A DNA stretch of 64,000 nt from Eutreptiella sp. 'Long Island Sound 2002' (lineage: Eukaryota; Protista; Euglenida): assembly GCA_964036045.1 (NCBI GenBank), contig OZ038378.1, positions 6,324,001-6,388,000 of the forward strand. The letters are read 5' to 3'. Positions within the stretch are counted from its first letter, which is position 1. Every line of letters starts with the position of its first letter. Below are positions 1 through 64,000 of the stretch, one piece after another. The notes below the pieces were generated by a model. That model ran no database searches. It worked only from the letters and a program-made list of their open reading frames with translations, and had not been told where the DNA came from. The translations under genes and the position numbers were made by a program.

Positions 1-52
1 GACCGTATTAATCCCGTACTTTTGCGTAGCTATTACAAGGGGGGGGGGGGGG
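1..52. mobile_element. Right end of a TA-flanked MITE (same family as 23543-24021 and 55509-55783)
   Basis: GCGTAGCTATTACAAG+poly-G (24-52) is the reverse complement (1 mismatch) of the CCCCCCCCCCCTTGTAAAAGCTACGC terminus at 23543. It is followed by TA. GACCGTATTAAT at 1-12 matches the subterminal sequence at ~23972. Confidence 0.6.
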
Positions 53-1347
53 TAGCAGGTGCAATATTGCTATGGTGCTCACATCTCCCCATATCCTTTG
101 ATGTTTGTGCCGCGTGTGCATGGGCTCATTTGACGTCCCCTTGAAATTTCTATCGTCTTCCATGGCTCAACTGAGCGGCAGTGACACAGCAAGCGTTCAC
201 TTGGCAGAGCAAAGTCCTCAGGGCTATAGTCTGGAGGGGACCGGAAAGCTCAGGAACACAAACCGGTTATTCCTTCATCGTGTCGCTGCCCTGGATGTAG
301 CGAACACCGTTATTCCGACCGACCCCTGCGCGAAAGTGTACCATGAGGATGCTGTCCCCTTCTCCACAGTTTTGTCTCCTGTTTGGAGGCTACAGTTGCA
401 GGCAGTGCGCTGCTGTCATCACGTCTCTCTCACGCAATGAACGAGCACAAAAACGAGGCGCCCAAATAGAGAGCGCGCGGCGCCGATTGCAAGGCTGGGC
501 TGCAAAATGTTTCTCGAGATTTGGCGCAAATGTGGGGCAAATCAGACCAAATCAAGCCCGAAACCATTCTTCGCATCCTGCTAGGCTGACTGGGACTCTG
601 AAGTGGCCTCAACATGCAAAGCAAGTCTGGTTTTCCTCATCTTATCCGCGTTGCACGTGAGGCAATGCATGGGACGTCGCCATCTTTTTGCAGACATGCA
701 TTTTACGCCAGATCATCGTCTGTGTTGAGGAACCTACCAGAGACAGGATCGGCATGAAGCAGCCTGACTGCGAAAATGTCTTGCACGACAGCTATACAAG
801 AGACTGCACCTCAAATGGGCCCTGAAAGATATGATCTTTTGTCCAGAAATGCTGTTGGTGGAGGTTCAGAAGGCGGTGGTATTTGTTCTTTATTGAAACG
901 GAATTTCTGTCTGGGTTGTTGTCAGTGTCTGGTTTTCCAGCACGGTACGAAACAACGCAATTTTAAAGCGGAGCAATGGTGCATTCTGCAAATGTCGTTT
1001 GAGGGTTGTGGAGCGTCAAATAGCAGGTGAAGGGTTGTTTTAGGGTTGTATTTGAGGGTTGTGCAGATTGGGGTGGTCGGTTGAGGAAGGGTCAGAGGAG
1101 AGGGTGACAGAAAGGGGCGGGAAAAAAAGGAGGTGGGGGGGGGGCTGCTGGGGGTTGGTGACGGTTGCAAAGGATTGTGGACAGTCATGGAGGCTCACAA
1201 TATTGAGTGGAGAGTTGGGGGTGGGTAAAGTTCATAACCCCCGGTGACCGGCGTTTGTTTGACTGCGGCCGCTCACACGTATCGGCAGGAACCGTCTGTG
1301 GCACTGTGCGGCCTTTGCCCGCCCTCGTCCGCGGGGAAGCAGGGCCC

Positions 1348-3123
1348 ATGAGCTTTGTGGCCAGTGCGGATGACGAGAAGTTCCTCCGTCTCAGCGCCGA
1401 GCACGACCCGCCCCGGCCCTCCACCCCCCCCTCCCCCCTCCCCATCGGCCCCCCGCTGTCGGGGCTGCTGTGGATTGGGGACCTGCTTTGCATACTGCCC
1501 CCCGCCCCCAAGGCGCGCTGCCTGTCGTGCAGCGCGGGGCTCCTCCGCCAGCGGGACTCCGCCTGCTACCTCACGCTGACGGCGGGGGATCACAGTGTAC
1601 AGTCGCCGGTCTCCACCGGGGCCAAGCAGCTGCAGTGGCCCGGCCCCATGGTCCTCTCGGTGGTGCAGGGGGTCGTGGAGCTGGCGATCGAGCTCTGGCA
1701 GAAGCGCCCGCTCTGGCGCCCGCGGCTCCTGGGCAGCGCCCTGCTGCCGCTCGCCGTCTTGGGGCGGGGGCGCGCCGCGCCGCTGCGGCTGCGGCTTGAC
1801 CGTCGCCCGCGGACGGCGCGGCCGCCGCTGCTGGCGCTGCGGCTGTACACCGCCGACTTCGGGGCGGCGCCCACGACGGCCCCGCAGTTCCATCTGCGGT
1901 GCTCGAGCCCCGCGCTGAAGGGGGCGGAGCGGTTCAAGGGCGTGGGGACCCCCTTTGTGTTCCCCTCGGGCTGCCCCCCCCTGGGCCTGTACTACAAAGG
2001 GCGGCCGACGCCGGACATGTGCCGGGGGCAGGCCCACGTGGCGGTGGTCGCCCCGGGCCTGACCGCCGCCGGCGCGGCCGTGACGTTCGTGGCGGTGAAG
2101 ACCGTCCACCTGCTGCACGGCGACCAGAGCAAAGCGGTGCAGAACCGCCTGGACCTGATGTACGCGGCGTGCGAGGGGGACGTCGCGTTCGGCGTGGCCG
2201 TGGGGCCCCCGGCCCCCGCCGAGCGCCTCGCCAGGACCGGCCTGAGCTACAGCGTCGTGACCGGGCGGCTGGAGGCGTTCGACGAGGTCGTGGGGGTGTC
2301 GAACACGAAGCAGCGGTGGAGCCCGGCCCTGCGGCACCGCGAGGCCGTCCGCCTGTCGGTCCGGGCGAACGGGACGCTGAGCGTCGAGCGGTCGGGCGTC
2401 CCCGTCCTGTTCGAGTGGGTGGGCTCCTGGGCCGAGACGGGGCCCCGGCCCCTGCCCCTCCCGCAGACCGCGCAGCTCCACTTTGCCGTGCAGCTGTCGT
2501 CCCCGCGGTACTTCATCGACGTCGAGCACGCCGCCGCGGCGGAGCCCGCGGCGCCGCCGCACGCGGACGGCGCGCCGGGCCCGGGCGCGGGGGCCGCGGT
2601 CCAGGACCGCGGCGAGGCCGGGGGGCCGCTGCCGCAGCCGCAGGCCGGCGGTGCGCCGCAGCCGGACCGGCCCCTGAAGTCTGCCTTGAAGGGCGCGAGC
2701 GGCCGCGTGCCGGAGACGGGGGTCCGCGCGCGCGCGCAGGAGCAGGAGGGCGATGCCCCGCAGCCGGGCCCGAGGACCGCCTCGCCGGACTTGGAAGGGG
2801 CCGCGCCGCAGGCGGGGGCCCGGCCCCGCGTGCATTTCGGCGGATGCTCCCCGGAACCCGCCGCCTCCGAGGCCGCGTCGCCCCCTGAGCCCTGCCCGGA
2901 CCCCCCGCCCCCGCGGCGCCGCCCTCCCCCGTCCATGCGCCGCACCCACGCCGCCTTTCAGAAGGCCCATCCCGCGTCCCCGGCGCCCCTCGCCCCGAAG
3001 GCCAAGGCGGTCCAGTTCCCCGCGGAGCTCCTCTACGCCCACGCCCGGCGCCCCAGCGCCGAGCGCTTGGGGACGTTTGTGACCCTGGGCCCCGGTGCCG
3101 CGGCGGTCAGCCGCACGGGGTAG
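1348..3123 (+). CDS. Protein (~590 aa) with a C2-like domain, a SPRY/concanavalin-like domain and a Pro/Ala-rich tail; may be a large terminal exon rather than a whole gene
   Basis: Long ORF (track 1207-3123, first ATG at 1348) with very strong G/C bias at third codon positions. CYLTLTAG..QSPV..W..MVLSV..VELAIELWQK...LLGSALLPL resembles a C2 domain. VAFGVAVG..GLSYS..GRL..AVRLSVRANGTLSV..LP..LHFAVQL resembles SPRY. Domain calls are by eye. Confidence 0.7.
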   Translation: MSFVASADDEKFLRLSAEHDPPRPSTPPSPLPIGPPLSGLLWIGDLLCILPPAPKARCLSCSAGLLRQRDSACYLTLTAGDHSVQSPVSTGAKQLQWPGPMVLSVVQGVVELAIELWQKRPLWRPRLLGSALLPLAVLGRGRAAPLRLRLDRRPRTARPPLLALRLYTADFGAAPTTAPQFHLRCSSPALKGAERFKGVGTPFVFPSGCPPLGLYYKGRPTPDMCRGQAHVAVVAPGLTAAGAAVTFVAVKTVHLLHGDQSKAVQNRLDLMYAACEGDVAFGVAVGPPAPAERLARTGLSYSVVTGRLEAFDEVVGVSNTKQRWSPALRHREAVRLSVRANGTLSVERSGVPVLFEWVGSWAETGPRPLPLPQTAQLHFAVQLSSPRYFIDVEHAAAAEPAAPPHADGAPGPGAGAAVQDRGEAGGPLPQPQAGGAPQPDRPLKSALKGASGRVPETGVRARAQEQEGDAPQPGPRTASPDLEGAAPQAGARPRVHFGGCSPEPAASEAASPPEPCPDPPPPRRRPPPSMRRTHAAFQKAHPASPAPLAPKAKAVQFPAELLYAHARRPSAERLGTFVTLGPGAAAVSRTG

Positions 3124-4615
3124 CGGGGCCGAACGGGGCGCTGCCCCCCCCGTCCCTTTGGGCAACGTGGCGTGACATCTCACACGACCCCCGCGCCGTG
3201 GGCGGTGGAGGGCCCCCAGGCCGTCCAGACGGACAGCACGCCAACCCCAGGTTTCCCCAGAAACCCCAGTTTGGCCCCACTGCCCCTCTTGTTCACAGTT
3301 GCAGTTGCAGCCGCGCGCTCCCGATGTTCGACTTTTACTGTGCTTTGTCAGGAGGGCAAAGGGACTTGGGCAACCAGCCAACCCCAGCCCATTCCCGGCC
3401 GACAGATCACCCGACAACACGCCGCACACCCCCGCATGCCACACCCCACGGGCTATGATCGAAGGATTATTCCGACGAAGGAGTGCACGCAGGCCCGCGG
3501 TCCCTTCGACGGAAAGAGCGCCCGAGGGGTGCGGTGTGTAGAAGGCGCTCCAAACCTCGCGGTCATTGGAATGACTGCACGCGGCGTGGGCGTGACTGCC
3601 AGGGGGGCAGGGCTGCTGCGATCCCAAGCAGTGGGGCAGGCATTCCACCCTCAACCGCAAAACCGCAACCCCCCTTTTCTACCGTTCGGTGCAGATCTGG
3701 TCGGCGCTGCGGGAGCAGTCGGGCAAAAGAATGGTGATTGTGGAGCATGGAATGGATTGAACGGAGGGAGTCTGGCATGAGGGCAGGGTCATGCCGGTGA
3801 TCTTAAAACCCGGACGTCACGGCCTTTTCCACCGTCACAAATGATGGGCCAGCAACCGCCAGTCACTCGGAAGATGCATGTGCTGCACGGTACCCAACCC
3901 GCCGTGATGGGACACCAGCCCCCCGACACACGCGGGGATGTGGCCCAGCCAGTCCCACATGGAGGGTCTGACCCAAGAGGAAGGGGGGCGTGGGAAGGGG
4001 CCGGATGGCGGCCGCAGGTCACGGTGGCCTGGGGCGTCTGGCCCCCGGCACTGCGGACCTGACATTGCTTTCCCTGACAAGCACCCAACTCCTTTGCAAT
4101 AACGCCCCAGGGCCTTGTAGGCCTCTGCCCTTTGTAACACACACACCCGCACTCACCCGCACCTGCACTTGACGGCCACTGCAGTATTCACACTTCCACA
4201 AGGGCAGGCTTCTGAAGCGGGATCGGCAACTCCCTCGGTTTCCGGACGCACACGTGTGTGTGGAGTCATGAACGGGTTTTGTTGCCTGCAGTTCTGTTCT
4301 TTGCAGGACCATGGGAGAGGCTGTTTACGATGACGGGTGCGGCTGCTGCCCACAGGGGGAGCAGTCAGCCACCAAAGTGCATCATTAACCCTATGCCCAA
4401 AAGGCACGCCTATTTTTGGGTTGTTTGCACATCAACACAGGCGCACGCACACACTGCTCTCATTGTGTTGTGCTGGGCAAATGGCCGGGAAAGGTATGAT
4501 GAGCGCAAGCCAAAAGAAGTTGTTGCGCGAACAGGTCTGTAGAGAGGTGATGGATGATAGCAAATGCCATTGTATGGTTTCCAAAATGCCTGGGCATCAC
4601 ACCCACACACCTACA

Positions 4616-5105
4616 AGGATCCCCGGCTCACTCAACCGGACTAAGCGTAGGTCTCGCAACCGTAAGGTCGTGGGATCGATCCCCGGTGAGGGCATGTCTG
4701 GAGGCGGGCGGTGGCAGCCGTGCGTCAAGGGCATCCTTTCTGTGGAAATCGCCAAATTGAGTAGGCCGTGGAGGCCGCCTCGCTGCCGCGAGCACCACCA
4801 GCTGTGAAAACCCCAATACACACACGACACACGGGGCGACATGGCGATGACGGGCTCGTTACCGTAACTATTACCGTGGAGCTGGCCCGGCGGAAGCCAC
4901 GGAGCTACCACCCCACTTCCAGGGTGGTCCTGGGGCAGCGAGCCAGGTTCTGGCCTAAGTGCATATCGCACCGGTCGAGGGGCAATACAGGGATGCACCC
5001 CTGGCCTGCACCGAAGGCCTGCTATAATGGGGAGCAACCCGACCCGAGGACGCCAGTGTGGCCATACAGGTCCAACCGGGAAGACCTGGTAAAAAACGGT
5101 ACTAC
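4616..5105 (+). mobile_element. tRNA-headed SINE-like element 1 (~490 bp) with 18-bp TSD
   Basis: Exact direct repeat CACACCCACACACCTACA at 4598-4615 and 5106-5123. The head has tRNA-like anticodon/T-arm sequence with a B-box-like GGGATCGATCCCC (~4672-4684). The body shares blocks with the element at 22063 (GCCGTGCGTCAAGGGCATCCT vs GCTGTGCGTCGAAGGCACCT). Confidence 0.75.
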
Positions 5106-5129
5106 CACACCCACACACCTACACACACA

Positions 5130-5189
5130 GGTGTTTTGTTTGGTGCCTGCCAGCTGGTGACACTGCATACCCAACCGAAAGCCAAACAG
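5130..5189 (+). ncRNA. Candidate minimal HDV-like (nested double pseudoknot) self-cleaving ribozyme, copy A
   Basis: Hand-folded. P1 5130-5135/5159-5164 opens with G.U. P2 5137-5144/5181-5188. P3 GCC/GGU 5145-5147/5156-5158. L3 UGCCAGCU. P1.1 GC/GC 5149-5150/5165-5166. J4/2 CGAAA with candidate catalytic C5176. No P4. Confidence 0.75.
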
Positions 5190-5274
5190 GCACGTACATC
5201 GGTAACCTCAACTACACGGGCGGCCCCTGGGCTGGTGCACCCCCTGCCTGGCACGACCTCACGGGTCACACAAA

Positions 5275-7095
5275 ATGTCCGCAATCACGCATGAAATTTT
5301 GGAAGCATTGCAGCGCCCGGAGCTCCTGGAAGCTCTGGCTGCTGCCCTTGCGCCACTACTCAGTGGGCGGAGCTCGCCGAAGCCGAAGCCAACGGCATCT
5401 GTCGCTGCTGCTACTCCAGCTGCAACTACAAGGGAAGAGGAGCTCCTCGGCATTATCCGGGAACTGAGAGGCACTGTCAAAGATTTGCGCGCGGCGCTGC
5501 AAGCGGCAGGAGGTACGCTTACACCCTCGAAAGCACAGGCCAATGCGGCCAAGGATGAAACCCCCTCATACCGGGAGGCGCTACAACGACGAATGAAAAC
5601 CCAAAGCAGGCTTGTCGTGCAGGATGTCCCAGACCTGGGGGAACCACTGCAGCCCACGGCGACTGCGGTGCATGAGATTGAGGGCAAATACGGCTTCACT
5701 GCGGTCCAAGGGCGCCGCATCTACCAGGGAGAGCACAAGACCGCACTCAAATCGCTGCAACAGATAGGAGCAAACAAGCCTGTCAATGATTGGAAAGTCA
5801 CAGAGGCCACGGCGAAGGCCTTCGAACACGTCTTGCTTGTGGGACAGCCGCTGGCGGAAGCGCACGCGATAGCAACACAGGCTCTAATGAAATATGACAG
5901 CATCCAGAGCGTCAGCGCACACGTGCTAGCGACGAATTGCAGACGAGGAGTGGTCAATGTGCCAGGCATTCTGGCAGCGCTTGGCAGCTCACGGGAGTGC
6001 TTACATATCAAGGATTTCATTCTCAGTATCAAGGTCGTTACCAAACGTATGTCTTGGGAAGTCAAGAGAGACCCGGGTGTGGCTGTGATCCCGCCTGAGC
6101 ATTCCATTCTGCTTTGCTGGGAACGACCCAGGGACGGAGTTGAAGGAAAGGACACGGAGCCAGAGGTTCTACCTCAGGACAAAGCCGCAATTCGGATAGT
6201 GTGCTGCTTAGACCCTTCCGTACTGCGCGCGGGACAGGACGGCACCAAAGTCAAGGCATCCCGCTGGGCTGAAAACACGTGCTGGGAGCTGACAGCCCCC
6301 CTACTCCAGCCGGCTCTCACCAGTCCCCCACCCATGCAAGTGGGCAAGAGGGGTAGCAAGTATGAAGTCACGGTGGTGCTACCAGCGCCCATGGCTAAGC
6401 AGGTGCTCTGCAGCAGTGGCAAAATCGTCGGCCTGGAATACAGGTTGTTTATGAGCAAAACCGTCGATGTCGATGACGTGAAGGCCAACATGGTCTGGGT
6501 CAAGCTCCCTCCATCCAACAAGCGCTCCATTTCGAAGCAGTGGCGCAGATTAAGCAAGCAGCCTTGGTTCGCAGGCCTCATGGCAGGGGACAAGGACGAC
6601 AGACTCGGGGTACGAGTATGGGGGGGGGCTGTCTTGCCCGAAACCAGGGAGGAGATCGCAGGACTGTTGGGCATACAACTCACCCCCCCAGTGACACGAG
6701 TGAGAGTGAGAGGCTATGGTATTTCTATGGGCCTTGTCTCAGGGTCGCAGTCTGCGGCCCAAAGGGAGGCTGACCGCGTTTTCGGCGCCAACACTGTCAA
6801 AGTGCAACGATGTCAACACCTGAAACACAGTGGGCTGATCAACCCTGTGTTTGATATGGATATTACGGGAGTCCCCCCAGACTGGGAGGGCTGCACTGCA
6901 CCGGCGAAAGATTCGCGGATGCCTGTCCGTAGGTGGCACCTATGTCTGCGTAAATCCACTGGCCCCTCATACACCCCAGTGGGGAAAAACACGACGCTCC
7001 CTGCGATCCAGGGGTGTGCCTTGCCTGATGATGAAGAAATGGAGGACTCGCCTGCAGGAGCCCCTGCGGCAGAGGAGGATGAGAGCATTCTCTGA
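5275..7095 (+). CDS. LINE ORF1 protein (606 aa), N-terminal predicted helical/coiled-coil region
   Basis: Intact ATG-TGA ORF directly upstream of the APE-RT ORF. Conserved in copy B. No CCHC knuckle recognised. Confidence 0.85.
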   Translation: MSAITHEILEALQRPELLEALAAALAPLLSGRSSPKPKPTASVAAATPAATTREEELLGIIRELRGTVKDLRAALQAAGGTLTPSKAQANAAKDETPSYREALQRRMKTQSRLVVQDVPDLGEPLQPTATAVHEIEGKYGFTAVQGRRIYQGEHKTALKSLQQIGANKPVNDWKVTEATAKAFEHVLLVGQPLAEAHAIATQALMKYDSIQSVSAHVLATNCRRGVVNVPGILAALGSSRECLHIKDFILSIKVVTKRMSWEVKRDPGVAVIPPEHSILLCWERPRDGVEGKDTEPEVLPQDKAAIRIVCCLDPSVLRAGQDGTKVKASRWAENTCWELTAPLLQPALTSPPPMQVGKRGSKYEVTVVLPAPMAKQVLCSSGKIVGLEYRLFMSKTVDVDDVKANMVWVKLPPSNKRSISKQWRRLSKQPWFAGLMAGDKDDRLGVRVWGGAVLPETREEIAGLLGIQLTPPVTRVRVRGYGISMGLVSGSQSAAQREADRVFGANTVKVQRCQHLKHSGLINPVFDMDITGVPPDWEGCTAPAKDSRMPVRRWHLCLRKSTGPSYTPVGKNTTLPAIQGCALPDDEEMEDSPAGAPAAEEDESIL

Positions 7096-7125
7096 ACCCC
7101 CCCCCCCCCTGGAAGATGGCACTGA

Positions 7126-10100
7126 GTCACAGGTCCTCTAAAATTCGTCCACACAAACGTTACCTCTTTGCGCGTTCATCACGAGGACGTATTCAATTTT
7201 CAGGCAGATGTGATTGGAATGGAAGAAACCCGGCTCACTGAGGCTGGGCAACGCTGCATGAGGGCAATTGCAAAAGATTGGGGCTGGGAATGCCACTGGG
7301 GAAAACCCCTGGGCTCCCCAACGGGGGGCATCTGGGGAGCTCCCCAAGGAGGGGTGGGACTTTTGTTCAGGAAGGGCTGGAGTGTCCGCAAGGTTGAGCC
7401 AGATCCAGACGACCCGATTGCCTGCAGGCTGTGGCATTCGGGGCGCTGGCTACACACACGGGCAGGAATCGGTGCAGGGCACTGTGTGCTGAACATATGT
7501 GTAGCCTATGGCATACCAGGCAACGAATCTTTGAACCAGGAGTTCTGGGAGCAGGTGGTCTGCTATATGAGCAAACTAGGCAATGCCGGATGCATCCTGC
7601 TAACGGACGCAAATTTCAATTTCGACCTGCTGCACAAAGTTCCTGCCGCACTCCTGACGGCGCTGGCAGACGGCTGGCTGGTGGATGCCGACCGCACTTT
7701 TAGCGTTCTCCATGGCACACCATGTGCATGTGGCTTCACGACAGCAGGCAAACCCCCCAACCGCATTGACGGCCTCCTGGTCACCCCAGCGCAAGCAGGC
7801 ACGTTGACTGATGTCACAGCGCTGAAGTCTCATTCCCTCCCTGGGCATGCTCCAGTGTGCTTCACTTTCTCGCTTGACGCCCCAATGCAGAAAGTTGTTA
7901 AAATGAAGAAACTGCCTCCTTTCTCCCCCCCCCCCAGATCAGCTGAGGACACTCAGAAAATCTGTGACTCGCTGCTCCGGCCACACAAGGCAGGTTGGAA
8001 TGCCCTGCTGCAACAAGGGAATGTCAATGACATTTGGAACAGGTGGACCTGGCTGGCCGAGGAAGTAGGCATGGCGCTCACATGCACGCATCTTACACTG
8101 GACACCCCCAGCCCCACACTCCCATTTGCACCCAAGAGTGCCCCACGGGGACGTGGCACGGAGCGAATGTTGCAGGACACTACGCTAGCTCCGACAGGCC
8201 TGGCGCCGAACGGCGGCCCACGCACGCGCATACTTTCCAAAATCACGGGGACCTTGGGAGCCCTTCGTTCGGTCATCCAGTGGCAACGTGCCCAGCTAGG
8301 CATCAGGGGCAAACGAGTCCCGGCATCCGCCAAACACAAAGCCAGCCAGGTTTTCAGGCCAGGGGTGGTGCCCAGACAGGTGGAACTATCGTGGCAGGCC
8401 GCGTGCCGCCGCATGCGCAAAACGGCGCTGGCCTTTCGTGAGGACCTGCTGCTTCATGAATTTGTGGCCAGTGCCCCTGACCCCTCCCTCCCACTCATAC
8501 GCCCCCTGCCAACGCTGGTAGACTGCATGTCGCTGTATGACAGCCTGTGCGCACTGGGGAAGAGATATGCCCGATATGAAGAGCGCACGCGCATTGATAA
8601 ATGGAAATCCAAAATGGACCAGGCCTGGCTGGACAGGCCAAAGGAGGTTTATCAGTGGATACAGAACGAGTACCAACCTCCTCTGGTTATGCTCCTGGAC
8701 CCAGACACAAGCCAACCAACGGCGAACATCCCCCGCATGGATGAAATTCTTCATGCCTCTTGGGACCAGGTTATGCGAAAATATGCAGACACCCCAGAGC
8801 CAGACGTGCACGCTTTTGCACAGAAGTATGATAAGTTTCTGATAAAGGGAGTGCAGATGCAGTCCACCCCTATCACAGGGTCTCGGCTCGCGCAACGCCT
8901 TAGAAAGATGGGTGTTCACACAGCCACCGGCCTGGATGGCTGGTGTGTTTCGGACCTACTACTGCTGCCCACCTGTCTGCTGGACATGCTGTCAGAAATT
9001 CTGTTTCTAGTTGAGGCAACAGGAACCTGGCCCAGGGTCCTGGCGAGGGGATACGTCTCGCTGATCCCGAAAGGGGAAGGGATGATGCCGATGCAGCAAC
9101 GCCCACTGTCCGTACTGTCCCAGATCTATAGGGTCTGGGCAGGGATCAGGTTAGAAGAATGCATGGTGTGGCAGGAACTGTGGATCCACCCGCACGCTTA
9201 CGGCTTTCGCAAGAAGCGCGGCGCCACTGATGCGGCCGCCTTTATCTCCATGCTCATTGAGCTACACAAACTGATGAAAGCAGTTCTGCATGGTTTTGGA
9301 TTAGACTACATAAAATGCTTCGATTTAATCCCACAATCCATTGTACTGCATATTGCACTGACGCAGGGGATGGATTTGGGCACACACAGGGCCCTCTCTG
9401 GCATGTATCGCACTCTCACAAGGTGCTTTAAAATAATGGGGTGTTTGGCCAGTTTTTTCGATGCCACCAATGGCATCCTCCAGGGCTGCCCATTGAGTGT
9501 GATACTCATCAATCTCCTGACCTCGGTCTGGAAGCGGGTGCTGGATGCACAGCAACAGGGCATCAAAGTCGCAGTACAGGCCCTCCCCCCCAGCGATCAG
9601 CCAGCGCAGGCCCTGCACTTCATCCTAACTGCCCTTGGGTATGCGGATGACACTTATGGGTTTGCAGCCGGAAGCAATACCCTCACCCCCCTGCTAGACT
9701 GCACCACTGACTGGCTTGAGGACACGGGTCAAGGGGTGAACGCGAAGAAATCTGTCGGTTTTTCGTCAGACGCCCGTCACCCAGTGAAGGCAGCATTACA
9801 GGGGGTGCCCTTCCCTATCTCTTCTGAGTTTAAGTCCCTGGGCGCGGGGGTCCGCACCACGGACGCGACTTGTTCGGGACCGCTCATCAAGAAAAGGATT
9901 TCCAGAGCCTGCAGCCTCCTGGATAGGGTGCATGGCGCTCAGGGCAATTTTGAAAGGAGATGCGACATCATCTCCACAATGATCACGGCCACTGGCCTGC
10001 ACGCAGCAGAAATAGTGCCACTTCAGCCCAGAGACCTCCTGCCCTTCGAGACTAAGGTCATGCAGACCATTTGGGGACGGTCACGGCCCGGTAGGGCCAA

Positions 10101-12236
10101 AGAAATTTTTTTCACCTTGCTGTGCAAAGGGCACCGGATTGCACCCACCCTGGTACTTAAGTATCATCGCATCCTGTGGCTATCCCAGCTGTGTCGCACC
10201 AGGGGTGCTGGACAGATCACAGCCCAGGCCATTTGGGAGATGACATCATTTCACAAAGGCTCCGGCCCATACGGCCGAGCCATGTCCACAGCACAGGAGT
10301 GTGGCTGGGTCGCTACGCAGGGATGGTGGGGATGGAAAGTGCCTGGGCGCAAGGAACCCCTCCTCCTATACGGGGATAAAAACACTATCAAGCACGAGGT
10401 GCGTGAACAGCTGCGCTCGCAAATGCTGGACAGCCTGGTTCAGAGGCGTCCCCGCCTGTTCGCGGGGGCTCATTACACCACATGCCGGCGCCTGGTCCAG
10501 CCCAGCATAGCGTCATTTGCCACAGAGCTACAGCGCTCTCTCCTGCGGGGCATCCTATCAGGAGCAACCTGGACAGCCCTCCGGGCCTATCAACGTGGCA
10601 TGCGAGCCACATCCACGTGCCCGTACTGCGGCAATGCTCCGGAAAACGAGGAGCACATTTTTTGGCAGTGTTCAGCCTGGAGCACGGTGCGGGACACCCA
10701 CCTGCCGGGCATCAGGACGGCGGCAGCACAGATCACAGGCCTTCCCCTCATGGACCAGTGGCCCTCATGTTTACGACTTTGTGGGTTAGCCCCAGAGTTA
10801 GACACAGACAGCGTCAAGTCAGGGACAGCGCTCGCATTCATGACAGCTCTGCACAATATGTTAGTAGCCGTCTTGCAGGCCCGCAAGTTACGAGACACAC
10901 AATCCCCCATGCTTTTCATGGGGTCGAGCCTCTCACAGCAGCTTCGGCAGTACCCGTACCACCAACTGGTGGGACCCCTCCCCAGACCGGAAGACAAAGG
11001 GTTACTTCTTTTGCGTACCCCTAAGAAGGTGGAATGGCAGTGGGAAATGCCCTTTTTGGCGGACCTGCTGCGCTGGCTGAGGGAACTGCACTGGGCCCCT
11101 GAACCAGGCACAGTGACGTTCTTGGAACTTGCACTGGACTTTGAGGAATTTGCGCAACGCACCCTCCCACACGCTCCACAGGCAAAATTTAAGGGCACCA
11201 CCCTTTCGCTGCAAGAGAGAGGCCGGGTCTTACGACTGGCAATGGCAAATGCGCAGCGCCTGACACCAAAGGCCATTTGCATCCGGCGCGTGTGGTCACA
11301 CGCTGCAGCTCTTTAGTTCCTTTGGGGGGGCCGGCACTCTGCGGCCTGAACTGCCGCCCTTATTTCACTTGCCGCAGTGCCATGAACATGCACGTTCAGC
11401 AGTCAGCGGCATACTGTGAGCGCACATGGGCCACCAAGGTTGGTCTCAACAGGATACACAAACTGCGCCCGCACACACACAGGCCACGCAGAACAGCGCA
11501 GGAAGTGGAGGAGCATCGGCTACAGCGTGCACTCCAGGGGAATCTGCAGTTGGGGCTGGCCCCGCCCTCGGAGCAGACCACTTTTGCCAAAGGGGGGGGG
11601 GGCTGCTCCTCCTTTGCAGCTGATTTCTTCCCTGTGATAGGGGATGGGAAGCTCCCACAGCGCCCCTACACCGGGACACGCAGGCGCGCAAACACACACA
11701 GGGGGCCACCACCGGCGCCGCCGGCTGATCCGTCAAAGTGTGCCCAGCACTCTGCTGACGCATGCACGACCTGCAAGAGATTTCGGCGCACAGCTGAAGC
11801 GTGCTGTGCGCTGGGACATCACGCTGATAACCACATAGCACGCAGACCGCAACTGCAACTGTGCCCACTGCATGGCCTGCCACCGTGCCCGAGGTGCACA
11901 CTCAAGCAAAGGGGAGTGCGCCACTGCTGTCAGCGGGGACACCATAAAGTGTGCACCCCAGTGCCTGCGCGCCGGAAACGCCCACTTGCTGCACATGCAC
12001 AACTGCCCAACAAACGACCACGCCTGCAAGGGCCTGCACGTATCTCAACGGGTCTGCTGAGGTCCCCACACCAACCCCCCACCCCTCCAGCCCCCAAGCG
12101 CAGGAGGCCGAAAACACCCCCCCCTCCGTCCCCATCTGCCCCAGTTCCACGGGGGCTGGAGGAGACCGTGGCCGAGGATGTCGCCCGCCCGCTTTTCGTG
12201 ACGAGGCACGGGAGAGCAAACACTCTGGATACTTAG
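7126..12236 (+). pseudogene. LINE ORF2 (APE endonuclease - RT - CCHC-type finger - Cys/His tail), one frameshift near 11270
   Basis: APE motifs: NVTSL, GMEETRL, TDANF, NRIDGLL, GHAPV. RT motifs: RPLSVLSQIYRVW, YGFRK, LDYIKCFD, GILQGCPLS, YADD. Finger: CPYC..ENEEHIFWQC. A 1-nt deletion versus copy B (CCTGACACC vs CCTGGTCACC) moves the C-terminus into the track ORF 11277-12236. Confidence 0.92.
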
Positions 12237-12819
12237 CCAGTAAAATACAGAGGTTCTGATTCCGCAGAAGGGAGGGAAACAACGTCACAAAGAGGCCTCA
12301 GCAGACCTGAGCCAAATGGGGCGTCCAGCCCAACGCTGCACAAGGATCCACCTCTAAAAGTACAGATCACACACCTACACACACAAGGGGGGGGGGGCTG
12401 AGGGCACCAGCATCCAAGCGCCGCAGGACCCCCCCCCCCCCAAGCTGCCGTGGCGGTTCGACACCTGACCAATTGCGGCCCGAGCTGCCTTCACTGTCGA
12501 GGAGGCCCGCAGGATACTCTAAATTAGGGACAGATGATGCCCCCTCCTCGTGGACACATAAGCGGTGCTGCCTCCCGGAGTCGCGGTTGGAACGGATGGC
12601 CGTACAAGAGCCCAGTGCACCTGACCACCTCCTTTTCGAAGAGGTTCTAGCCCAGCCGAGGGTCAAAGTGCCGGCGGCCCCATTGAAGCTGGGAGACCAT
12701 GTCCCCAGAACCAGTCGACCAGCCCCGAGTAATGGGCCTCCACACTGTGCACCCTAACCCAGAGACCCACACTGGCTTTCCTCTCTAATACAGTGCCCCC
12801 CCCCCCCCACACACACACA

Positions 12820-13320
12820 TGGTCCGAGGATGAACAGAAGGCGATGGGGTGGGTGGGTCAGACGGTGCTGTTCAAGGGACCACAACGGGCATCCACCAGC
12901 GACGCCCGCCAAGCACCCGCAATGCACCACTGGCTGGCCAGCCACATGATGCTGGGATTCACACCGGCGGCCAAATGAAGACGACAAGGGGACCCATCAA
13001 AGCAAGCCACCAAGAGGCATGAGGTGGGAGGGAAACGAATCGCAGTGCCACCCTGCTGAAACTGCACTGAACAGCCAATCAAGCACTGCTGGACAACTGT
13101 AGCGTTGGGGGATGCGTTGGGACAGAGGTCACATAACCATTCTCCAAGGGAGGTTCTCAAACATGAGAGGCCAGCTTCACTGGAACCATGCTTTTCTGAT
13201 GCTTATGCTGCCATACTTCAAATGACTCGAGATGCTATACAGTGACTAGGCCCACTAACCAATGCTGATGCAACTCCTAAAGACGGGTTTCCTTTCCACA
13301 CACAACCGCATGCACGCAAA
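12820..13320 (+). pseudogene. Degenerate 5' part of an older related LINE ORF2 (host of copy B)
   Basis: After removing copy B and one TSD, this region reads in frame into the RNase H ORF at 20572 (..DGFPFHTQPHARKHTHTHTQRLPDFESAKL..). There is only weak similarity to the ORF2 finger region, and several stops are present. Confidence 0.45.
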
Positions 13321-13340
13321 CACACACACACACACACACA

Positions 13341-13400
13341 GGTGTTTTGTTTGGTGCCTGCCAGCTGGTGACACTGCATACCCAACCGAAAGCCAAACAG
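13341..13400 (+). ncRNA. Candidate minimal HDV-like ribozyme, copy B
   Basis: First 62 nt are identical to 5130-5191, whereas the UTR immediately downstream diverges. Candidate catalytic C at 13387. Confidence 0.75.
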
Positions 13401-13497
13401 GCGCGATCCTCGGTGACTCTGTCATCACACGGGCTGCTTCTGCCTCCCCCTGGGCTGGTGAAAACCCTGCTTGGCACGACCCCACGGGTCATACAAA

Positions 13498-15292
13498 ATG
13501 TCGGGACTTACCCATGAAATTTTGGAAGCGCTACGTAAGCCAGAGCTACTGGAAGCTCTGGCCGCAGCCATCGCACCACTTCTCAGTGGGAAGAAGGATC
13601 TACCGCCGCCGGCGAAAACGACTACTGCACGGGAAGAGGAACTCCTTGGCGTCATCCGGGAGCTACGTGGCACGGTCCGCGAGTTGCGCGCAACACTACA
13701 AGCGGCAGGGGGTAAATCGGTGCCCCCAAAGGAGCAGACCGTGGTGGACGAGCAACAGTCCCCCTATCGCGCGGCCCTCACTCGGAGGATGAAAACACAG
13801 AGCCGTCTTGTCGTACAGGATGTCCCAGACCTGGGAGAACCACTGCAGCCAACAGCCGCTGCGGTGCATGAAATTGAGGGCAAACACGGCTTTACTGCGG
13901 TCCAAGGACGCCGCATTTACCAGGGAGAGCACAAGACTGCACTCAAGTCTTTGCAACAGATAGGAGCAAACAAGCCTGTCCATGATTGGAAGGTCACAGA
14001 GGCCACCGCAAAGGCCTTCGAGCACGTTTTGCTTGTGGGGCAACCGCTGGCGGAAGCGCACGCAATAGCAGCACAGGCCTTAACAAAATATGACAGCGTC
14101 CAGAGCGTCAGCGCACACGTGCTAGCGACAAACTGCAGACGGGGAGTGGTCAATGTGCCAGGCATACTGGCAGCGCTTGGCAGTTCACGAGAATGCTTGC
14201 ATGTCAAGGATTTCGTTCTCAGCATCAAGGTCGTTACCAAACGTATGTCTTGGGAAGTCAAGAGAGACCCGGATGTGACTGTGATCCCACCTGAGCACTC
14301 CATCCTGCTTTGCTGGGAGCGACCCAAAGACGGCGTCGAAGAACAGGACACGGAGCCAGAAGTGCTACCTCAGGACAAGGCTGCCATTCGGATAGTGTGC
14401 TGCCTAGACCCTTCCGCACTGCGCGCGGGACAGGACGGCACCAAAGTCAAGGCATCCCGCTGGGCTGAAAACACGTGCTGGGAGCTGACGGCCCCCCTAC
14501 TCCAGCCGGCACTCACCAGTCCCCCACCCATGCAAGTGGGCAAGAGGGGCAGCAAGTATGAAGTCACGGTGGTGCTACCAGCGCCCATGGCTAAGCAGGT
14601 GCTCTGCAGCAGTGGCAAAGTCGTCGGCCTGGAATGCAGGTTGTTTATGAGCAAAACCATCGATGTCGATGACGTGAAGGCCAACATGGTCTGGGTCAAG
14701 CTCCCTCCATCCAACAAGCGCTCCATTTCGGAGCAGTGGCGTAGATTAAGCAAGCAGCCTTGGTTCGCAGGCCTCATGGCAGGGGACAAGGACGACAGAC
14801 TCGGGGTACGAGTATGGGGGGGGGCTGTCTTGCCCGAAACCAGGGAGGAAATCGCAGGACTGTTGGGCATACAACTCACCCCCCCCCGTGACACGAGTGA
14901 GAGTGAGAGGCTATGGTATTTCTATGGGCCTTGTCTCAGGGTCGCAGTCTGCGGCCCAAAGGGAGGCTGACCGCGTTTTCGGCGCTAACACTGTCAAAGT
15001 GCGACGATGTCAACACCTGAAGCACAGTGGGCTGATCAACCCTGTGTTTGATATGGATATTACGGGAGTCCCCCCAGACTGGGAGGGCTGCACTGCACCG
15101 GCGAAGGATTCGCGGATGCCTCTCCGTAGGTGGCACCTATGTCTGCGTAAATCCACTGGTCCCTCATACACCCCGGTGGGGAAAAACACGACGCTCCCTG
15201 CGGTCCAGGGGTGTGTCTTGCCTGATGATGAAGAAATGGAGGACTCGCCTGCAGGAGCCCCCGCGGCAGAGGAGGATGAGAGCATTCTCTGA
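13498..15292 (+). pseudogene. LINE copy B ORF1, +1 frameshift in a poly-C run at ~14879-14887
   Basis: Track ORFs 13471-14970 and 14888-15292 together match copy A ORF1. The run is C9 here versus C7A in copy A, so it may be a homopolymer sequencing error. Confidence 0.85.
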
Positions 15293-15323
15293 ACCCCCCC
15301 CCCCCTCTGGAAGATGGCACTGA

Positions 15324-18300
15324 GTTACAGGTCCTCTAAAATTCGTTCAGACAAACGTTACCTCTTTGCGCGTCCATCACGAGGACGTATTCAATTTTCA
15401 GGCAGATGTGATTGGAATGGAAGAAACCCGGCTCACTGAGGCTGGGCAACGCTGCATGAGGGCAATTGCAAAAGAATGGGGCTGGGAATGCCACTGGGGA
15501 AAACCCGTGGGCTCCCCAACGGGGGGCATCTGGGGAGCTCCCCAAGGAGGGGTGGGACTTTTGTTCAGGAAGGGCTGGAGTGTCCGCAAGGTTGAACCAG
15601 ATCCAGACGACCCAATTGCCTGCAGGCTGTGGCATTCAGGGCGCTGGCTACACACACGGGCAGGAATCGGTGCAGGGCACTGTGTGCTGAACATATGTGT
15701 GGCCTATGGCATCCCAGGCAACGAATCTTTGAACCAGGAGTTCTGGGAGCAGGTGGTCTGCTATATGAGCAAACTAGGCAATGCTGGATGCATCCGGCTA
15801 ACGGACGCAAATTTCAATTTCGACCTGCTGCACAAAGTACCTGCCGCACTCCTGACGGCGCTGGCAGACGGCTGGCTGGTGGATGCCGACCGCACTTTTA
15901 GCGTTCTCCATGGCACACCATGTGCATGTGGCTTCACGACGGCAGGCAAACCCCCCAACCGCATTGACGGCCTCCTGGTCACCCCAGCGCAAGCGGGCAC
16001 GTTGACTGATGTCACAGCGCTGAAGTCTCATTCCCTCCCTGGGCATGCTCCAGTGTGCTTCACTTTCTCGCTTGACGTCCCAATGCAGAAAGTTGTTAAA
16101 ATGAAGAAACTGCCTCCTTTCTCCCCCCCCCCCCCAGATCGGCTGAGGACACTCAGAAAATATGTGACTCGCTGCTCCGGCCACACAAGGCTGATTGGAA
16201 TGCCCTGCTGCAACAGGGAGATGTCAATGACATTTGGGACAGGTGGACCCGGCTGGCCGAGGAAGTAGGCATGGCACTCACATGCACGCATCTTACACTG
16301 GACACCCCCAACCCCACACTCCCATTTGCACCCAAGAGTGCCCCACGGGGGCGTGGCACGGAGCGAATGGTGCGGGACACTACGCTAGCACCGACAGGCC
16401 TGGCGCCCAACGGCGGCCCGCGCACGCGCATACTTTCCAAAATCACACGGACCCTGGGAGCCCTTCGCTCGGTCATCCAGTGGCAACGTGCCCAGCTGGG
16501 CATCAGGGGCAAACGAGTCCCGGCATCCGCCAAACGCAAAGCCAGCCAGGTTTTCAGGCCAGGGGTGGTGCCCAGACAGGTGGAACTATCGTGGCAGGCC
16601 GCGTGCCGCCGCATGCGCAAAACGGCGCTGGCCTTTCGTGAGGACCTGCTGCTTCATGAATTTGTGGCCAGTGCCCCTGACCCCTCCCTCCCACTCATAC
16701 GCCCCCTGCCAACGCTGGTAGACTGCATGTCGCTGTATGACAGCCTATGCGCACTAGGGAAGAGATATGCCCGCTATGAAGAGCGCACGCGCATTGATAA
16801 ATGGAAATCCAAAATGGACCAGGCCTGGCTGGACAGGCCAAAGGAGGTTTATCAGTGGATACAGAACGAGTACCAACCTCCTCTGGTTATGCTCCTGGAC
16901 CCAGACACAAGCCAACCAACGGCGAACATCCCCCGCATGGATGAAATTCTTCATGCCTCTTGGGACCAGGTTATGCGAAAATATGCAGACACCCCAGAGC
17001 CAGACGTGCACGCTTTTGCACAGAAGTATGATAAGTTTCTGATAAAGGGAGTGCAGATGCAGTCCACCCCTATCACAGGGTCCCGGCTCGCGAAACGCCT
17101 TAGAAAGATGGGTGTTCACACAGCCACCGGCCTGGATGGCTGGTGTGTTTCGGACCTTTTACTGCTGCCCACTCGTCTGCTGGACATGCTGTCAGAAATT
17201 CTGTTTCTAGTTGAGGCAACAGGAACCTGGCCCAGGGTCTTGGCGAGGGGATACGTCTCGCTGATCCCGAAAGGGGAAGGGATGATGCCGATGCAGCAGC
17301 GCCCACTGTCCGTACTGTCCCAGATCTATAGGGTCTGGGCAGGGATCAGTTTAGAGGAGTGCATGGTGTGGCAGGAACTGTGGATCCACCCGCACGCTTA
17401 CGGTTTTCGCAAGAAGCGCGGCGCCACTGATGCGGCCGCCTTTATCTCCATGCTCATTGAGCTACACAAACTGATGAAAACAGTTTTGCACGGTTTTGGA
17501 TTAGACTACATAAAATGCTTTGATTTGATCCCACAGTCCATTGTACTGCATATTGCACTGACACAGGGGATGGATTTGGGCACACACAGGGCCCTTTCTG
17601 GCATGTATCGCACCCTCACAAGGTGCTTTAAAATAATGGGCTGTTTGGCCAGTTTTTTAGATGCCACCAATGGCATCCTCCAGGGCTGCCCATTGAGTGT
17701 GATACTCATCAACCTCCTGACCTCGGTCTGGAAACAGGGCATCAAAGTCGCGGTACAGGCCCTTCCCCCCAGCGATCAGCCAGCGCAGGCCCTGCAATTT
17801 ATCCTAACTGCCCTTGGGTATGCGGATGACACTTATGGGTTTGCAGCCGGAAGCAATACCCTCACCCCCCTGCTAGACTGCACCACTGACTGGCTTGAGG
17901 ACACGGGTCAAGGGGTGAACGCGAAGAAATCTGTCGGCTTTTTGTCTGACGCCCGTCACCCAGTGAAGGCAGCACTACAGGGGGTGCCCTTCCCTATCTC
18001 TTCTGAGTTTAAGTCCCTGGGCGCGGGGGTCCGCACCACGGACGCGACTTGTTCGGGACCGCTCATCAAGAAAAGGATTTCCAGAGCCTGCAGCCTCCTG
18101 GATAGGGTGCATGGTGCTCAGGGCAATTTTGAAAGGAGATGCGACATCATCTCCACAATGATCACGGCCACTGGCCTGCACGCAGCAGAAATAGTGCCAC
18201 TTCAGCCCAAAGACCTCCTGCCCTTCGAGACTAAGGTCATGCAGACCATTTGGGGACGGTCACGGCCCGGCAGGGCCAAAGAAATCTTTTTCACCTTGCT

Positions 18301-20416
18301 GTGCAAAGGGCACCGGATTGCACCTACCTTGGTACTTAAGTATCATCGCATCTTGTGGTTATCCCAGCTGTGTCGCACCAGGGGTGCTGGACAGATCACA
18401 GCCCAAGCCATTTGGGAGATGACAACATTTCACAAAGGCTCCGGCCCATACGGCCGAGCCATGTCCACAGCACAGGAGTGTGGCTGGGTCGCTACGCAGG
18501 GATGGTGGGGATGGAAAGTGCCTGGGCGCAAGGAACCCCTCCTCCTATACGGGGATAAAAACACTATCAAGCACGAGGTGCGTGAACAGCTGCGCTCGCA
18601 AATGCTGGACAGCCTGGTTCAGAGGCGTCCCCGCCTTTTCGCGGGGGCTCATTACACCACATGCCGGCGCCTGGTCCAGCCCAGCATAGCGTCATTTGCC
18701 ACAGAGTTACAGCGCTCTATCCTGCGGGGCATCCTATCAGGAGCAACCTGGAAAGCCCTCCGGGCCTATCAACGTGGCATGAGAGCCACATCCACGTGCC
18801 CGTACTGTGGCAATGCTCCGGAAAACGAGGAGCACATTTTTTGGCAGTGTTCAGCCTGGAGTACGGTGCGGGACACCCACCTGCCGGGCATCAGGACGGC
18901 GGCAGCACAGATCACAGGCCTTCCCCTCATGGACCAGTGGCCCCCATGTTTACGACTTTGTGGATTAGCCCCAGAGTTAGACACAGACAGCGTCAAGTCA
19001 GGGACAGCGCTCGCATTCATGACAGCTCTGCACAATATGTTGGTAGCCGTCTTGCAGGCCCGCAAGTTACGAGACACACAATCCCCCATGCTTTTCATGG
19101 GGTCGAGCCTCTCACAGCAGCTTAGGCAATACCCGTACCACCAACTGGTGGGACCCCTCCCCAGACCGGAAGACAAAGGGTTACTTCTTTTGCGTACCCC
19201 TAAGAAGGTGGAATGGCAGTGGGAAATGCCCTTTTTGGCGGACCTGCTATGCTGGCTGAGGGAACTGCACTGGGCCCCTGAACCAGGCACAGTGACGTTC
19301 TTGGAACTCGCATCGGACTTTGAGGAATTTGCGCAACGCACCCTCCCACACGCTCCACAGGCAAAATTTAAGGGCACCACCCTTTCACTGCAAGAGAGAG
19401 GCCGGGTCTTACGACTGGCAATGGCAAATGCGCAGCTCCTGGTCACCAAAGGCCATTTGCATCCAGCGTGTGTGGTCACACGCTGCAGCTCTTTAGTTCC
19501 TTTGGGGGGGCCGGCACTCTGCGGCCTGAACTGCCGCCCCTATTTCACCTGCCGCAGGGCCATGAACATGCACGTTCAGCAGTTAGCGGCATACTGTGAG
19601 CGCACGTGGGCCAACAAGGTTGGTCTCAACAGAATACACAAACTGCGCCCGTACACACATAGGCCACGCAGAACAGCGCAGGAAGTGGAGGAGCATCGAC
19701 TACAGCGTGCACTCCAGGGGAATTTGCAGTTGGGGCTGGCTCCGTCCTCGGAGCAGACCACTTTTGCCAAAGGGGGGGGGGGCTGCTCCTCCTTTGCAGC
19801 TGACTTTTTCCCTGTGATAGGGGATGGGAAGCTCCCACAGCGCCCCTACACCGGGACACGCAGGCGCGCAAACACACACAGGGGGCCACCACCAGCGCCA
19901 CCGGCTGATCCGTCAAAGTGTGCCCAGCACTCTGCTGACGCATGCACGACCTGCAAGAGACTTCGGCGCACAGCTGAAGCATGCTGTGTGCTGGGACATC
20001 ACGCTGATAACCACATAGCACGCAGACCGCAACTGCAACTGTGCCCACTGCATGGCCTGCCACCGTGCCCGAGGTGCACACTCAAGCAAAGGGGAGTGCG
20101 CCACTGCTGTCAGCGGGGACACCATAAAGTGTGCACCCCAGTGCCTGCGCGCCGGAAGCGCCCACTTGCTGCACATGCACAACTGCCCCACAAACGACCA
20201 CGCCTGCAAGGGCCTGCACGTATCTCTACGGGTCTGCTGAGGTCCCCACACCAACCCCCCACCCCTCCAGCCCCCAAACGCAGGAGGCCGAAAACACCCC
20301 CCCCTCCGTCCCCACCAGCCCCAGTTCCACGGGGGCTGGAGGAGACCGTGGCCGAGGATGTCGCCCGCCCGCTTTTCGTGACGAGGCACGGGAGAGCAAA
20401 CACTCTGGATACCTAG
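15324..20416 (+). pseudogene. LINE copy B ORF2 (APE-RT), frameshift in poly-C at ~16123-16135 and a 21-nt in-frame deletion at ~17733
   Basis: Track ORFs 15366-16268 and 16271-20416. The run is C13 versus C11 in copy A. The RT reads WKQG versus WKRVLDAQQQG. The C-terminus is intact. Confidence 0.9.
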
Positions 20417-20567
20417 CCAGCAAAATACAGAGGTTCTGATTCCGCAGAAGGGAGGGAAACAACGTCACAAAGAGGCCTCAGCAGACCTGAGCCAAATGAG
20501 GCGTCCAGCCCAACGCTGCACAAGGATCCACCTCTAAAAGTACAGATCACACACACACACACACACA

Positions 20568-21750
20568 AAGGTTGCCAGATTTTGAGAGTGCGAAGCTAGC
20601 GTCCAACATGCGTGTATGCGTAGATGGATCAACAGAAGGATCAACGGAAGGGGGGGGAGCAAGATATGGAGTGTTCTTCCCCTTTGGGGAATACCCCAAT
20701 GTCAGCCACCTGGTGGTAAGCCCACAAACAAACAACAGGGCAGAAGTGTCGGTGATCAGGGCAGTCCTACAAACAGTGGACAGGGCAAAAGATGTGTGCA
20801 TGTACAGTGACTCGCAATGGCACGTGGATATATTGCACAATATCAAAATGTACAAAAGACAGAGGTGGCACACTAAGAGCAAGCAGCCAATCAGACATCA
20901 CGACATTTGGGAGGATATATATACCATGTTGTAGGCTAGGACATGGGGCTAAAAAGTAGTGCATGTGTACGCGCACAATTCTGTGCCACAAAATGAGGAG
21001 GCAGACAGATTGGCTGAGAGAGTTAAATTGTCAATTGTACACTAGGTCAGAAGACGTAGTAGGTCACAAGATAGCAGTTGGAGGGGCCCAAGCAAAAGAC
21101 AACGAGGGGCAGGGGCATCAAGAGGCATACAGCAATTCATGTGTTAGATAGCAGCGAAGACGAGGAGGTGCAATCAGTTTAAAGACAAAGGAAGCGCAAG
21201 TTGCAAGGGCCATCCGAACTGCTTGATCCAGAGCCGGGTTAGATACTTCTGACCCCCGTGTGAATATTCAACATCAATGTAATTCAAAGCACTACCGTTG
21301 GGCAGGAACAACCCCATGGTGGGGCAATTTGCAATTGGCGAACACAACACAAAGAGGCCCATAGTTTATGGTGGACGGGCCGCAGAAAGTGCTCGTGCCA
21401 GCTCCGCCGGCCATGGTCTTCGCACCCCTGCTGGGGCAGTGCAAAGCCACGAGGCTAGAGACAAAGCGCACAAACCATGCTCCACGTGCACCCTAACACG
21501 AAGGGGCACCACACACTGTTGCGCCCAAGGGCACCCGGGCCACCCCTAGGACACCTACACACCCTGCCTGCCACCCCTAGGAGGGCTCCTAACCAACGAG
21601 CGGTGTGTTGGCAGCACCTGTACATATGGAGATCCAGAGCTGATTGGCAGCCCCCTGCATGGCCGGACACAGAACTGATGGTTTGTAGTAGTGGTAGGAG
21701 AGTAGGATTGTTGAACCTCGCAGTTTGAGCATGATTGAATTAATTCCCTT
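20568..21750 (+). pseudogene. 3' part of an older related LINE with an RNase H domain
   Basis: RNase H motifs: VCVDGS, GARYGVFF, QTNNRAEVS, YSDSQW, WHTKSKQPIRHHDIWEDI, then a stop and VVHVYAH. Downstream WLREL (~21010) and CSTCTLTRRGTTHCCAQGH (21478-21534) match the C-terminus of LINE A/B ORF2. Ends at a CA run (~21753). Confidence 0.75.
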
Positions 21751-21770
21751 GGCACACACACACACGCACA

Positions 21771-21841
21771 CCTCGGCAGACCTGAGCCAAATGGGGCGTC
21801 CAGCCCAACGCTGCACAAGGATCCACCTCTAAAAGTACAGA

Positions 21842-21842
<1 letters not shown>
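21771..21842 (+). mobile_element. 5'-truncated 72-bp 3' tail of the LINE A/B family
   Basis: CCTCGGCAGACCTGAGCC...CTCTAAAAGTACAGAT is near-identical to the last 72 nt of both LINEs. It lies between CA runs (21753-21770 and (CA)15 at 21843-21872). Confidence 0.9.
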
Positions 21843-21876
<34 letters not shown>

Positions 21877-21963
21877 TCCACGGGTATCAAAGAACTGCCA
21901 CACAGCAGACAAGAGAATTGAGGGAGACAAAAATCATCCCCTCGGTTGTCAATTGGCTTGCAT

Positions 21964-21976
21964 GCGCGCGCGCGCG

Positions 21977-22062
<86 letters not shown>
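21964..22062 (+). repeat. (GC)n(CA)n alternating purine-pyrimidine microsatellite
   Basis: Read directly from the sequence: a short GC/CG run followed by more than 80 bp of CA with one interruption. Confidence 0.95.
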
Positions 22063-22064
<2 letters not shown>

Positions 22065-22399
22065 GGGGATCCCCGGTGTGGTCGACTTGGCTAACTGTCA
22101 GTCTCCTGACCCGAGGGTTGTGGGATCGATTCCCAGTAGTGGCGGACCGGCGGTCGATGGCTGTCCGCGACCGCTGTGCGTCGAAGGCACCTACTGGTGA
22201 AGTTGTTGCAACTGATGAGGCCATTGGACTCAGGGACTCAGCTGGGCTTCCAGCTCCCGTCACAAGGTACCCCAGCCAGACAGGGGAACATCATCTGATC
22301 CAGGTTTGGATTCAACCCTGGATTTGGGCTGCATCGCCCTCAAGCGCACAAGGATTGCGCTTGCAAGCAACAGGTTGCATGTGCACCCTGGATACCCTC
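22063..22399 (+). mobile_element. tRNA-headed SINE-like element 2 (~340 bp)
   Basis: A-box-like TGGTCGACTTGG (~22079) and B-box-like GGGATCGATTCCC (~22122). Shares the GGATCCCCGG start and body blocks with 4616-5105. Bounded by CA-rich sequence on both sides, but no exact TSD. Confidence 0.65.
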
Positions 22400-23542
22400 C
22401 ACACGCACACACACTGGGCGCCCACCCCTGGACCCATGCAGGCCTTCCTCTTTAATATGGTATCCCCCCTCCACACGCACACACACATACACATTCTGGT
22501 TGAATGCAATCAGGAGCTGGGCCAAATGCACACGTGTCCCGCAGCATGGCAGCACTGCGGCGCACACCCATATGACGCTGAGGCAGCAGCAGCACACATA
22601 CCAACCCAGAGTCATTCTGTGGCTGCTGACGCCCCCGCTCTCAGTGGTGGATGACAGTTGCAAAAGATTTCTTGAGAGCTGTTCATGATTGTTGAGGTTT
22701 GACGAGGGTTTTGGGGGTCGGGGAATTTTGTGAAGCGTTGTGGCAGGGCATGAGTGGTGTGAAGGACATGTGGTCACTTGTTTTTGTTTGTTCATGGTTG
22801 ATAGCATGGAGGGTTGTTGAGGAATTGGGAGGATTAAGGAAGTATCGCTAAGTACGGTGTGTCAAATAGAAAAGCAGTTGCCTTCCCATGAAAAGCATTC
22901 ACCTTTTGTACATTTATGTATCTTTTGTACATGTGTTATCATTCATTATCTGCAGCAATGAGAGAACCATGAGACTCTTTTAAAAAGACATGAGCTCTGA
23001 ACGCCTTCTGTATCCCAAAGTCCACACAAGAACCTCCCCCCTCCCCCCCGCTGCTAGGGCCAGGGTCATGTTTCTTTTCCAGGAAAAACAATCAGCAGTG
23101 ATGTCGACTCCTTAGTTTCAATTTGCCCGTGGGGCAATGGTACACTCTGTGAAAACTGTATGTTTTTCATATGTTTATATTACTGCACCCTAGCGTCCCA
23201 CTTGCCCTGACCACCAAATCTGGTGTTCTCCCAATAGTACTGAATAGTGGGACATATCATGCCTACTTCAGGGTTCATTTCGATGGAAATATCCCAGATA
23301 TGTGCTTGGGATCATTGACCTCACCAGCATCTCTTTGTGTATGCTTACTTTTCTTCTTCCATGCCAGGTTCCGTGTCAATATCCTGCGGCTGCCAAGATT
23401 GACCTCAGAATACCTTCTATTCCGAGTTATGCTCGACATCCACCACCTTGAGCTCTTTGTTGGGTTAGGGAAGTGGGGAGGTTCCACGTCATCAAACAAC
23501 AACATCCCATCACCCTGCCTTCATCCTCCAAAGCATCAGTTA

Positions 23543-24021
23543 CCCCCCCCCCCTTGTAAAAGCTACGCCTTTGGCGCCGTATCCATGACAATGCACTGTG
23601 AGAGTTCTCGGAGTGATTCCAGAGGGTGACGACCATCGTCGCTCTATGGCTAAAAAAAGAGGGGGGGGAGGGGAAAGCTACGCCCGTGTCCAAGGTACAG
23701 CGGGCGTAGGGACCATATTAATTTGGTATCTAATTTGATTCGGTACAAATGTAGTGCGGCCACATAAGACATGGGTTTGGTGACGAATTTGCCAGTTACA
23801 TAGAGTCATGGACACATTTGTTGTGAGTGTTTGCCCACTTGAACCCAGGTAGCTCCGATTTGGGGGATATTTCTGCATTAAATTCCCCCTTTCTTGCACC
23901 AGCTCACCATGCAATCTTCTCTTTTTGAACCTGGTCGTCTACGGCCTTGTCCAAGCTACAGTAGGTGTAGGGACCGTATTAATTTGGGATTTTTGTGTGG
24001 CTTTTACAAGGAGGGGGGGGG
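23543..24021. mobile_element. MITE (~480 bp) with poly-C/poly-G-tipped terminal inverted repeats
   Basis: Left end TA|CCCCCCCCCCCTTGTAAAAGCTACGC; right end GTGTGGCTTTTACAAGGAGGGGGGGGG. Internal 23674-23933 is highly similar to 55523-55783. Confidence 0.7.
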
Positions 24022-24599
24022 TTTAGGTTGCTATATGGTCATTGTATTTGCGGCTCGTGTGCTCTTGTCCAGGATCTGTAGGGGGAGGTCTGTCCACTGG
24101 GTGAAATGGAAGTCTTTGTCCAAAACCCTCTGCACCGTGCACTGCTGTGGGCACATTGTGCATCCACCGGTCAACAACATGCCCTGTGTACAAAGATTTG
24201 CGGGAGGCCAGCGGCAATATTTGTCTAAAGCCACGCCGCTAGCTTTGGGTCAGGGTGAGGGGAGGCTGACAGGTGAGGGTGAGGGAGGGGAGATGGAGCT
24301 GGGCCTGATAGCAATGTGCTCTTGAGGGAATGTTGCTGCACCGGGCATCTTTTTAAGCCGACTTTCATGCCCCTGAGCAACACTACACTAAGCAAGCATT
24401 GTGATTCCTCCCCGCTCTGGGGACCAATAAGGCAGGGGTTATGTAGCCATTTTGATTCCTCTGTGCTTTGGAGGCCCCGAGACGGCAGTGCTTATGTAGC
24501 CACTTTTGATTGCGTTTGTTCAACCTGCTGGGAGGTTTCCCAGCCCATGTCATTGGAGACCCAAGAGGCAGGGGTAATGCAGCCATTTCAGTTTCAGTC

Positions 24600-24990
24600 T
24601 CAGGTTTGTCACCCCTTTTATGGACCATGGGTGCACGTCCCCCCTCATGTTTGGAAGACTGCTGATGCAAGCAACTCAGCGGCCACACAAGATGATGGAG
24701 CGGATGGGGTTGACATTTGGAAATTGTGCTCCCAGAAGCACACCACCACACTTTGTGGTGAATGTAATGAAAATTATTGTGCTGAGTGTATTGACCGACA
24801 CATTTGTGGGGAGAAATTGTTTATCAGGCACAACACATGTCACAAAGCACAAACTTGGTATTATGTTATGTGCTCCATAGGGAACGGTCTGGGATCAATT
24901 CTAGTCTGCTTGTGGGGCTTCTCTAGCGCAGGGTAAAGCTGGGGCTAAAGTCAGGATGCAAAAAAAAAGCACGCCAGGCAAATGCTCCCT
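24600..24990 (+). pseudogene. 3' fragment of a Harbinger-like element (paralogue of 26060-26460)
   Basis: PFYGPWVHVPPHVW..SNSAATQDD..LCGECNENYCAECIDRHICG matches PPYGPWEHVPPHVW..SNSAATQDE..VCDECKEHYCTECIDTHACG. Downstream non-coding sequence is also shared. Confidence 0.65.
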
Positions 24991-25244
24991 CCTTGACGAA
25001 AGGGGTGCAGCGGTGACTCACGGACACATCATGTTTGTGTCCGAGGGAGCCGTACAGTGAGCACAGGGGGGGAACGTTAGCGCGCCGGGCGCGTGCCGGG
25101 CATCTTTTGTGACCCATACCCCACCGGTGACCTTCTAGGGGGTGCACTAAGGGGGCGCACTTAGCGCAGTGCAGCTATTTGGGCTTTCGGCTGTACTAGA
25201 GACCCATACTTTGAGATACTAGGAGCATCATGGTGACCCCTAGC

Positions 25245-26290
25245 GTACGAAGTTGGGGGCCATGGTGGTGCATATAAAGGCCGGATTCATGCCATTGTGC
25301 CATTCATTGGAAGAAAAAATGGCACTTTGACAGCCCGCCAACAATGTTACAATGACGTGCACGGGTGGTATAGGGCCATTTACGGCACGAAGTCCCCCCC
25401 CCCCCCCGTACCCTGGAGGTACGGGGGGGGGCTACGGGGGGGAGGTATGGGGGGGGGGGGGTTTGGCGGTTCGCACACAAGGCGGTGCATACACAAGGCG
25501 GTGCACACAAAAGGCGGTCTGTGGCCACCACAGGAGTCTTGTTATTTAAGGGGCCACACGCAAGGCGGTACACACACAAGGCGGTACACACACAAGGCGG
25601 GGCACACACAAGGCGGTGCACACAACACGCGGTCTGTAGCCACTGCAGGAGTCTTGTTATTTAAGCGGGGGTGCGGGGGCTGGCCCCTGCGTCGAGCGAA
25701 GCGAGGCGGGGTACGGTTACTGGGGAGATACGGGGGGGTACAGGGGGGGGTAGCCACTGCAGGAGTCTTGTTATTTAAGCGGGGGTGCGGGGGCTGGCCC
25801 CTGCGTCGAGCGAAGCGAGGCGAGGTACGGTTACTGGGGAGATACGGGGGGGTACGGGGGGGGGGGGGGTACGGGGGGGGGATACAGGGGGGGGTACAGG
25901 GGGGGCGACTTCGTGCCGACTATCGGGCACGCATTGAGCAGCTGTTTGCTCGGTTGTGGCATTATGGTTTTGTTAGGAACATCTGGCGTGGCTGCCCCAA
26001 TGAGTTGCACCAGTCAGTCCGTATTTTGTTGCATTTTACACAATTTTGCATCCGGAGGCAAGTCCGTCACCCCCCCTACGGACCATGGGAGCATGTCCCG
26101 CCTCACGTTTGGACTGACCAAAGCAACTCAGCCGCCACGCAAGATGAGGCAGAGGATGAGGCAGATGTGTGTGTGTTGTGTTGCTAGAAGCGCTCCACCG
26201 TCGCAGTTTGTGATGAGTGTAAGGAGCACTATTGTACTGAATGTATTGACACCCACGCTTGTGGGACCAATGTCGTTTGTTAAGTACAAT
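25245..26290 (+). pseudogene. PIF/Harbinger (IS5-like, DDE_Tnp_4-type) transposase C-terminal remnant, interrupted by a 544-bp insertion
   Basis: Removing 25377-25920 and one copy of the 8-bp duplication restores GAYKGRIHAIVPFIGRKNGTLTARQQCYNDVHGWYRARIEQLFARLW, the typical PF..LT..Q..YN..H...R..IE..F motif. Confidence 0.75.
25377..25920. mobile_element. G-rich MITE-like insertion with internal tandem repeats
   Basis: Inverted core CGGCACGAAGTC / GACTTCGTGCCG at the two ends. Imperfect 8-bp flanking duplication TATAGGGC (25369-25376) / TATCGGGC (25921-25928). Internal CACACAAGGCGGT units and an ~110-bp duplicated block. Confidence 0.65.
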
Positions 26291-29289
26291 ACAGATGACA
26301 GTTGGAGTTGCTGAATTCACAGATATTGCTTTATTATGCAACGTGCTTTGTAGGGAATGTGTGCAGTGTAACCTGGTCTACTTGGGGGGCTTCTCCATGA
26401 GAGGGTAAATCTGGGGCTGAAGTCGGGATAGTTAATAGAAAAGTAGCGCGCCGGGCAAACATTCCCCCAGGAACAACGCGCCGGGGGGGTGGGGGGGCAA
26501 ATGCCACGAATTTCCTGACGGAATCCGACGTTGTGTATCGCAATTCGAAGCATCAAGTGGCAAGTCTGAACAATTTCTTGACCACAGCCAAAGGCCCAAG
26601 GAGTAGGATACATCCTGTGCGTTGTGCCCTTTGCGCGCACCTCGCAGAGTGAACAGCGCCTCTAGCACACCCCCGCCGCCACCCTGCCTCCCTGTGACGA
26701 CGTGCGAGAGTCTTCTGCCTTCGTCGCTGCGTCGCTGCAGACGTTTCTTATGTCGAACTTCACGCGGTCCCGAACTTCACCAACAGAGATCTTCACACCG
26801 CCACTGCAAAGGCTCTGGTTTCCACGGCCCTCTGACCCTTGTGAGGAGGCACATTTGGAACATGAGGAAGAACGGCTGGCGAACCAGGTCCTCTTGCCGC
26901 TGTGTGCGTGTGCGTGTGTGTGTTATCCCCCACCCCCTTCCCCCTTTACGTCTGTAGGGCATTTGGAAGGGGTTTGTGGGGCCATATGGCGCTCCAGGGC
27001 CGTGCTTTGTGCATCTGGATCTGCGAGGGTGATGCCTGGGAGGTTTCGGAGGGAGCAGGGCTTGGGGCCTCAGGGCTTCGGGCGAGATGCTTCGTCGCCG
27101 TATAACGTGCGCGCACCCCCCGTGCACATGCCCCAAGGTTTGCCATAGCCCCTTTTTCGGGCTCAATTGATCAAAACCACCAAATGCCCAGGGCAGACAA
27201 CTCATTTTGTCCGTTTTGTCACGGATGTCTGAGGCCGAAGGTCAACCGTCGTCAACCGTCGTGAACCGTCGCAAAAAAAGGCCTGAACCCCGTCTCGAGT
27301 CCGAAAGAGTGGATGCTCCACCAGAACGACACAACATGGCCCATGCAGTCGGCGCTATCATTGACCTCTCCGAACACCCAGTTTTGCCTCGTTGGTGATG
27401 GAGGATGCCCAGGAATGTTTTGGGCAGCCCATTTGCAATCTGCAAACGCTGGATGTGCAGGCTCTCGGGCAGGATCACATGGGGCGTACAGCAACAGCAT
27501 TGTCCCCAAAAGGGATCACACGTTGTTGGTCACCTTTGAAGAACGCCTATTCAGACCGTAGTGACCTGCTGTCGACCCAGTTCAAAGGACGCAGGATGCC
27601 CCGAAATTTTGTGAAAGGGGGCCAAAGCACCCCAAACGGTCTTCTTGTTCAGTGTTGCAATGTCGCGGATCGCTTCCGCATACCTTGCCCTTACCGACTG
27701 AAGAAATTTTTGGAGGGCTGCCCTGCACGAAGACTGGTTTTACATGTGCCAGTGTAGAGGTCCCTGGGTTCAACAGAGCGTTGCCCGTGAGGGGACAACT
27801 TGTCAAATTTTTCAAGTTGAACGTGGTGGCAACTGCGATTCATTAAGTCCCCGTGCACGTCAAATGCAAGGAGCCTCCCCTTCCACCCATCCCAGTCTAA
27901 TTCCAAAAACCGGGTTTAGTGTCAGAGCCAACACATGGTTTGATGCCTCTTGCGCATGCATGGATCCATGGAGTTGGTGGTGCATTTCTCTGCGTGATTC
28001 CCTGAAGGTGTCCCGCACTTCCAGGGCTGGAGGAAGTGGGGTTGGGTATCCGCAGCCTGCAGACTCGTTTTCTCGTATGCTGTCACCCTCCCGTCGCCTG
28101 GCTCTTGACGGCATTGGCTCATGCTCATTGCATTTTCTATTTCCATTGTGCAGTATGCGGCCCTTCGAAAAGAATGTCCATCGCAAAATCCTCCAATTGG
28201 TATGAGACCTGCTGAGCTACATCTGCTTTCTTTTTGTCATTGCATGTTGGATTGCAGCATGCGTTCCATCTGACCGAAGGCATCATCAATTCTGTCTTCA
28301 GCCCGTCGAATGGTTGGTGCACCTTTTCGCTGACTTGAAGCCGGAATCCCACAGGATCGATGTACTCTTGCCATAGGATGGCCCTGTTGGGGCTTGGTGG
28401 CCAGTTTGTTCCTATTTTGTCCTTCGGCACTTTTCTGGCATGCCGGATTGGCTGCAATCTGACAACAAACTCGATTTCATAGATCGTGGGCGTTGCAAAT
28501 TGGCCAAAATGGCTCAAAACATTTCAGAATGGTGCAGACTGGGTCAAAAGGTCGTAAATGTGCATCAGATCTGGATTATCTCAGGGCGTTTGACCCATTT
28601 TGATGCCTCGATGCCTCGTTGGTGCCCTTGGTTACCTGCATGTCGTGGCTTTGCAGGTGCTCTGCAACATATTTTCCGTAGATTTGCCGTAGTATCGTAT
28701 TTTGTGGCTGGTACTGTGGCGTATTATTATCATTGCCCCGTAGCATTGTCGAGTGCGCTGGAACGGCGTCACACCTCTGCTACCCGGCTTTCTGCTCGGC
28801 CATACGCCTACTGTACCCCTCAGGCTGTACCAGGCAGGACAACGTGGACTCCGATGGAGGATATGATGATGAACAAGATGATTTGGAGGAGGATCCCGAT
28901 TTCGAGGTGGTACCCTCTGCACAGGACCATTCATTCGTCAGCTGCTTTCTCGCACATGGTGGGGGGATGAGACCCGCTTGTGGGGCTACCATGACATGGG
29001 AGGTCTGCACATGCGAAACACTGGCCACCAATGGAAAGATCGGTCAGTTGTAAAAGAGGCTGGGGGAGCGGGAGGATACACGGGTAGCAGAGTGAGAAAC
29101 AGCGGCGTCAACAAACAGCGATCCCGCCATTAATGGTCGAGCCCAGTCTTGGCGGAATCACGAAGGCCTATCAGCAACGCCGTGCACCGAGACGGAGACG
29201 CAGTGTTATGCAGGATGTTGATAGAGCCCTCAAAGTCCGATCATCCGCATAGACTTGTTGTGCGCAGGGGTCGTGGGAGGCCGTAGCCA

Positions 29290-31223
29290 TGCCATGGACA
29301 TTGCGGGGGGATCACAAAATGCCCATGCCACTGAGCGGGTTGCCAATATCCCAAAACGCCACTGCCTATTGTAATTCCTACAAAACCTGCAAGAGTACTG
29401 TGAGCTGCGCTGGACGGCTGTGCTACAGGCACCGCCCCCCTCACCGGACACCAGGCAGAGAAATGCCCAGCGGGCCAAGGAACGGCGGGAAGCAACGGAG
29501 TCCAGCCCCAGCATCAGGGAGCGCATCCCCAAGCTCAAATACACATCGTCGCTGCTGCCTGCTATGCACACCCCCAGGCATCTCACCGGCAGAGGAGGAG
29601 GTAAGAAGAACGCCACCTTGTTCGCGGCTGACTACTTTCCAGCACACCGCAACCCTGGAGCTCCCCCCACGCGGCCCTACCGGTTGCTCCGACCTGCCAA
29701 GCAGGCGGCCCCGCCTCCACTTGATGTAGCTGCGGTGGGCTCGAGTCACCAAGCGGCACTGCCGGCGGGGCGAACGGCAGCGCCCAGCGATTTGTCTCAG
29801 CGCGTAGATGCGCTAACCCCCCCGGATGCACCTCTGAGTTGGGCCCCGCCGTCGCCGTCACCCCCAGTGCAGGTGGAGTACACCTCGGAGGAAGGGCCCT
29901 CTACCCCGGAGGTCTTCTCCTCGTCGTCCTCATGGGAGTCTGAGCCCATCAACAACGGGGGACACTACCGACGAGCGACTACGGGGCCCAGATGCGGCCC
30001 CGCGCGGTCCCCACCGCCACGCGCAGTGCCCCGCACACGCGCTCCCAGGGCCCGATCCGTTCACCGGTCAGGGAACCCGGCGCTGAGGAAGTCACGGCGT
30101 AGGGCGCCTCCTGTGCGGGCGCCCCGAGGGGTCAAAAGGCGGCAGTCAGTCACGGAAGGGCCGGGGAGCCCACGACGCAAGCGACCCCAGCTGCAGCAAG
30201 GGGATGCGCAGTCACATACGGCTCTAGAGGCCCCAGACCGTCACGGGAGCCCAGCCAAAGCTCCCCTCCCCATGTCCCGGCATGCGCTCTCATACCTACA
30301 GCTCACAGGAGCCATCACTCCTGAACGGGCGTCACGCATAGTGGTGGTAAGCACCCCAGAGGGGCAGCGCACCCCACTACCGACACGGAGCCCGGTGCAG
30401 CCTCCAAACGAACAGGGGCGCGACATCCCCCCAGGGATAGCAAGGATGTTGCAGCAGATCCGAATGCCTCAAGCGAGGCCACAACCGCTACCGCCCAGAA
30501 GGGAAACACGGCCCAGCGCGCGGACTTCACGCGCCGCCGTCCTGCCCACCGGCCCTCCGGCGGGGTTCAACATAATTAGCACCCCGTCTCCGCGGGTGCT
30601 GAGTAGGCCGGGGCAGTACTCGCCATCTCCGGCATGGTCGCCGGCGGTGACTTCCAGCTGGCACTCGGTGCGGCACGTGTCCCCAGAACATTGGTCGCCC
30701 GCATGCACACCGGGGGGGGGGTCTAACCGACAACAGGATTCACCTCACCTGCCCCCCGTCCTGCTGGCGCCCCTATTTGAGAGCGCCATGTCTACCCCGC
30801 GAAGGGACAGCACTCAGAGTGCGTCTGATGAAGATGTGCAACAATACGCAGTCCGGTGTTCTGCCCCCCCCCGATCTGCCCCCCACCCTGCTGGCGCCAC
30901 TTTTTGAGAGCGTAATGTCTGCCCCACGAGCGGGCAGCACTCATCGTGAGTGCGATGAGGACATGGGTCAGTACGAAGTCCAGTACTCTGTCCCACCCTC
31001 CGTGGGGGAGTGGCCCCCTAACCCCTTTACCTTTCCCTCTCTTCGCGGAGCACAGCGTCTCTGCACGGAATTGCCTGGCATGGCCCGACAGGGCCAAGGG
31101 TGGGTTCGTGATCCCCATGCACGACACTCCACCATGCTGTACAGCATGCATGAGGGAACTCTGTCTTCCAACAGCGCAGATGGGCTCATGAAGCATGGAC
31201 GGGCCTCACGTGAGGCAACCTAA
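29290..31223 (+). pseudogene. 5'-truncated divergent relative of the LINE A/B ORF2 C-terminus with a long Pro/Arg/Ser-rich tail
   Basis: LQEYCELRW versus LAAYCERTW, and GGGKKNATLFAADYFP...PPTRPY versus GGGGCSSFAADFFP...LPQRPY. Track ORFs 29420-30907 and 30777-31223. Confidence 0.6.
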
Positions 31224-34200
31224 AGGACGGAGGGAGGAGCCTCTTGTCATACAGGGCGGCAGCTCTCCAGAAACCCGCGCGACTTGCCCCTTGGGTGAGT
31301 TTGGGGGCTGGAATGGGTAGAAGCCCCATGGACTATTGCTCCTTAATATGATTTCCTTCCTGCCACCGCCTATTGTAAAGCGGCCAAGGGGCGCTTTGTT
31401 TTTGTTTGTCACAAAAATTGTTTTGCCAGTTTTGGTGCGCACAGCATGTCCTTGCTGCTGCACCCGTAAGGGGTTTTCAATCACCTTCATTGGCTCTGCC
31501 GCGCGTTCCTTCACGGGACCCACGCAGCCTCGCCATCTCAAAACACGGATCGATGGGTATTCCACATTATCATATGGCCTGGTATTGGGTCTGTCAAACC
31601 CGCTGATTTTGTGGTTGCCTGATGTTCAGCCCGATAAACCTGGCATTGGATCTGTCAGGCCTGACGTTTGAATGAGGGTTATGTTGTGGGGGGTGTTCCT
31701 GGGGGCGGTGGGGGCACGAATTGGGGCTGCTTCGACCACGTGGGGGATGGCCAAAGCGACAGTGGCCATTAGGGCCCAGGAGTGGCATGCAGGCATGCGG
31801 TACTGTCTGCATGTCTGGTTTTCAACTTCAGCCGGCTGGCACACACAGGACGAGGGGGTGGCAACAGGATTTGCGGTAGCACCTCCAGCCCTCGCAATGT
31901 TTGCATCAACGTTTGGCTGTCTGTTACGTGTTCAAAATGCAAAGGTCTGAAACATTGTGGGTCATGGATGACGGAATGAAGCGGGGGAGATCAGGGTGCA
32001 GGGGCAAGAGGAGGAGGTTGAGAGATGGGTGTTGGGGGTTTAGGCGAGAGGGCACCGCAGTGAGGTGTTTTTCCCCTTTTCACCACATGCACGACCACTC
32101 CTCCCTTCCCACCCACCATGTACTCCTCCCTGAACGCTTGTGAACGATTCACCATGTTGCATCCCTGCAAATGTCTTCCTGCTTCAACTCTTCTTCAACT
32201 CTCACCCCTCCCAACCCTGTGGTTTATTTAGGCTGTAGGACCCATGTGTCGACTGAGGTTGTCGTCAAGGAGAGAGCTTTGTGGGCGGCAACCACAAAGC
32301 AGGTGCATGGCGAACACAGCAGTGGAAGAATGATTAGCTAAGTTGCATGGTACCAGGAAAAATCGGAGGCAATCAAAAGCATTGTGCACGTTGACCTGTG
32401 GTTGGTCTGTGGACCCAAGGAAGAACATATGGCCCGAGCTCAATGTGTTCAATGCAGGAAGGCCCAATATGCATGTCGTTTGTACAAGCATTGGATGTGC
32501 ACCACAGCATGAACCATCTACTGCAGCCATTGGACTTGTTGGTCTCAATTCATCCCCACATTGTGGCACACCTTTAAGCGTAGGTGAATAGGAGAAGGAT
32601 AGCCAATAAGGTATCATACAAAAGCAGCCAGTCTGAGCAATGCATGGTCAGCATTCTCTGCCATCTCATTTTGGAGCTGAAATTTGAGTTTCACCACCTT
32701 TTTGGGTGGAGCCACTGCTGTATGTCCAATATTGCCTGCAAGAGTAGGTGCAAATGTGAATGAAGGAGACAATGGATGCACAAAGGCTTGTGTAGTAGTG
32801 GAAGTGCATTACACTCGCAGCAAGAAAAATGACGATTCAAGGCTTTCTACAAACATCTAGAGATGGCCAAAGTGGACAAGTTGACAGTAGTGGCCAAGTG
32901 GTACAAGTGGTTGTAAAGGCAGAGAATAGTTTACGTATCAAAGACGAGGCCGTGAAGAAACAAAGGCTTTTAGCATTGTAATTACGAGGTCGCTTCTCTC
33001 TTCTCTGCAGTCCTCATTTGCTGTGGCTGTTTGCCAAATGTATGGAGGAAGTAGTCTCAAGTGCAATGAAACAGGGTGGCAGGGTTCAGTTAGAATGATA
33101 CAGATCTTCAATGTTTCTTCTAGCATGGTATTCCAGTCAGGGTTTTACCATTCCTACGCTCCGTTCATATCACTATTCTTGCTCATTGTGGTTCCAGGCA
33201 GCATGACCAACTTTGCATGCAGTGCAACCGCATATGCAACAACGTTCCCCTATAATGCACCTGTCTAGTCAGCTGCCCACTGTGTTGTGCTGTGCGCTGC
33301 TGATGCCAACGGCATCATATAAGTAGTGTTCTTCAATGCGGACCAGAGGTTCACCCATTGGGTGCAACTTGTGGGATTGGGTAATGCACACCCATTGCAT
33401 GCGACTTGTAAGGTAGCACCACATGCCGAGAGTATTGAACACCACCCATTTGCCTCACATTATTGCTACTCCTCCCCAACCCAGCAGCACAGCCCCCATC
33501 CTTTCCTGTTGATTTGTGTGCAACTGCATTCACATGCAAACGCTACTCAATTTTGTAGCCTCTTTTCCCTTGCAAGATTGTGGTGCCTTTGTGGTGCCAG
33601 ATAAAAATTGAAATTTGTGGTGCCAGAATCAACATATGCCCCCTGGTCAAACAGACACACACAGACATCGTGTGTGCCCACTTTGTCGCTGCACCGGCAT
33701 GGACATTTTGTGCGCAGACCATTGGGCACAACATATACATGTATACGCAGTGGCAGGGCCTTTGCAGAGTTTCTTCGCACCACAAACGTCCATTCCAGCT
33801 GAGAGGCAAAGGGGCTTTTTGTTGCTCCAGTGAAGCAGAGAGGGGCTTTGGGGTGCTGCTTGCATTTTCACCAGAATCCTCACTGCCATTGCACTGGCGT
33901 GGACATTATTGGCGAACAGAAAAAGCATAGGGTAGATTTTAGGTGTGATTGGAAGGCATGGCCTACAAACGGCACAAACAAACGGATTGTTTCTGCAGTT
34001 TGGATTAATGGGGATGCAACCCATGGCCTGTCATATTCGTATGTTGGGTGGTGCTGTTCTGCCAGCTCTCAATAGACTGCATGTGTGTCTTGTGTTTGAC
34101 GTGAACCGTGAGCCCTTTGTCTGTTTCATTCATTGCGGCTTTTTTCTTTCAAGAATGGCGGCAGCGACTTCGAGACCAGCGATGGGTGGACAATGACTCC

Positions 34201-37200
34201 TATGTAAAGAGAGTGGCTTGTGAGAGCCACGTCCGTGGTGTCAAAATTCAGGCAACGATGGATTTTCAAGCATCAGACAAGGTTACATCCCCCGTAAAGC
34301 ACATCCACGTATTCATACTTTTGTGGGTTTGTGGATATCACCGGCAGAGTGCACAGGGCCAACGGTGGACCCCCGTGGATACAGCCCAGTGCAGAGTGCA
34401 CAGGGCCTCCGGTGGATCTCAACATGCAGGTACATGCCATGTGTGCCACAGACAGCGGAGGGATGTGCAATTTTGAAATTGGGGGCTCAACATGCCCTTG
34501 TGCAATGGATGATCTCCGTGATGGTGTTTGCCGTTTATCGACGAGGATGTGCTTCCCGAAGCAGCCACCTACTCCCCTGACCCTTGCGCCAGCACGGTCT
34601 GGTCCAATCGTGAACTCAAAGTGTACAGCGCCTTGATTTTTGTGACCCCCATTCGTTTCATTACGTGTCACGTGCGAACGTTTGTCCAAGCATGGGTCCT
34701 CCATCAAAGCGGTGCGTTGGGTGTGTAGCGTGCGTGCGAGAGGCCTGACACTAATACTAAGAGGACCATGTGTTTCTTGTCTGCCTGCAGTTTGCTGTGA
34801 GCCAGGACTTGGCACGCCTCATTTGTTCCCCAAACCCCCATATTGCCCTCTTCCTATCACCAGCTCGCCCTGATTTTCCACTGACCCACTGATCCCCTGA
34901 CCCGCTTGCTCTTCGGGATAATTAGGATTCAACATGTCATGTTCTGGGCAAGGCCCCTTTGAAGCATGCCGCTTCTTATTTCTTATTTTTGTGGTGCTCT
35001 CGCTCGGAGGAGGAGGAGGGGGGGGGGGGGTGCTTTTTCAGGGCGACAGCTCTAGATTCCAGCCCGCTCACAGTGTCAATTGTATGCTAGAAGGGAGATG
35101 GCTATCCTATTTTTTTTTTGGCACTGTGCCTCCCAGCTATCCTATGTTTCTGCCCAAAAGGGCCCTGCCATAAGGCACCCACCTGCACTCTCAAGGACCT
35201 ATTGGCGTGGCCTGCTCGTTGAAGGACTCCCAAACCTAACCTCGCCCCCCCAATGGTCAGGAAGCAAGAGGCAACCTGACCCAATCCACCCAAACCAGGA
35301 GGGAGAATGTGTGTTGCAAGCAAGCACGCACAAGGTATGCTGTGTCTTTCCCTACGCCCTCAGGGAATGGAGTCACGCGCACAGGCACAAGGAGAAAGGG
35401 AGAGGAAGAGAGAACAAAGCCGTAATGATGCACATAACATATGCATGCACTTGTTGGTGTGTGCGCATACAAAGTGGATGCATGTGTTGTTTGTGTGCAT
35501 CCGAGGTGTGCACAAGCAGGCTCAATCTTTTTATGCACTGCACATGTTGTAGGCGAACCTGACCTCTTATTCGCTTACTGTTTGCACACATGTGCACAAC
35601 ATACTTGTTTTTGGCTGAAGACCAGCAAGGTGCGCAATCAGAGATTAACCCAACGAACGAGTGTTGCGATCCAAAGAGTACATCATAACATAAACCATCC
35701 AAACACGCAACCGTATTAGCTGTTTGGCTGTAGAGAGCCCAGGACAAGCTACAAACATGTCACAAGACGGAGTCATCTTACCCTGTGTGAGCACTCTGCC
35801 CATACCTCTTTGCATATTTAATGTGGCTGCAAATGAAGCTCTTGTGAATCAGCGTGTTTTGGTGAAGATCAGAAGCTTGAAATTGAGTTGTGGGTTTTAT
35901 GTTCTGCACCCGCAGGTAGTGCACATGCCAAAATGCCTGGGCTAGACTCACCTAGGCAAAATAGGCCAAATTGCAGCCATACCCTTGCAAGGTTAAGCTT
36001 CAAGTTGGTCCCACGTTGGTCGCATCCCCCCCACCCTCTCCCCCAAGCAGACCAACAGGTGATTTTTATCAGGGACTAGTACAGATTACGATCCCACTTT
36101 TCGTAATTACCCGAGAAAAACGAATTTGCAATCGGTGCACTCCACTCACTTGGAAGCAATGAAGCGTCTCTTGCAGCGACCACGCTTCAAGCACAACCAT
36201 GGCGCAGCATGGCTGGAACTCCGACTTAACGTGGATGTAGGGGGCTGTTTCTAGGCCGATTATTGCTGCCCGGGTCCCCCATAAGACAAAACCCGGGTCA
36301 CTACCATCTGCAGCTTTTGACCGTTGCCAACAATTGCACTAACCATGCCACCCAAAAACAAAAAAATCAGAAAACGACAAAATAGGGGCAATCAGGGACG
36401 GCACATGGGGTAGCATCAACAAAATGGAGAGGCTGGGGATTGTGACAATTCTGTTTGGTAATATAACCCTAGGAGACCACTATGTGATTTTCACCATAAT
36501 TTGCTGTAATATTTTCTGGTATTTGTGCAACTACAAAGATTGTATTTGAAACCTAGGTCCCAGCTGACCATAGTTTTATGATTTTATCCAAGCTCCACTC
36601 ATTTGCAATGGAATGAACAGCATAATGCAACACCAAAATGAAAAATCAAATCAGAATTGAAGCACAATTTTTCTCTGCTATCATGCTAAGTTTTATGCTG
36701 TATTTGAAAGCTAGAAAAGCATTGGCACGTCCCACGACAAGTGCAAATTGTACAAGGTCTGAAAATTGAATGGTGTTTTGGTGCATATTACATTGACGCA
36801 CAAAAGATACGTAATGTCAGGTTGTTGTCGATTGCGGGAGAGAAGAAGTTTGTTGTCTAGAAGCTTTATCTGCCACTACAGCAATATGCTTTTTCAGAAA
36901 GATATTTGTTTTTTGCAAAGAAGGTAAAAGGTTTCAAACAAGCTTTTTCTTGGGCTTTGCAAAGAATTCGCTTGAAAACTTAAAAGGCTAGCTCTGCTCA
37001 AAGCAGGTAACCATTTAAACCATTTTAAACCCAAAACCTTTTCGATGCCCTATGTGCCAACCGTGTTCACTACAGAAGAAGTCATTGAAACATGACCGGT
37101 GCTCAAGTCCTACATACATAGTCCACAGCACATGAGCATCACCCAATCCGAGTTGCATTGCGCGGCATGCAATGCCACAGATTGCAAGACACAGTAGAAG

Positions 37201-40200
37201 TGTATGGCTACAATGCACGGTCATTTCTTCTGCAGCACGCCGGGAAAAAATATGAACAATGTTACACGGAGCAGGCCGTTTACTGCTTTTTCCATTTCAC
37301 AATGATAGTGTTCCCATAGCTAGCAAGCGCTGTAGTCTAGAGAAGCTTCGTCATCCGACGCCAAGTGGTGTTTGAACAAAAGACACATATCATCACTTTT
37401 TCCTGCTCATCAAGGGGGACTGAAAACGATGTGTAGAATCAATATTTTATAATCTTAGGATAGGTTACCATGTTGCTAAAGAGCTGCATCTTCCCGTAGC
37501 TCCATTGCATAAGTACTTATTGCAACACGTGGCACTACGCTAGGGCAAACCACTTTGCTAATGGCGAATTTTCAACAACAAACAACGGAGATTTTTCTAT
37601 TCATGCATTGAAGGTGACAACTACAAGCACGAAGTCTTCACAAAAGACACGACTGCGAATTTGCAAAGCTAACCCTGTCCAGGTTCTAAATGCATATCTT
37701 CTTGGTCACAATTTCTTGTAACATTGTCATGAGAGTGCAAAATATCGTCAAACTGCACCAAAGTTTTTCGCAAAACTCACCAAGTGGTACTCATAATGAA
37801 GCAAGAAAACCAATCTAGTGCCGCTCAACGTTTGAATAACACCCGTACAATTTTTTTTCGTGGTGCAGCACAATTATGAAGACTCAAGCAGCGTAGTGTA
37901 TCATGGAAATCGGTCACGGTTACCGTCCAACCAATGCCAACGAAATGTTGTGTCTCTATAAGGTTCGGAATTGGATTTCCCAATTAATTGGATAATCGGA
38001 TCAATTGGATTACTTGGGTGTGATTTGACAAACAATCGGTAAAACTGATTAATTTGAGAACTAATACAACCTAATTAATTGGACCAGTTACATATGATGA
38101 AGAAATACCTCATTAATAAACCCCCCCTTTTTCCTATCCACATTAGAGCGTTTTGCAAGAAGGATAGGCCCCGTGGGATAAAATTGAAAAGTTGCACATC
38201 TCCTACAGCACTTTTTTCCGGTTTACTAGGAGTTTGATGAAAATGGAGAACTTTTGGTCAATAATTGGTTCTCTTGAAAACCATAATTGCAATCAACTGA
38301 TTATTTTCATGGCATATAATCGGAATAATTAGTTATTTTATGGGAAATGATCGAAAATTATTGGTTTTTTTTGCATGAAACCAATTACGAACCTTACGTC
38401 CCAGGGAAGGAGTATAGCCATGCTTGAATGCGGAGGTGCCGAGTTGGGTTGGTCACCTGGCAGAAGGCATGATGAATCGGGCACTTGCCACATTGTTGTC
38501 AATACGCCAAACAACAACTTCCCAACAACCTTGCATCCATGTTGGTGGGTTCTCAGTTATGGGCGCATTATCGGTGTTTACCATGTCCATGTGCTTTTCC
38601 TCGCATGTAGTTTCATGTCTTAGCTTCTTCAATGAAATTCTAGGCAAATGTCTTCGCAGTGATTCGCACCATGGCTGCTCAACGCGTTTTCAATGAACAT
38701 GGCAATGTAATCTTCAATCCGACAGAGTTCGTATATTAAGCTGTAGTCATTTTTTCACATGCAGAAACTTCAGTCAATATCTGGATGGCGCGACATTGAT
38801 GTATTATTATTGCTATTGTCAACTGTTGTAAAGATCAAAGTTCCTTAAATGATTTGTGGCCAAGGATGGAATCTTTGACATGCCGACTATCATCTTGCTA
38901 CTTTTTGCCCTTGTTTGTGAGTCACATCTGTAAACGGATAATTTTCAAAACAACTGGTTGCTACATGCTGTTGTTGAGAATACCACCGGTAGATGGAGGT
39001 GGTAAGTTTTTTCACAACCGGTAGATTCCGGTAAACCCGGGTTGTTTTGCTGCCGTCGCCGGCATTGCCGCATCAGCAATTTTCAGCGTTTCGTGCGGCC
39101 AATTTTTCCAAATGAACGTATACCTTATGTAAGAGTTGAAAGCTCAAACTTTGGATGTCGCCAATTTATGATACAAACTAACTCTTCGTGTCTTCAAGTT
39201 CTGTTCGAATGCTATTTGTTTCCTCTAATCTAGCATTCAAAAACTGAACTGCCCTAGAAACCAAACGGATAGGGAGTGAGTTTTTATCATAAATCAACGG
39301 TATCCCAAGTTCTAGCTTTTGACTTTTAAAGAATTTTGAGAAATTGCAGCCTTTGACTATTAAAGAATTCCCAGATCTAGACTGAACAAAAGTCTGAAAA
39401 TCGCTCATGCAACAGTCACGTCGTGTCCACAAATAAGGTTTGTATGGCTTCATCGTTGCGTTATTTTGCATCTCACGAATGGTGGCATACCAAAAGGTCA
39501 AACCGGGTGTATTTTGATGTACATGCATACTGAACGTGTGCTAAAGTCACCGGTTTCACCCTGGTACAATTCCCAGACTAGTCCTCCGGTGATGAAGTTC
39601 ATATCGACAAAATCCATTATTTGAAAAAATTGAATAGGGACGATTGAGTTCCCAATAGCCTGGCAACCTTCCTACCATGGGTTCATAGACACTAACCACA
39701 ACAGCGGACAATACATCTTTCCATGTCCAAAAGCTGCCAAAATTCTCTTCCATTTGTAGATTTTGTCTGAGCATATTCACGTCTTTGCGTGCACAGCTGT
39801 ATGTGTTTGTGATCACATGTTTTATGCAAGCTAAGCCGTAGTGCACTTGTGCATGTGATTAATGAATGCAGTGAGCAAAGCTGGCTGTCCTCCCACCATT
39901 TGACCTCAATGTAATCTTGGGAATATCTCTCTATTCACTCAACTTCCCAACAATATGGAATGTTCTCGTATGATAATCACCCGAAATGTATCCACCCACG
40001 TGATACCAGATCATATGTGGTTCATTGGAACAACCTTGTAGTCCATTAATCATGCAAAGAGGAAACCAACATCCGAAACAACATTGATCCGACGTTTCAA
40101 AATCACTTCGAAAAAGAATTACTCATTCTCCAAAATTGTGTCAACAACCTTTCCGTCCATCATCTTCAGTACCTATTGCCCCTCTCCCATCTCCATCTCC

Positions 40201-40855
40201 GCCAATCCACATCTCTCCAGCATGACTTTTTGGGTCGATATGGGAAAATATTTGATTCAATTAAGCAAACTGATTTTCTGCATACCAAAATTGTTCTTTC
40301 TTTGATGCATGGACGTATTTCCTTGTTATTTTGCCAAAAAAATTCATTGTTGACATTGTTGACAAATGCAGATTTGGCCAAGGTGCCACCTCTTGCAGGT
40401 ATGTGCCTTCACGCTAAAAGGAATGCCCAGGATCCACTCCCCAAACCCCACTTGCCCCTGGCTGGCAAATAGTTGGCTGAGCTGATTGGGGGATTTCCAG
40501 GCCAGCGCAGAGCACAGCGAATCTGCCACTGCTGGGGGCATGCTGCATGCAAACCCCAAGACACCCTTAGAGCGAATTGTACTTTTGGGTTTACAATACT
40601 ACATGATTGTTTCTAAGGTTATCCATATCCCAATATTCGTTGGGCCTGGGCTGCAGGGGGGGGATGGGGGCTCACTCCCAACATCCATGGGGATTTGACA
40701 TGTGGACAGGGAGTGAACTTTGCTTCTTTCTTTTTGTGTCACACTGCAACACTCAATTCTCAGACTAACTGTATGTCCCAGAACGTACCTTTGAAATATT
40801 TTCTATGTGCAATGGGTTGTAAACATGCGCACACATGTGAGTGATTGAGTGAGTG

Positions 40856-40882
40856 AGTGTGTGTGTGCGCGTGTACACCTAC

Positions 40883-40915
<33 letters not shown>
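40856..40915 (+). repeat. (GT)n microsatellite, interrupted
   Basis: Read directly from the sequence. Confidence 0.9.
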
Positions 40916-43099
40916 TCCAAAAGCAACACCAAGCTGCCAGGTTCGCCATCTGTTTTGAAATTTGAATCTCCTTCTGCCAAGCTGAACGCCAAAGCATTGC
41001 CAACTCACAAACAGTCAGAATGCGTCATTGTGAGGGATGACCTTCTTCCAAACCCAACGGGCTATTTGTGATATTTGTGAAGCTGTGAATCATGGGGGAT
41101 TTTTGCTAGCATCAAGGCACTTGTGCAATCTTGATGCATCTCAACTAATTTTCGGGTTCGTTTACAACTGTGTGCAAGGGGTTTCTTGACAACATCTGAA
41201 CCCATTTTTCATATTACCTTTCAACAAATTCCAACTCAGAAACAAACGTGATTTGACGCTCCACTTCTTTTGAGATACGCCTGTTTTTGACCCTACAACT
41301 CGAGGATACTTGAGCCCAAGCCAATCCACTGCGAGAAGGCATGATCTTGTTCTGCCTCCTCCTCACCCACTGAGAAAGCGTTCGGTATTGACACCAGCTG
41401 CACAATTGTCTCCTGTTACCGGTCCGATATTGAAAGACTCTCCCGTCTATCTTCGCACCCAAGTTTCAGATAGAAGGTCAAGGTATTTTGCGTCTTCGTC
41501 ACTCTCGTTGTCTTCACTGACCTTTCGCCTCCTCCTCCTCCATCTTTTTGATCCATGCATTGATTTCTTCTTCGAGCTTGGCGGCGACTACCTCCATGGC
41601 CTTCGCCTGTTGGAAGGAAAGGAAGGTAAGAGTGCGGTGCACCCTTGATCAACGGGTACACGCACGGAGAGTAACAATCTTAACCAGTTGTGATTGCGAC
41701 CCTGATACAGTGACGACAAAAGTTGGATCGTGCTCTGAACCTCTTCCTCCTGGTAAAGGATAGCGTTGGCAGCCTCCTGACGATGGATCTCGCCGTCGAA
41801 TCGGTAGCCCCAGATAGAGCCGCGTCCAAACATCTCACCGAGCATCCACATGATGTAGCAGATGACCAAGAGATAGGCAAGATCCACGAAATCGATAACA
41901 TCCAGTTTCCCGGAGAACAACTGCAAACGTCAACATGTCCGATAACAACCGCATCAAACCCTTGACCTGTGCTGGGTCACCAGTGGTTGACGTGCAAGCA
42001 TCGAAAGGTGCGGCTTCGGACACTATTGCGTCAAAGAAGGTGACTTCAAGGATCAGTGGACAGGCCCGCGTTCCAGGCACCCAGTGCAAACCCGCTCGCA
42101 TATACCTTTTCCTTGCAAGCTTCATATTCCGTCACCATCATGCGGAAGCGGTATGGCAAGGTTGCCAAAAACATCTGCCTGTGCTCTTCCTTTGCCACGA
42201 CCCACGGATTCTTGCCCTGACTGTGGGTGGGTGTACGTGATGTGTGTTTAGCAGCAGTGAACGGAACATGTCGCATAGGGTCGAGCGGTTCGAACTGTCA
42301 CAACAAACTACTAGCATGCCCTATTCGACATCTCTTTGAAAGTCTGCAACAATATGACTGCACATACGACTCCAGCAGGGCCACTCTGGCCAGTGCTTCA
42401 GGATGGGCAAATGCTTGTCCGATGGCTGAAATTTCATTTGCAACAGCCTTTGGGATACCTCTGGGGATCCATGTGACCGCAAGCCAAGCCGTTTTCTGTA
42501 ACAATGAAAATTAGTGTGTAGTATCTTCGAAAAAAGATGCAGATTAGCGAATCCATAATTGGGACAATGGTGATACCATTGCACTCATGATCCCCTCAAC
42601 TCAAAGCGGCCTTGAAGTCTGTTCGTCCAAATGTCCCTTGCGACCATCCCGGCGGACCAGAACTCGATCAAGCAAGGAGGGTAGTGGCGATGCGGTTGCT
42701 ATAAATGAAGCGTGAAATAGATCACAGTATTGGGTGCACACTCCTTAAGCTTGACTAATTGAACTTTTCAATTCAACATTGCGAGCTCAAAGTGACAACC
42801 TTCCTCCAGATCTTCAGAATTCGTGCCCACAGTATTTCCTTTCCTTTACATTGGCTCAAGCACCCTTGGGAAATTTATTTCATACCTTGGCCATGTCCAG
42901 CACTTGTTGAATACCTCTGCTGTTGTCAGCGTACCATACAAATCCCACCCACCCAGACACACACCTTTCACCATACATAAACACAAGTGGTTAGCCGAAA
43001 CTTTGTTTATGAGTCTCTTGGATGAATTGAATTGTGCTTGCATGCAAAGCCCAGGTAATGAGTTCTTGTACTAGTTTGAGGAATTTGGGTTTGGGAAGA

Positions 43100-43171
43100 A
43101 CACACACACACACACACACATACACACACACACACACATACACACACACACACACTCACACACACACACAC
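43100..43171 (+). repeat. (CA)n microsatellite, interrupted
   Basis: Read directly from the sequence. Confidence 0.9.
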
Positions 43172-43199
43172 AATAGACCATATGACGAGTCCTTCCTTG

Positions 43200-44026
43200 C
43201 GGATTTGTGTTGGTTCAACCGGAAAGGGTTGTACATCATGAACTTGAATAGATGAATGGAGGTTCACGTGCACCCATATTCCGGTTCCATGGACCAACCA
43301 CCACCATTTGTAGGGTTTTGCACTTTTGTACAGTGGGCACCAAAACTTGCTCCCCTCCTCCCACATCCGTACCCACCCCCTTTCTCTCCCTCTTCGCCTC
43401 GAACCAGTCTTGAACCGTTTCACCTGGTTGTCCGATATGAGCATGTGTATGGTGTTGTGTTGCTTGATGAGGATTAGGATGGTGCCTTGAGTGGTTACTT
43501 TGCTACCGTTCAACTTCTCTACATCTTGAACCACTTTGCACTGCGACAGCATGTTCCTCACGACTTCAACTTGATCTGTCCCGCGTAAAAGGCAAAAGAC
43601 AAAGTGGCGTTGAGGGCTATGCATGGGCAAGGTCTTCAATGTTGAACAGGGGCAAACAATGCAAGCAACTACATGAGATTTCCAAAGGGGGAGGCCATCT
43701 AGTCCAACCTGAATCCACAGCTCAACGGGTCGTTGGGGATGCACCTGCACCCACTCTAAGCCTGCAGAAAGCGCATCCACAGTCAGTGTGAAGGCTATGA
43801 AAAGGCTACACCATGCGACGGGTAGTGTGTTGTTCACCAAGGCACTCAACGTAGCCAAGGTTGTCGTTAGACAGAACCACACCGCCTCAACACAGTCCCA
43901 CCCTATTCGCCTGTCCACGTTGGCTTGGATGCAAGACCTCAACGCACCAGGTTGTGCAGGGACATCACAAAAAGAATATACTCCATCACCAACCCCAACA
44001 GCACTTGGCGCCACGCGGACGTGCAC
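43200..44026 (-). pseudogene. Possible DNA transposase remnant (CMC/Transib-like DDE core)
   Basis: LWIQVGLDGLPLWKS...FCLLRGTDQVEVVRNML...MLISDNQVK...SKFWCPL resembles the GxDG / RGxD / D-x-K..C pattern of Chapaev/EnSpm/Transib-type transposases. Recognised from memory only. Confidence 0.4.
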
Positions 44027-45410
44027 ACCCTCAACAAGGCGAACACTCTTTGTGACAACGGGCGATACAAATGTTGGTGCGCACCATCAAGACTTGGGGG
44101 ACAAAGCCTCAGGTTCGCCTGTCGCCACGATGCGCACAACACACCAAGCAATAGGCCCCGCCAAGCCACTCAGTCCTGTTCTTCCATTGGTGCACCAAAC
44201 GAGATATGCCACTGAGGCTCAACATGAGACCGGGCCATGGCACACTTTTCATCAACTCTACCCATCGTGCCTAGCAACATTAAGTGCATGCTGAGCAACC
44301 CCAACTTCGATTTTGCAAGCCTGCGGTTGGCTTTCTCGAGAACCAGTTCATTGCGCAGGGCCTGCAGCTCCTCGTCATTGTGCACCTAGGGCTGCTTGCC
44401 AACGTGTTGCACATCTTGTGACTCCCTTAGTGTTGCAAAATCATGCTGCGGCTTCTGAAAGTCTTGTCACAAGGTGACCACGGTCATGTGTTGTGGGGAC
44501 TGAGAGTTTTTCCCATCAGGACACACCTCTTAGGATGTGCTTCACGTGCGAGGTGACAGAGGTGCAGGTGGAATATATGTTGATAGAGAACACTCCTCCC
44601 ATTGGTCCGCCAGCTCCACCATGCAAAGAAAGGCCCTGGTCTGCTGAAATGCTATGTCTGCTAGGGTGTGGGCTAGGTGCGGACTTTGGGGCAGCACGTT
44701 TGTGCAAGGATCTAACGTTTGATTATGGGCCCGATTTTTGGATTGGTCCCTTCAAAGGATGCATCAGACATTAGGGAGTGATGGGAAAGTGCCTGTGCTG
44801 TTTTGTTGTGCCATATGTTCATGTGCCCCCGAACACACACATCTGCATTCGTGCATAACACACTCAAGTGTAAGGAATACGCACGTAAAAACACACACAA
44901 TCGCACCAGACTAAGCGCAAAACATTACAGTTTCAAGTGTATGTTTTGAAGCTACTCGGGAACGGTAACTGGACAATACGGGTGGGCACATATGAATATA
45001 CGTTGATGTCAGAAATGATCTTCATGGGTCGTGAAACCCTCCGCTGCTTTCATTTTTTGTTTTGCAAGGCTCTTGGGGAGTGCATCTTCGTGAATGTCAA
45101 CGTTATTCATTGATTCCATGATTTAATCACACCTATGCCATCGACTAAGGAACCTTCAGGTGGTTGAACGCTGCAGCACTGAATTTGATGGAATCATTTG
45201 CACTTGTTGATGTCCACAATGAATTTGGGCTTGCATGCAAAACACACTCATGGGGAAATTTGCGCGTATGAAACAATGCAACCCCCCCATCTACAAATGT
45301 GAAGTGAAACATATGGAGGAATCCGAAGCCTCCTTTCCACTTCGTTCCAACCGGTGGCTTGGAATTAGTTTCTACTCACTTTTTGCATTACATCCCATTG
45401 CAAGCCGTTC

Positions 45411-45524
45411 CTGTGTTCTTTGTAGCACCTTTGAGATGGCATTCGGATTCAGCTTCTGCTGCTTTGTTGCATTCCACTTCTTTGCGATGCATTCCTCTGT
45501 TCTTTGTAGCACCTTTGAGATGGC
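45411..45524 (+). promoter_or_regulatory. Duplicated pyrimidine-tract/AG acceptor plus ATG cassette upstream of GH18
   Basis: TGTTCTTTGTAGCACCTTTGAGATGGC occurs twice, 84 bp apart, and both ATGs are in frame. A role as a (trans-)splice acceptor is inferred. Confidence 0.45.
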
Positions 45525-46623
45525 CTCCGAAGTGAACCTCCCCGAACATATATGTGTTGGGTATGCAAACTGGCACCAAAGTGACGACTCCATCGTTGAC
45601 GCAGTACGAAGAGGTGTGAACGTCGTGATATGGTTTAGCATTGATCTCATTAAGAATCGTGACGGAAAGGCTGCAGTGCAGAGGGGGCCCAACATGGATG
45701 AGGTGGCAAGGCTCGTTGCCAAGATTCGAGACTTGAATCTTGAGTGTGTGCATTTGATGAGCATAGGGGGGTGGAATGCTCCACACCCCGATGCAACCCT
45801 CAAGGCGGAGGAAGTATTTGAGGCGCTCGATGAATGGAATAGGAAGACATGTGCAAGGCCGCAGTTGGGGTTTTATGGGTTCGATGGCTTCGACTGGGAT
45901 GTTGAGGGCAATGACGATTTCGACTCGCGCTACAATGAGTTTTCCGTTGAATGCCTTGACTTGATGGGCAAAGTGTCACAATTGGCCAAGCAACGGGGCT
46001 ACATCATGTCCATGGCGCCCGCCGAATCCTACCTCGACCCCACCACCAGTGAATTTAGCCTAAGCTTGGCACACAACCATCCCGAATGGATGGAACTGCA
46101 ACCAAACTTCAACTATCGAGGCCGCAACTCCTACGCTCCTTTTTTGGCTAAATATGGAACCACCACTGTGGAAAGACGCGGGGAAGGAAAAACAAATGGG
46201 GATGCGGGTACATGTGTTGTGGTGGATACCTTTGATTTCGTAACTGTACAACTGTACGAGGGCTACTCACATGCAGAGTATCAGCTGCGGCATGCACACA
46301 AAACACCAGCGGACGTTTTTGTGGGGCTGGCGCAAAAGTTGCATGAGGGTTGGTGGGTGCACTTCGATAGCACGCCCGCTCTACAACTACCGTCACAACG
46401 CCTCTCGGTGCCACACACCAAACTAGTCATTGGGTTGGCAAACAAGTGGGCGGGAGATGGCAAATTCTTATTTATGGATGCAGAAGAAATAGCTCAAGGA
46501 CACACAGCCTTAGTTGACGCCTCCCTCACACCAAAGGGGTATGCATTCTGGAACATGAAGGATGAAGGCATCGATGGTTTTTACATGGCAAGCACATTGA
46601 ACCGAATCTTGGGCATTAGATGA
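45520..46623 (+). CDS. Glycoside hydrolase family 18 (chitinase-like) protein, intronless, 367 aa (395 aa from the in-frame ATG at 45436)
   Basis: Intact ORF with LMSIGGWN and the complete catalytic DxxDxDxE motif (FDGFDWDVE), plus FDFVTVQLYE and GYAFWN at the expected strands. Confidence 0.88.
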   Translation: MASEVNLPEHICVGYANWHQSDDSIVDAVRRGVNVVIWFSIDLIKNRDGKAAVQRGPNMDEVARLVAKIRDLNLECVHLMSIGGWNAPHPDATLKAEEVFEALDEWNRKTCARPQLGFYGFDGFDWDVEGNDDFDSRYNEFSVECLDLMGKVSQLAKQRGYIMSMAPAESYLDPTTSEFSLSLAHNHPEWMELQPNFNYRGRNSYAPFLAKYGTTTVERRGEGKTNGDAGTCVVVDTFDFVTVQLYEGYSHAEYQLRHAHKTPADVFVGLAQKLHEGWWVHFDSTPALQLPSQRLSVPHTKLVIGLANKWAGDGKFLFMDAEEIAQGHTALVDASLTPKGYAFWNMKDEGIDGFYMASTLNRILGIR

Positions 46624-46634
46624 CCAGATGTTGG

Positions 46635-46719
46635 GTTGCGTTGTTGTGTTGTGTTGTGTTGTAGTGCGTTGTGTTGTGTTGTGTTGTGTTGTGTTGCGTT
46701 GCGTTGTGTGGTGTTGTGT
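46635..46719 (+). repeat. (GTTGT)n pentanucleotide microsatellite
   Basis: Read directly from the sequence; starts just after the GH18 stop codon. Confidence 0.9.
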
Positions 46720-48930
46720 CCTTTCCTGCTGTGGGTTTGCGACTTCAACCGTGACATCATAACCGGGATCTTCCCATTGGCCATGCTCCAATGGGGCAGG
46801 GGAATGGCCATACTGATTGGGGTGACGGATACTAACCTCACAAAAGAACGCCATGCCCGGTGGCCAAGCAACTGCATGCACCCGGTCCCAATCCACTCTT
46901 CCAACTGGTGCATTTTGCCCTATCCAGGGCTGTCCACCAAGGGTCCTGAAAATGCTAGTGTCAGCATGAAGGTACGTGGTCAGGCTCAAGAAGGTCCCCC
47001 AAATGGCTAAACGGATTTATTTTTTTGGATGGACACCCCCCCCACACACCCCGGGTCCCAATCTTCCCCCATCCCCCCCCCCCAACCCTTCGAAACCAGC
47101 TGCGATTTTTTTTTTGCACGCCAAGTTTGACGATGGCGACCTATTTCGCGCTTTCGTGTGCGTCTATTGGGATTTATGACATTGATGCTATGGTGATACA
47201 CTCCACACCTCTCTCGTTGGGGCCACAGCCATTTTATATGGGGCTTCAAAGTTTTTGTATTGCTTGTGCCGCCTAACCTCCCAACGATTTTTTTTCCGGC
47301 GCTTTTGGCGCCCTCTTCTTGTGGGTCCCCTTGCCTTGGCCTCGCCAATGTTTGTAGCCCCAATTCTGGCGCACCTTGCACTCCCCTGCATGCATATTGA
47401 CCCATGTATTCATGCCGTGAAGTCGGCAACCAACACATCTCAGGCAGGGGTGCAGTGCCTAAAGCAAAGAAGGCTTTGGCTACACCGTTTGTATCACAGG
47501 TCCTCTGGTAGTTGCTGCAATGGTATTGCACTGATGACTCGGCTGTCGTCAGGCCTGACCTCGGATTCAGGTGCAGCAATGCGCCCAGGCACTTGCAATG
47601 CCTCAGCGGGGAGAGCTGGGCAAGGCATCAGTTTGAAACCCACTTTAGTGAACTTGCAGCTGCAGAAAGCGAGCCGCCCTGCACCCGTCAGCGGCTCGAT
47701 GGACCGCACTCCAACGAGACATGCCCCTGTGGACCAGTCCCCAAGAGGGCATGCCAAAACCTCCCCTCTGCAGGGCGTTTGACCCAAATGAGTCCACCAC
47801 ATGAGGAACAGGGATACACTCTGCCGAGGAGACAGGTGGGGGGCGGGGGGGGTGGCAGGAGTTGGCAAGAGTGAGCGTCAGGCGGGGCTAGAACGGCGAG
47901 AGGGTCTGGGGGAGCGGGGGGGTTCGCACTCCTTGTGAATGGTGCGATGCCATTGGTGCGGACTGTGCTGCCTTGTTCCGGTTGGCACGACGAATCCATC
48001 AAAACCTATGGTTGTACGAATGATGGTAGAAGTTGGAGTTCATTCTTGGGCATAGGTATTATGAGAACGCAAGCACGTCATTTGAGCCTTGAGTGTATCG
48101 GGGTGCGCGATTGCCTACATGTCCTGCTTTTGTGGGATGTCAACTCCTTGAGGGCAAGATGAAGATACACATGGTTTTGTCGTCTCGCGGTCGCAGCCAT
48201 TGGAATGTCCAACGCCGTCCAAATTGTCTTGATCGTCAGTGTTTTTGAGTTCAGATTTTGCATTTATGTGGGCACTTTCAAAATGGTCGTCCTTTATTGA
48301 GTTATCGATCTTCCAATGTGACTCACTCGCTCAACAAAGAATATTTGGTGTGCCCTGACCGAAGTGACAAATACGTTTTACTAACGTCATGTGGGGTAAT
48401 GCAGTAATTAGAAACACTGTGGAGGAGTACTGGATAATGGCAAGCAACGGCGTTTCATTTCAGTCAGCTCAAGCTCAGGGAAGTCTGCAAGGAAGGGGCA
48501 GTTATCCCACTGCATACACTGTCCAATTAACCCCCCCCCCCCTACAATGACACGCAGTCAAAATAAGAACACACACGCGTGCTCTTATTAGTGTCTCCAG
48601 AATCAGAACATGCAACCCATCCAGCCTGCTCCTGGGTTGCTGTAATTGGGTTGTGTTCAACTTGGTCGTTGTCACTGTCACTCCACTGATACTGCCAGCA
48701 TAGTCTGAGGCATTTGTGGCTGCCTCATAGCAATCATCCACAATTGCCTCATCCTCATCTCCGGCAGCCATAACATCCTCAAAACGCAAAAGAGGGTCAT
48801 GAACATTTCGCTCTGCCATGTTTCTGAAAACAGAGAGGGCTAAGAACACTGCACAGGCGGGTCTTCCACATAAGAACACGCGCCAAATAAGGATACACAA
48901 AAAAAAGAAGAACACATGCATGCTCTTATA

Positions 48931-49768
48931 TCTCTTGGGGACGTTTGGAATTGCGCCAACTCGGTGGGTTTTCGGGGGTCGGTGCCATTGTTCCCTCATT
49001 TGTGCCCACTGACTGTCCCGGAGGTAGGGGTACGTGGGTTATATTCGGAAAGCACTTGAAAAGGGCTATTTGGAACACCCAGGTCTGCGTGCTGTACCAA
49101 CGACATGCCTGAGATCTTCGTCCGTTTTGGACGATGCCTGTGTTGCTTTCTGCCTGTTTTTGTTGACAGCTTGCAGGTGCCTATAAGTCTTCATCTGGCC
49201 ATCAGGACCACCTGCAGAAGCCTGTTTTGATCAGAGATGACAAAATAAAATGGTTGGATTTTGGAGTGACACCTGTTACTCAAAGCCTGCAGCCCCATCT
49301 TGGCTTTGTCTGGGTGAAATCAGGGTACAATGAGACCATTGCATTGCGCAAGGTCCGGCTGACCAAACAGCGAAATGTGCACCTCACAACTGATGGCCTG
49401 TGGGCCATGCCTCTCAACACACGGCGGATGCCTGTAAAGGCACGCAGGCTGCAGGATTGGGAAAAATTGAAGAAATATGTCCCCATTCACAAGCAGGGCG
49501 ATGTGTGTCCCAATGGGGTGGAGAGGGACAACAATGATGACAATTCGGATCCGGAATAAGCGGTGGTCCCCTGTGCAGTGCTCCAGCTCTGTGCTCAAAA
49601 ATGTGACCACCTGTCCCCCCCCCCAACCCACACATTTCTGAAACGGCATTTTCTCACAGATTTCAAAAAGTATACACCCCCCCCCCCCGCCCCACGGATC
49701 CAAAGCTTTGCAGAAAAACCACAAAAAGTGCCAAAACCCACCGTGTTGTTCTGAATGTCCCTGAGAGA
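48931..49768 (+). mobile_element. Internally deleted DNA transposon (~840 bp) retaining a transposase C-terminus (Sola/DUF7869-like)
   Basis: Imperfect ~45-bp inverted ends: TATATCTCTTGGGGACGTTTGGAA..CAACTCGGTGGGTTTT versus AAAACCCACCGTGTTGTTCTGAATGTCCCTGAGAGATATA. ORF 49227-49559 reads IKWLDF..GFVWVKSGYNE..LQDWEKLKKYVP. The family call is from memory. Confidence 0.5.
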
Positions 49769-51388
49769 TATAGGGGAGGGGCTTAGACGTCCCACCGCCT
49801 CTGGCGGCTTCTGGTCTCCCACACAGGACAACTGATGTTGTACTTTGTCGGTCATTATGGTTCAGTCACACTGTCCAAGCACTTGCGAGGCACAACTAAG
49901 TCTGAGAGCAAAAAAAATGGCAAGCAATGGCAACCCGGGATCTAACCAACACTAATCTATGACAATTTGTCGGAGGCACGCCCCCACAAATTGGCAACAC
50001 ATGGACCAAAAGTGGATGTTATCACAAATGAGTCTGATTGGTACAAAAAACGCTGTGACGCATGCCTCTGGCTCCACTGGTATGCAGTATTGAGCGGTTG
50101 CGTGGCCGCTACAGTAAGTGCAATGGCGTTCTTGTTGTTTTTAATTTCTCGTCTGGCTCTTCAGTATCAGGTTCTTGGAGGGCTGGTCCTGATGTGCTGA
50201 TAGAATAGCGAGCCCAACCAATGTGCGGCACATGCCCAATGTTCTGCACCAAACATTCCACTTGCAGGCTGTCTGCTTTCTACTGCTTGTTCCACCTGCC
50301 TCACCCCATTTGCATTCTACATACTTCTACGGCAGCACTGTTGTGGCTAAGGATCATCCGATGATCGTATGTTCTGTTCCACAGCCGGCCCCAAGTTAGG
50401 CGGCGGAGGGGCATGCATGGCACACGCGCGATCGGGGGGGATGTGGGTTGTAGCTCTCATGCCAAAACGATGATGGGTTGCCGCTACCTGTCAAACTCCT
50501 CTCTCACGCCTTCGTTTCATCATGCATCAGAGTTTGTGGTGCATATTTGGCGCCATGCCCAACGCAGCAGCTTGTGCTGTGTGCAAGCCTCGTTGTAGCA
50601 CGCCCGTTGGGGTCCTTTGATGCTTTGATGCCATACTTATGTTCGCCACTGGTTGCGACCCTTGTTTGGCTTCTTCATGCATCGCCGGTTGCGGGAGTAC
50701 CGCCTTCACCTCGGAAAGACCACGCTGGCCTCTGCTTACAAGTGACACCAGAAAGTGTCAACCTTAAGGGCTCTCTTCAGTATTGGTTGAGCCAGAAACT
50801 GGAGCCTGCCGTTGCGAATCTTGTTGGTCAAGTCCAATCCCTTGTCATCATCAGCCGCTCTGTCCAGCCATGTTCCCCGAACATGGCGCCAGTGTTGACG
50901 TTCACCCATTGGCTAACGCAACATTCCCCATTGAATGTAAGCCTGCACTATCTCCATTGTCCTTCGGATGTTGCACCATGTCTGAAGCAGCCCAGGGTCC
51001 GGGAATCCACCGCCATTATAGGTATTGCTTTGTGGTGTGCAATCCTTGTACGGCTATGATTGCAAACTGCTCTTTTTGGTACCCCACCCTCCCTGGCCAT
51101 GGATTTCGTATGCTGTTGATGCACAAAGCCAGGTAGGCCCAACTGCGGGTATTTGCGTGGCCATGTGTTGTGTGTACCGATGGAGACGCCCACAGTAATG
51201 AAGGAGCTGTGCATGGGACAGATGTCGCCAGTTTGTAGATTGGCCAGGGTTTGGGGGTTTGGCATGCTCTTGTGCTGTCTTGACGTAGGTGTGCCAGTGA
51301 AGGAAAGCGCTTTGAACATTACCCGCCCCGGGATGCCACGGGGGATTGCGCACATTTTAAAGAAGGACCTGCTTTAGGGTACCGCCCC

Positions 51389-51479
51389 CTGCGCCGTGAC
51401 ACACACGCATGCACACACACACACACACACACATACACACACACACACACACACATACACACACACACACACACACACA
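51389..51479 (+). repeat. (CA)n microsatellite, interrupted
   Basis: Read directly from the sequence. Confidence 0.9.
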
Positions 51480-53833
51480 GGGTGCCTTTGTGGGGCGAGC
51501 CGTAAGCCGGGGAGCCCCCCCCCCCCCCCTCTGACTGACAGCTACTGACTGTGATTGTCTGACTAACTGTAGTCAGACATGATGTTCTGTTTTCTGTTTC
51601 AGACACAGTGTGTGTCTTGAGGTTCAACCAGGTTTGGCATAGAGAATAAAGATGCACTTATGCCTGACTGTGGAGTGCATTACCTCTGGTTTGCATTTGT
51701 CTGTTTTTTAATTAGGTCACACCCCCCCCTCAGTGGATCCACCAGTGTCCTCCCCCCCCCTTGCGCAAGCACCGCTGTCGCACAGTCGTCACTGCCCGGT
51801 GAAACTGCAATCAGTTTGACGGTTCCAATTGGATTTTCAGTTTGTTTTGTGAGGCGTTGTGCAAATTTATTGCCCGAAAGTGTACCTTTTTGCTGAAGAA
51901 CCATTCCCATGGCGTGTCCTGCAGTCCCAAATGTCTTTTCTTCCACCTGGGTACCCTCCGAAGTACAGGCGGTCCACTGGGGATATGGCAAACGGTGTGC
52001 TCATTGGCCCCTTGCCACTTGGCGACAGCTTCGTCAACATCACATGTGAGCGCAGTAGTGAAGTGGTGCACCATTACTGTGCGCCACTGCCCCCAAAACC
52101 AGCCGCTGAACCTGCATTCAAGCGCGCCAGGGCACCTGCCAAACCTGCAGCCAAAGAAGATGCTGCTGAGCGTGTGTAGCTGTTCCGCACGTGGTACAAG
52201 CGGGGCACTGGGTTTTATTCTGAGCCCCTGCAGAAGTACTGCCCACTCACCAAATCAGCCCGTGAAATGACAAACTGCGACGCAATTTGACGGATTCCAG
52301 GCTTCTGCAATGCTGTGCGGCTGCATGTGTGCTTGCATTTGTGCCCAGACACACCGTGGGGTTTGGAGGACACGTCACGAGTTTGTAATGGTTTTGGACC
52401 AGCGGTGCTGGGCGTGGTCACAGGCCTTGCGCAGTCACCGCTACCAAATGAAACCGTCATTTTCTGTGCCTTTGGACTGCACAAGAAGGGGGGGGGGATC
52501 CTCTTCTCGCCGTGCACCTGTGGACTGCTGAAGGATCAGTAATCACGGGGTATCCTTCGCACAGTGCAGCCTTGGGCACGTGCAGAGTGCAGCATCCCAC
52601 ACTGTTTTTGGAGCTTAAGACCAGTTCTTGCAGTAGAAATTCACTGGTAAACTGTAGCATGGCTGATGCTGTTGCGCTCCTCTGAAAAGAAATGTCTTCG
52701 TGTTGGGTTGTGCCCATCTGCACTGTAGGAGGGACCATTGGGGTGGCCTTATTCGACCCAACGTAATGCTGAATCTAGCGGTCAACACTTTGTTGGGGAT
52801 CACAGTCTGGCACCCGATGCCGTCATCATGTGAGATGAAGGGCCCACCAGAGTCAGGGGTGCTGTTTGTTTACGGAGGTTGGGGCCCCTGACGGGTCTTG
52901 CAAGCGCCGGATGCATGTGGTTGTCACGGGGGTCTTGCCTCTGAAGGTCTGTGCCATGCGTGCTGTCGAAACGGCAGCTCTAAACGGCCACGGTCGTGGG
53001 ACAAAGGCAGTGATTGAGAAAAGCCCTCCCCCCCTGCCTCTTTGCGGGCCCATTCCATCCTCCCATTCTGTGTTGATCAGTTGTAGGCATTGCAGCCCGT
53101 GGTCGCGTCCAGAATGCCGAGATCGACACCTTTCAAAGGATCCTCCGCCACATGGGACCCCGGAAGGGCCGTGGCAAAGCGCAGAAAGACGAATTGCATC
53201 TCCCGACAAAGCCCCTTGCGCTCGTGATTGTGGGGGATGAGTGGTGTGAATGGAAGCACAAAAGCATTAAGCACCCGTACCTTGTCTTCATGGTGCGTTA
53301 GCGCTTGTGTGCGTTGCGGATGCTGCAGGAACACAGAGTACACTCACCAGCCATGTCGAATCCTCACAGCCACAACAGCCTTCCCCGACCCTCTTCCCTC
53401 AACAACCCCAAACAATCCTCCACAACATCCTCAAGTCTTGCTCCTCCTGCACCCCTCCGCCCCCCAGCATTCACAGCCTTCCACAAGACCCTGTCATTCA
53501 CCTGCCAAACCATTACTCGACTCTCCACACCCTTAGCCCATCAGTCACGGCTACACTCAGGTTTGCCCATGACCTTCACATGGACCCCTGCCCCGCCCCC
53601 GCCCACTCCTGCACCTACACCGAGGATGCCGAGGAAAATGGTTGGTTTGGGGTCTGAGGATGGCTGAGACTTGCTTCTCATGATCTACTACTTGTGCCCT
53701 TTGCCCCTGCCATCGGCCCCACGCCCCGCTGGGCAATACTAGTGCTACGGTCTTGCGGGCCCGCGGATTGTTCTGCTAGACCACAACCTGAAAGGCCGTA
53801 TGCGTGTCCCTCATTGCGTTGGGTGTCTCTCAG

Positions 53834-54139
53834 GTATACAACCACAAAAAGATCCATCCCTACGCCCGGAACGTGCACTGGATCCCACTGGGCATGAACT
53901 ACAAGTTCTCTCCCCCGTCCCAGACCCGCGTCATGAAGGCCGCGGCCCGGAACCGCTTGTATCTTGCGAACTTCGTTGGAACCTCCGCCACGTCCTCCGA
54001 GCGGTTTGCGGTGATCGACGATCTGCACCGGCACCGTAATGCGCTTCCCAAAGGGCGGCTCTATATCCACGTGGCTAAGAAGTGGACCAAGACCTACGAC
54101 AGAACCTCCAATTATCTTTCCCCGAACAGCTTCCGTCAG
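53834..54139 (+). CDS. Exon of an exostosin-like (GT47) glycosyltransferase
   Basis: VYNHKK..NVHWIPLG..RLYLANFVGT..SER..W..SPNSFRQ. Preceded by CTCTCAG and followed by a GTGTGT donor at 54140. Confidence 0.75.
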
Positions 54140-55175
54140 GTGTGTGCGCGCGCTTCACGGTCTGGTGGGAGTTGGGACGAAGGGCTGTTCGGGGACCACC
54201 GCGGAAGCCATTTTCTCCCCCGTGTAAAAGGGTCGGCGGGATGTATCAAAGGGCGCGGGTGGGATCGCCTACACGGGGCATACAAGGGCCGCACCGGGCG
54301 TGTGCAATTTGCTTTGGCAGTCTACATGGGCCACCCCTGAATCCTGTCAAATCGCCATCGATTGGCTTCCAATCACCGTTGGCTGCTCCCCGACCGCCGG
54401 TGCCCCTCCAAACAACCTTACGCCTTGAGGAAGTGCGGAGGGAGGGGGGGGGGTAAATAAGAGCCCTGGTCAATTCCAGCCGAAGGGCATGGGAAAATGT
54501 CCGGCCATACATTTTTCCAGTCGCCGCGGAACGTGATTGGGTATGAATCCCCATCCCCTTACTTGCGGGTGTCGACGTTCCGAACTCCCGGTTTTCTGAG
54601 TGTAGAGTGACTTCGTGACGTCGTGTGGACTTTTCCGCAGACACTTGTAGCCCCCCTTCTGTGCCTCCACCTTTCTCTCTCCTGCGCCTTGTGGAGGAGC
54701 TCAATGAAGCGCCGTTCTCCTCCAACCGGTTGCATTCACGTGCACACCGGCCCTGGAACCGTGGTGCCACTGACGGCCACGGCCAGCGGGTGCCTTTGCG
54801 GGGGTGCCCCAGAGGGACTGAGCCTCAACACTGTGAAATCCATTTCGGAGAGGGGCGGTCGAAAGCGAGAGGCGGGGGGCGCGCGTGGTGTCCGCGGTGG
54901 GCCGAAGCGAAGGAGGTGTCATCCCATCCGCGTTTATCAATGCTCGATGGCATTGTTATGGGAAGGGACCCGGGAGCAAAGGAGAAGACAAACAGACGGG
55001 GCGCAGGGTGGGGTGCACGCGGCACTGCTGTATCCGGAGCTCACACGGCACACACCATCATCTCACCGGACGTCAGAAAAGCACTTAACTTGTCAAAGTG
55101 ACCGTTTGCAGCGCAGGTTTGCCTTTGTGAGGGGAGGGCGCGCGACGCACAATCGCTCCTCCGCCGCGTTTGCAG

Positions 55176-55361
55176 GTGTTGCTGGATTCTGTGTTCACCA
55201 TTGTCCCGCCGGGGCACAATTACGAGACGTTTCGCTTCTGGGAGAGTGTGGAATGTGGGTCGATTCCTGTTGTTGTGTCAGGTCGCTTCCCTGCACTGGG
55301 CTGCGGTGTCAAGTACTGGCAGGAGCATGGGGTTGTGGACGAATTAGGGCTGTGGGGCTGA
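55176..55361 (+). CDS. Next exon of the GT47/exostosin-like gene (may end at a donor near 55281)
   Basis: A phase-0 GT-AG intron (54140-55175) joins SFRQ to VLLDSVFTIVPPGHNYETFRFWESVECGSIPVV, the conserved GT47 S-F-x3-P-G..R..E...G-IPV motif. Confidence 0.8.
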   Translation: MLLDSVFTIVPPGHNYETFRFWESVECGSIPVVVSGRFPALGCGVKYWQEHGVVDELGLWG

Positions 55362-55508
55362 TTTGAACCCTTTCCAGATGTTGAGGGAGCAAAATTACGG
55401 CGTGGTATCCCCATCTTTTGTATGCTCCCCCTCCCAATGCGTTATCGCGGGAACAATACACCCCCCCCCCTATTGTAGAAATTGTGTGTGCCCACATTAT
55501 TTTTCATA

Positions 55509-55783
55509 CCCCCCCCCCCTGTAAAAGCTACGCCCTTGTCCAAGCTACAGCGGGCATAGGGACCGTGATAATTTGGGACCTAATTTAATTCGGTACCAAA
55601 TGTAGTGCAGCCACATAAGACATGGGTTTAGTGACGAATTTGCCAGTTACATAGAGTCATGGACACATTTGTTGTGAGTGTTTGCCCAATTGAACCCACG
55701 TAGCTCCGATTTGGGGATTATTTCTGCACTGTATCCCCTTTTCTTGCACCAGCTCACCATGCAATCTTCTCTTTTTGAACCTG
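55509..55783. mobile_element. Truncated MITE copy (left end plus internal segment)
   Basis: TA|CCCCCCCCCCCTGTAAAAGCTACGC followed by ~260 bp matching 23674-23933. No right inverted repeat found. Confidence 0.7.
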
Positions 55784-57549
55784 CATGTTGGAGGTGGTCT
55801 GCTGCTATCCGCGTCGCAAAGCCATCAAAAATATTGGCAAACCATATGTTGTGTAATCTGCAAACCTTGATGGGTACATTTTTTTGCAACATTTTTTTCT
55901 GATCCGTCTTTCAAAACTTTATCCCCCACCCACCCACCCTCGGTCGTTTCCAGCCGTCATGCCGATGGAATGGGGATGTTGAATCCACCATGGTCGTTAC
56001 TGGGATTCGACACTACTGGAACTTGAAGTTGAAGGTGATTTTGTTGATATTGTGCTGAATTTGACCAACACCGCGGCGAATAATTCAAACTTTTGACTTC
56101 TTACCAAGGGAAACTTGGTGGACTATCCCCGAAATGTTTGGTGGATTCAAAGTTTTAAGATCAAAAAGTTCTTCATGTCCACATGGCAAAAAGGAGGTAG
56201 TCTGAGGTGCCAGTCTGAGGCGGCGGGGGGGGGGTATCCCGCAGAAGTCTCGGTGGAATTCTCAGAATTCAGAAGGAAGCATCACTGTCATTGCCAGTGT
56301 CAGCACACGAAGATCTGTTATCCCCCTGACAGATGAATGGGAAGGGAGCACTCACAGAAGATGCAGATGCCTGAGTGGGATACGAGTTGGAAATGCAGCC
56401 TGCACCTCTGGTTGGTGCGGTCCTGACGATTGGATGGTGGTTTCCACTTGTTGCACACGCGTGCTTGTTTCGCTTGTATCTCATACTTACAACAGTCCCT
56501 GCCTACAGCCACCACCAAAGGGGAACAAAAATGTCTGGGAAATTCCACAGACTTCAGAGAAAATTCCGTGGTAATTTTTGTTGCCACTTTTGCCACGAAG
56601 AATTCCCATGTCAAGGTGACACACCGTGAAATCTCCCACCTACGTTCATCTCTTGCATTTCCTCTGCCAGTGCCTGGTGCCACATTTGTGAAGTTCCCTC
56701 CCAGCCTCTCTCCCATTTCCTGTGTGTTTTCATCTAAGATATGGGAAGGGCAGCCACAGAGGTAGTCACGGAATAGCAAAAAGTGCAGTTCTGAAGGTGC
56801 TGATAAGCATATGGTGGTAGACGTTGTAATAGATATTGTGATCCATGCATTGGCACAGGCTGTGCTGAGCACATAATGAGCAGTGTTGGCAGAGATCGGG
56901 GCAGGATTGTTTTCTGGTTCCTGTCGAGATGCTGAAGTGCTCCGTCTTGGTGTGAGGACAGCAAGAGTCAGGGGTCCAAAGGAACGGCAATTTCACTCAA
57001 CAAGGAGCGGTGCACACACAGCTGCACATACACAGAGATCACGAATGGTAGAGGCAGTGATGGAACCATCACGCTCGACGCAATCAATGAGAACAAACAG
57101 TCGTCATGCCGTACAGCATTTACAGTGGCGGTTGTGGGGGAAAGCTACGATTACCACTGTGAGTATCTCCAACATCACACCCGTCGCTGACCCCACTGTT
57201 GTCACTCACTGTCATCCCCCATAGCCCTGTGTATCACCATGGTCGCCAATACCCCCAGCTCTGCTTCCTAGGCCAGGTTTGGGGGGGGGGGGGTCCTGAT
57301 ACTGGCACGGCTTTTTGGTGTTCGCAGGGTAACCCCAGAGAGGGGAGGGGGGGCGTGCGAAATAATTTTCCTGGGCCATTAAATCTGAAAACTCTCGAAG
57401 GTTATGGAACGCCAGGGGGCTAGAGGGTTCTTGCAATGTATTTTGGGGGATGGAAGTTGTTTCAGGCCATGCGTGCGGTATTTTGTGTTCAAGGGCACGA
57501 TGACCGCCGAGTTCTCTCGGCTGCACCAGTGCACTCCACAGCAAGTCCC

Positions 57550-58700
57550 AGCTCAACTTGATGGATTATGTTGCAGGACATCAAGAAAGATGCGGCACGT
57601 TCGGCACCCCATACATACGGTCCGTGGATGGCATTGAATGCCCTGTGGTCCTTCTTGGGGAGAACCAGACCGCAGGCGCGTTCCTGAGAAGTGTTCGCAA
57701 CGATGCAGAGTTCTGGGAGGTCTTTTGCCACCCGCTGCCCGTTCTACTGCACTGCCGATCTCAGTGATTCTCCCCCCAGCAGCCCTCTCACGTCGTTCAC
57801 AGCACCGGAGCCGGTGCAATCGGGCCCATGAACTGTCCCGATAATATGTGGACGGAAATCCGTGCGCGATTGTTCTCAAATGGTCCTCGAAGGCATGTTC
57901 CGTGTGGCCACCCCGGCAGGATCACTGCAAACGAGTCCCGGCTCCGGTTGTACACCAACCCTTACGACCCCCCCCCCCCCCCAGCGATTTCAGTCGCCAA
58001 ACCCTGTCCATCTGAACCTGCGACACACCCCCACAACAAAGCAGCACTACAGAGCCCACGAAGTTTCTGGCCCGTCATTGTCTTCTTCAGCATCGCGGCA
58101 TGGTGCAACAGCGGCATTGCAGGATGCTGCGAAAGGCCCGGGCCACACGTCGCCGTTATCAGACGGTTGATCGTCTGTGTTTGGATCCATCTATGTTTGA
58201 AACATCATCGGTGGCCCCGCCGGAGATGGAGATGGCCTGCACTGCCATCTCCATCTGCGGGCACCCACTCAACTCCCAATGCACCGCCTCCAACATAGCC
58301 ATCGGCATGGTCCCATGGGACGGTAACACCCCACCGAGGGGAACATCCATGAAGTCAAACGCCGGGATCATATCCCTTTCTGAGAGGTCAGCGCTGCAGA
58401 ATTTTCCCGGCCGTTTCCGGCCGTGATACAATCTCATGACACACACAAGACAGCGCGATCCCGGCCTCCATGGTCCGGCCTACCATGTACTAGCCGTTGG
58501 CGACCTTCAGGGTCGCCGCAGGCCACTGGTCTGCTGGGATTTCGGCAACAACAGGAGGGCCTTGATTCGGCTCACCTCTACGGACATTGAAGACACGTCC
58601 CTCGCAGGCATCGCTCATGAGCCGCAACTGGCGGTGTTTGCCAACAGGGCGCACCGGCCATTTTCTCGACCCCCCCCAACATCATTGATGCGGCGCTTCA
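57550..58700 (-). pseudogene. Possible highly degenerate LINE RT remnant
   Basis: Minus-strand fragments KALLLLPKS..LRRP, HGRKRPGK..DMIPAFDF and SGCPQ occur in RT motif order, but in mixed frames and with irregular spacing. Confidence 0.3.
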
Positions 58701-61700
58701 ACCCTCTTCAAAACCAATGCACCCACGTGGCAGGGAGGATGGATAAGGGTTCCCTGGAGCCCCTTGTTGCACTAATAGAGTGGGGACGGGGGTCAGCGGC
58801 TCTCAGGACCCACATGGTTGGGGAGGGAGGATTGGCGCTTCTCTAGAGGCCCCCATGCCAAACCCTGGTAATGGGGGTGGGGATTGGCTCTTCTCTCAGC
58901 TGCAGTGGGGGGTCTAGAGAACCGGAGATATACCCTTCCCACTACATGAGTCCATCAGAGGTGGTCCAGAGAGGAGGGTTGGTTTGTGTTGTCCGCTGTA
59001 AGAGTGGGGTGTGTTCACAGAAGAGCGGGGTGCCGTAGGGATGGGGGTCCGGGTAATTCCTGACCGCTCTGCCCTCCTCTTTTTTTTGGGTGGGGTGTCC
59101 CAGAGAATAGCCGATCTGCCATCTCTCACCGCAGAGGGGCAAGGGGGAGGGGGGTCATAGAATGGTTGAATGAGTGCAAGGCATGGGGGGTCTTGAGAAC
59201 CCCCCATTTGCCCTCCCCTCTTCCCTACTTCATGGATCCCCAATACGCCCATGGGGCCCCTACCCACAGTTGGGGAGGCCCTGCGAACCATCGATTGACC
59301 GCCCCCACAGCATGTCTGGGGGGTGCAGGGGGGGGGGGACCACTGATTCGCACACTGCGTGCATGTGTGGAATCGAAAAGGCAGCTGTTAGAGGGACAGA
59401 CGCGTTTCGACTGAGGGCAAGGCACAGGAATGCCCCTTCAAACTACCAGCCTCTGTCATGAGACGGATGTCTGCCTGGGACGCCATCTCAAGACACGACC
59501 ATGGCGCAGCCGTTGCGTCGTGGGTACAGTTTTGACAAGCTCAGCCGCAGTTTACGTGTGACTGTAACTGAGCGTCCGAATCTCTCGCCACCGCCAGTCA
59601 GATGCGCCCCCTACAGCGCTCGATGGCATTCAAAGGAGGCGCGTTTCCCACACCTCCTGCATCTCGACTCGTCACATGCTCGTGTCGCAGATCCGTCAGA
59701 AGCAACTCTTGCGATGGTACACTGCATTCAAGAATGAGATCTACAGGTTTGCTTTGCAGTAGATGAGATCACCGAGGATCTTCGGCGTTCTTGTTTGTGG
59801 AGAGGGACCCCCACCCCCTGTGCGCGTGCGTGCGCCATCCATGCCATTGTACACCCGCACAGCATATGAGCACAACATCTCTGAGTTGTGTCCATGTTGT
59901 ATTGCCGTAGGACGTCCGATTGTCTGCTGGGGAGCATGTATGCAACAGATTTATACCCCCACGCTCTGAGTGCTGTTGGTTGTGCTCCGGGAGCCGGATC
60001 GGGTGTAAAAAAACGTAATAACAACGTAATAATTGGCGCTGTGCGCACGCTGTGCGAAGACGCCCCCCAACAGGCGGTAGCAGTGGTTTTCATTTCCCTG
60101 GGGACGAGGCCGGGCCCGTACGCACTGTCGCATGGGTGTGCAACGCTGCACAACGCAAAGTGCACTGTGTGTGTTTGCATCCTCTCGTCTGTACGTCTGT
60201 CCGTGTCCCTGGCTTACCGCATAGATACTTCCCCATGCTTCTTGCCTGACTCCCGGGATACACGGCCCTCGTCGGCACCCGCTGGACCAGGGCACCGAGC
60301 GTCAAACACCACATGCCATTTTGAGGGACCAGGCAATGCTGGCCCCCCTGGTCTGGGCTGTGCATCACTACTGTGCAGAGGCTGTCCATTTGGCGCCTCG
60401 GCCGATTCCGAACACTCCAGACCTCAGAAAGCCTCGTTGCCAAAAACAGAAACTTCCGGGTTTCGAAGCAGACTGAAGTACAGGAAACCCCTTACTAGCC
60501 CCCCTAGGGCACAGTGCAACTACCCGTTGTATCTTTTCCCCATAAAGGCCTGCCATTTGTACCGACCCCCCCCCCCCAAAATGGGATGTTGCATGGGTGC
60601 TGCTGGCCCCCCCACTGGCAAAACATCATTGTCAAGCATCTCAAAAGCGAGGGGTCATTGAAACATATTCCGTAGTACATACCAAACTGTTTCTTGGGCA
60701 GCATGGCCCAGTTTACTGTACCGGTGGTTTACCAACCAAATGGCTTGTTTTCGGCGCAGTAACATTTGGTCGGGTGTACAGTTTTTTCAAAGGATTCATT
60801 GGTGCGAGAGCCGATGTTGTTGGGTTGCTTTTTGTGGTCTACCTCATGGATGCCCCACGTGCCCCTGGCACTGACACACTGAAACCAAGCAAACCTTTTC
60901 TTGACGTCGAAAGCTCTTTGCAGAACTGGGGAGGGGCAACGGACAAAAAGGGAACGGGGAGGATAGGAGCGTATGATGCTTTCACAACTTCATTTGCCCA
61001 CTCCATTTCCCTCCCTCTCTCCTCGTTCCGTGGTGTTGGTCCATCCAGTTAAGCCGTCGTACACCTCAAAGCCGAGCCAGGGCCGCAACTGTGAGCCCCG
61101 CCACCGGCACATTTGTTTCGTCTGCAGTGGCGTCCTCACCAAATTGATGACTACCCCAGTGCAGCGGCCGACGTGAGAGGCCTGTGCGGGAGGCCTGTGC
61201 GGCGTGAGGCCTGTGCGGCGTGAGAGGCACTGGGTACTTGGTCGAATATCGTCACTATTTGCCCGGCAGGAGCTGCGCACTACCTCTACACCCGTGGCGG
61301 CGCTGCAGCCTCACAAGCCCCACAAAGCACCACACTGCCACGCAGTGCGCCCAGGAATACGTCATGCAGGTGGGGTAGGGGGGCTTTGGTACGCCTACGG
61401 GAGCCCTCCGCCCGCACCATATCTCCGATTGACTGCGGGAGTCCGGCAAAATGCGGCAAGCGGTGCTCAAGTGCAGGGCCCCTGGTCCACATTCTTGAAC
61501 ACTGCTCCCACCACCACATCCCCAGGCCCTCCTCCAGCCCGTATCTGCTGCACACGCGATGATGGGCCTGCTGCGGAAGGCTGTGGGTTTGAAACTGAAC
61601 ACGGGTGTTGCGGGGTGTTGATGCAAAATGCCCCATTGCACCGGCGGCATCCGATGATCAGACACCAACACGACCTCCGATCGGGGCCTCGTCTCAAGCG

Positions 61701-61845
61701 CTGACCCAAGCCCCCATCCCAGTCCTGCCTCACCAGACAGTGCCCCTGCCCCTTCCCAAAGCTGCCAATCACCGGCTGAGAAAAGGCTCTCGATGGACCA
61801 CCAATACTGGGGTCCCTCGGAAGCGGCAGACCGTGTCACATGTCA

Positions 61846-62635
61846 CATGTCATGTCATGTCATGTCATGTCATGTCATGTCATGTCATGTCATGTCATGT
61901 CATGTCATGTCATGTCACGTCATGTCATGTCACGTCATGTCATGTCACGTCATGTCATGTCACGTCATGTCATGTCACGTCATGTCATGTCATGTCATGT
62001 CATGTCATGTCATGTCATGTCATGTCATGTCACGTCATGTCACGTCACGTCATGTCATGTCATGTCATGTCATGTCATGTCATGTCATGTCATGTCATGT
62101 CATGTCATGTCATGTCATGTCATGTCATGTCATGTCATGTCACGTCATGTCACGTCACGTCATGTCACGTCACGTCATGTCATGTCATGTCATGTCATGT
62201 CACGTCATGTCATGTCATGTCATGTCATGTCATGTCATGTCATGTCATGTCATGTCATGTCATGTCATGTCATGTCATGTCATGTCATGTCATGTCATGT
62301 CATGTCATGTCATGTCATGTCATGTCATGTCATGTCATGTCATGTCATGTCATGTCATGTCATGTCATGTCATGTCATGTCATGTCATGTCATGTCACGT
62401 CATGTCACGTCACGTCATGTCACGTCACGTCATGTCATGTCATGTCATGTCATGTCACGTCATGTCATGTCATGTCATGTCATGTCATGTCATGTCATGT
62501 CATGTCATGTCATGTCATGTCATGTCATGTCATGTCATGTCATGTCATGTCATGTCATGTCATGTCATGTCATGTCATGTCATGTCATGTCATGTCATGT
62601 CATGTCATGTCGTGTCATGTCATGTCATGTCATGT
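61846..62635 (+). repeat. (CATGT)n pentanucleotide satellite, 158 units, with CACGT variants
   Basis: Read directly from the sequence: a 790-bp array in perfect 5-bp register. Confidence 0.98.
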
Positions 62636-64000
62636 CAGCCGTTGCTCAATGGCCGGGACACCCACCCTTCCGCACATACTGACCCCCCCCCCAAAGAAAA
62701 ACCCCCAAAACACACATCAGAAAATTCCTCTCGAGCGAAGTATGAAATTTGCGGAGGGGGTTCGCTCGCTCTGTTCCCTCAGACCTATGAAGCCTTTCGG
62801 TCGCTTTGCACTGTTTCACCCTGAGCCAAAGCTCGTGGGCCACACACTTTGGGCCGACTTAGAGCAGGGGCACACGGGCGGGAAATGGAAATGCATCGGC
62901 GCTACAGGGCCTATGACAGGTCTACGATGTGCGCCTGAGAGGCATGGGCTCAGCCTTGCGCACTCTGCAATAGCGGCGGCGGCAGCAACATTAGCTACGA
63001 CGGTGGCATCCGCGTGAATGGAAAAGACAACGATATATCACCATCGCAGACCGTGTGTGTTACTGACTCTTGTTCGCGTAGTTCCTTCGCACGCTTCACT
63101 CATGTACAGAACGAGAGCCCACGGAACTCTGGGCTCTCGTGGGCTTTCGGTGGGCTGACCGTCCTTCTCCAATCTGTCAATCGCACGCACGTATGCGCGC
63201 ACTGTGCGGGTATCGGGGTCCTTTCTCTTGGATATACTGAGGCGGACAGGGGGGTGTTAAGGTGCATGGCAGGAGGGGAACCGGCCACTAACCTGAAGGG
63301 GGGGAGGGGGGGGCGCTTGTGGCTCACCCAAATCAACTGCGCGTGGCGGCAGCAGAGGCCCAGGCAGGCGCCCCGAGGCAGACGCCACAAGACCACAGCC
63401 ACTCGTGGGCGGAGAGGCAGGCGTCCCGCACATGGCATTTCGGGGGTGGGGGATGGGGCGGGGGGCCGAAAGAGTGGAGCCAGAACGACTTGTGTCGACC
63501 TTCATGGCACGAAGTGTGGCACGGAGCGCTTTCAGCCCCTTTCCGCCAAAGCAAGATGGACTTGCAGGGGGTGAGGGTTGCCCCCTTACGCCCTCGCTCA
63601 TTCGCACCCCTGTTACTACCCCATGTGGCGCCGATGCTCTGAAGGGTAGACGGGGTTATTTTATATGGGGACACGGATCGAAGGCTGTAACCGTATTTGA
63701 TGACGATGGTGCGCAACGAAACGACTGGGGGCAGTCGTTTTTTTTGGGGGGGGGCGTGTCACAATGTGAGTGCGATTACATTTTCATTAATTGCTTTACA
63801 CAAAAACAGGTGGTAGACGTGGAAAGGGCGGTTCATTTGGGCACGTATTGGCACCAAACCATCGTCACGTACATCAATTCGCTGTTGGGTTAATGCATCG
63901 CGGATTGTCAGACCGGCTCTTCTGACGGAACCACAGCTCAAATTCAGTCTTGTAGTTGTTGCCGGATGTAGTTGAATTGTTTTGCCCTTCTCTGCCCCGC

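Follow-up and report, generated by a model that had tools for sequence, protein, structure and literature searches.

A euglenid LINE family that very probably inserts into (CA)n microsatellites with an 18-bp target duplication

The window, by which we mean the whole 64,000-nt stretch of DNA analysed, holds two full-length copies of one LINE (copies A and B), a short 5'-truncated remnant of the same LINE, a SINE-like element and a fragment of a second retroelement family (Table 1). Copy A begins with GGTGTTTT and terminates with AAAAGTACAGAT. The string CACACACCTACACACACA is present exactly twice in the window, both times directly adjoining copy A; the interrupted CA tract that the sequence-only reading had seen on both sides of this copy is thus an exact 18-bp repeat. 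Equally accurate were its descriptions of copy B as bordered by (CA)10 on each side, of the 72-nt tail as lying in CA, and of the LINE 3' end as lacking poly(A). Copy A is 99.4% identical to an ORF-intact copy; in length the two differ only by a single nucleotide, deleted from copy A at 11263, with the result that its ORF2 is frameshifted. Copy B is 95.3% identical to the young copies and differs from them by nine indels, one of which, a 2-nt insertion at 16123, breaks its ORF2. Perfect CA tracts of at least seven units account for 284 of the 64,000 bases, and several of these are the LINE's own flanks. Several other CA tracts are unoccupied, among them those at 43101-43172 and 51412-51479.

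Table 1. Features of the retroelement cluster, in window coordinates.
Feature	Position	Strand	Remarks
TSD left of SINE	4598..4615	.	18 bp, CACACCCACACACCTACA; exact string only at 4598 and 5106 in the window
SINE-like element	4616..5105	+	490 bp, non-coding, tRNA-like head; bounded by the 18-bp duplication
TSD right of SINE	5106..5123	.	overlaps left TSD of copy A
TSD left of copy A	5112..5129	.	18 bp, CACACACCTACACACACA
LINE copy A	5130..12367	+	full length, 7238 nt
First 62 nt of LINE	5130..5191	+	identical in both subfamilies; 5' UTR diverges thereafter
ORF1	5275..7095	+	606 aa, without recognisable domain
ORF2, first frame	7126..11313	+	APE-like endonuclease, RT, CCHC zf-RVT
APE-like endonuclease	about 7138-7860	+	in ORF2
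RT (Pfam RVT_1)	9064-9819	+	in ORF2
CCHC zf-RVT motif	about 10550-10680	+	in ORF2
ORF2 C-terminal part	11193..12233	+	shifted frame; conserved domain, no assigned fold
Tandem Cys/His motif	about 11739-11945	+	in ORF2 C-terminal part
TSD right of copy A	12368..12385	.	18 bp, CACACACCTACACACACA
(CA)10, 5' junction of copy B	13321..13340	.	
LINE copy B	13341..20547	+	full length, older subfamily
(CA)10, 3' junction of copy B	20548..20567	.	
Second retroelement family	20570..21752	+	5'-truncated fragment; RNase H domain 20620-20931
Imperfect CA tract, 5' junction of 72-nt fragment	21753..21770	.	
72-nt 5'-truncated copy of LINE 3' end	21771..21842	+	98% identity to LINE tail
(CA)15, 3' junction of 72-nt fragment	21843..21872	.	

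The SINE and copy A are inserted in the same imperfect CA tract, and the SINE 3' end (containing GGTAAAAAYGGT) also precedes CA tracts at several further loci. ARAGORN called no tRNA in the head of this element (4616-5105). A 3' tail common to the SINE and the LINE was considered and rejected, the best local alignment scoring only 24. The fragment of the second retroelement family, whose RNase H domain was matched by Pfam RNase_H with an E value of 7e-16, likewise terminates against CA, and its 3' end sequence recurs beside CA tracts at L005, L007 and L051.

The LINE is about 7.2 kb long and has two ORFs, both of which are open in the copies L040, L043 and L045. Its 3' end, ...GTACAGAT, carries no poly(A) and is joined straight to CACACAC. 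ORF1 gave no Pfam match at E values up to 1, and its translation holds no CX2CX4HX4C motif. ORF2 has the arrangement of an APE-type LINE, with an N-terminal APE-like endonuclease upstream of an RT of LINE type (RVT_1, Pfam E 4e-13 to 4e-14). The Pfam match to Exo_endo_phos is weak on a single ORF2 sequence (E 0.015-0.04) and lies over the curated cut-off in the relatives P0007-P0009. The family profile aligns to residues 37-255 of the L1 EN (i-E 3e-4), with the motifs QET, GDxN, RID and the catalytic His, and also matches L1 EN 1VYB and ExoIII; the SDH motif reads PGH, with Gly in place of Asp. In P0007 and P0011, two distant relatives, the domain order is OTU-APE-RT-RNH, which adds OTU and RNase H. 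Pfam returned no match in the ORF2 C-terminus, and an AlphaFold2 model of the C-terminal 509 aa, built on a 9-row alignment, had a mean pLDDT of 47, its confident parts being limited to the Cys/His motif and a single short helical core. A restriction-like endonuclease (RLE) at this C-terminus, as in Dualen- or R2-like elements, was rejected because no RLE signal was found. Many different 5' truncation points, between 84 and 7018, occur among the copies, and the repeat search gave no LTR or TIR belonging to the element; target duplications, variable truncation and the lack of terminal repeats of its own are all features of an APE-type LINE. The assignment to the LINEs made from the sequence alone is upheld by the APE-like and RT domains of ORF2, the truncations and a profile match to L1 ORF2p.

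We then used pattern searches for the LINE ends, with flanks, across the 2.28 Gb genome, whose spliced leader is of Euglena type. The terminal 16-mer of the LINE 3' end occurs exactly 743 times, and the reversed control pattern not at all; about 740 copies thus keep the exact terminus, and about 140 copies are full length. The base after the 16-mer is C in 740 of the 743 cases (a GAT|CAC junction), CACACAC follows directly in 707, and a perfect (CA)9 in 589. Among the matches listed, the 3' flank is CA or imperfect CA in 100 of 100; in the flanks that were fetched, (CA)7 or longer is present in 30 of 30 and at least 18 nt of perfect CA in 28. Since CA is scarce in the window, and yet C follows nearly every genomic 3' terminus, CA at the LINE junctions is not due to chance. 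The 5' side gives the same picture. Directly before the LINE 5' end stands ...ACACA, in full-length (GGTG...) and truncated copies alike, and of the about 90 genuine 5' ends of full-length copies among the matches listed, about 89 lie in CA. Wherever both junctions of a full-length copy were fetched, CA lay at its 5' side, and every 5'-truncated copy in the sample with a readable left flank likewise adjoins it (the left flank of L005 is an assembly gap, and in L046 a spliced leader sits between CA and LINE). That nearly all copies lie in one kind of repeat, in fixed orientation and with base-exact junctions, marks a microsatellite-specific LINE. The proposal that the family inserts into (CA)n, for which a tabulation of genomic 3' flanks had been suggested, is therefore backed by a near-unanimous census at both junctions, and the mostly non-CA flanks that would have spoken against it were not seen.

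The base-exact GAT|CAC junctions also bear on the idea that insertion is unselective and copies merely survive in CA-rich, low-recombination or gene-poor regions, as has been proposed for Drosophila Waldo-A/B. CA tracts abound in the genome, several in the window being unoccupied, and LINE copies do cluster: head-to-tail arrays were found, and new copies often lie in CA duplicated by older ones. However, passive accumulation is effectively refuted by the junctions and is very improbable. Copies always read in the sense of the CA strand, those that are very young (tails 99-100% identical) are already in CA, and many targets are isolated 18-20-nt CA tracts in unique sequence.

The sequence-only reading had further taken the CA for target rather than tail. 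This is borne out by 18-bp duplications with locus-specific interruptions, of which there are three independent cases: copy A, the SINE, and a LINE copy at C2:179365101/179372341 with CACACACATAGACACACA on both sides. The left and right flanks share these interruptions (CCT, TAG and CCC..CCT) over exactly 18 nt, from which it follows that the flanking CA is duplicated target. Short bounded microsatellites have about 18 nt of CA on each side of the LINE, and minimal bounded targets have 18 nt on each, for example the (CA)9 at C3:187948782/187954528. Perfect-CA runs have medians of 19 nt (left) and 21 nt (right), with no systematic excess of the 3' tract over the 5' one.

The main alternative, which we consider to have only a slim chance, is that the 3' (CA)n is a templated or slippage tail of the LINE, as in CR1, L2 and I, and that the 5' CA reflects microhomology or a loose preference. 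The lack of poly(A) and the presence of CA after every copy would suit such a tail, as would the 3' tracts of more than 18 nt at L031 and in some other pairs. At L031 a longer pattern, (CA)10 AA (CA)17-18, is common to both sides, and an 18-bp duplication alone does not explain it. Against a tail stand, besides the shared interruptions and the similar run lengths of the two sides, the truncated copies whose breakpoints have no CA microhomology and which still adjoin 16-20 nt of CA. Moreover, the shortest CA tracts on either side measure 15-18 nt, and 3' tracts of this length mean that no CA was added beyond the duplication. Some 18-nt flank pairs are imperfect, which requires microsatellite mutation or irregular joining at the 5' end: in L043 the two sides differ by a single T/C, in the 72-nt fragment only the left side is interrupted by a G, and the pair of L036 is mismatched as well.

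One full-length copy, at C4:34160770/34167857, may fit a tail better. Its 5' flank is non-CA, ending in AAAATACA, and its 3' flank is (CA)7 followed by TACATG...; possibly it has a 5-bp duplication and a 13-nt CA tail. An empty paralogue of this locus was searched for and not found. It is thus one possible case of the CA tail lacking a matching 5' repeat that the sequence-only reading had named as counter-evidence. Since CA is present here at the 3' side only, a short CA tail on the RNA is possible, and such a possible tail at a non-CA site hints that read-through CA of the RNA pairs with the nicked TG strand.

That copies A and B with their CA flanks stem from segmental duplication or assembly error, rather than from independent insertions, is scarcely credible: some loci do share flanks (L005/L006; C3:111381655/111389711), but A and B fall into separate subfamilies (95.4% identity, distinct indels) and have distinct flanks, and dozens of loci with unrelated unique flanks refute this for the family as a whole.

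Very probably, then, this is a recently active APE-type non-LTR family that inserts by TPRT into (CA)n/(TG)n microsatellites, always in the same orientation and with an 18-bp duplication. As judged from the junctions, the ORF2 endonuclease would nick the TG strand just 3' of ...GTGTGTG, and the freed TG end would pair with read-through CA at the RNA 3' end, so that cDNA synthesis would start exactly at ...GAU. The CA strand would be cut 18 nt downstream, again after ...ACACA; with two cuts 18 nt apart, both at CA repeat, each nick site would need about 7 nt of repeat. The four central positions of the target appear to tolerate interruptions, consistent with recognition of half-sites. Of 20 imperfect flanks that are independent of one another, 9 have their first interruption at positions 8-10 (binomial P about 0.003).

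The 5' boundary has further features. The first base of the LINE, G, follows the last A of the target, so that the boundary itself becomes an AG trans-splice acceptor. Transcripts reading through from any CA tract could in this way be converted to spliced-leader-capped, translatable LINE mRNA. The host spliced leader was found at the 5' end of three copies from two subfamilies, joined one base inside the LINE, and such splicing therefore occurs, be it selected for or not. The first 62 nt are a candidate HDV-like self-cleaving ribozyme, with the hand-read pairings P1 1-6/30-35 (G1-U35), P2 8-15/52-59 and P3 16-18/27-29, which could release an uncapped transposition template at the same boundary. 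An Rfam scan of 4400-22200 at E values up to 1 gave no ribozyme or other family in the elements, its sole hit, mir-297, being a false match from CA repeat. Whilst it is conceivable that target choice and RNA processing are co-adapted to euglenid mRNA making, through the AG acceptor, the ribozyme, the 18-nt double nick and the 7-nt half-sites, we regard this as rather unlikely. Were it true, it would be a strategy for a promoter-less LINE not described elsewhere.

Only a few families of microsatellite-specific LINEs are known, from insects and fish, and how they are targeted is still little understood (PMC3812793). In the present family there are hundreds of young copies that are nearly identical, the duplication has a fixed length of 18 bp, and both ORFs are open in some copies, which makes endonuclease specificity and second-strand cleavage directly testable; the tolerated central interruptions point to two half-sites. 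In the published annotation of this 2.3-Gb Euglena genome, LINEs make up only 1.5%, and 33% is classed as unknown (PMC11252322). The family documents a large, so far unannotated LINE and SINE share of the 2.3-Gb genome, and its insertion accounts for some of the interruption and clustering that CA microsatellites show there.

As regards known systems, word-index protein searches returned no named relative, and the ESM Atlas gave generic RVT/APE clusters only, without taxa. Among solved structures the best match of the family profile is human L1 ORF2p (PDB 8uw3, 8sxt, 9k6g; E 4.5e-49), covering the endonuclease and the RT with thumb-side regions as separate stretches. Human L1 is likewise a two-ORF APE LINE with frequent 5' truncation; it differs in its poly(A) end, loose TTTT/A target and variable duplications, and the poly(A) or A-rich tail of the L1 clade is replaced here by AAAAGTACAGAT followed by CA. 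R2 RTs score almost like L1 over the RT alone (E 1e-41 to 1e-37, the RLE not being matched), so that these scores do not assign the LINE to a clade. R1-clade ORF1 proteins typically carry C-terminal CCHC zinc knuckles, which this ORF1 lacks. A dual-endonuclease LINE like Dualen/RandI was rejected, ORF2 showing no RNase H, OTU or RLE signal.

The working model of cleavage and pairing is shared with R1Bm and the telomeric-repeat-specific R1-clade elements TRAS1 and SART1 of Bombyx mori. The APE endonuclease of TRAS1/SART1 reportedly cuts both strands of the tandem repeat at defined positions, and read-through target on the RNA is said to pair with the nicked strand and set the RT start. In contrast, the steps proposed here are read from junctions, and the target is a dinucleotide with a fixed 18-bp duplication. 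Dong belongs to the restriction-like-endonuclease group, whereas the present LINE has an N-terminal APE-like domain. Together with Kibi, specific for (TC)n, and Koshi, for (TTC)n, both of the Tx1 group of fish, Dong, specific for (TAA)n, is a microsatellite-specific non-LTR retrotransposon with the repeat on both sides of the element (PMC3812793). These three have other repeat units and belong to other clades.

A close functional parallel is MinoAg1 of Anopheles gambiae (R1 clade). In PMC3812793, which cites Kojima and Fujiwara 2003, MinoAg1 is given as an (AC)n-specific APE LINE and Waldo as (ACAY)n-specific; MinoAg1 thus shares with our family the sequence-specific insertion into the same dinucleotide microsatellite and the lack of poly(A). 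Unlike these insect elements, the present LINE resides in a euglenid protist, has an ORF1 free of CCHC knuckles and an ORF2 of about 1,700 aa whose long C-terminal region is unassigned, and has no close sequence relative that could be detected among named proteins. Its (CA)n specificity most likely evolved independently of MinoAg1 and Waldo. The comparison with Waldo, Mino, Kibi and Koshi that had been drawn at the outset is right as an analogy (PMC3812793), the likeness being one of function: the family is a new protist case of an insertion habit already known from insect and fish LINEs.

Two full-length copies of the LINE and a 72-nt copy of its 3′ end lie in the window, C1:6324001-6388000 of the assembly (see the table), and all adjoin CA repeats, as the sequence-only reading had described. 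An exact 18-mer, CACACACCTACACACACA, which includes the CCT interruption of the tract, brackets copy A and has no other occurrence in the window. Copy B has (CA)10 on both flanks, and the 72-nt fragment has an imperfect CA tract on one side and (CA)15 on the other. The copies terminate at ...AAAAGTACAGAT, without poly(A), again as first read. Copies A and B are 95.4% identical to each other. Copy A is 99.4% identical to an ORF-intact copy, and one nucleotide deleted at 11263 is the sole length difference. Copy B has nine indels and represents a subfamily at 95% identity. Copy B, a fragment of a second retroelement family and the 72-nt fragment follow one another head to tail. The long CA tracts listed in the table carry no insertion of this CA-targeting LINE family, so that targets are far from saturated.

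Features of the window, with the leader-headed LINE copies found elsewhere in the genome
Feature	Position	Description
LINE copy A	5130-12367	full length, 7.2-kb element
LINE copy B	13341-20547	full length, 7.2-kb element
72-nt copy of LINE 3′ end	21771-21842	repeat family D9
18-mer bracketing copy A	5112-5129; 12368-12385	
SINE-like element	4616-5105 (4598-5123 including duplications)	490 bp
Second-family fragment	20570-21752	5′-truncated
RNase H domain of second-family fragment	20620-20931	E 7e-16
Long CA tracts	43101-43172; 51412-51479; 21977-22062	
G+C-rich stretch	2001-4000	72% G+C
Short-unit array	25465-25863	16-nt units resembling GGCGGT-NCACACAA, with a tandem pair of 114 nt
Long tandem array	61700-62700	period a multiple of 5 nt; overlapped by open frames of 343-470 codons
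Leader-headed copies L051, L052, L053	G000:C5:63264596; C11:18470818; C10:51090090	
Candidate ribozyme pairings (element positions)	P1 1-6/30-35; P2 8-15/52-59; P3 16-18/27-29	read by hand

The terminal 16-mer of the element, CTCTAAAAGTACAGAT, was searched across the 2.28-Gb genome, with the reversed pattern as control. It occurs 743 times and the control not at all. The next base is C in 740 of the 743 occurrences, CACACAC follows in 707 and a perfect (CA)9 in 589. Among 100 listed 3′ flanks, 79 begin with perfect CA for 18 nt or more, 21 have imperfect CA and none has unrelated sequence. The sense strand of the LINE is invariably the CA strand. Perfect CA tracts of at least seven units make up less than 0.5% of the window, whereas CA is near-universal at the 3′ ends of the LINE, and chance is thereby excluded.

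On the 5′ side, CA adjoins all the full-length copies for which both junctions were fetched. It also adjoins every readable left flank of the sampled 5′-truncated copies, whose breakpoints span element positions 84-7018 (the left flank at one genomic locus, L005, is an assembly gap and hence unreadable). A search with the first 16 nt of the element gave 100 listed matches, of which ∼10 are unrelated T/G-rich sequence, leaving ∼90 genuine 5′ ends. Among these listed ends, (CA)n stands immediately before GGTG in 83; the remainder show GA (2), seven extra bases (1), the spliced leader between CA and element (2) or a point change (1), and one lies outside CA. About 10 listed 5′ ends stand directly behind a further copy of the LINE, after its 3′ end and its CA, and such landing accounts for the head-to-tail arrays at loci L017, L020, L022, L023, L034 and L039 and in the window.

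The loci that decide whether this CA is target or tail are CA tracts with interruptions. In copy A, the CCT interruption fixes the register of the 18-nt duplication. In the copy with junctions at C2:179365101 (3′) and C2:179372341 (5′), CACACACATAGACACACA is found at both junctions and 18 is the only duplication length that fits; unique sequence lies on its left and the CA tract runs on at its right. The SINE to the left of copy A is flanked by CACACCCACACACCTACA, also 18 nt. Before both insertions, GGGCAT and AGGGGG enclosed an imperfect tract of 24 nt, of which bases 1-18 were duplicated by the SINE and bases 7-24 by copy A. Short bounded targets give ∼18 nt on each side, as in the copy with junctions C3:187954528/187948782, where (CA)9 occurs twice, and in copy B. 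The shortest 3′ CA tracts among the listed flanks are 15-18 nt, so that no bases are added past the duplication, and the median perfect-CA run is 19 nt to the left of the element and 21 nt to its right. Thus, by the interruptions repeated at 18 nt, the ∼18 nt on both sides of short targets and the similar run lengths, the CA flanking the LINE is duplicated target. The earlier argument for target and against tail is borne out by independent loci.

Some flank pairs are exceptional. At L043, L036 and the 72-nt fragment there is a mismatch of at least one base within the 18-nt pair, and at L031 a longer pattern, (CA)10 AA (CA)17-18, is common to both sides. These pairs, and the C4 copy described next, could reflect microsatellite mutation and irregular joining at the 5′ end; they also fit RNA carrying read-through CA, which belongs to the insertion model proposed here and is not a rival to it. 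In the only listed full-length copy with a non-CA 5′ flank (junctions C4:34160770/34167857), the sequence before the element ends AAAATACA, and (CA)7 TACATG follows the element. The simplest reading would give this copy a 5-bp duplication (ATACA) and a 13-nt CA tail; so read, it may be an off-target insertion primed by the CA tail on the RNA. A search for an empty paralogue of this site found none.

Base-exact junctions, fixed orientation and the 18-bp duplication are the observed basis of our model for insertion. The endonuclease would nick the TG strand after ...GTGTGTG, the nicked TG 3′ end would pair with donor-locus CA at the read-through end of the RNA and prime at ...GAU, and the CA strand would be cleaved 18 nt downstream, after ...ACACA. 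Of 20 independent imperfect flanks, 9 have their first interruption at flank positions 8-10, a preferred placement (P about 0.003). Interruptions at other loci agree with this preference, lying 8-11 nt away from the 5′ junction, and 95% of copies have a perfect repeat at positions 1-7. The perfect positions 1-7 and the interruptions at 8-10 are suggestive of two repeat half-sites, one beside each predicted nick.

In three full-length copies (L051:1485-1520, L052 and L053), ∼2% of the full-length copies, a complete 26-nt leader separates the element from its target CA; these copies come from two subfamilies and have unrelated flanks. The leader matches the spliced leader of Euglena gracilis given in PMC6242988 at every base, which makes the genome that of E. 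gracilis or of a very near relative. GTGTTTT, which starts one base into the element, comes directly after the leader and indicates a splice after the AG made by the last A of the target and the first G of the element. Some read-through transcripts thus undergo trans-splicing at precisely this boundary and are afterwards copied into DNA again. The first 62 nt of the LINE (5130-5191 in copy A) are identical in both subfamilies, with divergence immediately beyond. This segment can fold as a candidate P4-less HDV-like ribozyme with nested P1/P2/P3/P1.1, a G1-U35 wobble at the cleavage site and C47 as the candidate catalytic base. It has no Rfam match and shows no covariation, so the ribozyme reading is kept as a candidate.

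Both reading frames are open in 3 of the 11 full-length copies examined (L040, L043 and L045). ORF1 (606 aa) has no recognisable Pfam domain. ORF2, an open frame of 1,703 codons, begins with an APE-like endonuclease. The single-sequence match to Pfam Exo_endo_phos is weak (E 0.015-0.04); the LINE family profile aligns to residues 37-255 of human L1 EN, retains the catalytic His as well as the QET, GDxN and RID motifs, has PGH in place of the SDH motif, and also matches L1 EN 1VYB and exonuclease III. The RT lies downstream (RVT_1, E 4e-13), the family profile matching L1 ORF2p (E 4.5e-49) and R2 (E 1e-41), and is followed by a CCHC zf-RVT-type motif. The last ∼500 residues contain a conserved core of no assigned fold and a tandem Cys/His motif; the AlphaFold2 model of this C-terminal part (mean pLDDT 47) was too poor for a fold search. 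No signal for RNase H, OTU or a restriction-like endonuclease was found in ORF2. Distant relatives, at 26% identity, have the domain order OTU-APE-RT-RNase H, and the protein-search matches include no named relatives. The gap between ORF1 and ORF2 is 30 nt, and some intact copies, though not L043, have the two in one frame. The open frame of ORF2 has no ATG close to its beginning, and its earliest Met is already within the endonuclease domain (L040:2425-2459; window 7096-7126). Judged from these frames, translation of ORF2 must start unconventionally.

The SINE-like element has a tRNA-like head, in which ARAGORN calls no tRNA, and its own 18-bp duplication within the imperfect CA tract of copy A. 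It is without the 3′ tail of the LINE, and the sequence that ends it on the 3′ side (..GGTAAAAAYGGT..) is found again ahead of CA tracts at many loci. The second-family fragment has its 3′ end against CA, and its terminal sequence recurs beside CA in L005, L007 and L051. Other tails end ..AGTACAGAT or ..AGCACAGAG (L023, L034, L039 and C13:27376235). The second-family end and these other tails point to several related families that would target CA.

Full-text literature searches, Repbase being outside them, turned up no account of non-LTR elements from Euglena and none of CA targeting there. Microsatellite targets are recorded for MinoAg1 (AC)n, Waldo (ACAY)n, Kibi (TC)n, Koshi (TTC)n and Dong (TAA)n (PMC3812793). 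ORF1 of the present LINE is without CCHC knuckles. The LINE resembles MinoAg1 in its use of CA microsatellites, and works like Mino, Waldo, Kibi, Koshi and Dong and like the telomere-specific TRAS and SART, the likeness being one of habit, apart from clade membership.

Follow-up and report, generated by a model that had tools for sequence, protein, structure and literature searches.

We present here a predicted self-cleaving RNA at the 5' end of a LINE from an estuarine alga. The element is L1-like and targets (CA)n repeats, and from comparison of its sequence with those of its relatives we consider it likely that its first ~60 nt form a real P4-less HDV-like ribozyme fold. This reading is based on the fit of the fold, on covariation in P1, P3 and P2, on the retention of the core nucleotides and on the coincidence of the predicted cut with the boundary of a target-site duplication. 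The segment, referred to below as the head, is very probably a new yet ordinary case of a known device that trims element RNA to unit length. HDV-like ribozymes are a standard means by which promoter-poor LINEs leave read-through transcripts, and their presence at LINE 5' ends is established in animals (R2, R4, Dong, RTE) and in trypanosomatids (L1Tc/ingi).

The LINE copies and their insertion boundaries

Coordinates without a prefix refer to the window, the whole stretch of 64,000 nucleotides that was analysed, in which both LINE copies, their heads and the target-site duplications lie on the + strand. LINE copy 1 (5130-12367, ~7.2 kb) is inserted in (CA)n and carries ORF1 at 5275-7095 (606 aa), for which no Pfam family was found, and ORF2 at 7168-11316, with a weak APE match, a reverse transcriptase (RVT_1) and a zf-RVT. 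LINE copy 2 (13341-20547) has a split ORF1 (13471-14970 and 15366-16268) and an ORF2 at 16271-20416, and the two copies are 94-98% identical across much of their length. At the N-terminus of ORF2 the match to Exo_endo_phos is weak (E = 0.04), human L1 ORF2p is the nearest solved relative of the protein (E = 8e-9), and its atlas neighbours combine APE, RT and zf-RVT. These features place it among the APE-type, L1-like LINEs rather than the R2-type ones; R2, R4 and Dong carry a restriction-like endonuclease at the C-terminus of one ORF, an arrangement that was not found in this LINE, which has two ORFs. Copy 1 ends without poly(A), its last bases (...AGTACAGAT) being followed directly by the duplicated CA repeat.

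Copy 1 is flanked by an 18-bp target-site duplication, a (CA)n repeat with a CCTA interruption, at 5112-5129 on its 5' side and, in identical form, at 12368-12385 on its 3' side. The duplication is recognisable because CCTA interrupts the CA repeat, and it sets G5130 as the first base of the copy independently of any RNA structure. An earlier note on this DNA had claimed that the predicted cuts 5' of G5130 and of G13341 both coincide with the boundaries of such duplications. The 18-bp duplication bears this out for G5130, but not for G13341, since the duplication of copy 2 sits in pure CA repeat and its length cannot be fixed. The same note spoke of a tandem stack; the copies do lie head-to-tail, but in separate (CA)n tracts ~0.95 kb apart, so that the term is a loose one. 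The LINE is contained at low depth in two estuary metatranscriptomes. In run X1 the word depth of the head is ~9 times that of the adjoining UTR, which means that more copies have the head in common than the UTR.

A 62-nt head with the HDV topology

The head of copy 1 (5130-5191), with its predicted cut 5' of G5130, recurs without a single mismatch over 62 nt at the start of copy 2 (13341-13402), every sub-part lying at +8211, and none of 100 shuffles gave a match of this kind. In a UTR alignment of the two copies with a relative from a third subfamily, L001, 61 of the 62 head positions are invariant, similarity drops directly after head position ~62-65, and it recovers near the ORF1 start codon. 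Both the identity of the two heads and the divergence of the UTR right after them had been described in the earlier note, and both hold. The end of the conserved block coincides with the end of P2.

The pairings proposed in that note for P1, P2, P3 and P1.1 are all present as written. P1 is a 6-bp helix whose 5' strand (5130-5135) pairs with 5159-5164, its first pair being G.U. The P2 5' strand (5137-5144) pairs with 5181-5188 over 8 bp, or over 9 if U5136.G5189 is included, giving a P2 3' strand of 5181-5189. P3 comprises 3 bp (5145-5147 with 5156-5158) and encloses L3 (5148-5155), an 8-nt loop in which U5148 and G5153 are the equivalents of U20 and G25 of HDV. P1.1 is formed as GC/GC by G5149-C5150 with G5165-C5166, its 3' strand (5165-5166) directly following that of P1 (5159-5164). 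A 9-nt linker (5167-5175) replaces P4, and it is followed by J4/2, the 5-nt CGAAA at 5176-5180, with the predicted catalytic C5176. The same 62 nt also admit an alternative register with C5171, J4/2 CCAA and a 5-bp P2 (5139-5143 with 5175-5179). In the minimum-energy fold of leader plus head (region 5110-5135), ACACCU in the CCTA-interrupted leader of copy 1 pairs with AGGUGU of the P1 5' strand; this modelled pairing, missing in copy 2, would be a possible upstream inhibitor of folding.

The chance level of the arrangement was assessed with a generic HDV-like descriptor. It required G1, helices of set length (6-7 bp for P1, 4-9 bp for P2, 3 bp for P3 and 2 bp for P1.1), a 7-8-nt L3 that begins with U and has G as its third-last base, 3-89 nt at the P4 position, and C-N-R-A(A) ahead of the 3' strand of P2. 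In the 128 kb made up by the two strands of the window the descriptor matched solely at 5130 and 13341, and on 48 dinucleotide shuffles (3.07 Mb) it matched once, with a 4-bp P2. As the descriptor was drafted after the candidate was known, the comparative test weighs more. If the resemblance were a product of chance in a young repeat, the two heads would be identical merely through recency, and the 94-98% identity of the window copies over much of their length would be in keeping with this. We give that explanation next to no credence, as the descriptor returns only ~1 false positive per 3 Mb, the adjoining UTR of the same two copies has diverged, and the head is kept, with covariation, in distant subfamilies and in other assemblies.

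Folding energy and family models gave the fold no support. The nested minimum-energy fold of the 62 nt is no better than that of shuffles (z = +0.87), which is uninformative since the target is a pseudoknot; at -15 kcal/mol, the nested fold competes with the pseudoknot, which amounts to roughly -14 to -17 kcal/mol in total. Rfam returned no relevant family for the window at gathering level, for the head at E <= 10 or for five relatives, a null that weighs little because the HDV models of Rfam are narrow and without pseudoknots.

Heads in related LINEs

Relatives were gathered from several assemblies through ORF1 searches, one degenerate pattern scan and a covariance model, which together yielded ten distinct heads in LINEs whose ORF1 identity to that of the window is 25-58%. 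L001 (ORF1 58%, P0006) and L011, reached via P0046 (41%), share the 62 nt of the window except at the last base of L3, where U26 is replaced by C. A head is also present in L008 and L010 (ORF1 40-41%), which come from the same genome and have decayed ORFs, in L006 (30%) and L004 (37%), each from another assembly, and in L009, a LINE with a single 2157-aa ORF that was the sole metagenome match to the degenerate pattern. This pattern had 0 matches in 596 Gb of bacterial and archaeal genomes and 0 in viral contigs. A covariance model built from two gapless heads, and restricted to P1 and P3, re-found all prior heads and added three more (L012:494, L005:7 and L007:524). MAFFT alignments of the heads were dropped, P1 and L3 being out of register in them, and the heads were realigned with the covariance model. 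Outside the head set stand L002, which is a 5'-truncated copy, and L003, which has too little upstream DNA.

Eight of the ten heads lie directly 3' of a CA-type repeat, a G being the last base before G1 in L010, and those of L005 and L007 do not. The head of the L005/L007 family (P3 CG/CG, L3 UUCACGU) is preceded by a common ...CGAACA (L007:495-523, L005:1-6), and in L007 a CA-like tract is separated from G1 by 15 nt. Either this family has another target or the predicted cut falls inside the element. Upstream of the L012 head (L012:440-560), ...TAATAGTACA resembles the LINE 3' terminus ...AAAAGTACAGAT; judged by this resemblance, two elements may be joined here directly, tail to head, without any intervening CA repeat. 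Downstream of the L012 head, an ORF1-like gene is followed by chlorophyll a/b-binding genes rather than by an RT.

Other repeats accompany the LINE copies. A very high-copy SINE-like element (4598-5123) lies directly upstream of the CA tract that hosts copy 1, and in X1 its word depth exceeds that of the LINE by a factor of 10-100. Tails of similar sequence (...GGTAAAAA[C/T]GGTAC...CA-repeat) lie at L001:2700-2760 and, with a looser fit, at L007:440-500, in each case upstream of the LINE head, and the CA-tailed ends of SINEs may be landing pads for the LINE. Severely 5'-truncated LINE copies occur within CA repeat at 21771-21843, where only a 70-nt 3' end is left, and at L002:2920-2990; such severe truncation is typical of abortive reverse transcription. 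All families have a conserved block just 5' of the ORF1 start, GGGTCA(C/T)ACAAAATG or, in distant families, CAAAATAAT (window 5250-5277 and 13480-13510; L001:2920-2942; L005:75-90; L007:585-605), and this block may be a translation-start context. Elsewhere, positions 25415-25918 hold G-rich tandem and interspersed repeats, with units such as GGAGGTACGGGGGGG and AAGGCGGTGCACACAC, together with a 114-nt tandem duplication. A search of the window with a dinoflagellate spliced-leader sequence found no match within 3 mismatches.

Compensatory change in P1 and P3

Across the ten heads, five of the nine base pairs of P1 and P3 are altered on both sides, including four of the six in P1. Pair 2 of P1 occurs as GC, AU and CG, pair 3 as UA and CG, pair 4 as GC, CG, AU and UA, and pair 5 as CG, UA and GC, and pair 3 of P3 occurs as CG and GC; at all five of these pairs the changes are compensated. 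The uppermost pair of P1, pair 6, is frequently U/U. In the model-fitted alignment, paired cells amount to 88.9%, compared to 71.2% in shuffles (0/500), and 15 cells are changed on both sides, compared to 3.9 (0/500). The covariation score is 0.556 for the heads and 0.177 for shuffles (0/500), with slid-partner controls at 0.06-0.24. A covariance-model alignment is biased towards the structure that was modelled; a hand parse of seven heads agrees with it. The earlier note had proposed a check for covariation across genomic copies; among the ten heads, P1 and P3 do covary.

The nucleotides of the HDV core are retained as well. G1 is present in 10/10 heads, and the first pair of P1 is G.U in eight, G-C in one and G/A in one, the decayed copy L010. 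The core CC-U[U/G]C..G(.)-GG is retained in 8/10 heads, and L005 and L007 have a compensated CG/CG P3 instead. Every head has U1 and G6 of L3, and positions 2-3 of L3 form P1.1, which is GC/GC in five heads and a C-G plus a U.U (UC/GU) in the five others. The nested P1/P2/P3/P1.1 topology that is characteristic of HDV-like ribozymes is also found in L001, L011, L004 and L010.

P2, J4/2 and the P4 position

Downstream of P1.1 there is a strong P2 in five lineages, its sequence being unlike in each. The window pairs UUGUUUGGU with GCCAAACAG (J4/2 CGAAA, 9-nt linker, -10.6 kcal/mol), and L012 pairs GUCUUGU with GCAAGAC (J4/2 not canonical, 9-10-nt linker, -9.0 kcal/mol). L010 pairs UGUUUUGU with GCAAAACA (J4/2 CAAG, 53-nt domain, -8.7 kcal/mol for 10 bp with duplexfold), L009 has a P2 of 8 bp (J4/2 not canonical, about 20 nt, -7.8 kcal/mol), and L004 pairs GUACUUG with UAAGUAC (J4/2 CAAA, 110-nt hairpin, -6.2 kcal/mol). 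The block of L010 that comprises J4/2 and the P2 3' strand is visibly homologous to that of the window, and in it G5142-C5183 is replaced by a compensated U-A. The 110-nt stretch of L004 is one long end-closing hairpin between P1.1 and J4/2 (z = -4.2, 0/200 shuffles). With the 9-nt linker, the 53-nt domain and the 110-nt hairpin, one LINE group thus comprises P4-less, short-P4 and long-P4 versions. The distribution of P4-less and P4-bearing heads does not track ORF1 similarity.

Among the relatives J4/2 is variable, and a clear P2 is absent from four heads. L006 retains the linker and the CGA of the window, and its P2 has two U.U mismatches and one compensated change from U-A to A-U. In L012 and L009 the P2 3' strand is preceded, at a distance of two to three nt, by a C but not by C-N-R-A, and neither a convincing P2 nor a C-N-R-A in J4/2 was found in L008 (a decayed copy), L005 or L007. 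P2 candidates by the ORF1 start of L005 and L007 were rejected; they lie inside a CAAAAU motif conserved in all families, and their registers differ. A tail-shuffle test of P2 plus J4/2, run per head, gave 39/2000 for the window, 103/2000 for L010 and 110/2000 for L004, the other heads not being significant; the match in a single head is thus only modestly significant under tail shuffling. The linker itself, AUACCCAAC (5167-5175), is identical in the window and L006 despite 30% ORF1 identity, and an ACCC/CCCA motif lies in the linker after P1.1 in all P4-less heads (window, L006, L009, L012, L005 and L007), for which no pairing partner was found. AUACC was considered as a different pairing partner for the 5' strand of P1 and ruled out, not being complementary in L012 or L009.

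The window offers two candidate catalytic Cs, C5176 and C5171, and the second belongs to the shorter register. In this register the HDV-like ribozyme would span 50 nt, with a 4-nt linker, CCAA, catalytic C5171 and a 5-bp P2, and the downstream GCCAAACA would be an alternative partner or a switch. The descriptor returns this register too, and it is only here that L006 has 5 contiguous pairs, its change of U11 to A being matched by one of A to U. However, the register is offset by one position between the window and L006, its 5-bp helix is worth -0.6 kcal/mol compared to -7.5 kcal/mol for the long P2, L010, L004 and L012 favour the long-P2 architecture, and conservation reaches position ~62 rather than 50. 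We rank it second to the long-P2 register with C5176, and regard it as highly improbable.

Several heads, as described above, have no clear P2 or no canonical J4/2, which would also fit a conserved, structured 5' element without self-cutting activity. Such an element might be an internal promoter or initiator, might bind ORF1p or the RT, or might act in translation; the only real fold would then be the P1-P3 hairpin, with P2 and J4/2 fortuitous. The near-invariance of all 62 nt, helices included, at 58% ORF1 identity points the same way, as it suggests sequence constraint beyond pairing. The Rfam null would agree with it too, and the first 77 nt of L1Tc serve as a promoter (PMC3383444). Yet a promoter role would not exclude a ribozyme, because L1Tc has both. 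Moreover, a non-cutting element would leave aside that the head matches the active site of HDV and CPEB3 by position (G1.U, 3-bp P3, L3 U1 and G6, P1.1), that P2 recurs in five lineages with unrelated sequences, plus one compensated swap, and that the conserved block stops where P2 stops. We consider such an element quite unlikely. The HDV-like double pseudoknot put forward in the earlier note is favoured by the compensation in P1 and P3, by P2 in five lineages and by the retained core nucleotides.

Proposed mechanism and excess conservation

As an HDV-like ribozyme, the head would act on the RNA of a LINE that is transcribed together with upstream DNA. The head of this RNA would fold into the nested double pseudoknot of P1, P2, P3 and P1.1, in which C5176 of J4/2 (possibly C5171, in the shorter register) would serve as the general acid and a Mg2+ ion would be positioned at the G1.U wobble and the U/G pair of L3. 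The 2'-OH of A5129 would then attack the phosphate between A5129 and G5130. This would release from read-through transcripts a unit-length LINE RNA with a 5'-OH and with exactly G5130 as its first base, which would be translated (ORF1 start at +146) and subsequently reverse-transcribed to its end. Copying of a unit-length RNA to its end would account for the common first G of full-length copies, which directly follows the target repeat in eight independent heads.

The near-invariance of all 62 nt across subfamilies at 58% ORF1 identity is nevertheless in excess of what a ribozyme needs. By analogy with Pr77/L1TcRz, the excess could reflect a second function, for example as a promoter, or an exchange of 5' ends between subfamilies. 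Going further along this analogy, we would tentatively entertain, as an unlikely possibility, that the head serves as an HDV-like ribozyme and, at the DNA level, as a promoter or protein-binding site, and that it has been spread between LINE subfamilies by 5'-end exchange. Dual coding with such exchange would explain why the head is frozen against an ORF1 that has drifted to 58%, and why the forms of P4 do not follow ORF1 similarity. On this same reading, and given a euglenid host, LINEs headed by a ribozyme would date far back among organisms whose transcription is polycistronic and trans-spliced.

Relation to known HDV-like ribozymes

Like the head, the ribozymes of R2, R4 and Dong open a target-specific LINE at its extreme 5' end, and their cut falls at the element junction; their P1 has 6-7 bp and varies in a compensatory manner, and their P3, L3 and P1.1 are highly conserved (Eickbush and Eickbush; PMC3774820). 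Those elements have a single ORF and a restriction-like endonuclease, whereas the LINE described here has two ORFs, a weak APE match, an L1 ORF2p-like RT and a zf-RVT; it belongs to an algal host and targets (CA)n, and rRNA co-transcription does not apply to it. P4 of R2 ribozymes ranges from long stems to too few nt to fold, and a 6-bp P1 with top mismatches, mismatches in P2 and an absent P4 all occur among active R2 ribozymes (PMC3774820). The statement in the earlier note that P4-less forms are known mainly from microbiome and phage data needs to be corrected, since P4-less or near P4-less forms are already found in R2 LINEs (PMC3774820). Dong is a LINE of (TAA)n microsatellites, and its HDV-like ribozyme cleaves in tests (PMC3774820). 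Thus, both the absence of P4 and the microsatellite target have precedents.

L1TcRz/Pr77 is likewise HDV-like; it takes up the first ~77 nt of an APE-type LINE whose host transcribes polycistronically, and its P1.1 and the composition of its P1 are reported to be unlike those of R2 and HDV (PMC3185411, PMC3383444, PMC4035085). The head of L1Tc is common to many element families and is also a promoter, and the excess conservation described above may be a parallel to this; a P4 is present in L1TcRz but not in the head in the window. The P1.1 of the CPEB3 ribozyme consists of one C-G pair and a U.U pair (PMC4836649). L004, L009, L012, L005 and L007 have this form of P1.1, together with a 7-nt L3, UUC(A/U)CG(U/C), whereas the head in the window has an 8-nt L3 and GC/GC. 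CPEB3 itself, a ribozyme of mammals, is intronic, single-copy, P4-bearing and unrelated to transposition.

The minimal HDV-like ribozymes from metagenomes and the theta ribozymes of gut phages resemble the head in being without P4 and ~50-60 nt long (Riccitelli 2014; 10.1101/2023.06.13.544163). Theta ribozymes adjoin phage tRNAs and process 3' trailers, whereas the head is that of a eukaryotic LINE with P4-bearing close relatives. No phage tRNA lies within a few nt of it, its position being the 5' end of a LINE, and the head pattern is absent from viral contigs. Our literature search found no paper that joins HDV-like ribozymes with dinoflagellates or euglenids. What is new here is the host, an estuarine alga, the type of LINE, which is L1-like, has two ORFs and targets (CA)n, and the occurrence of P4-less and P4-bearing forms side by side in one LINE group.

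Conclusions

On the ribozyme reading of the head, a known device would now also be at work in an estuarine alga, in a group of L1-like LINEs specific for (CA)n. Within this one group, heads with no P4, with ~50 nt at its position and with a 110-nt hairpin form a natural series that could reveal what P4 contributes, and the head would be a precise marker of full-length element starts for the annotation of a repeat-rich genome.
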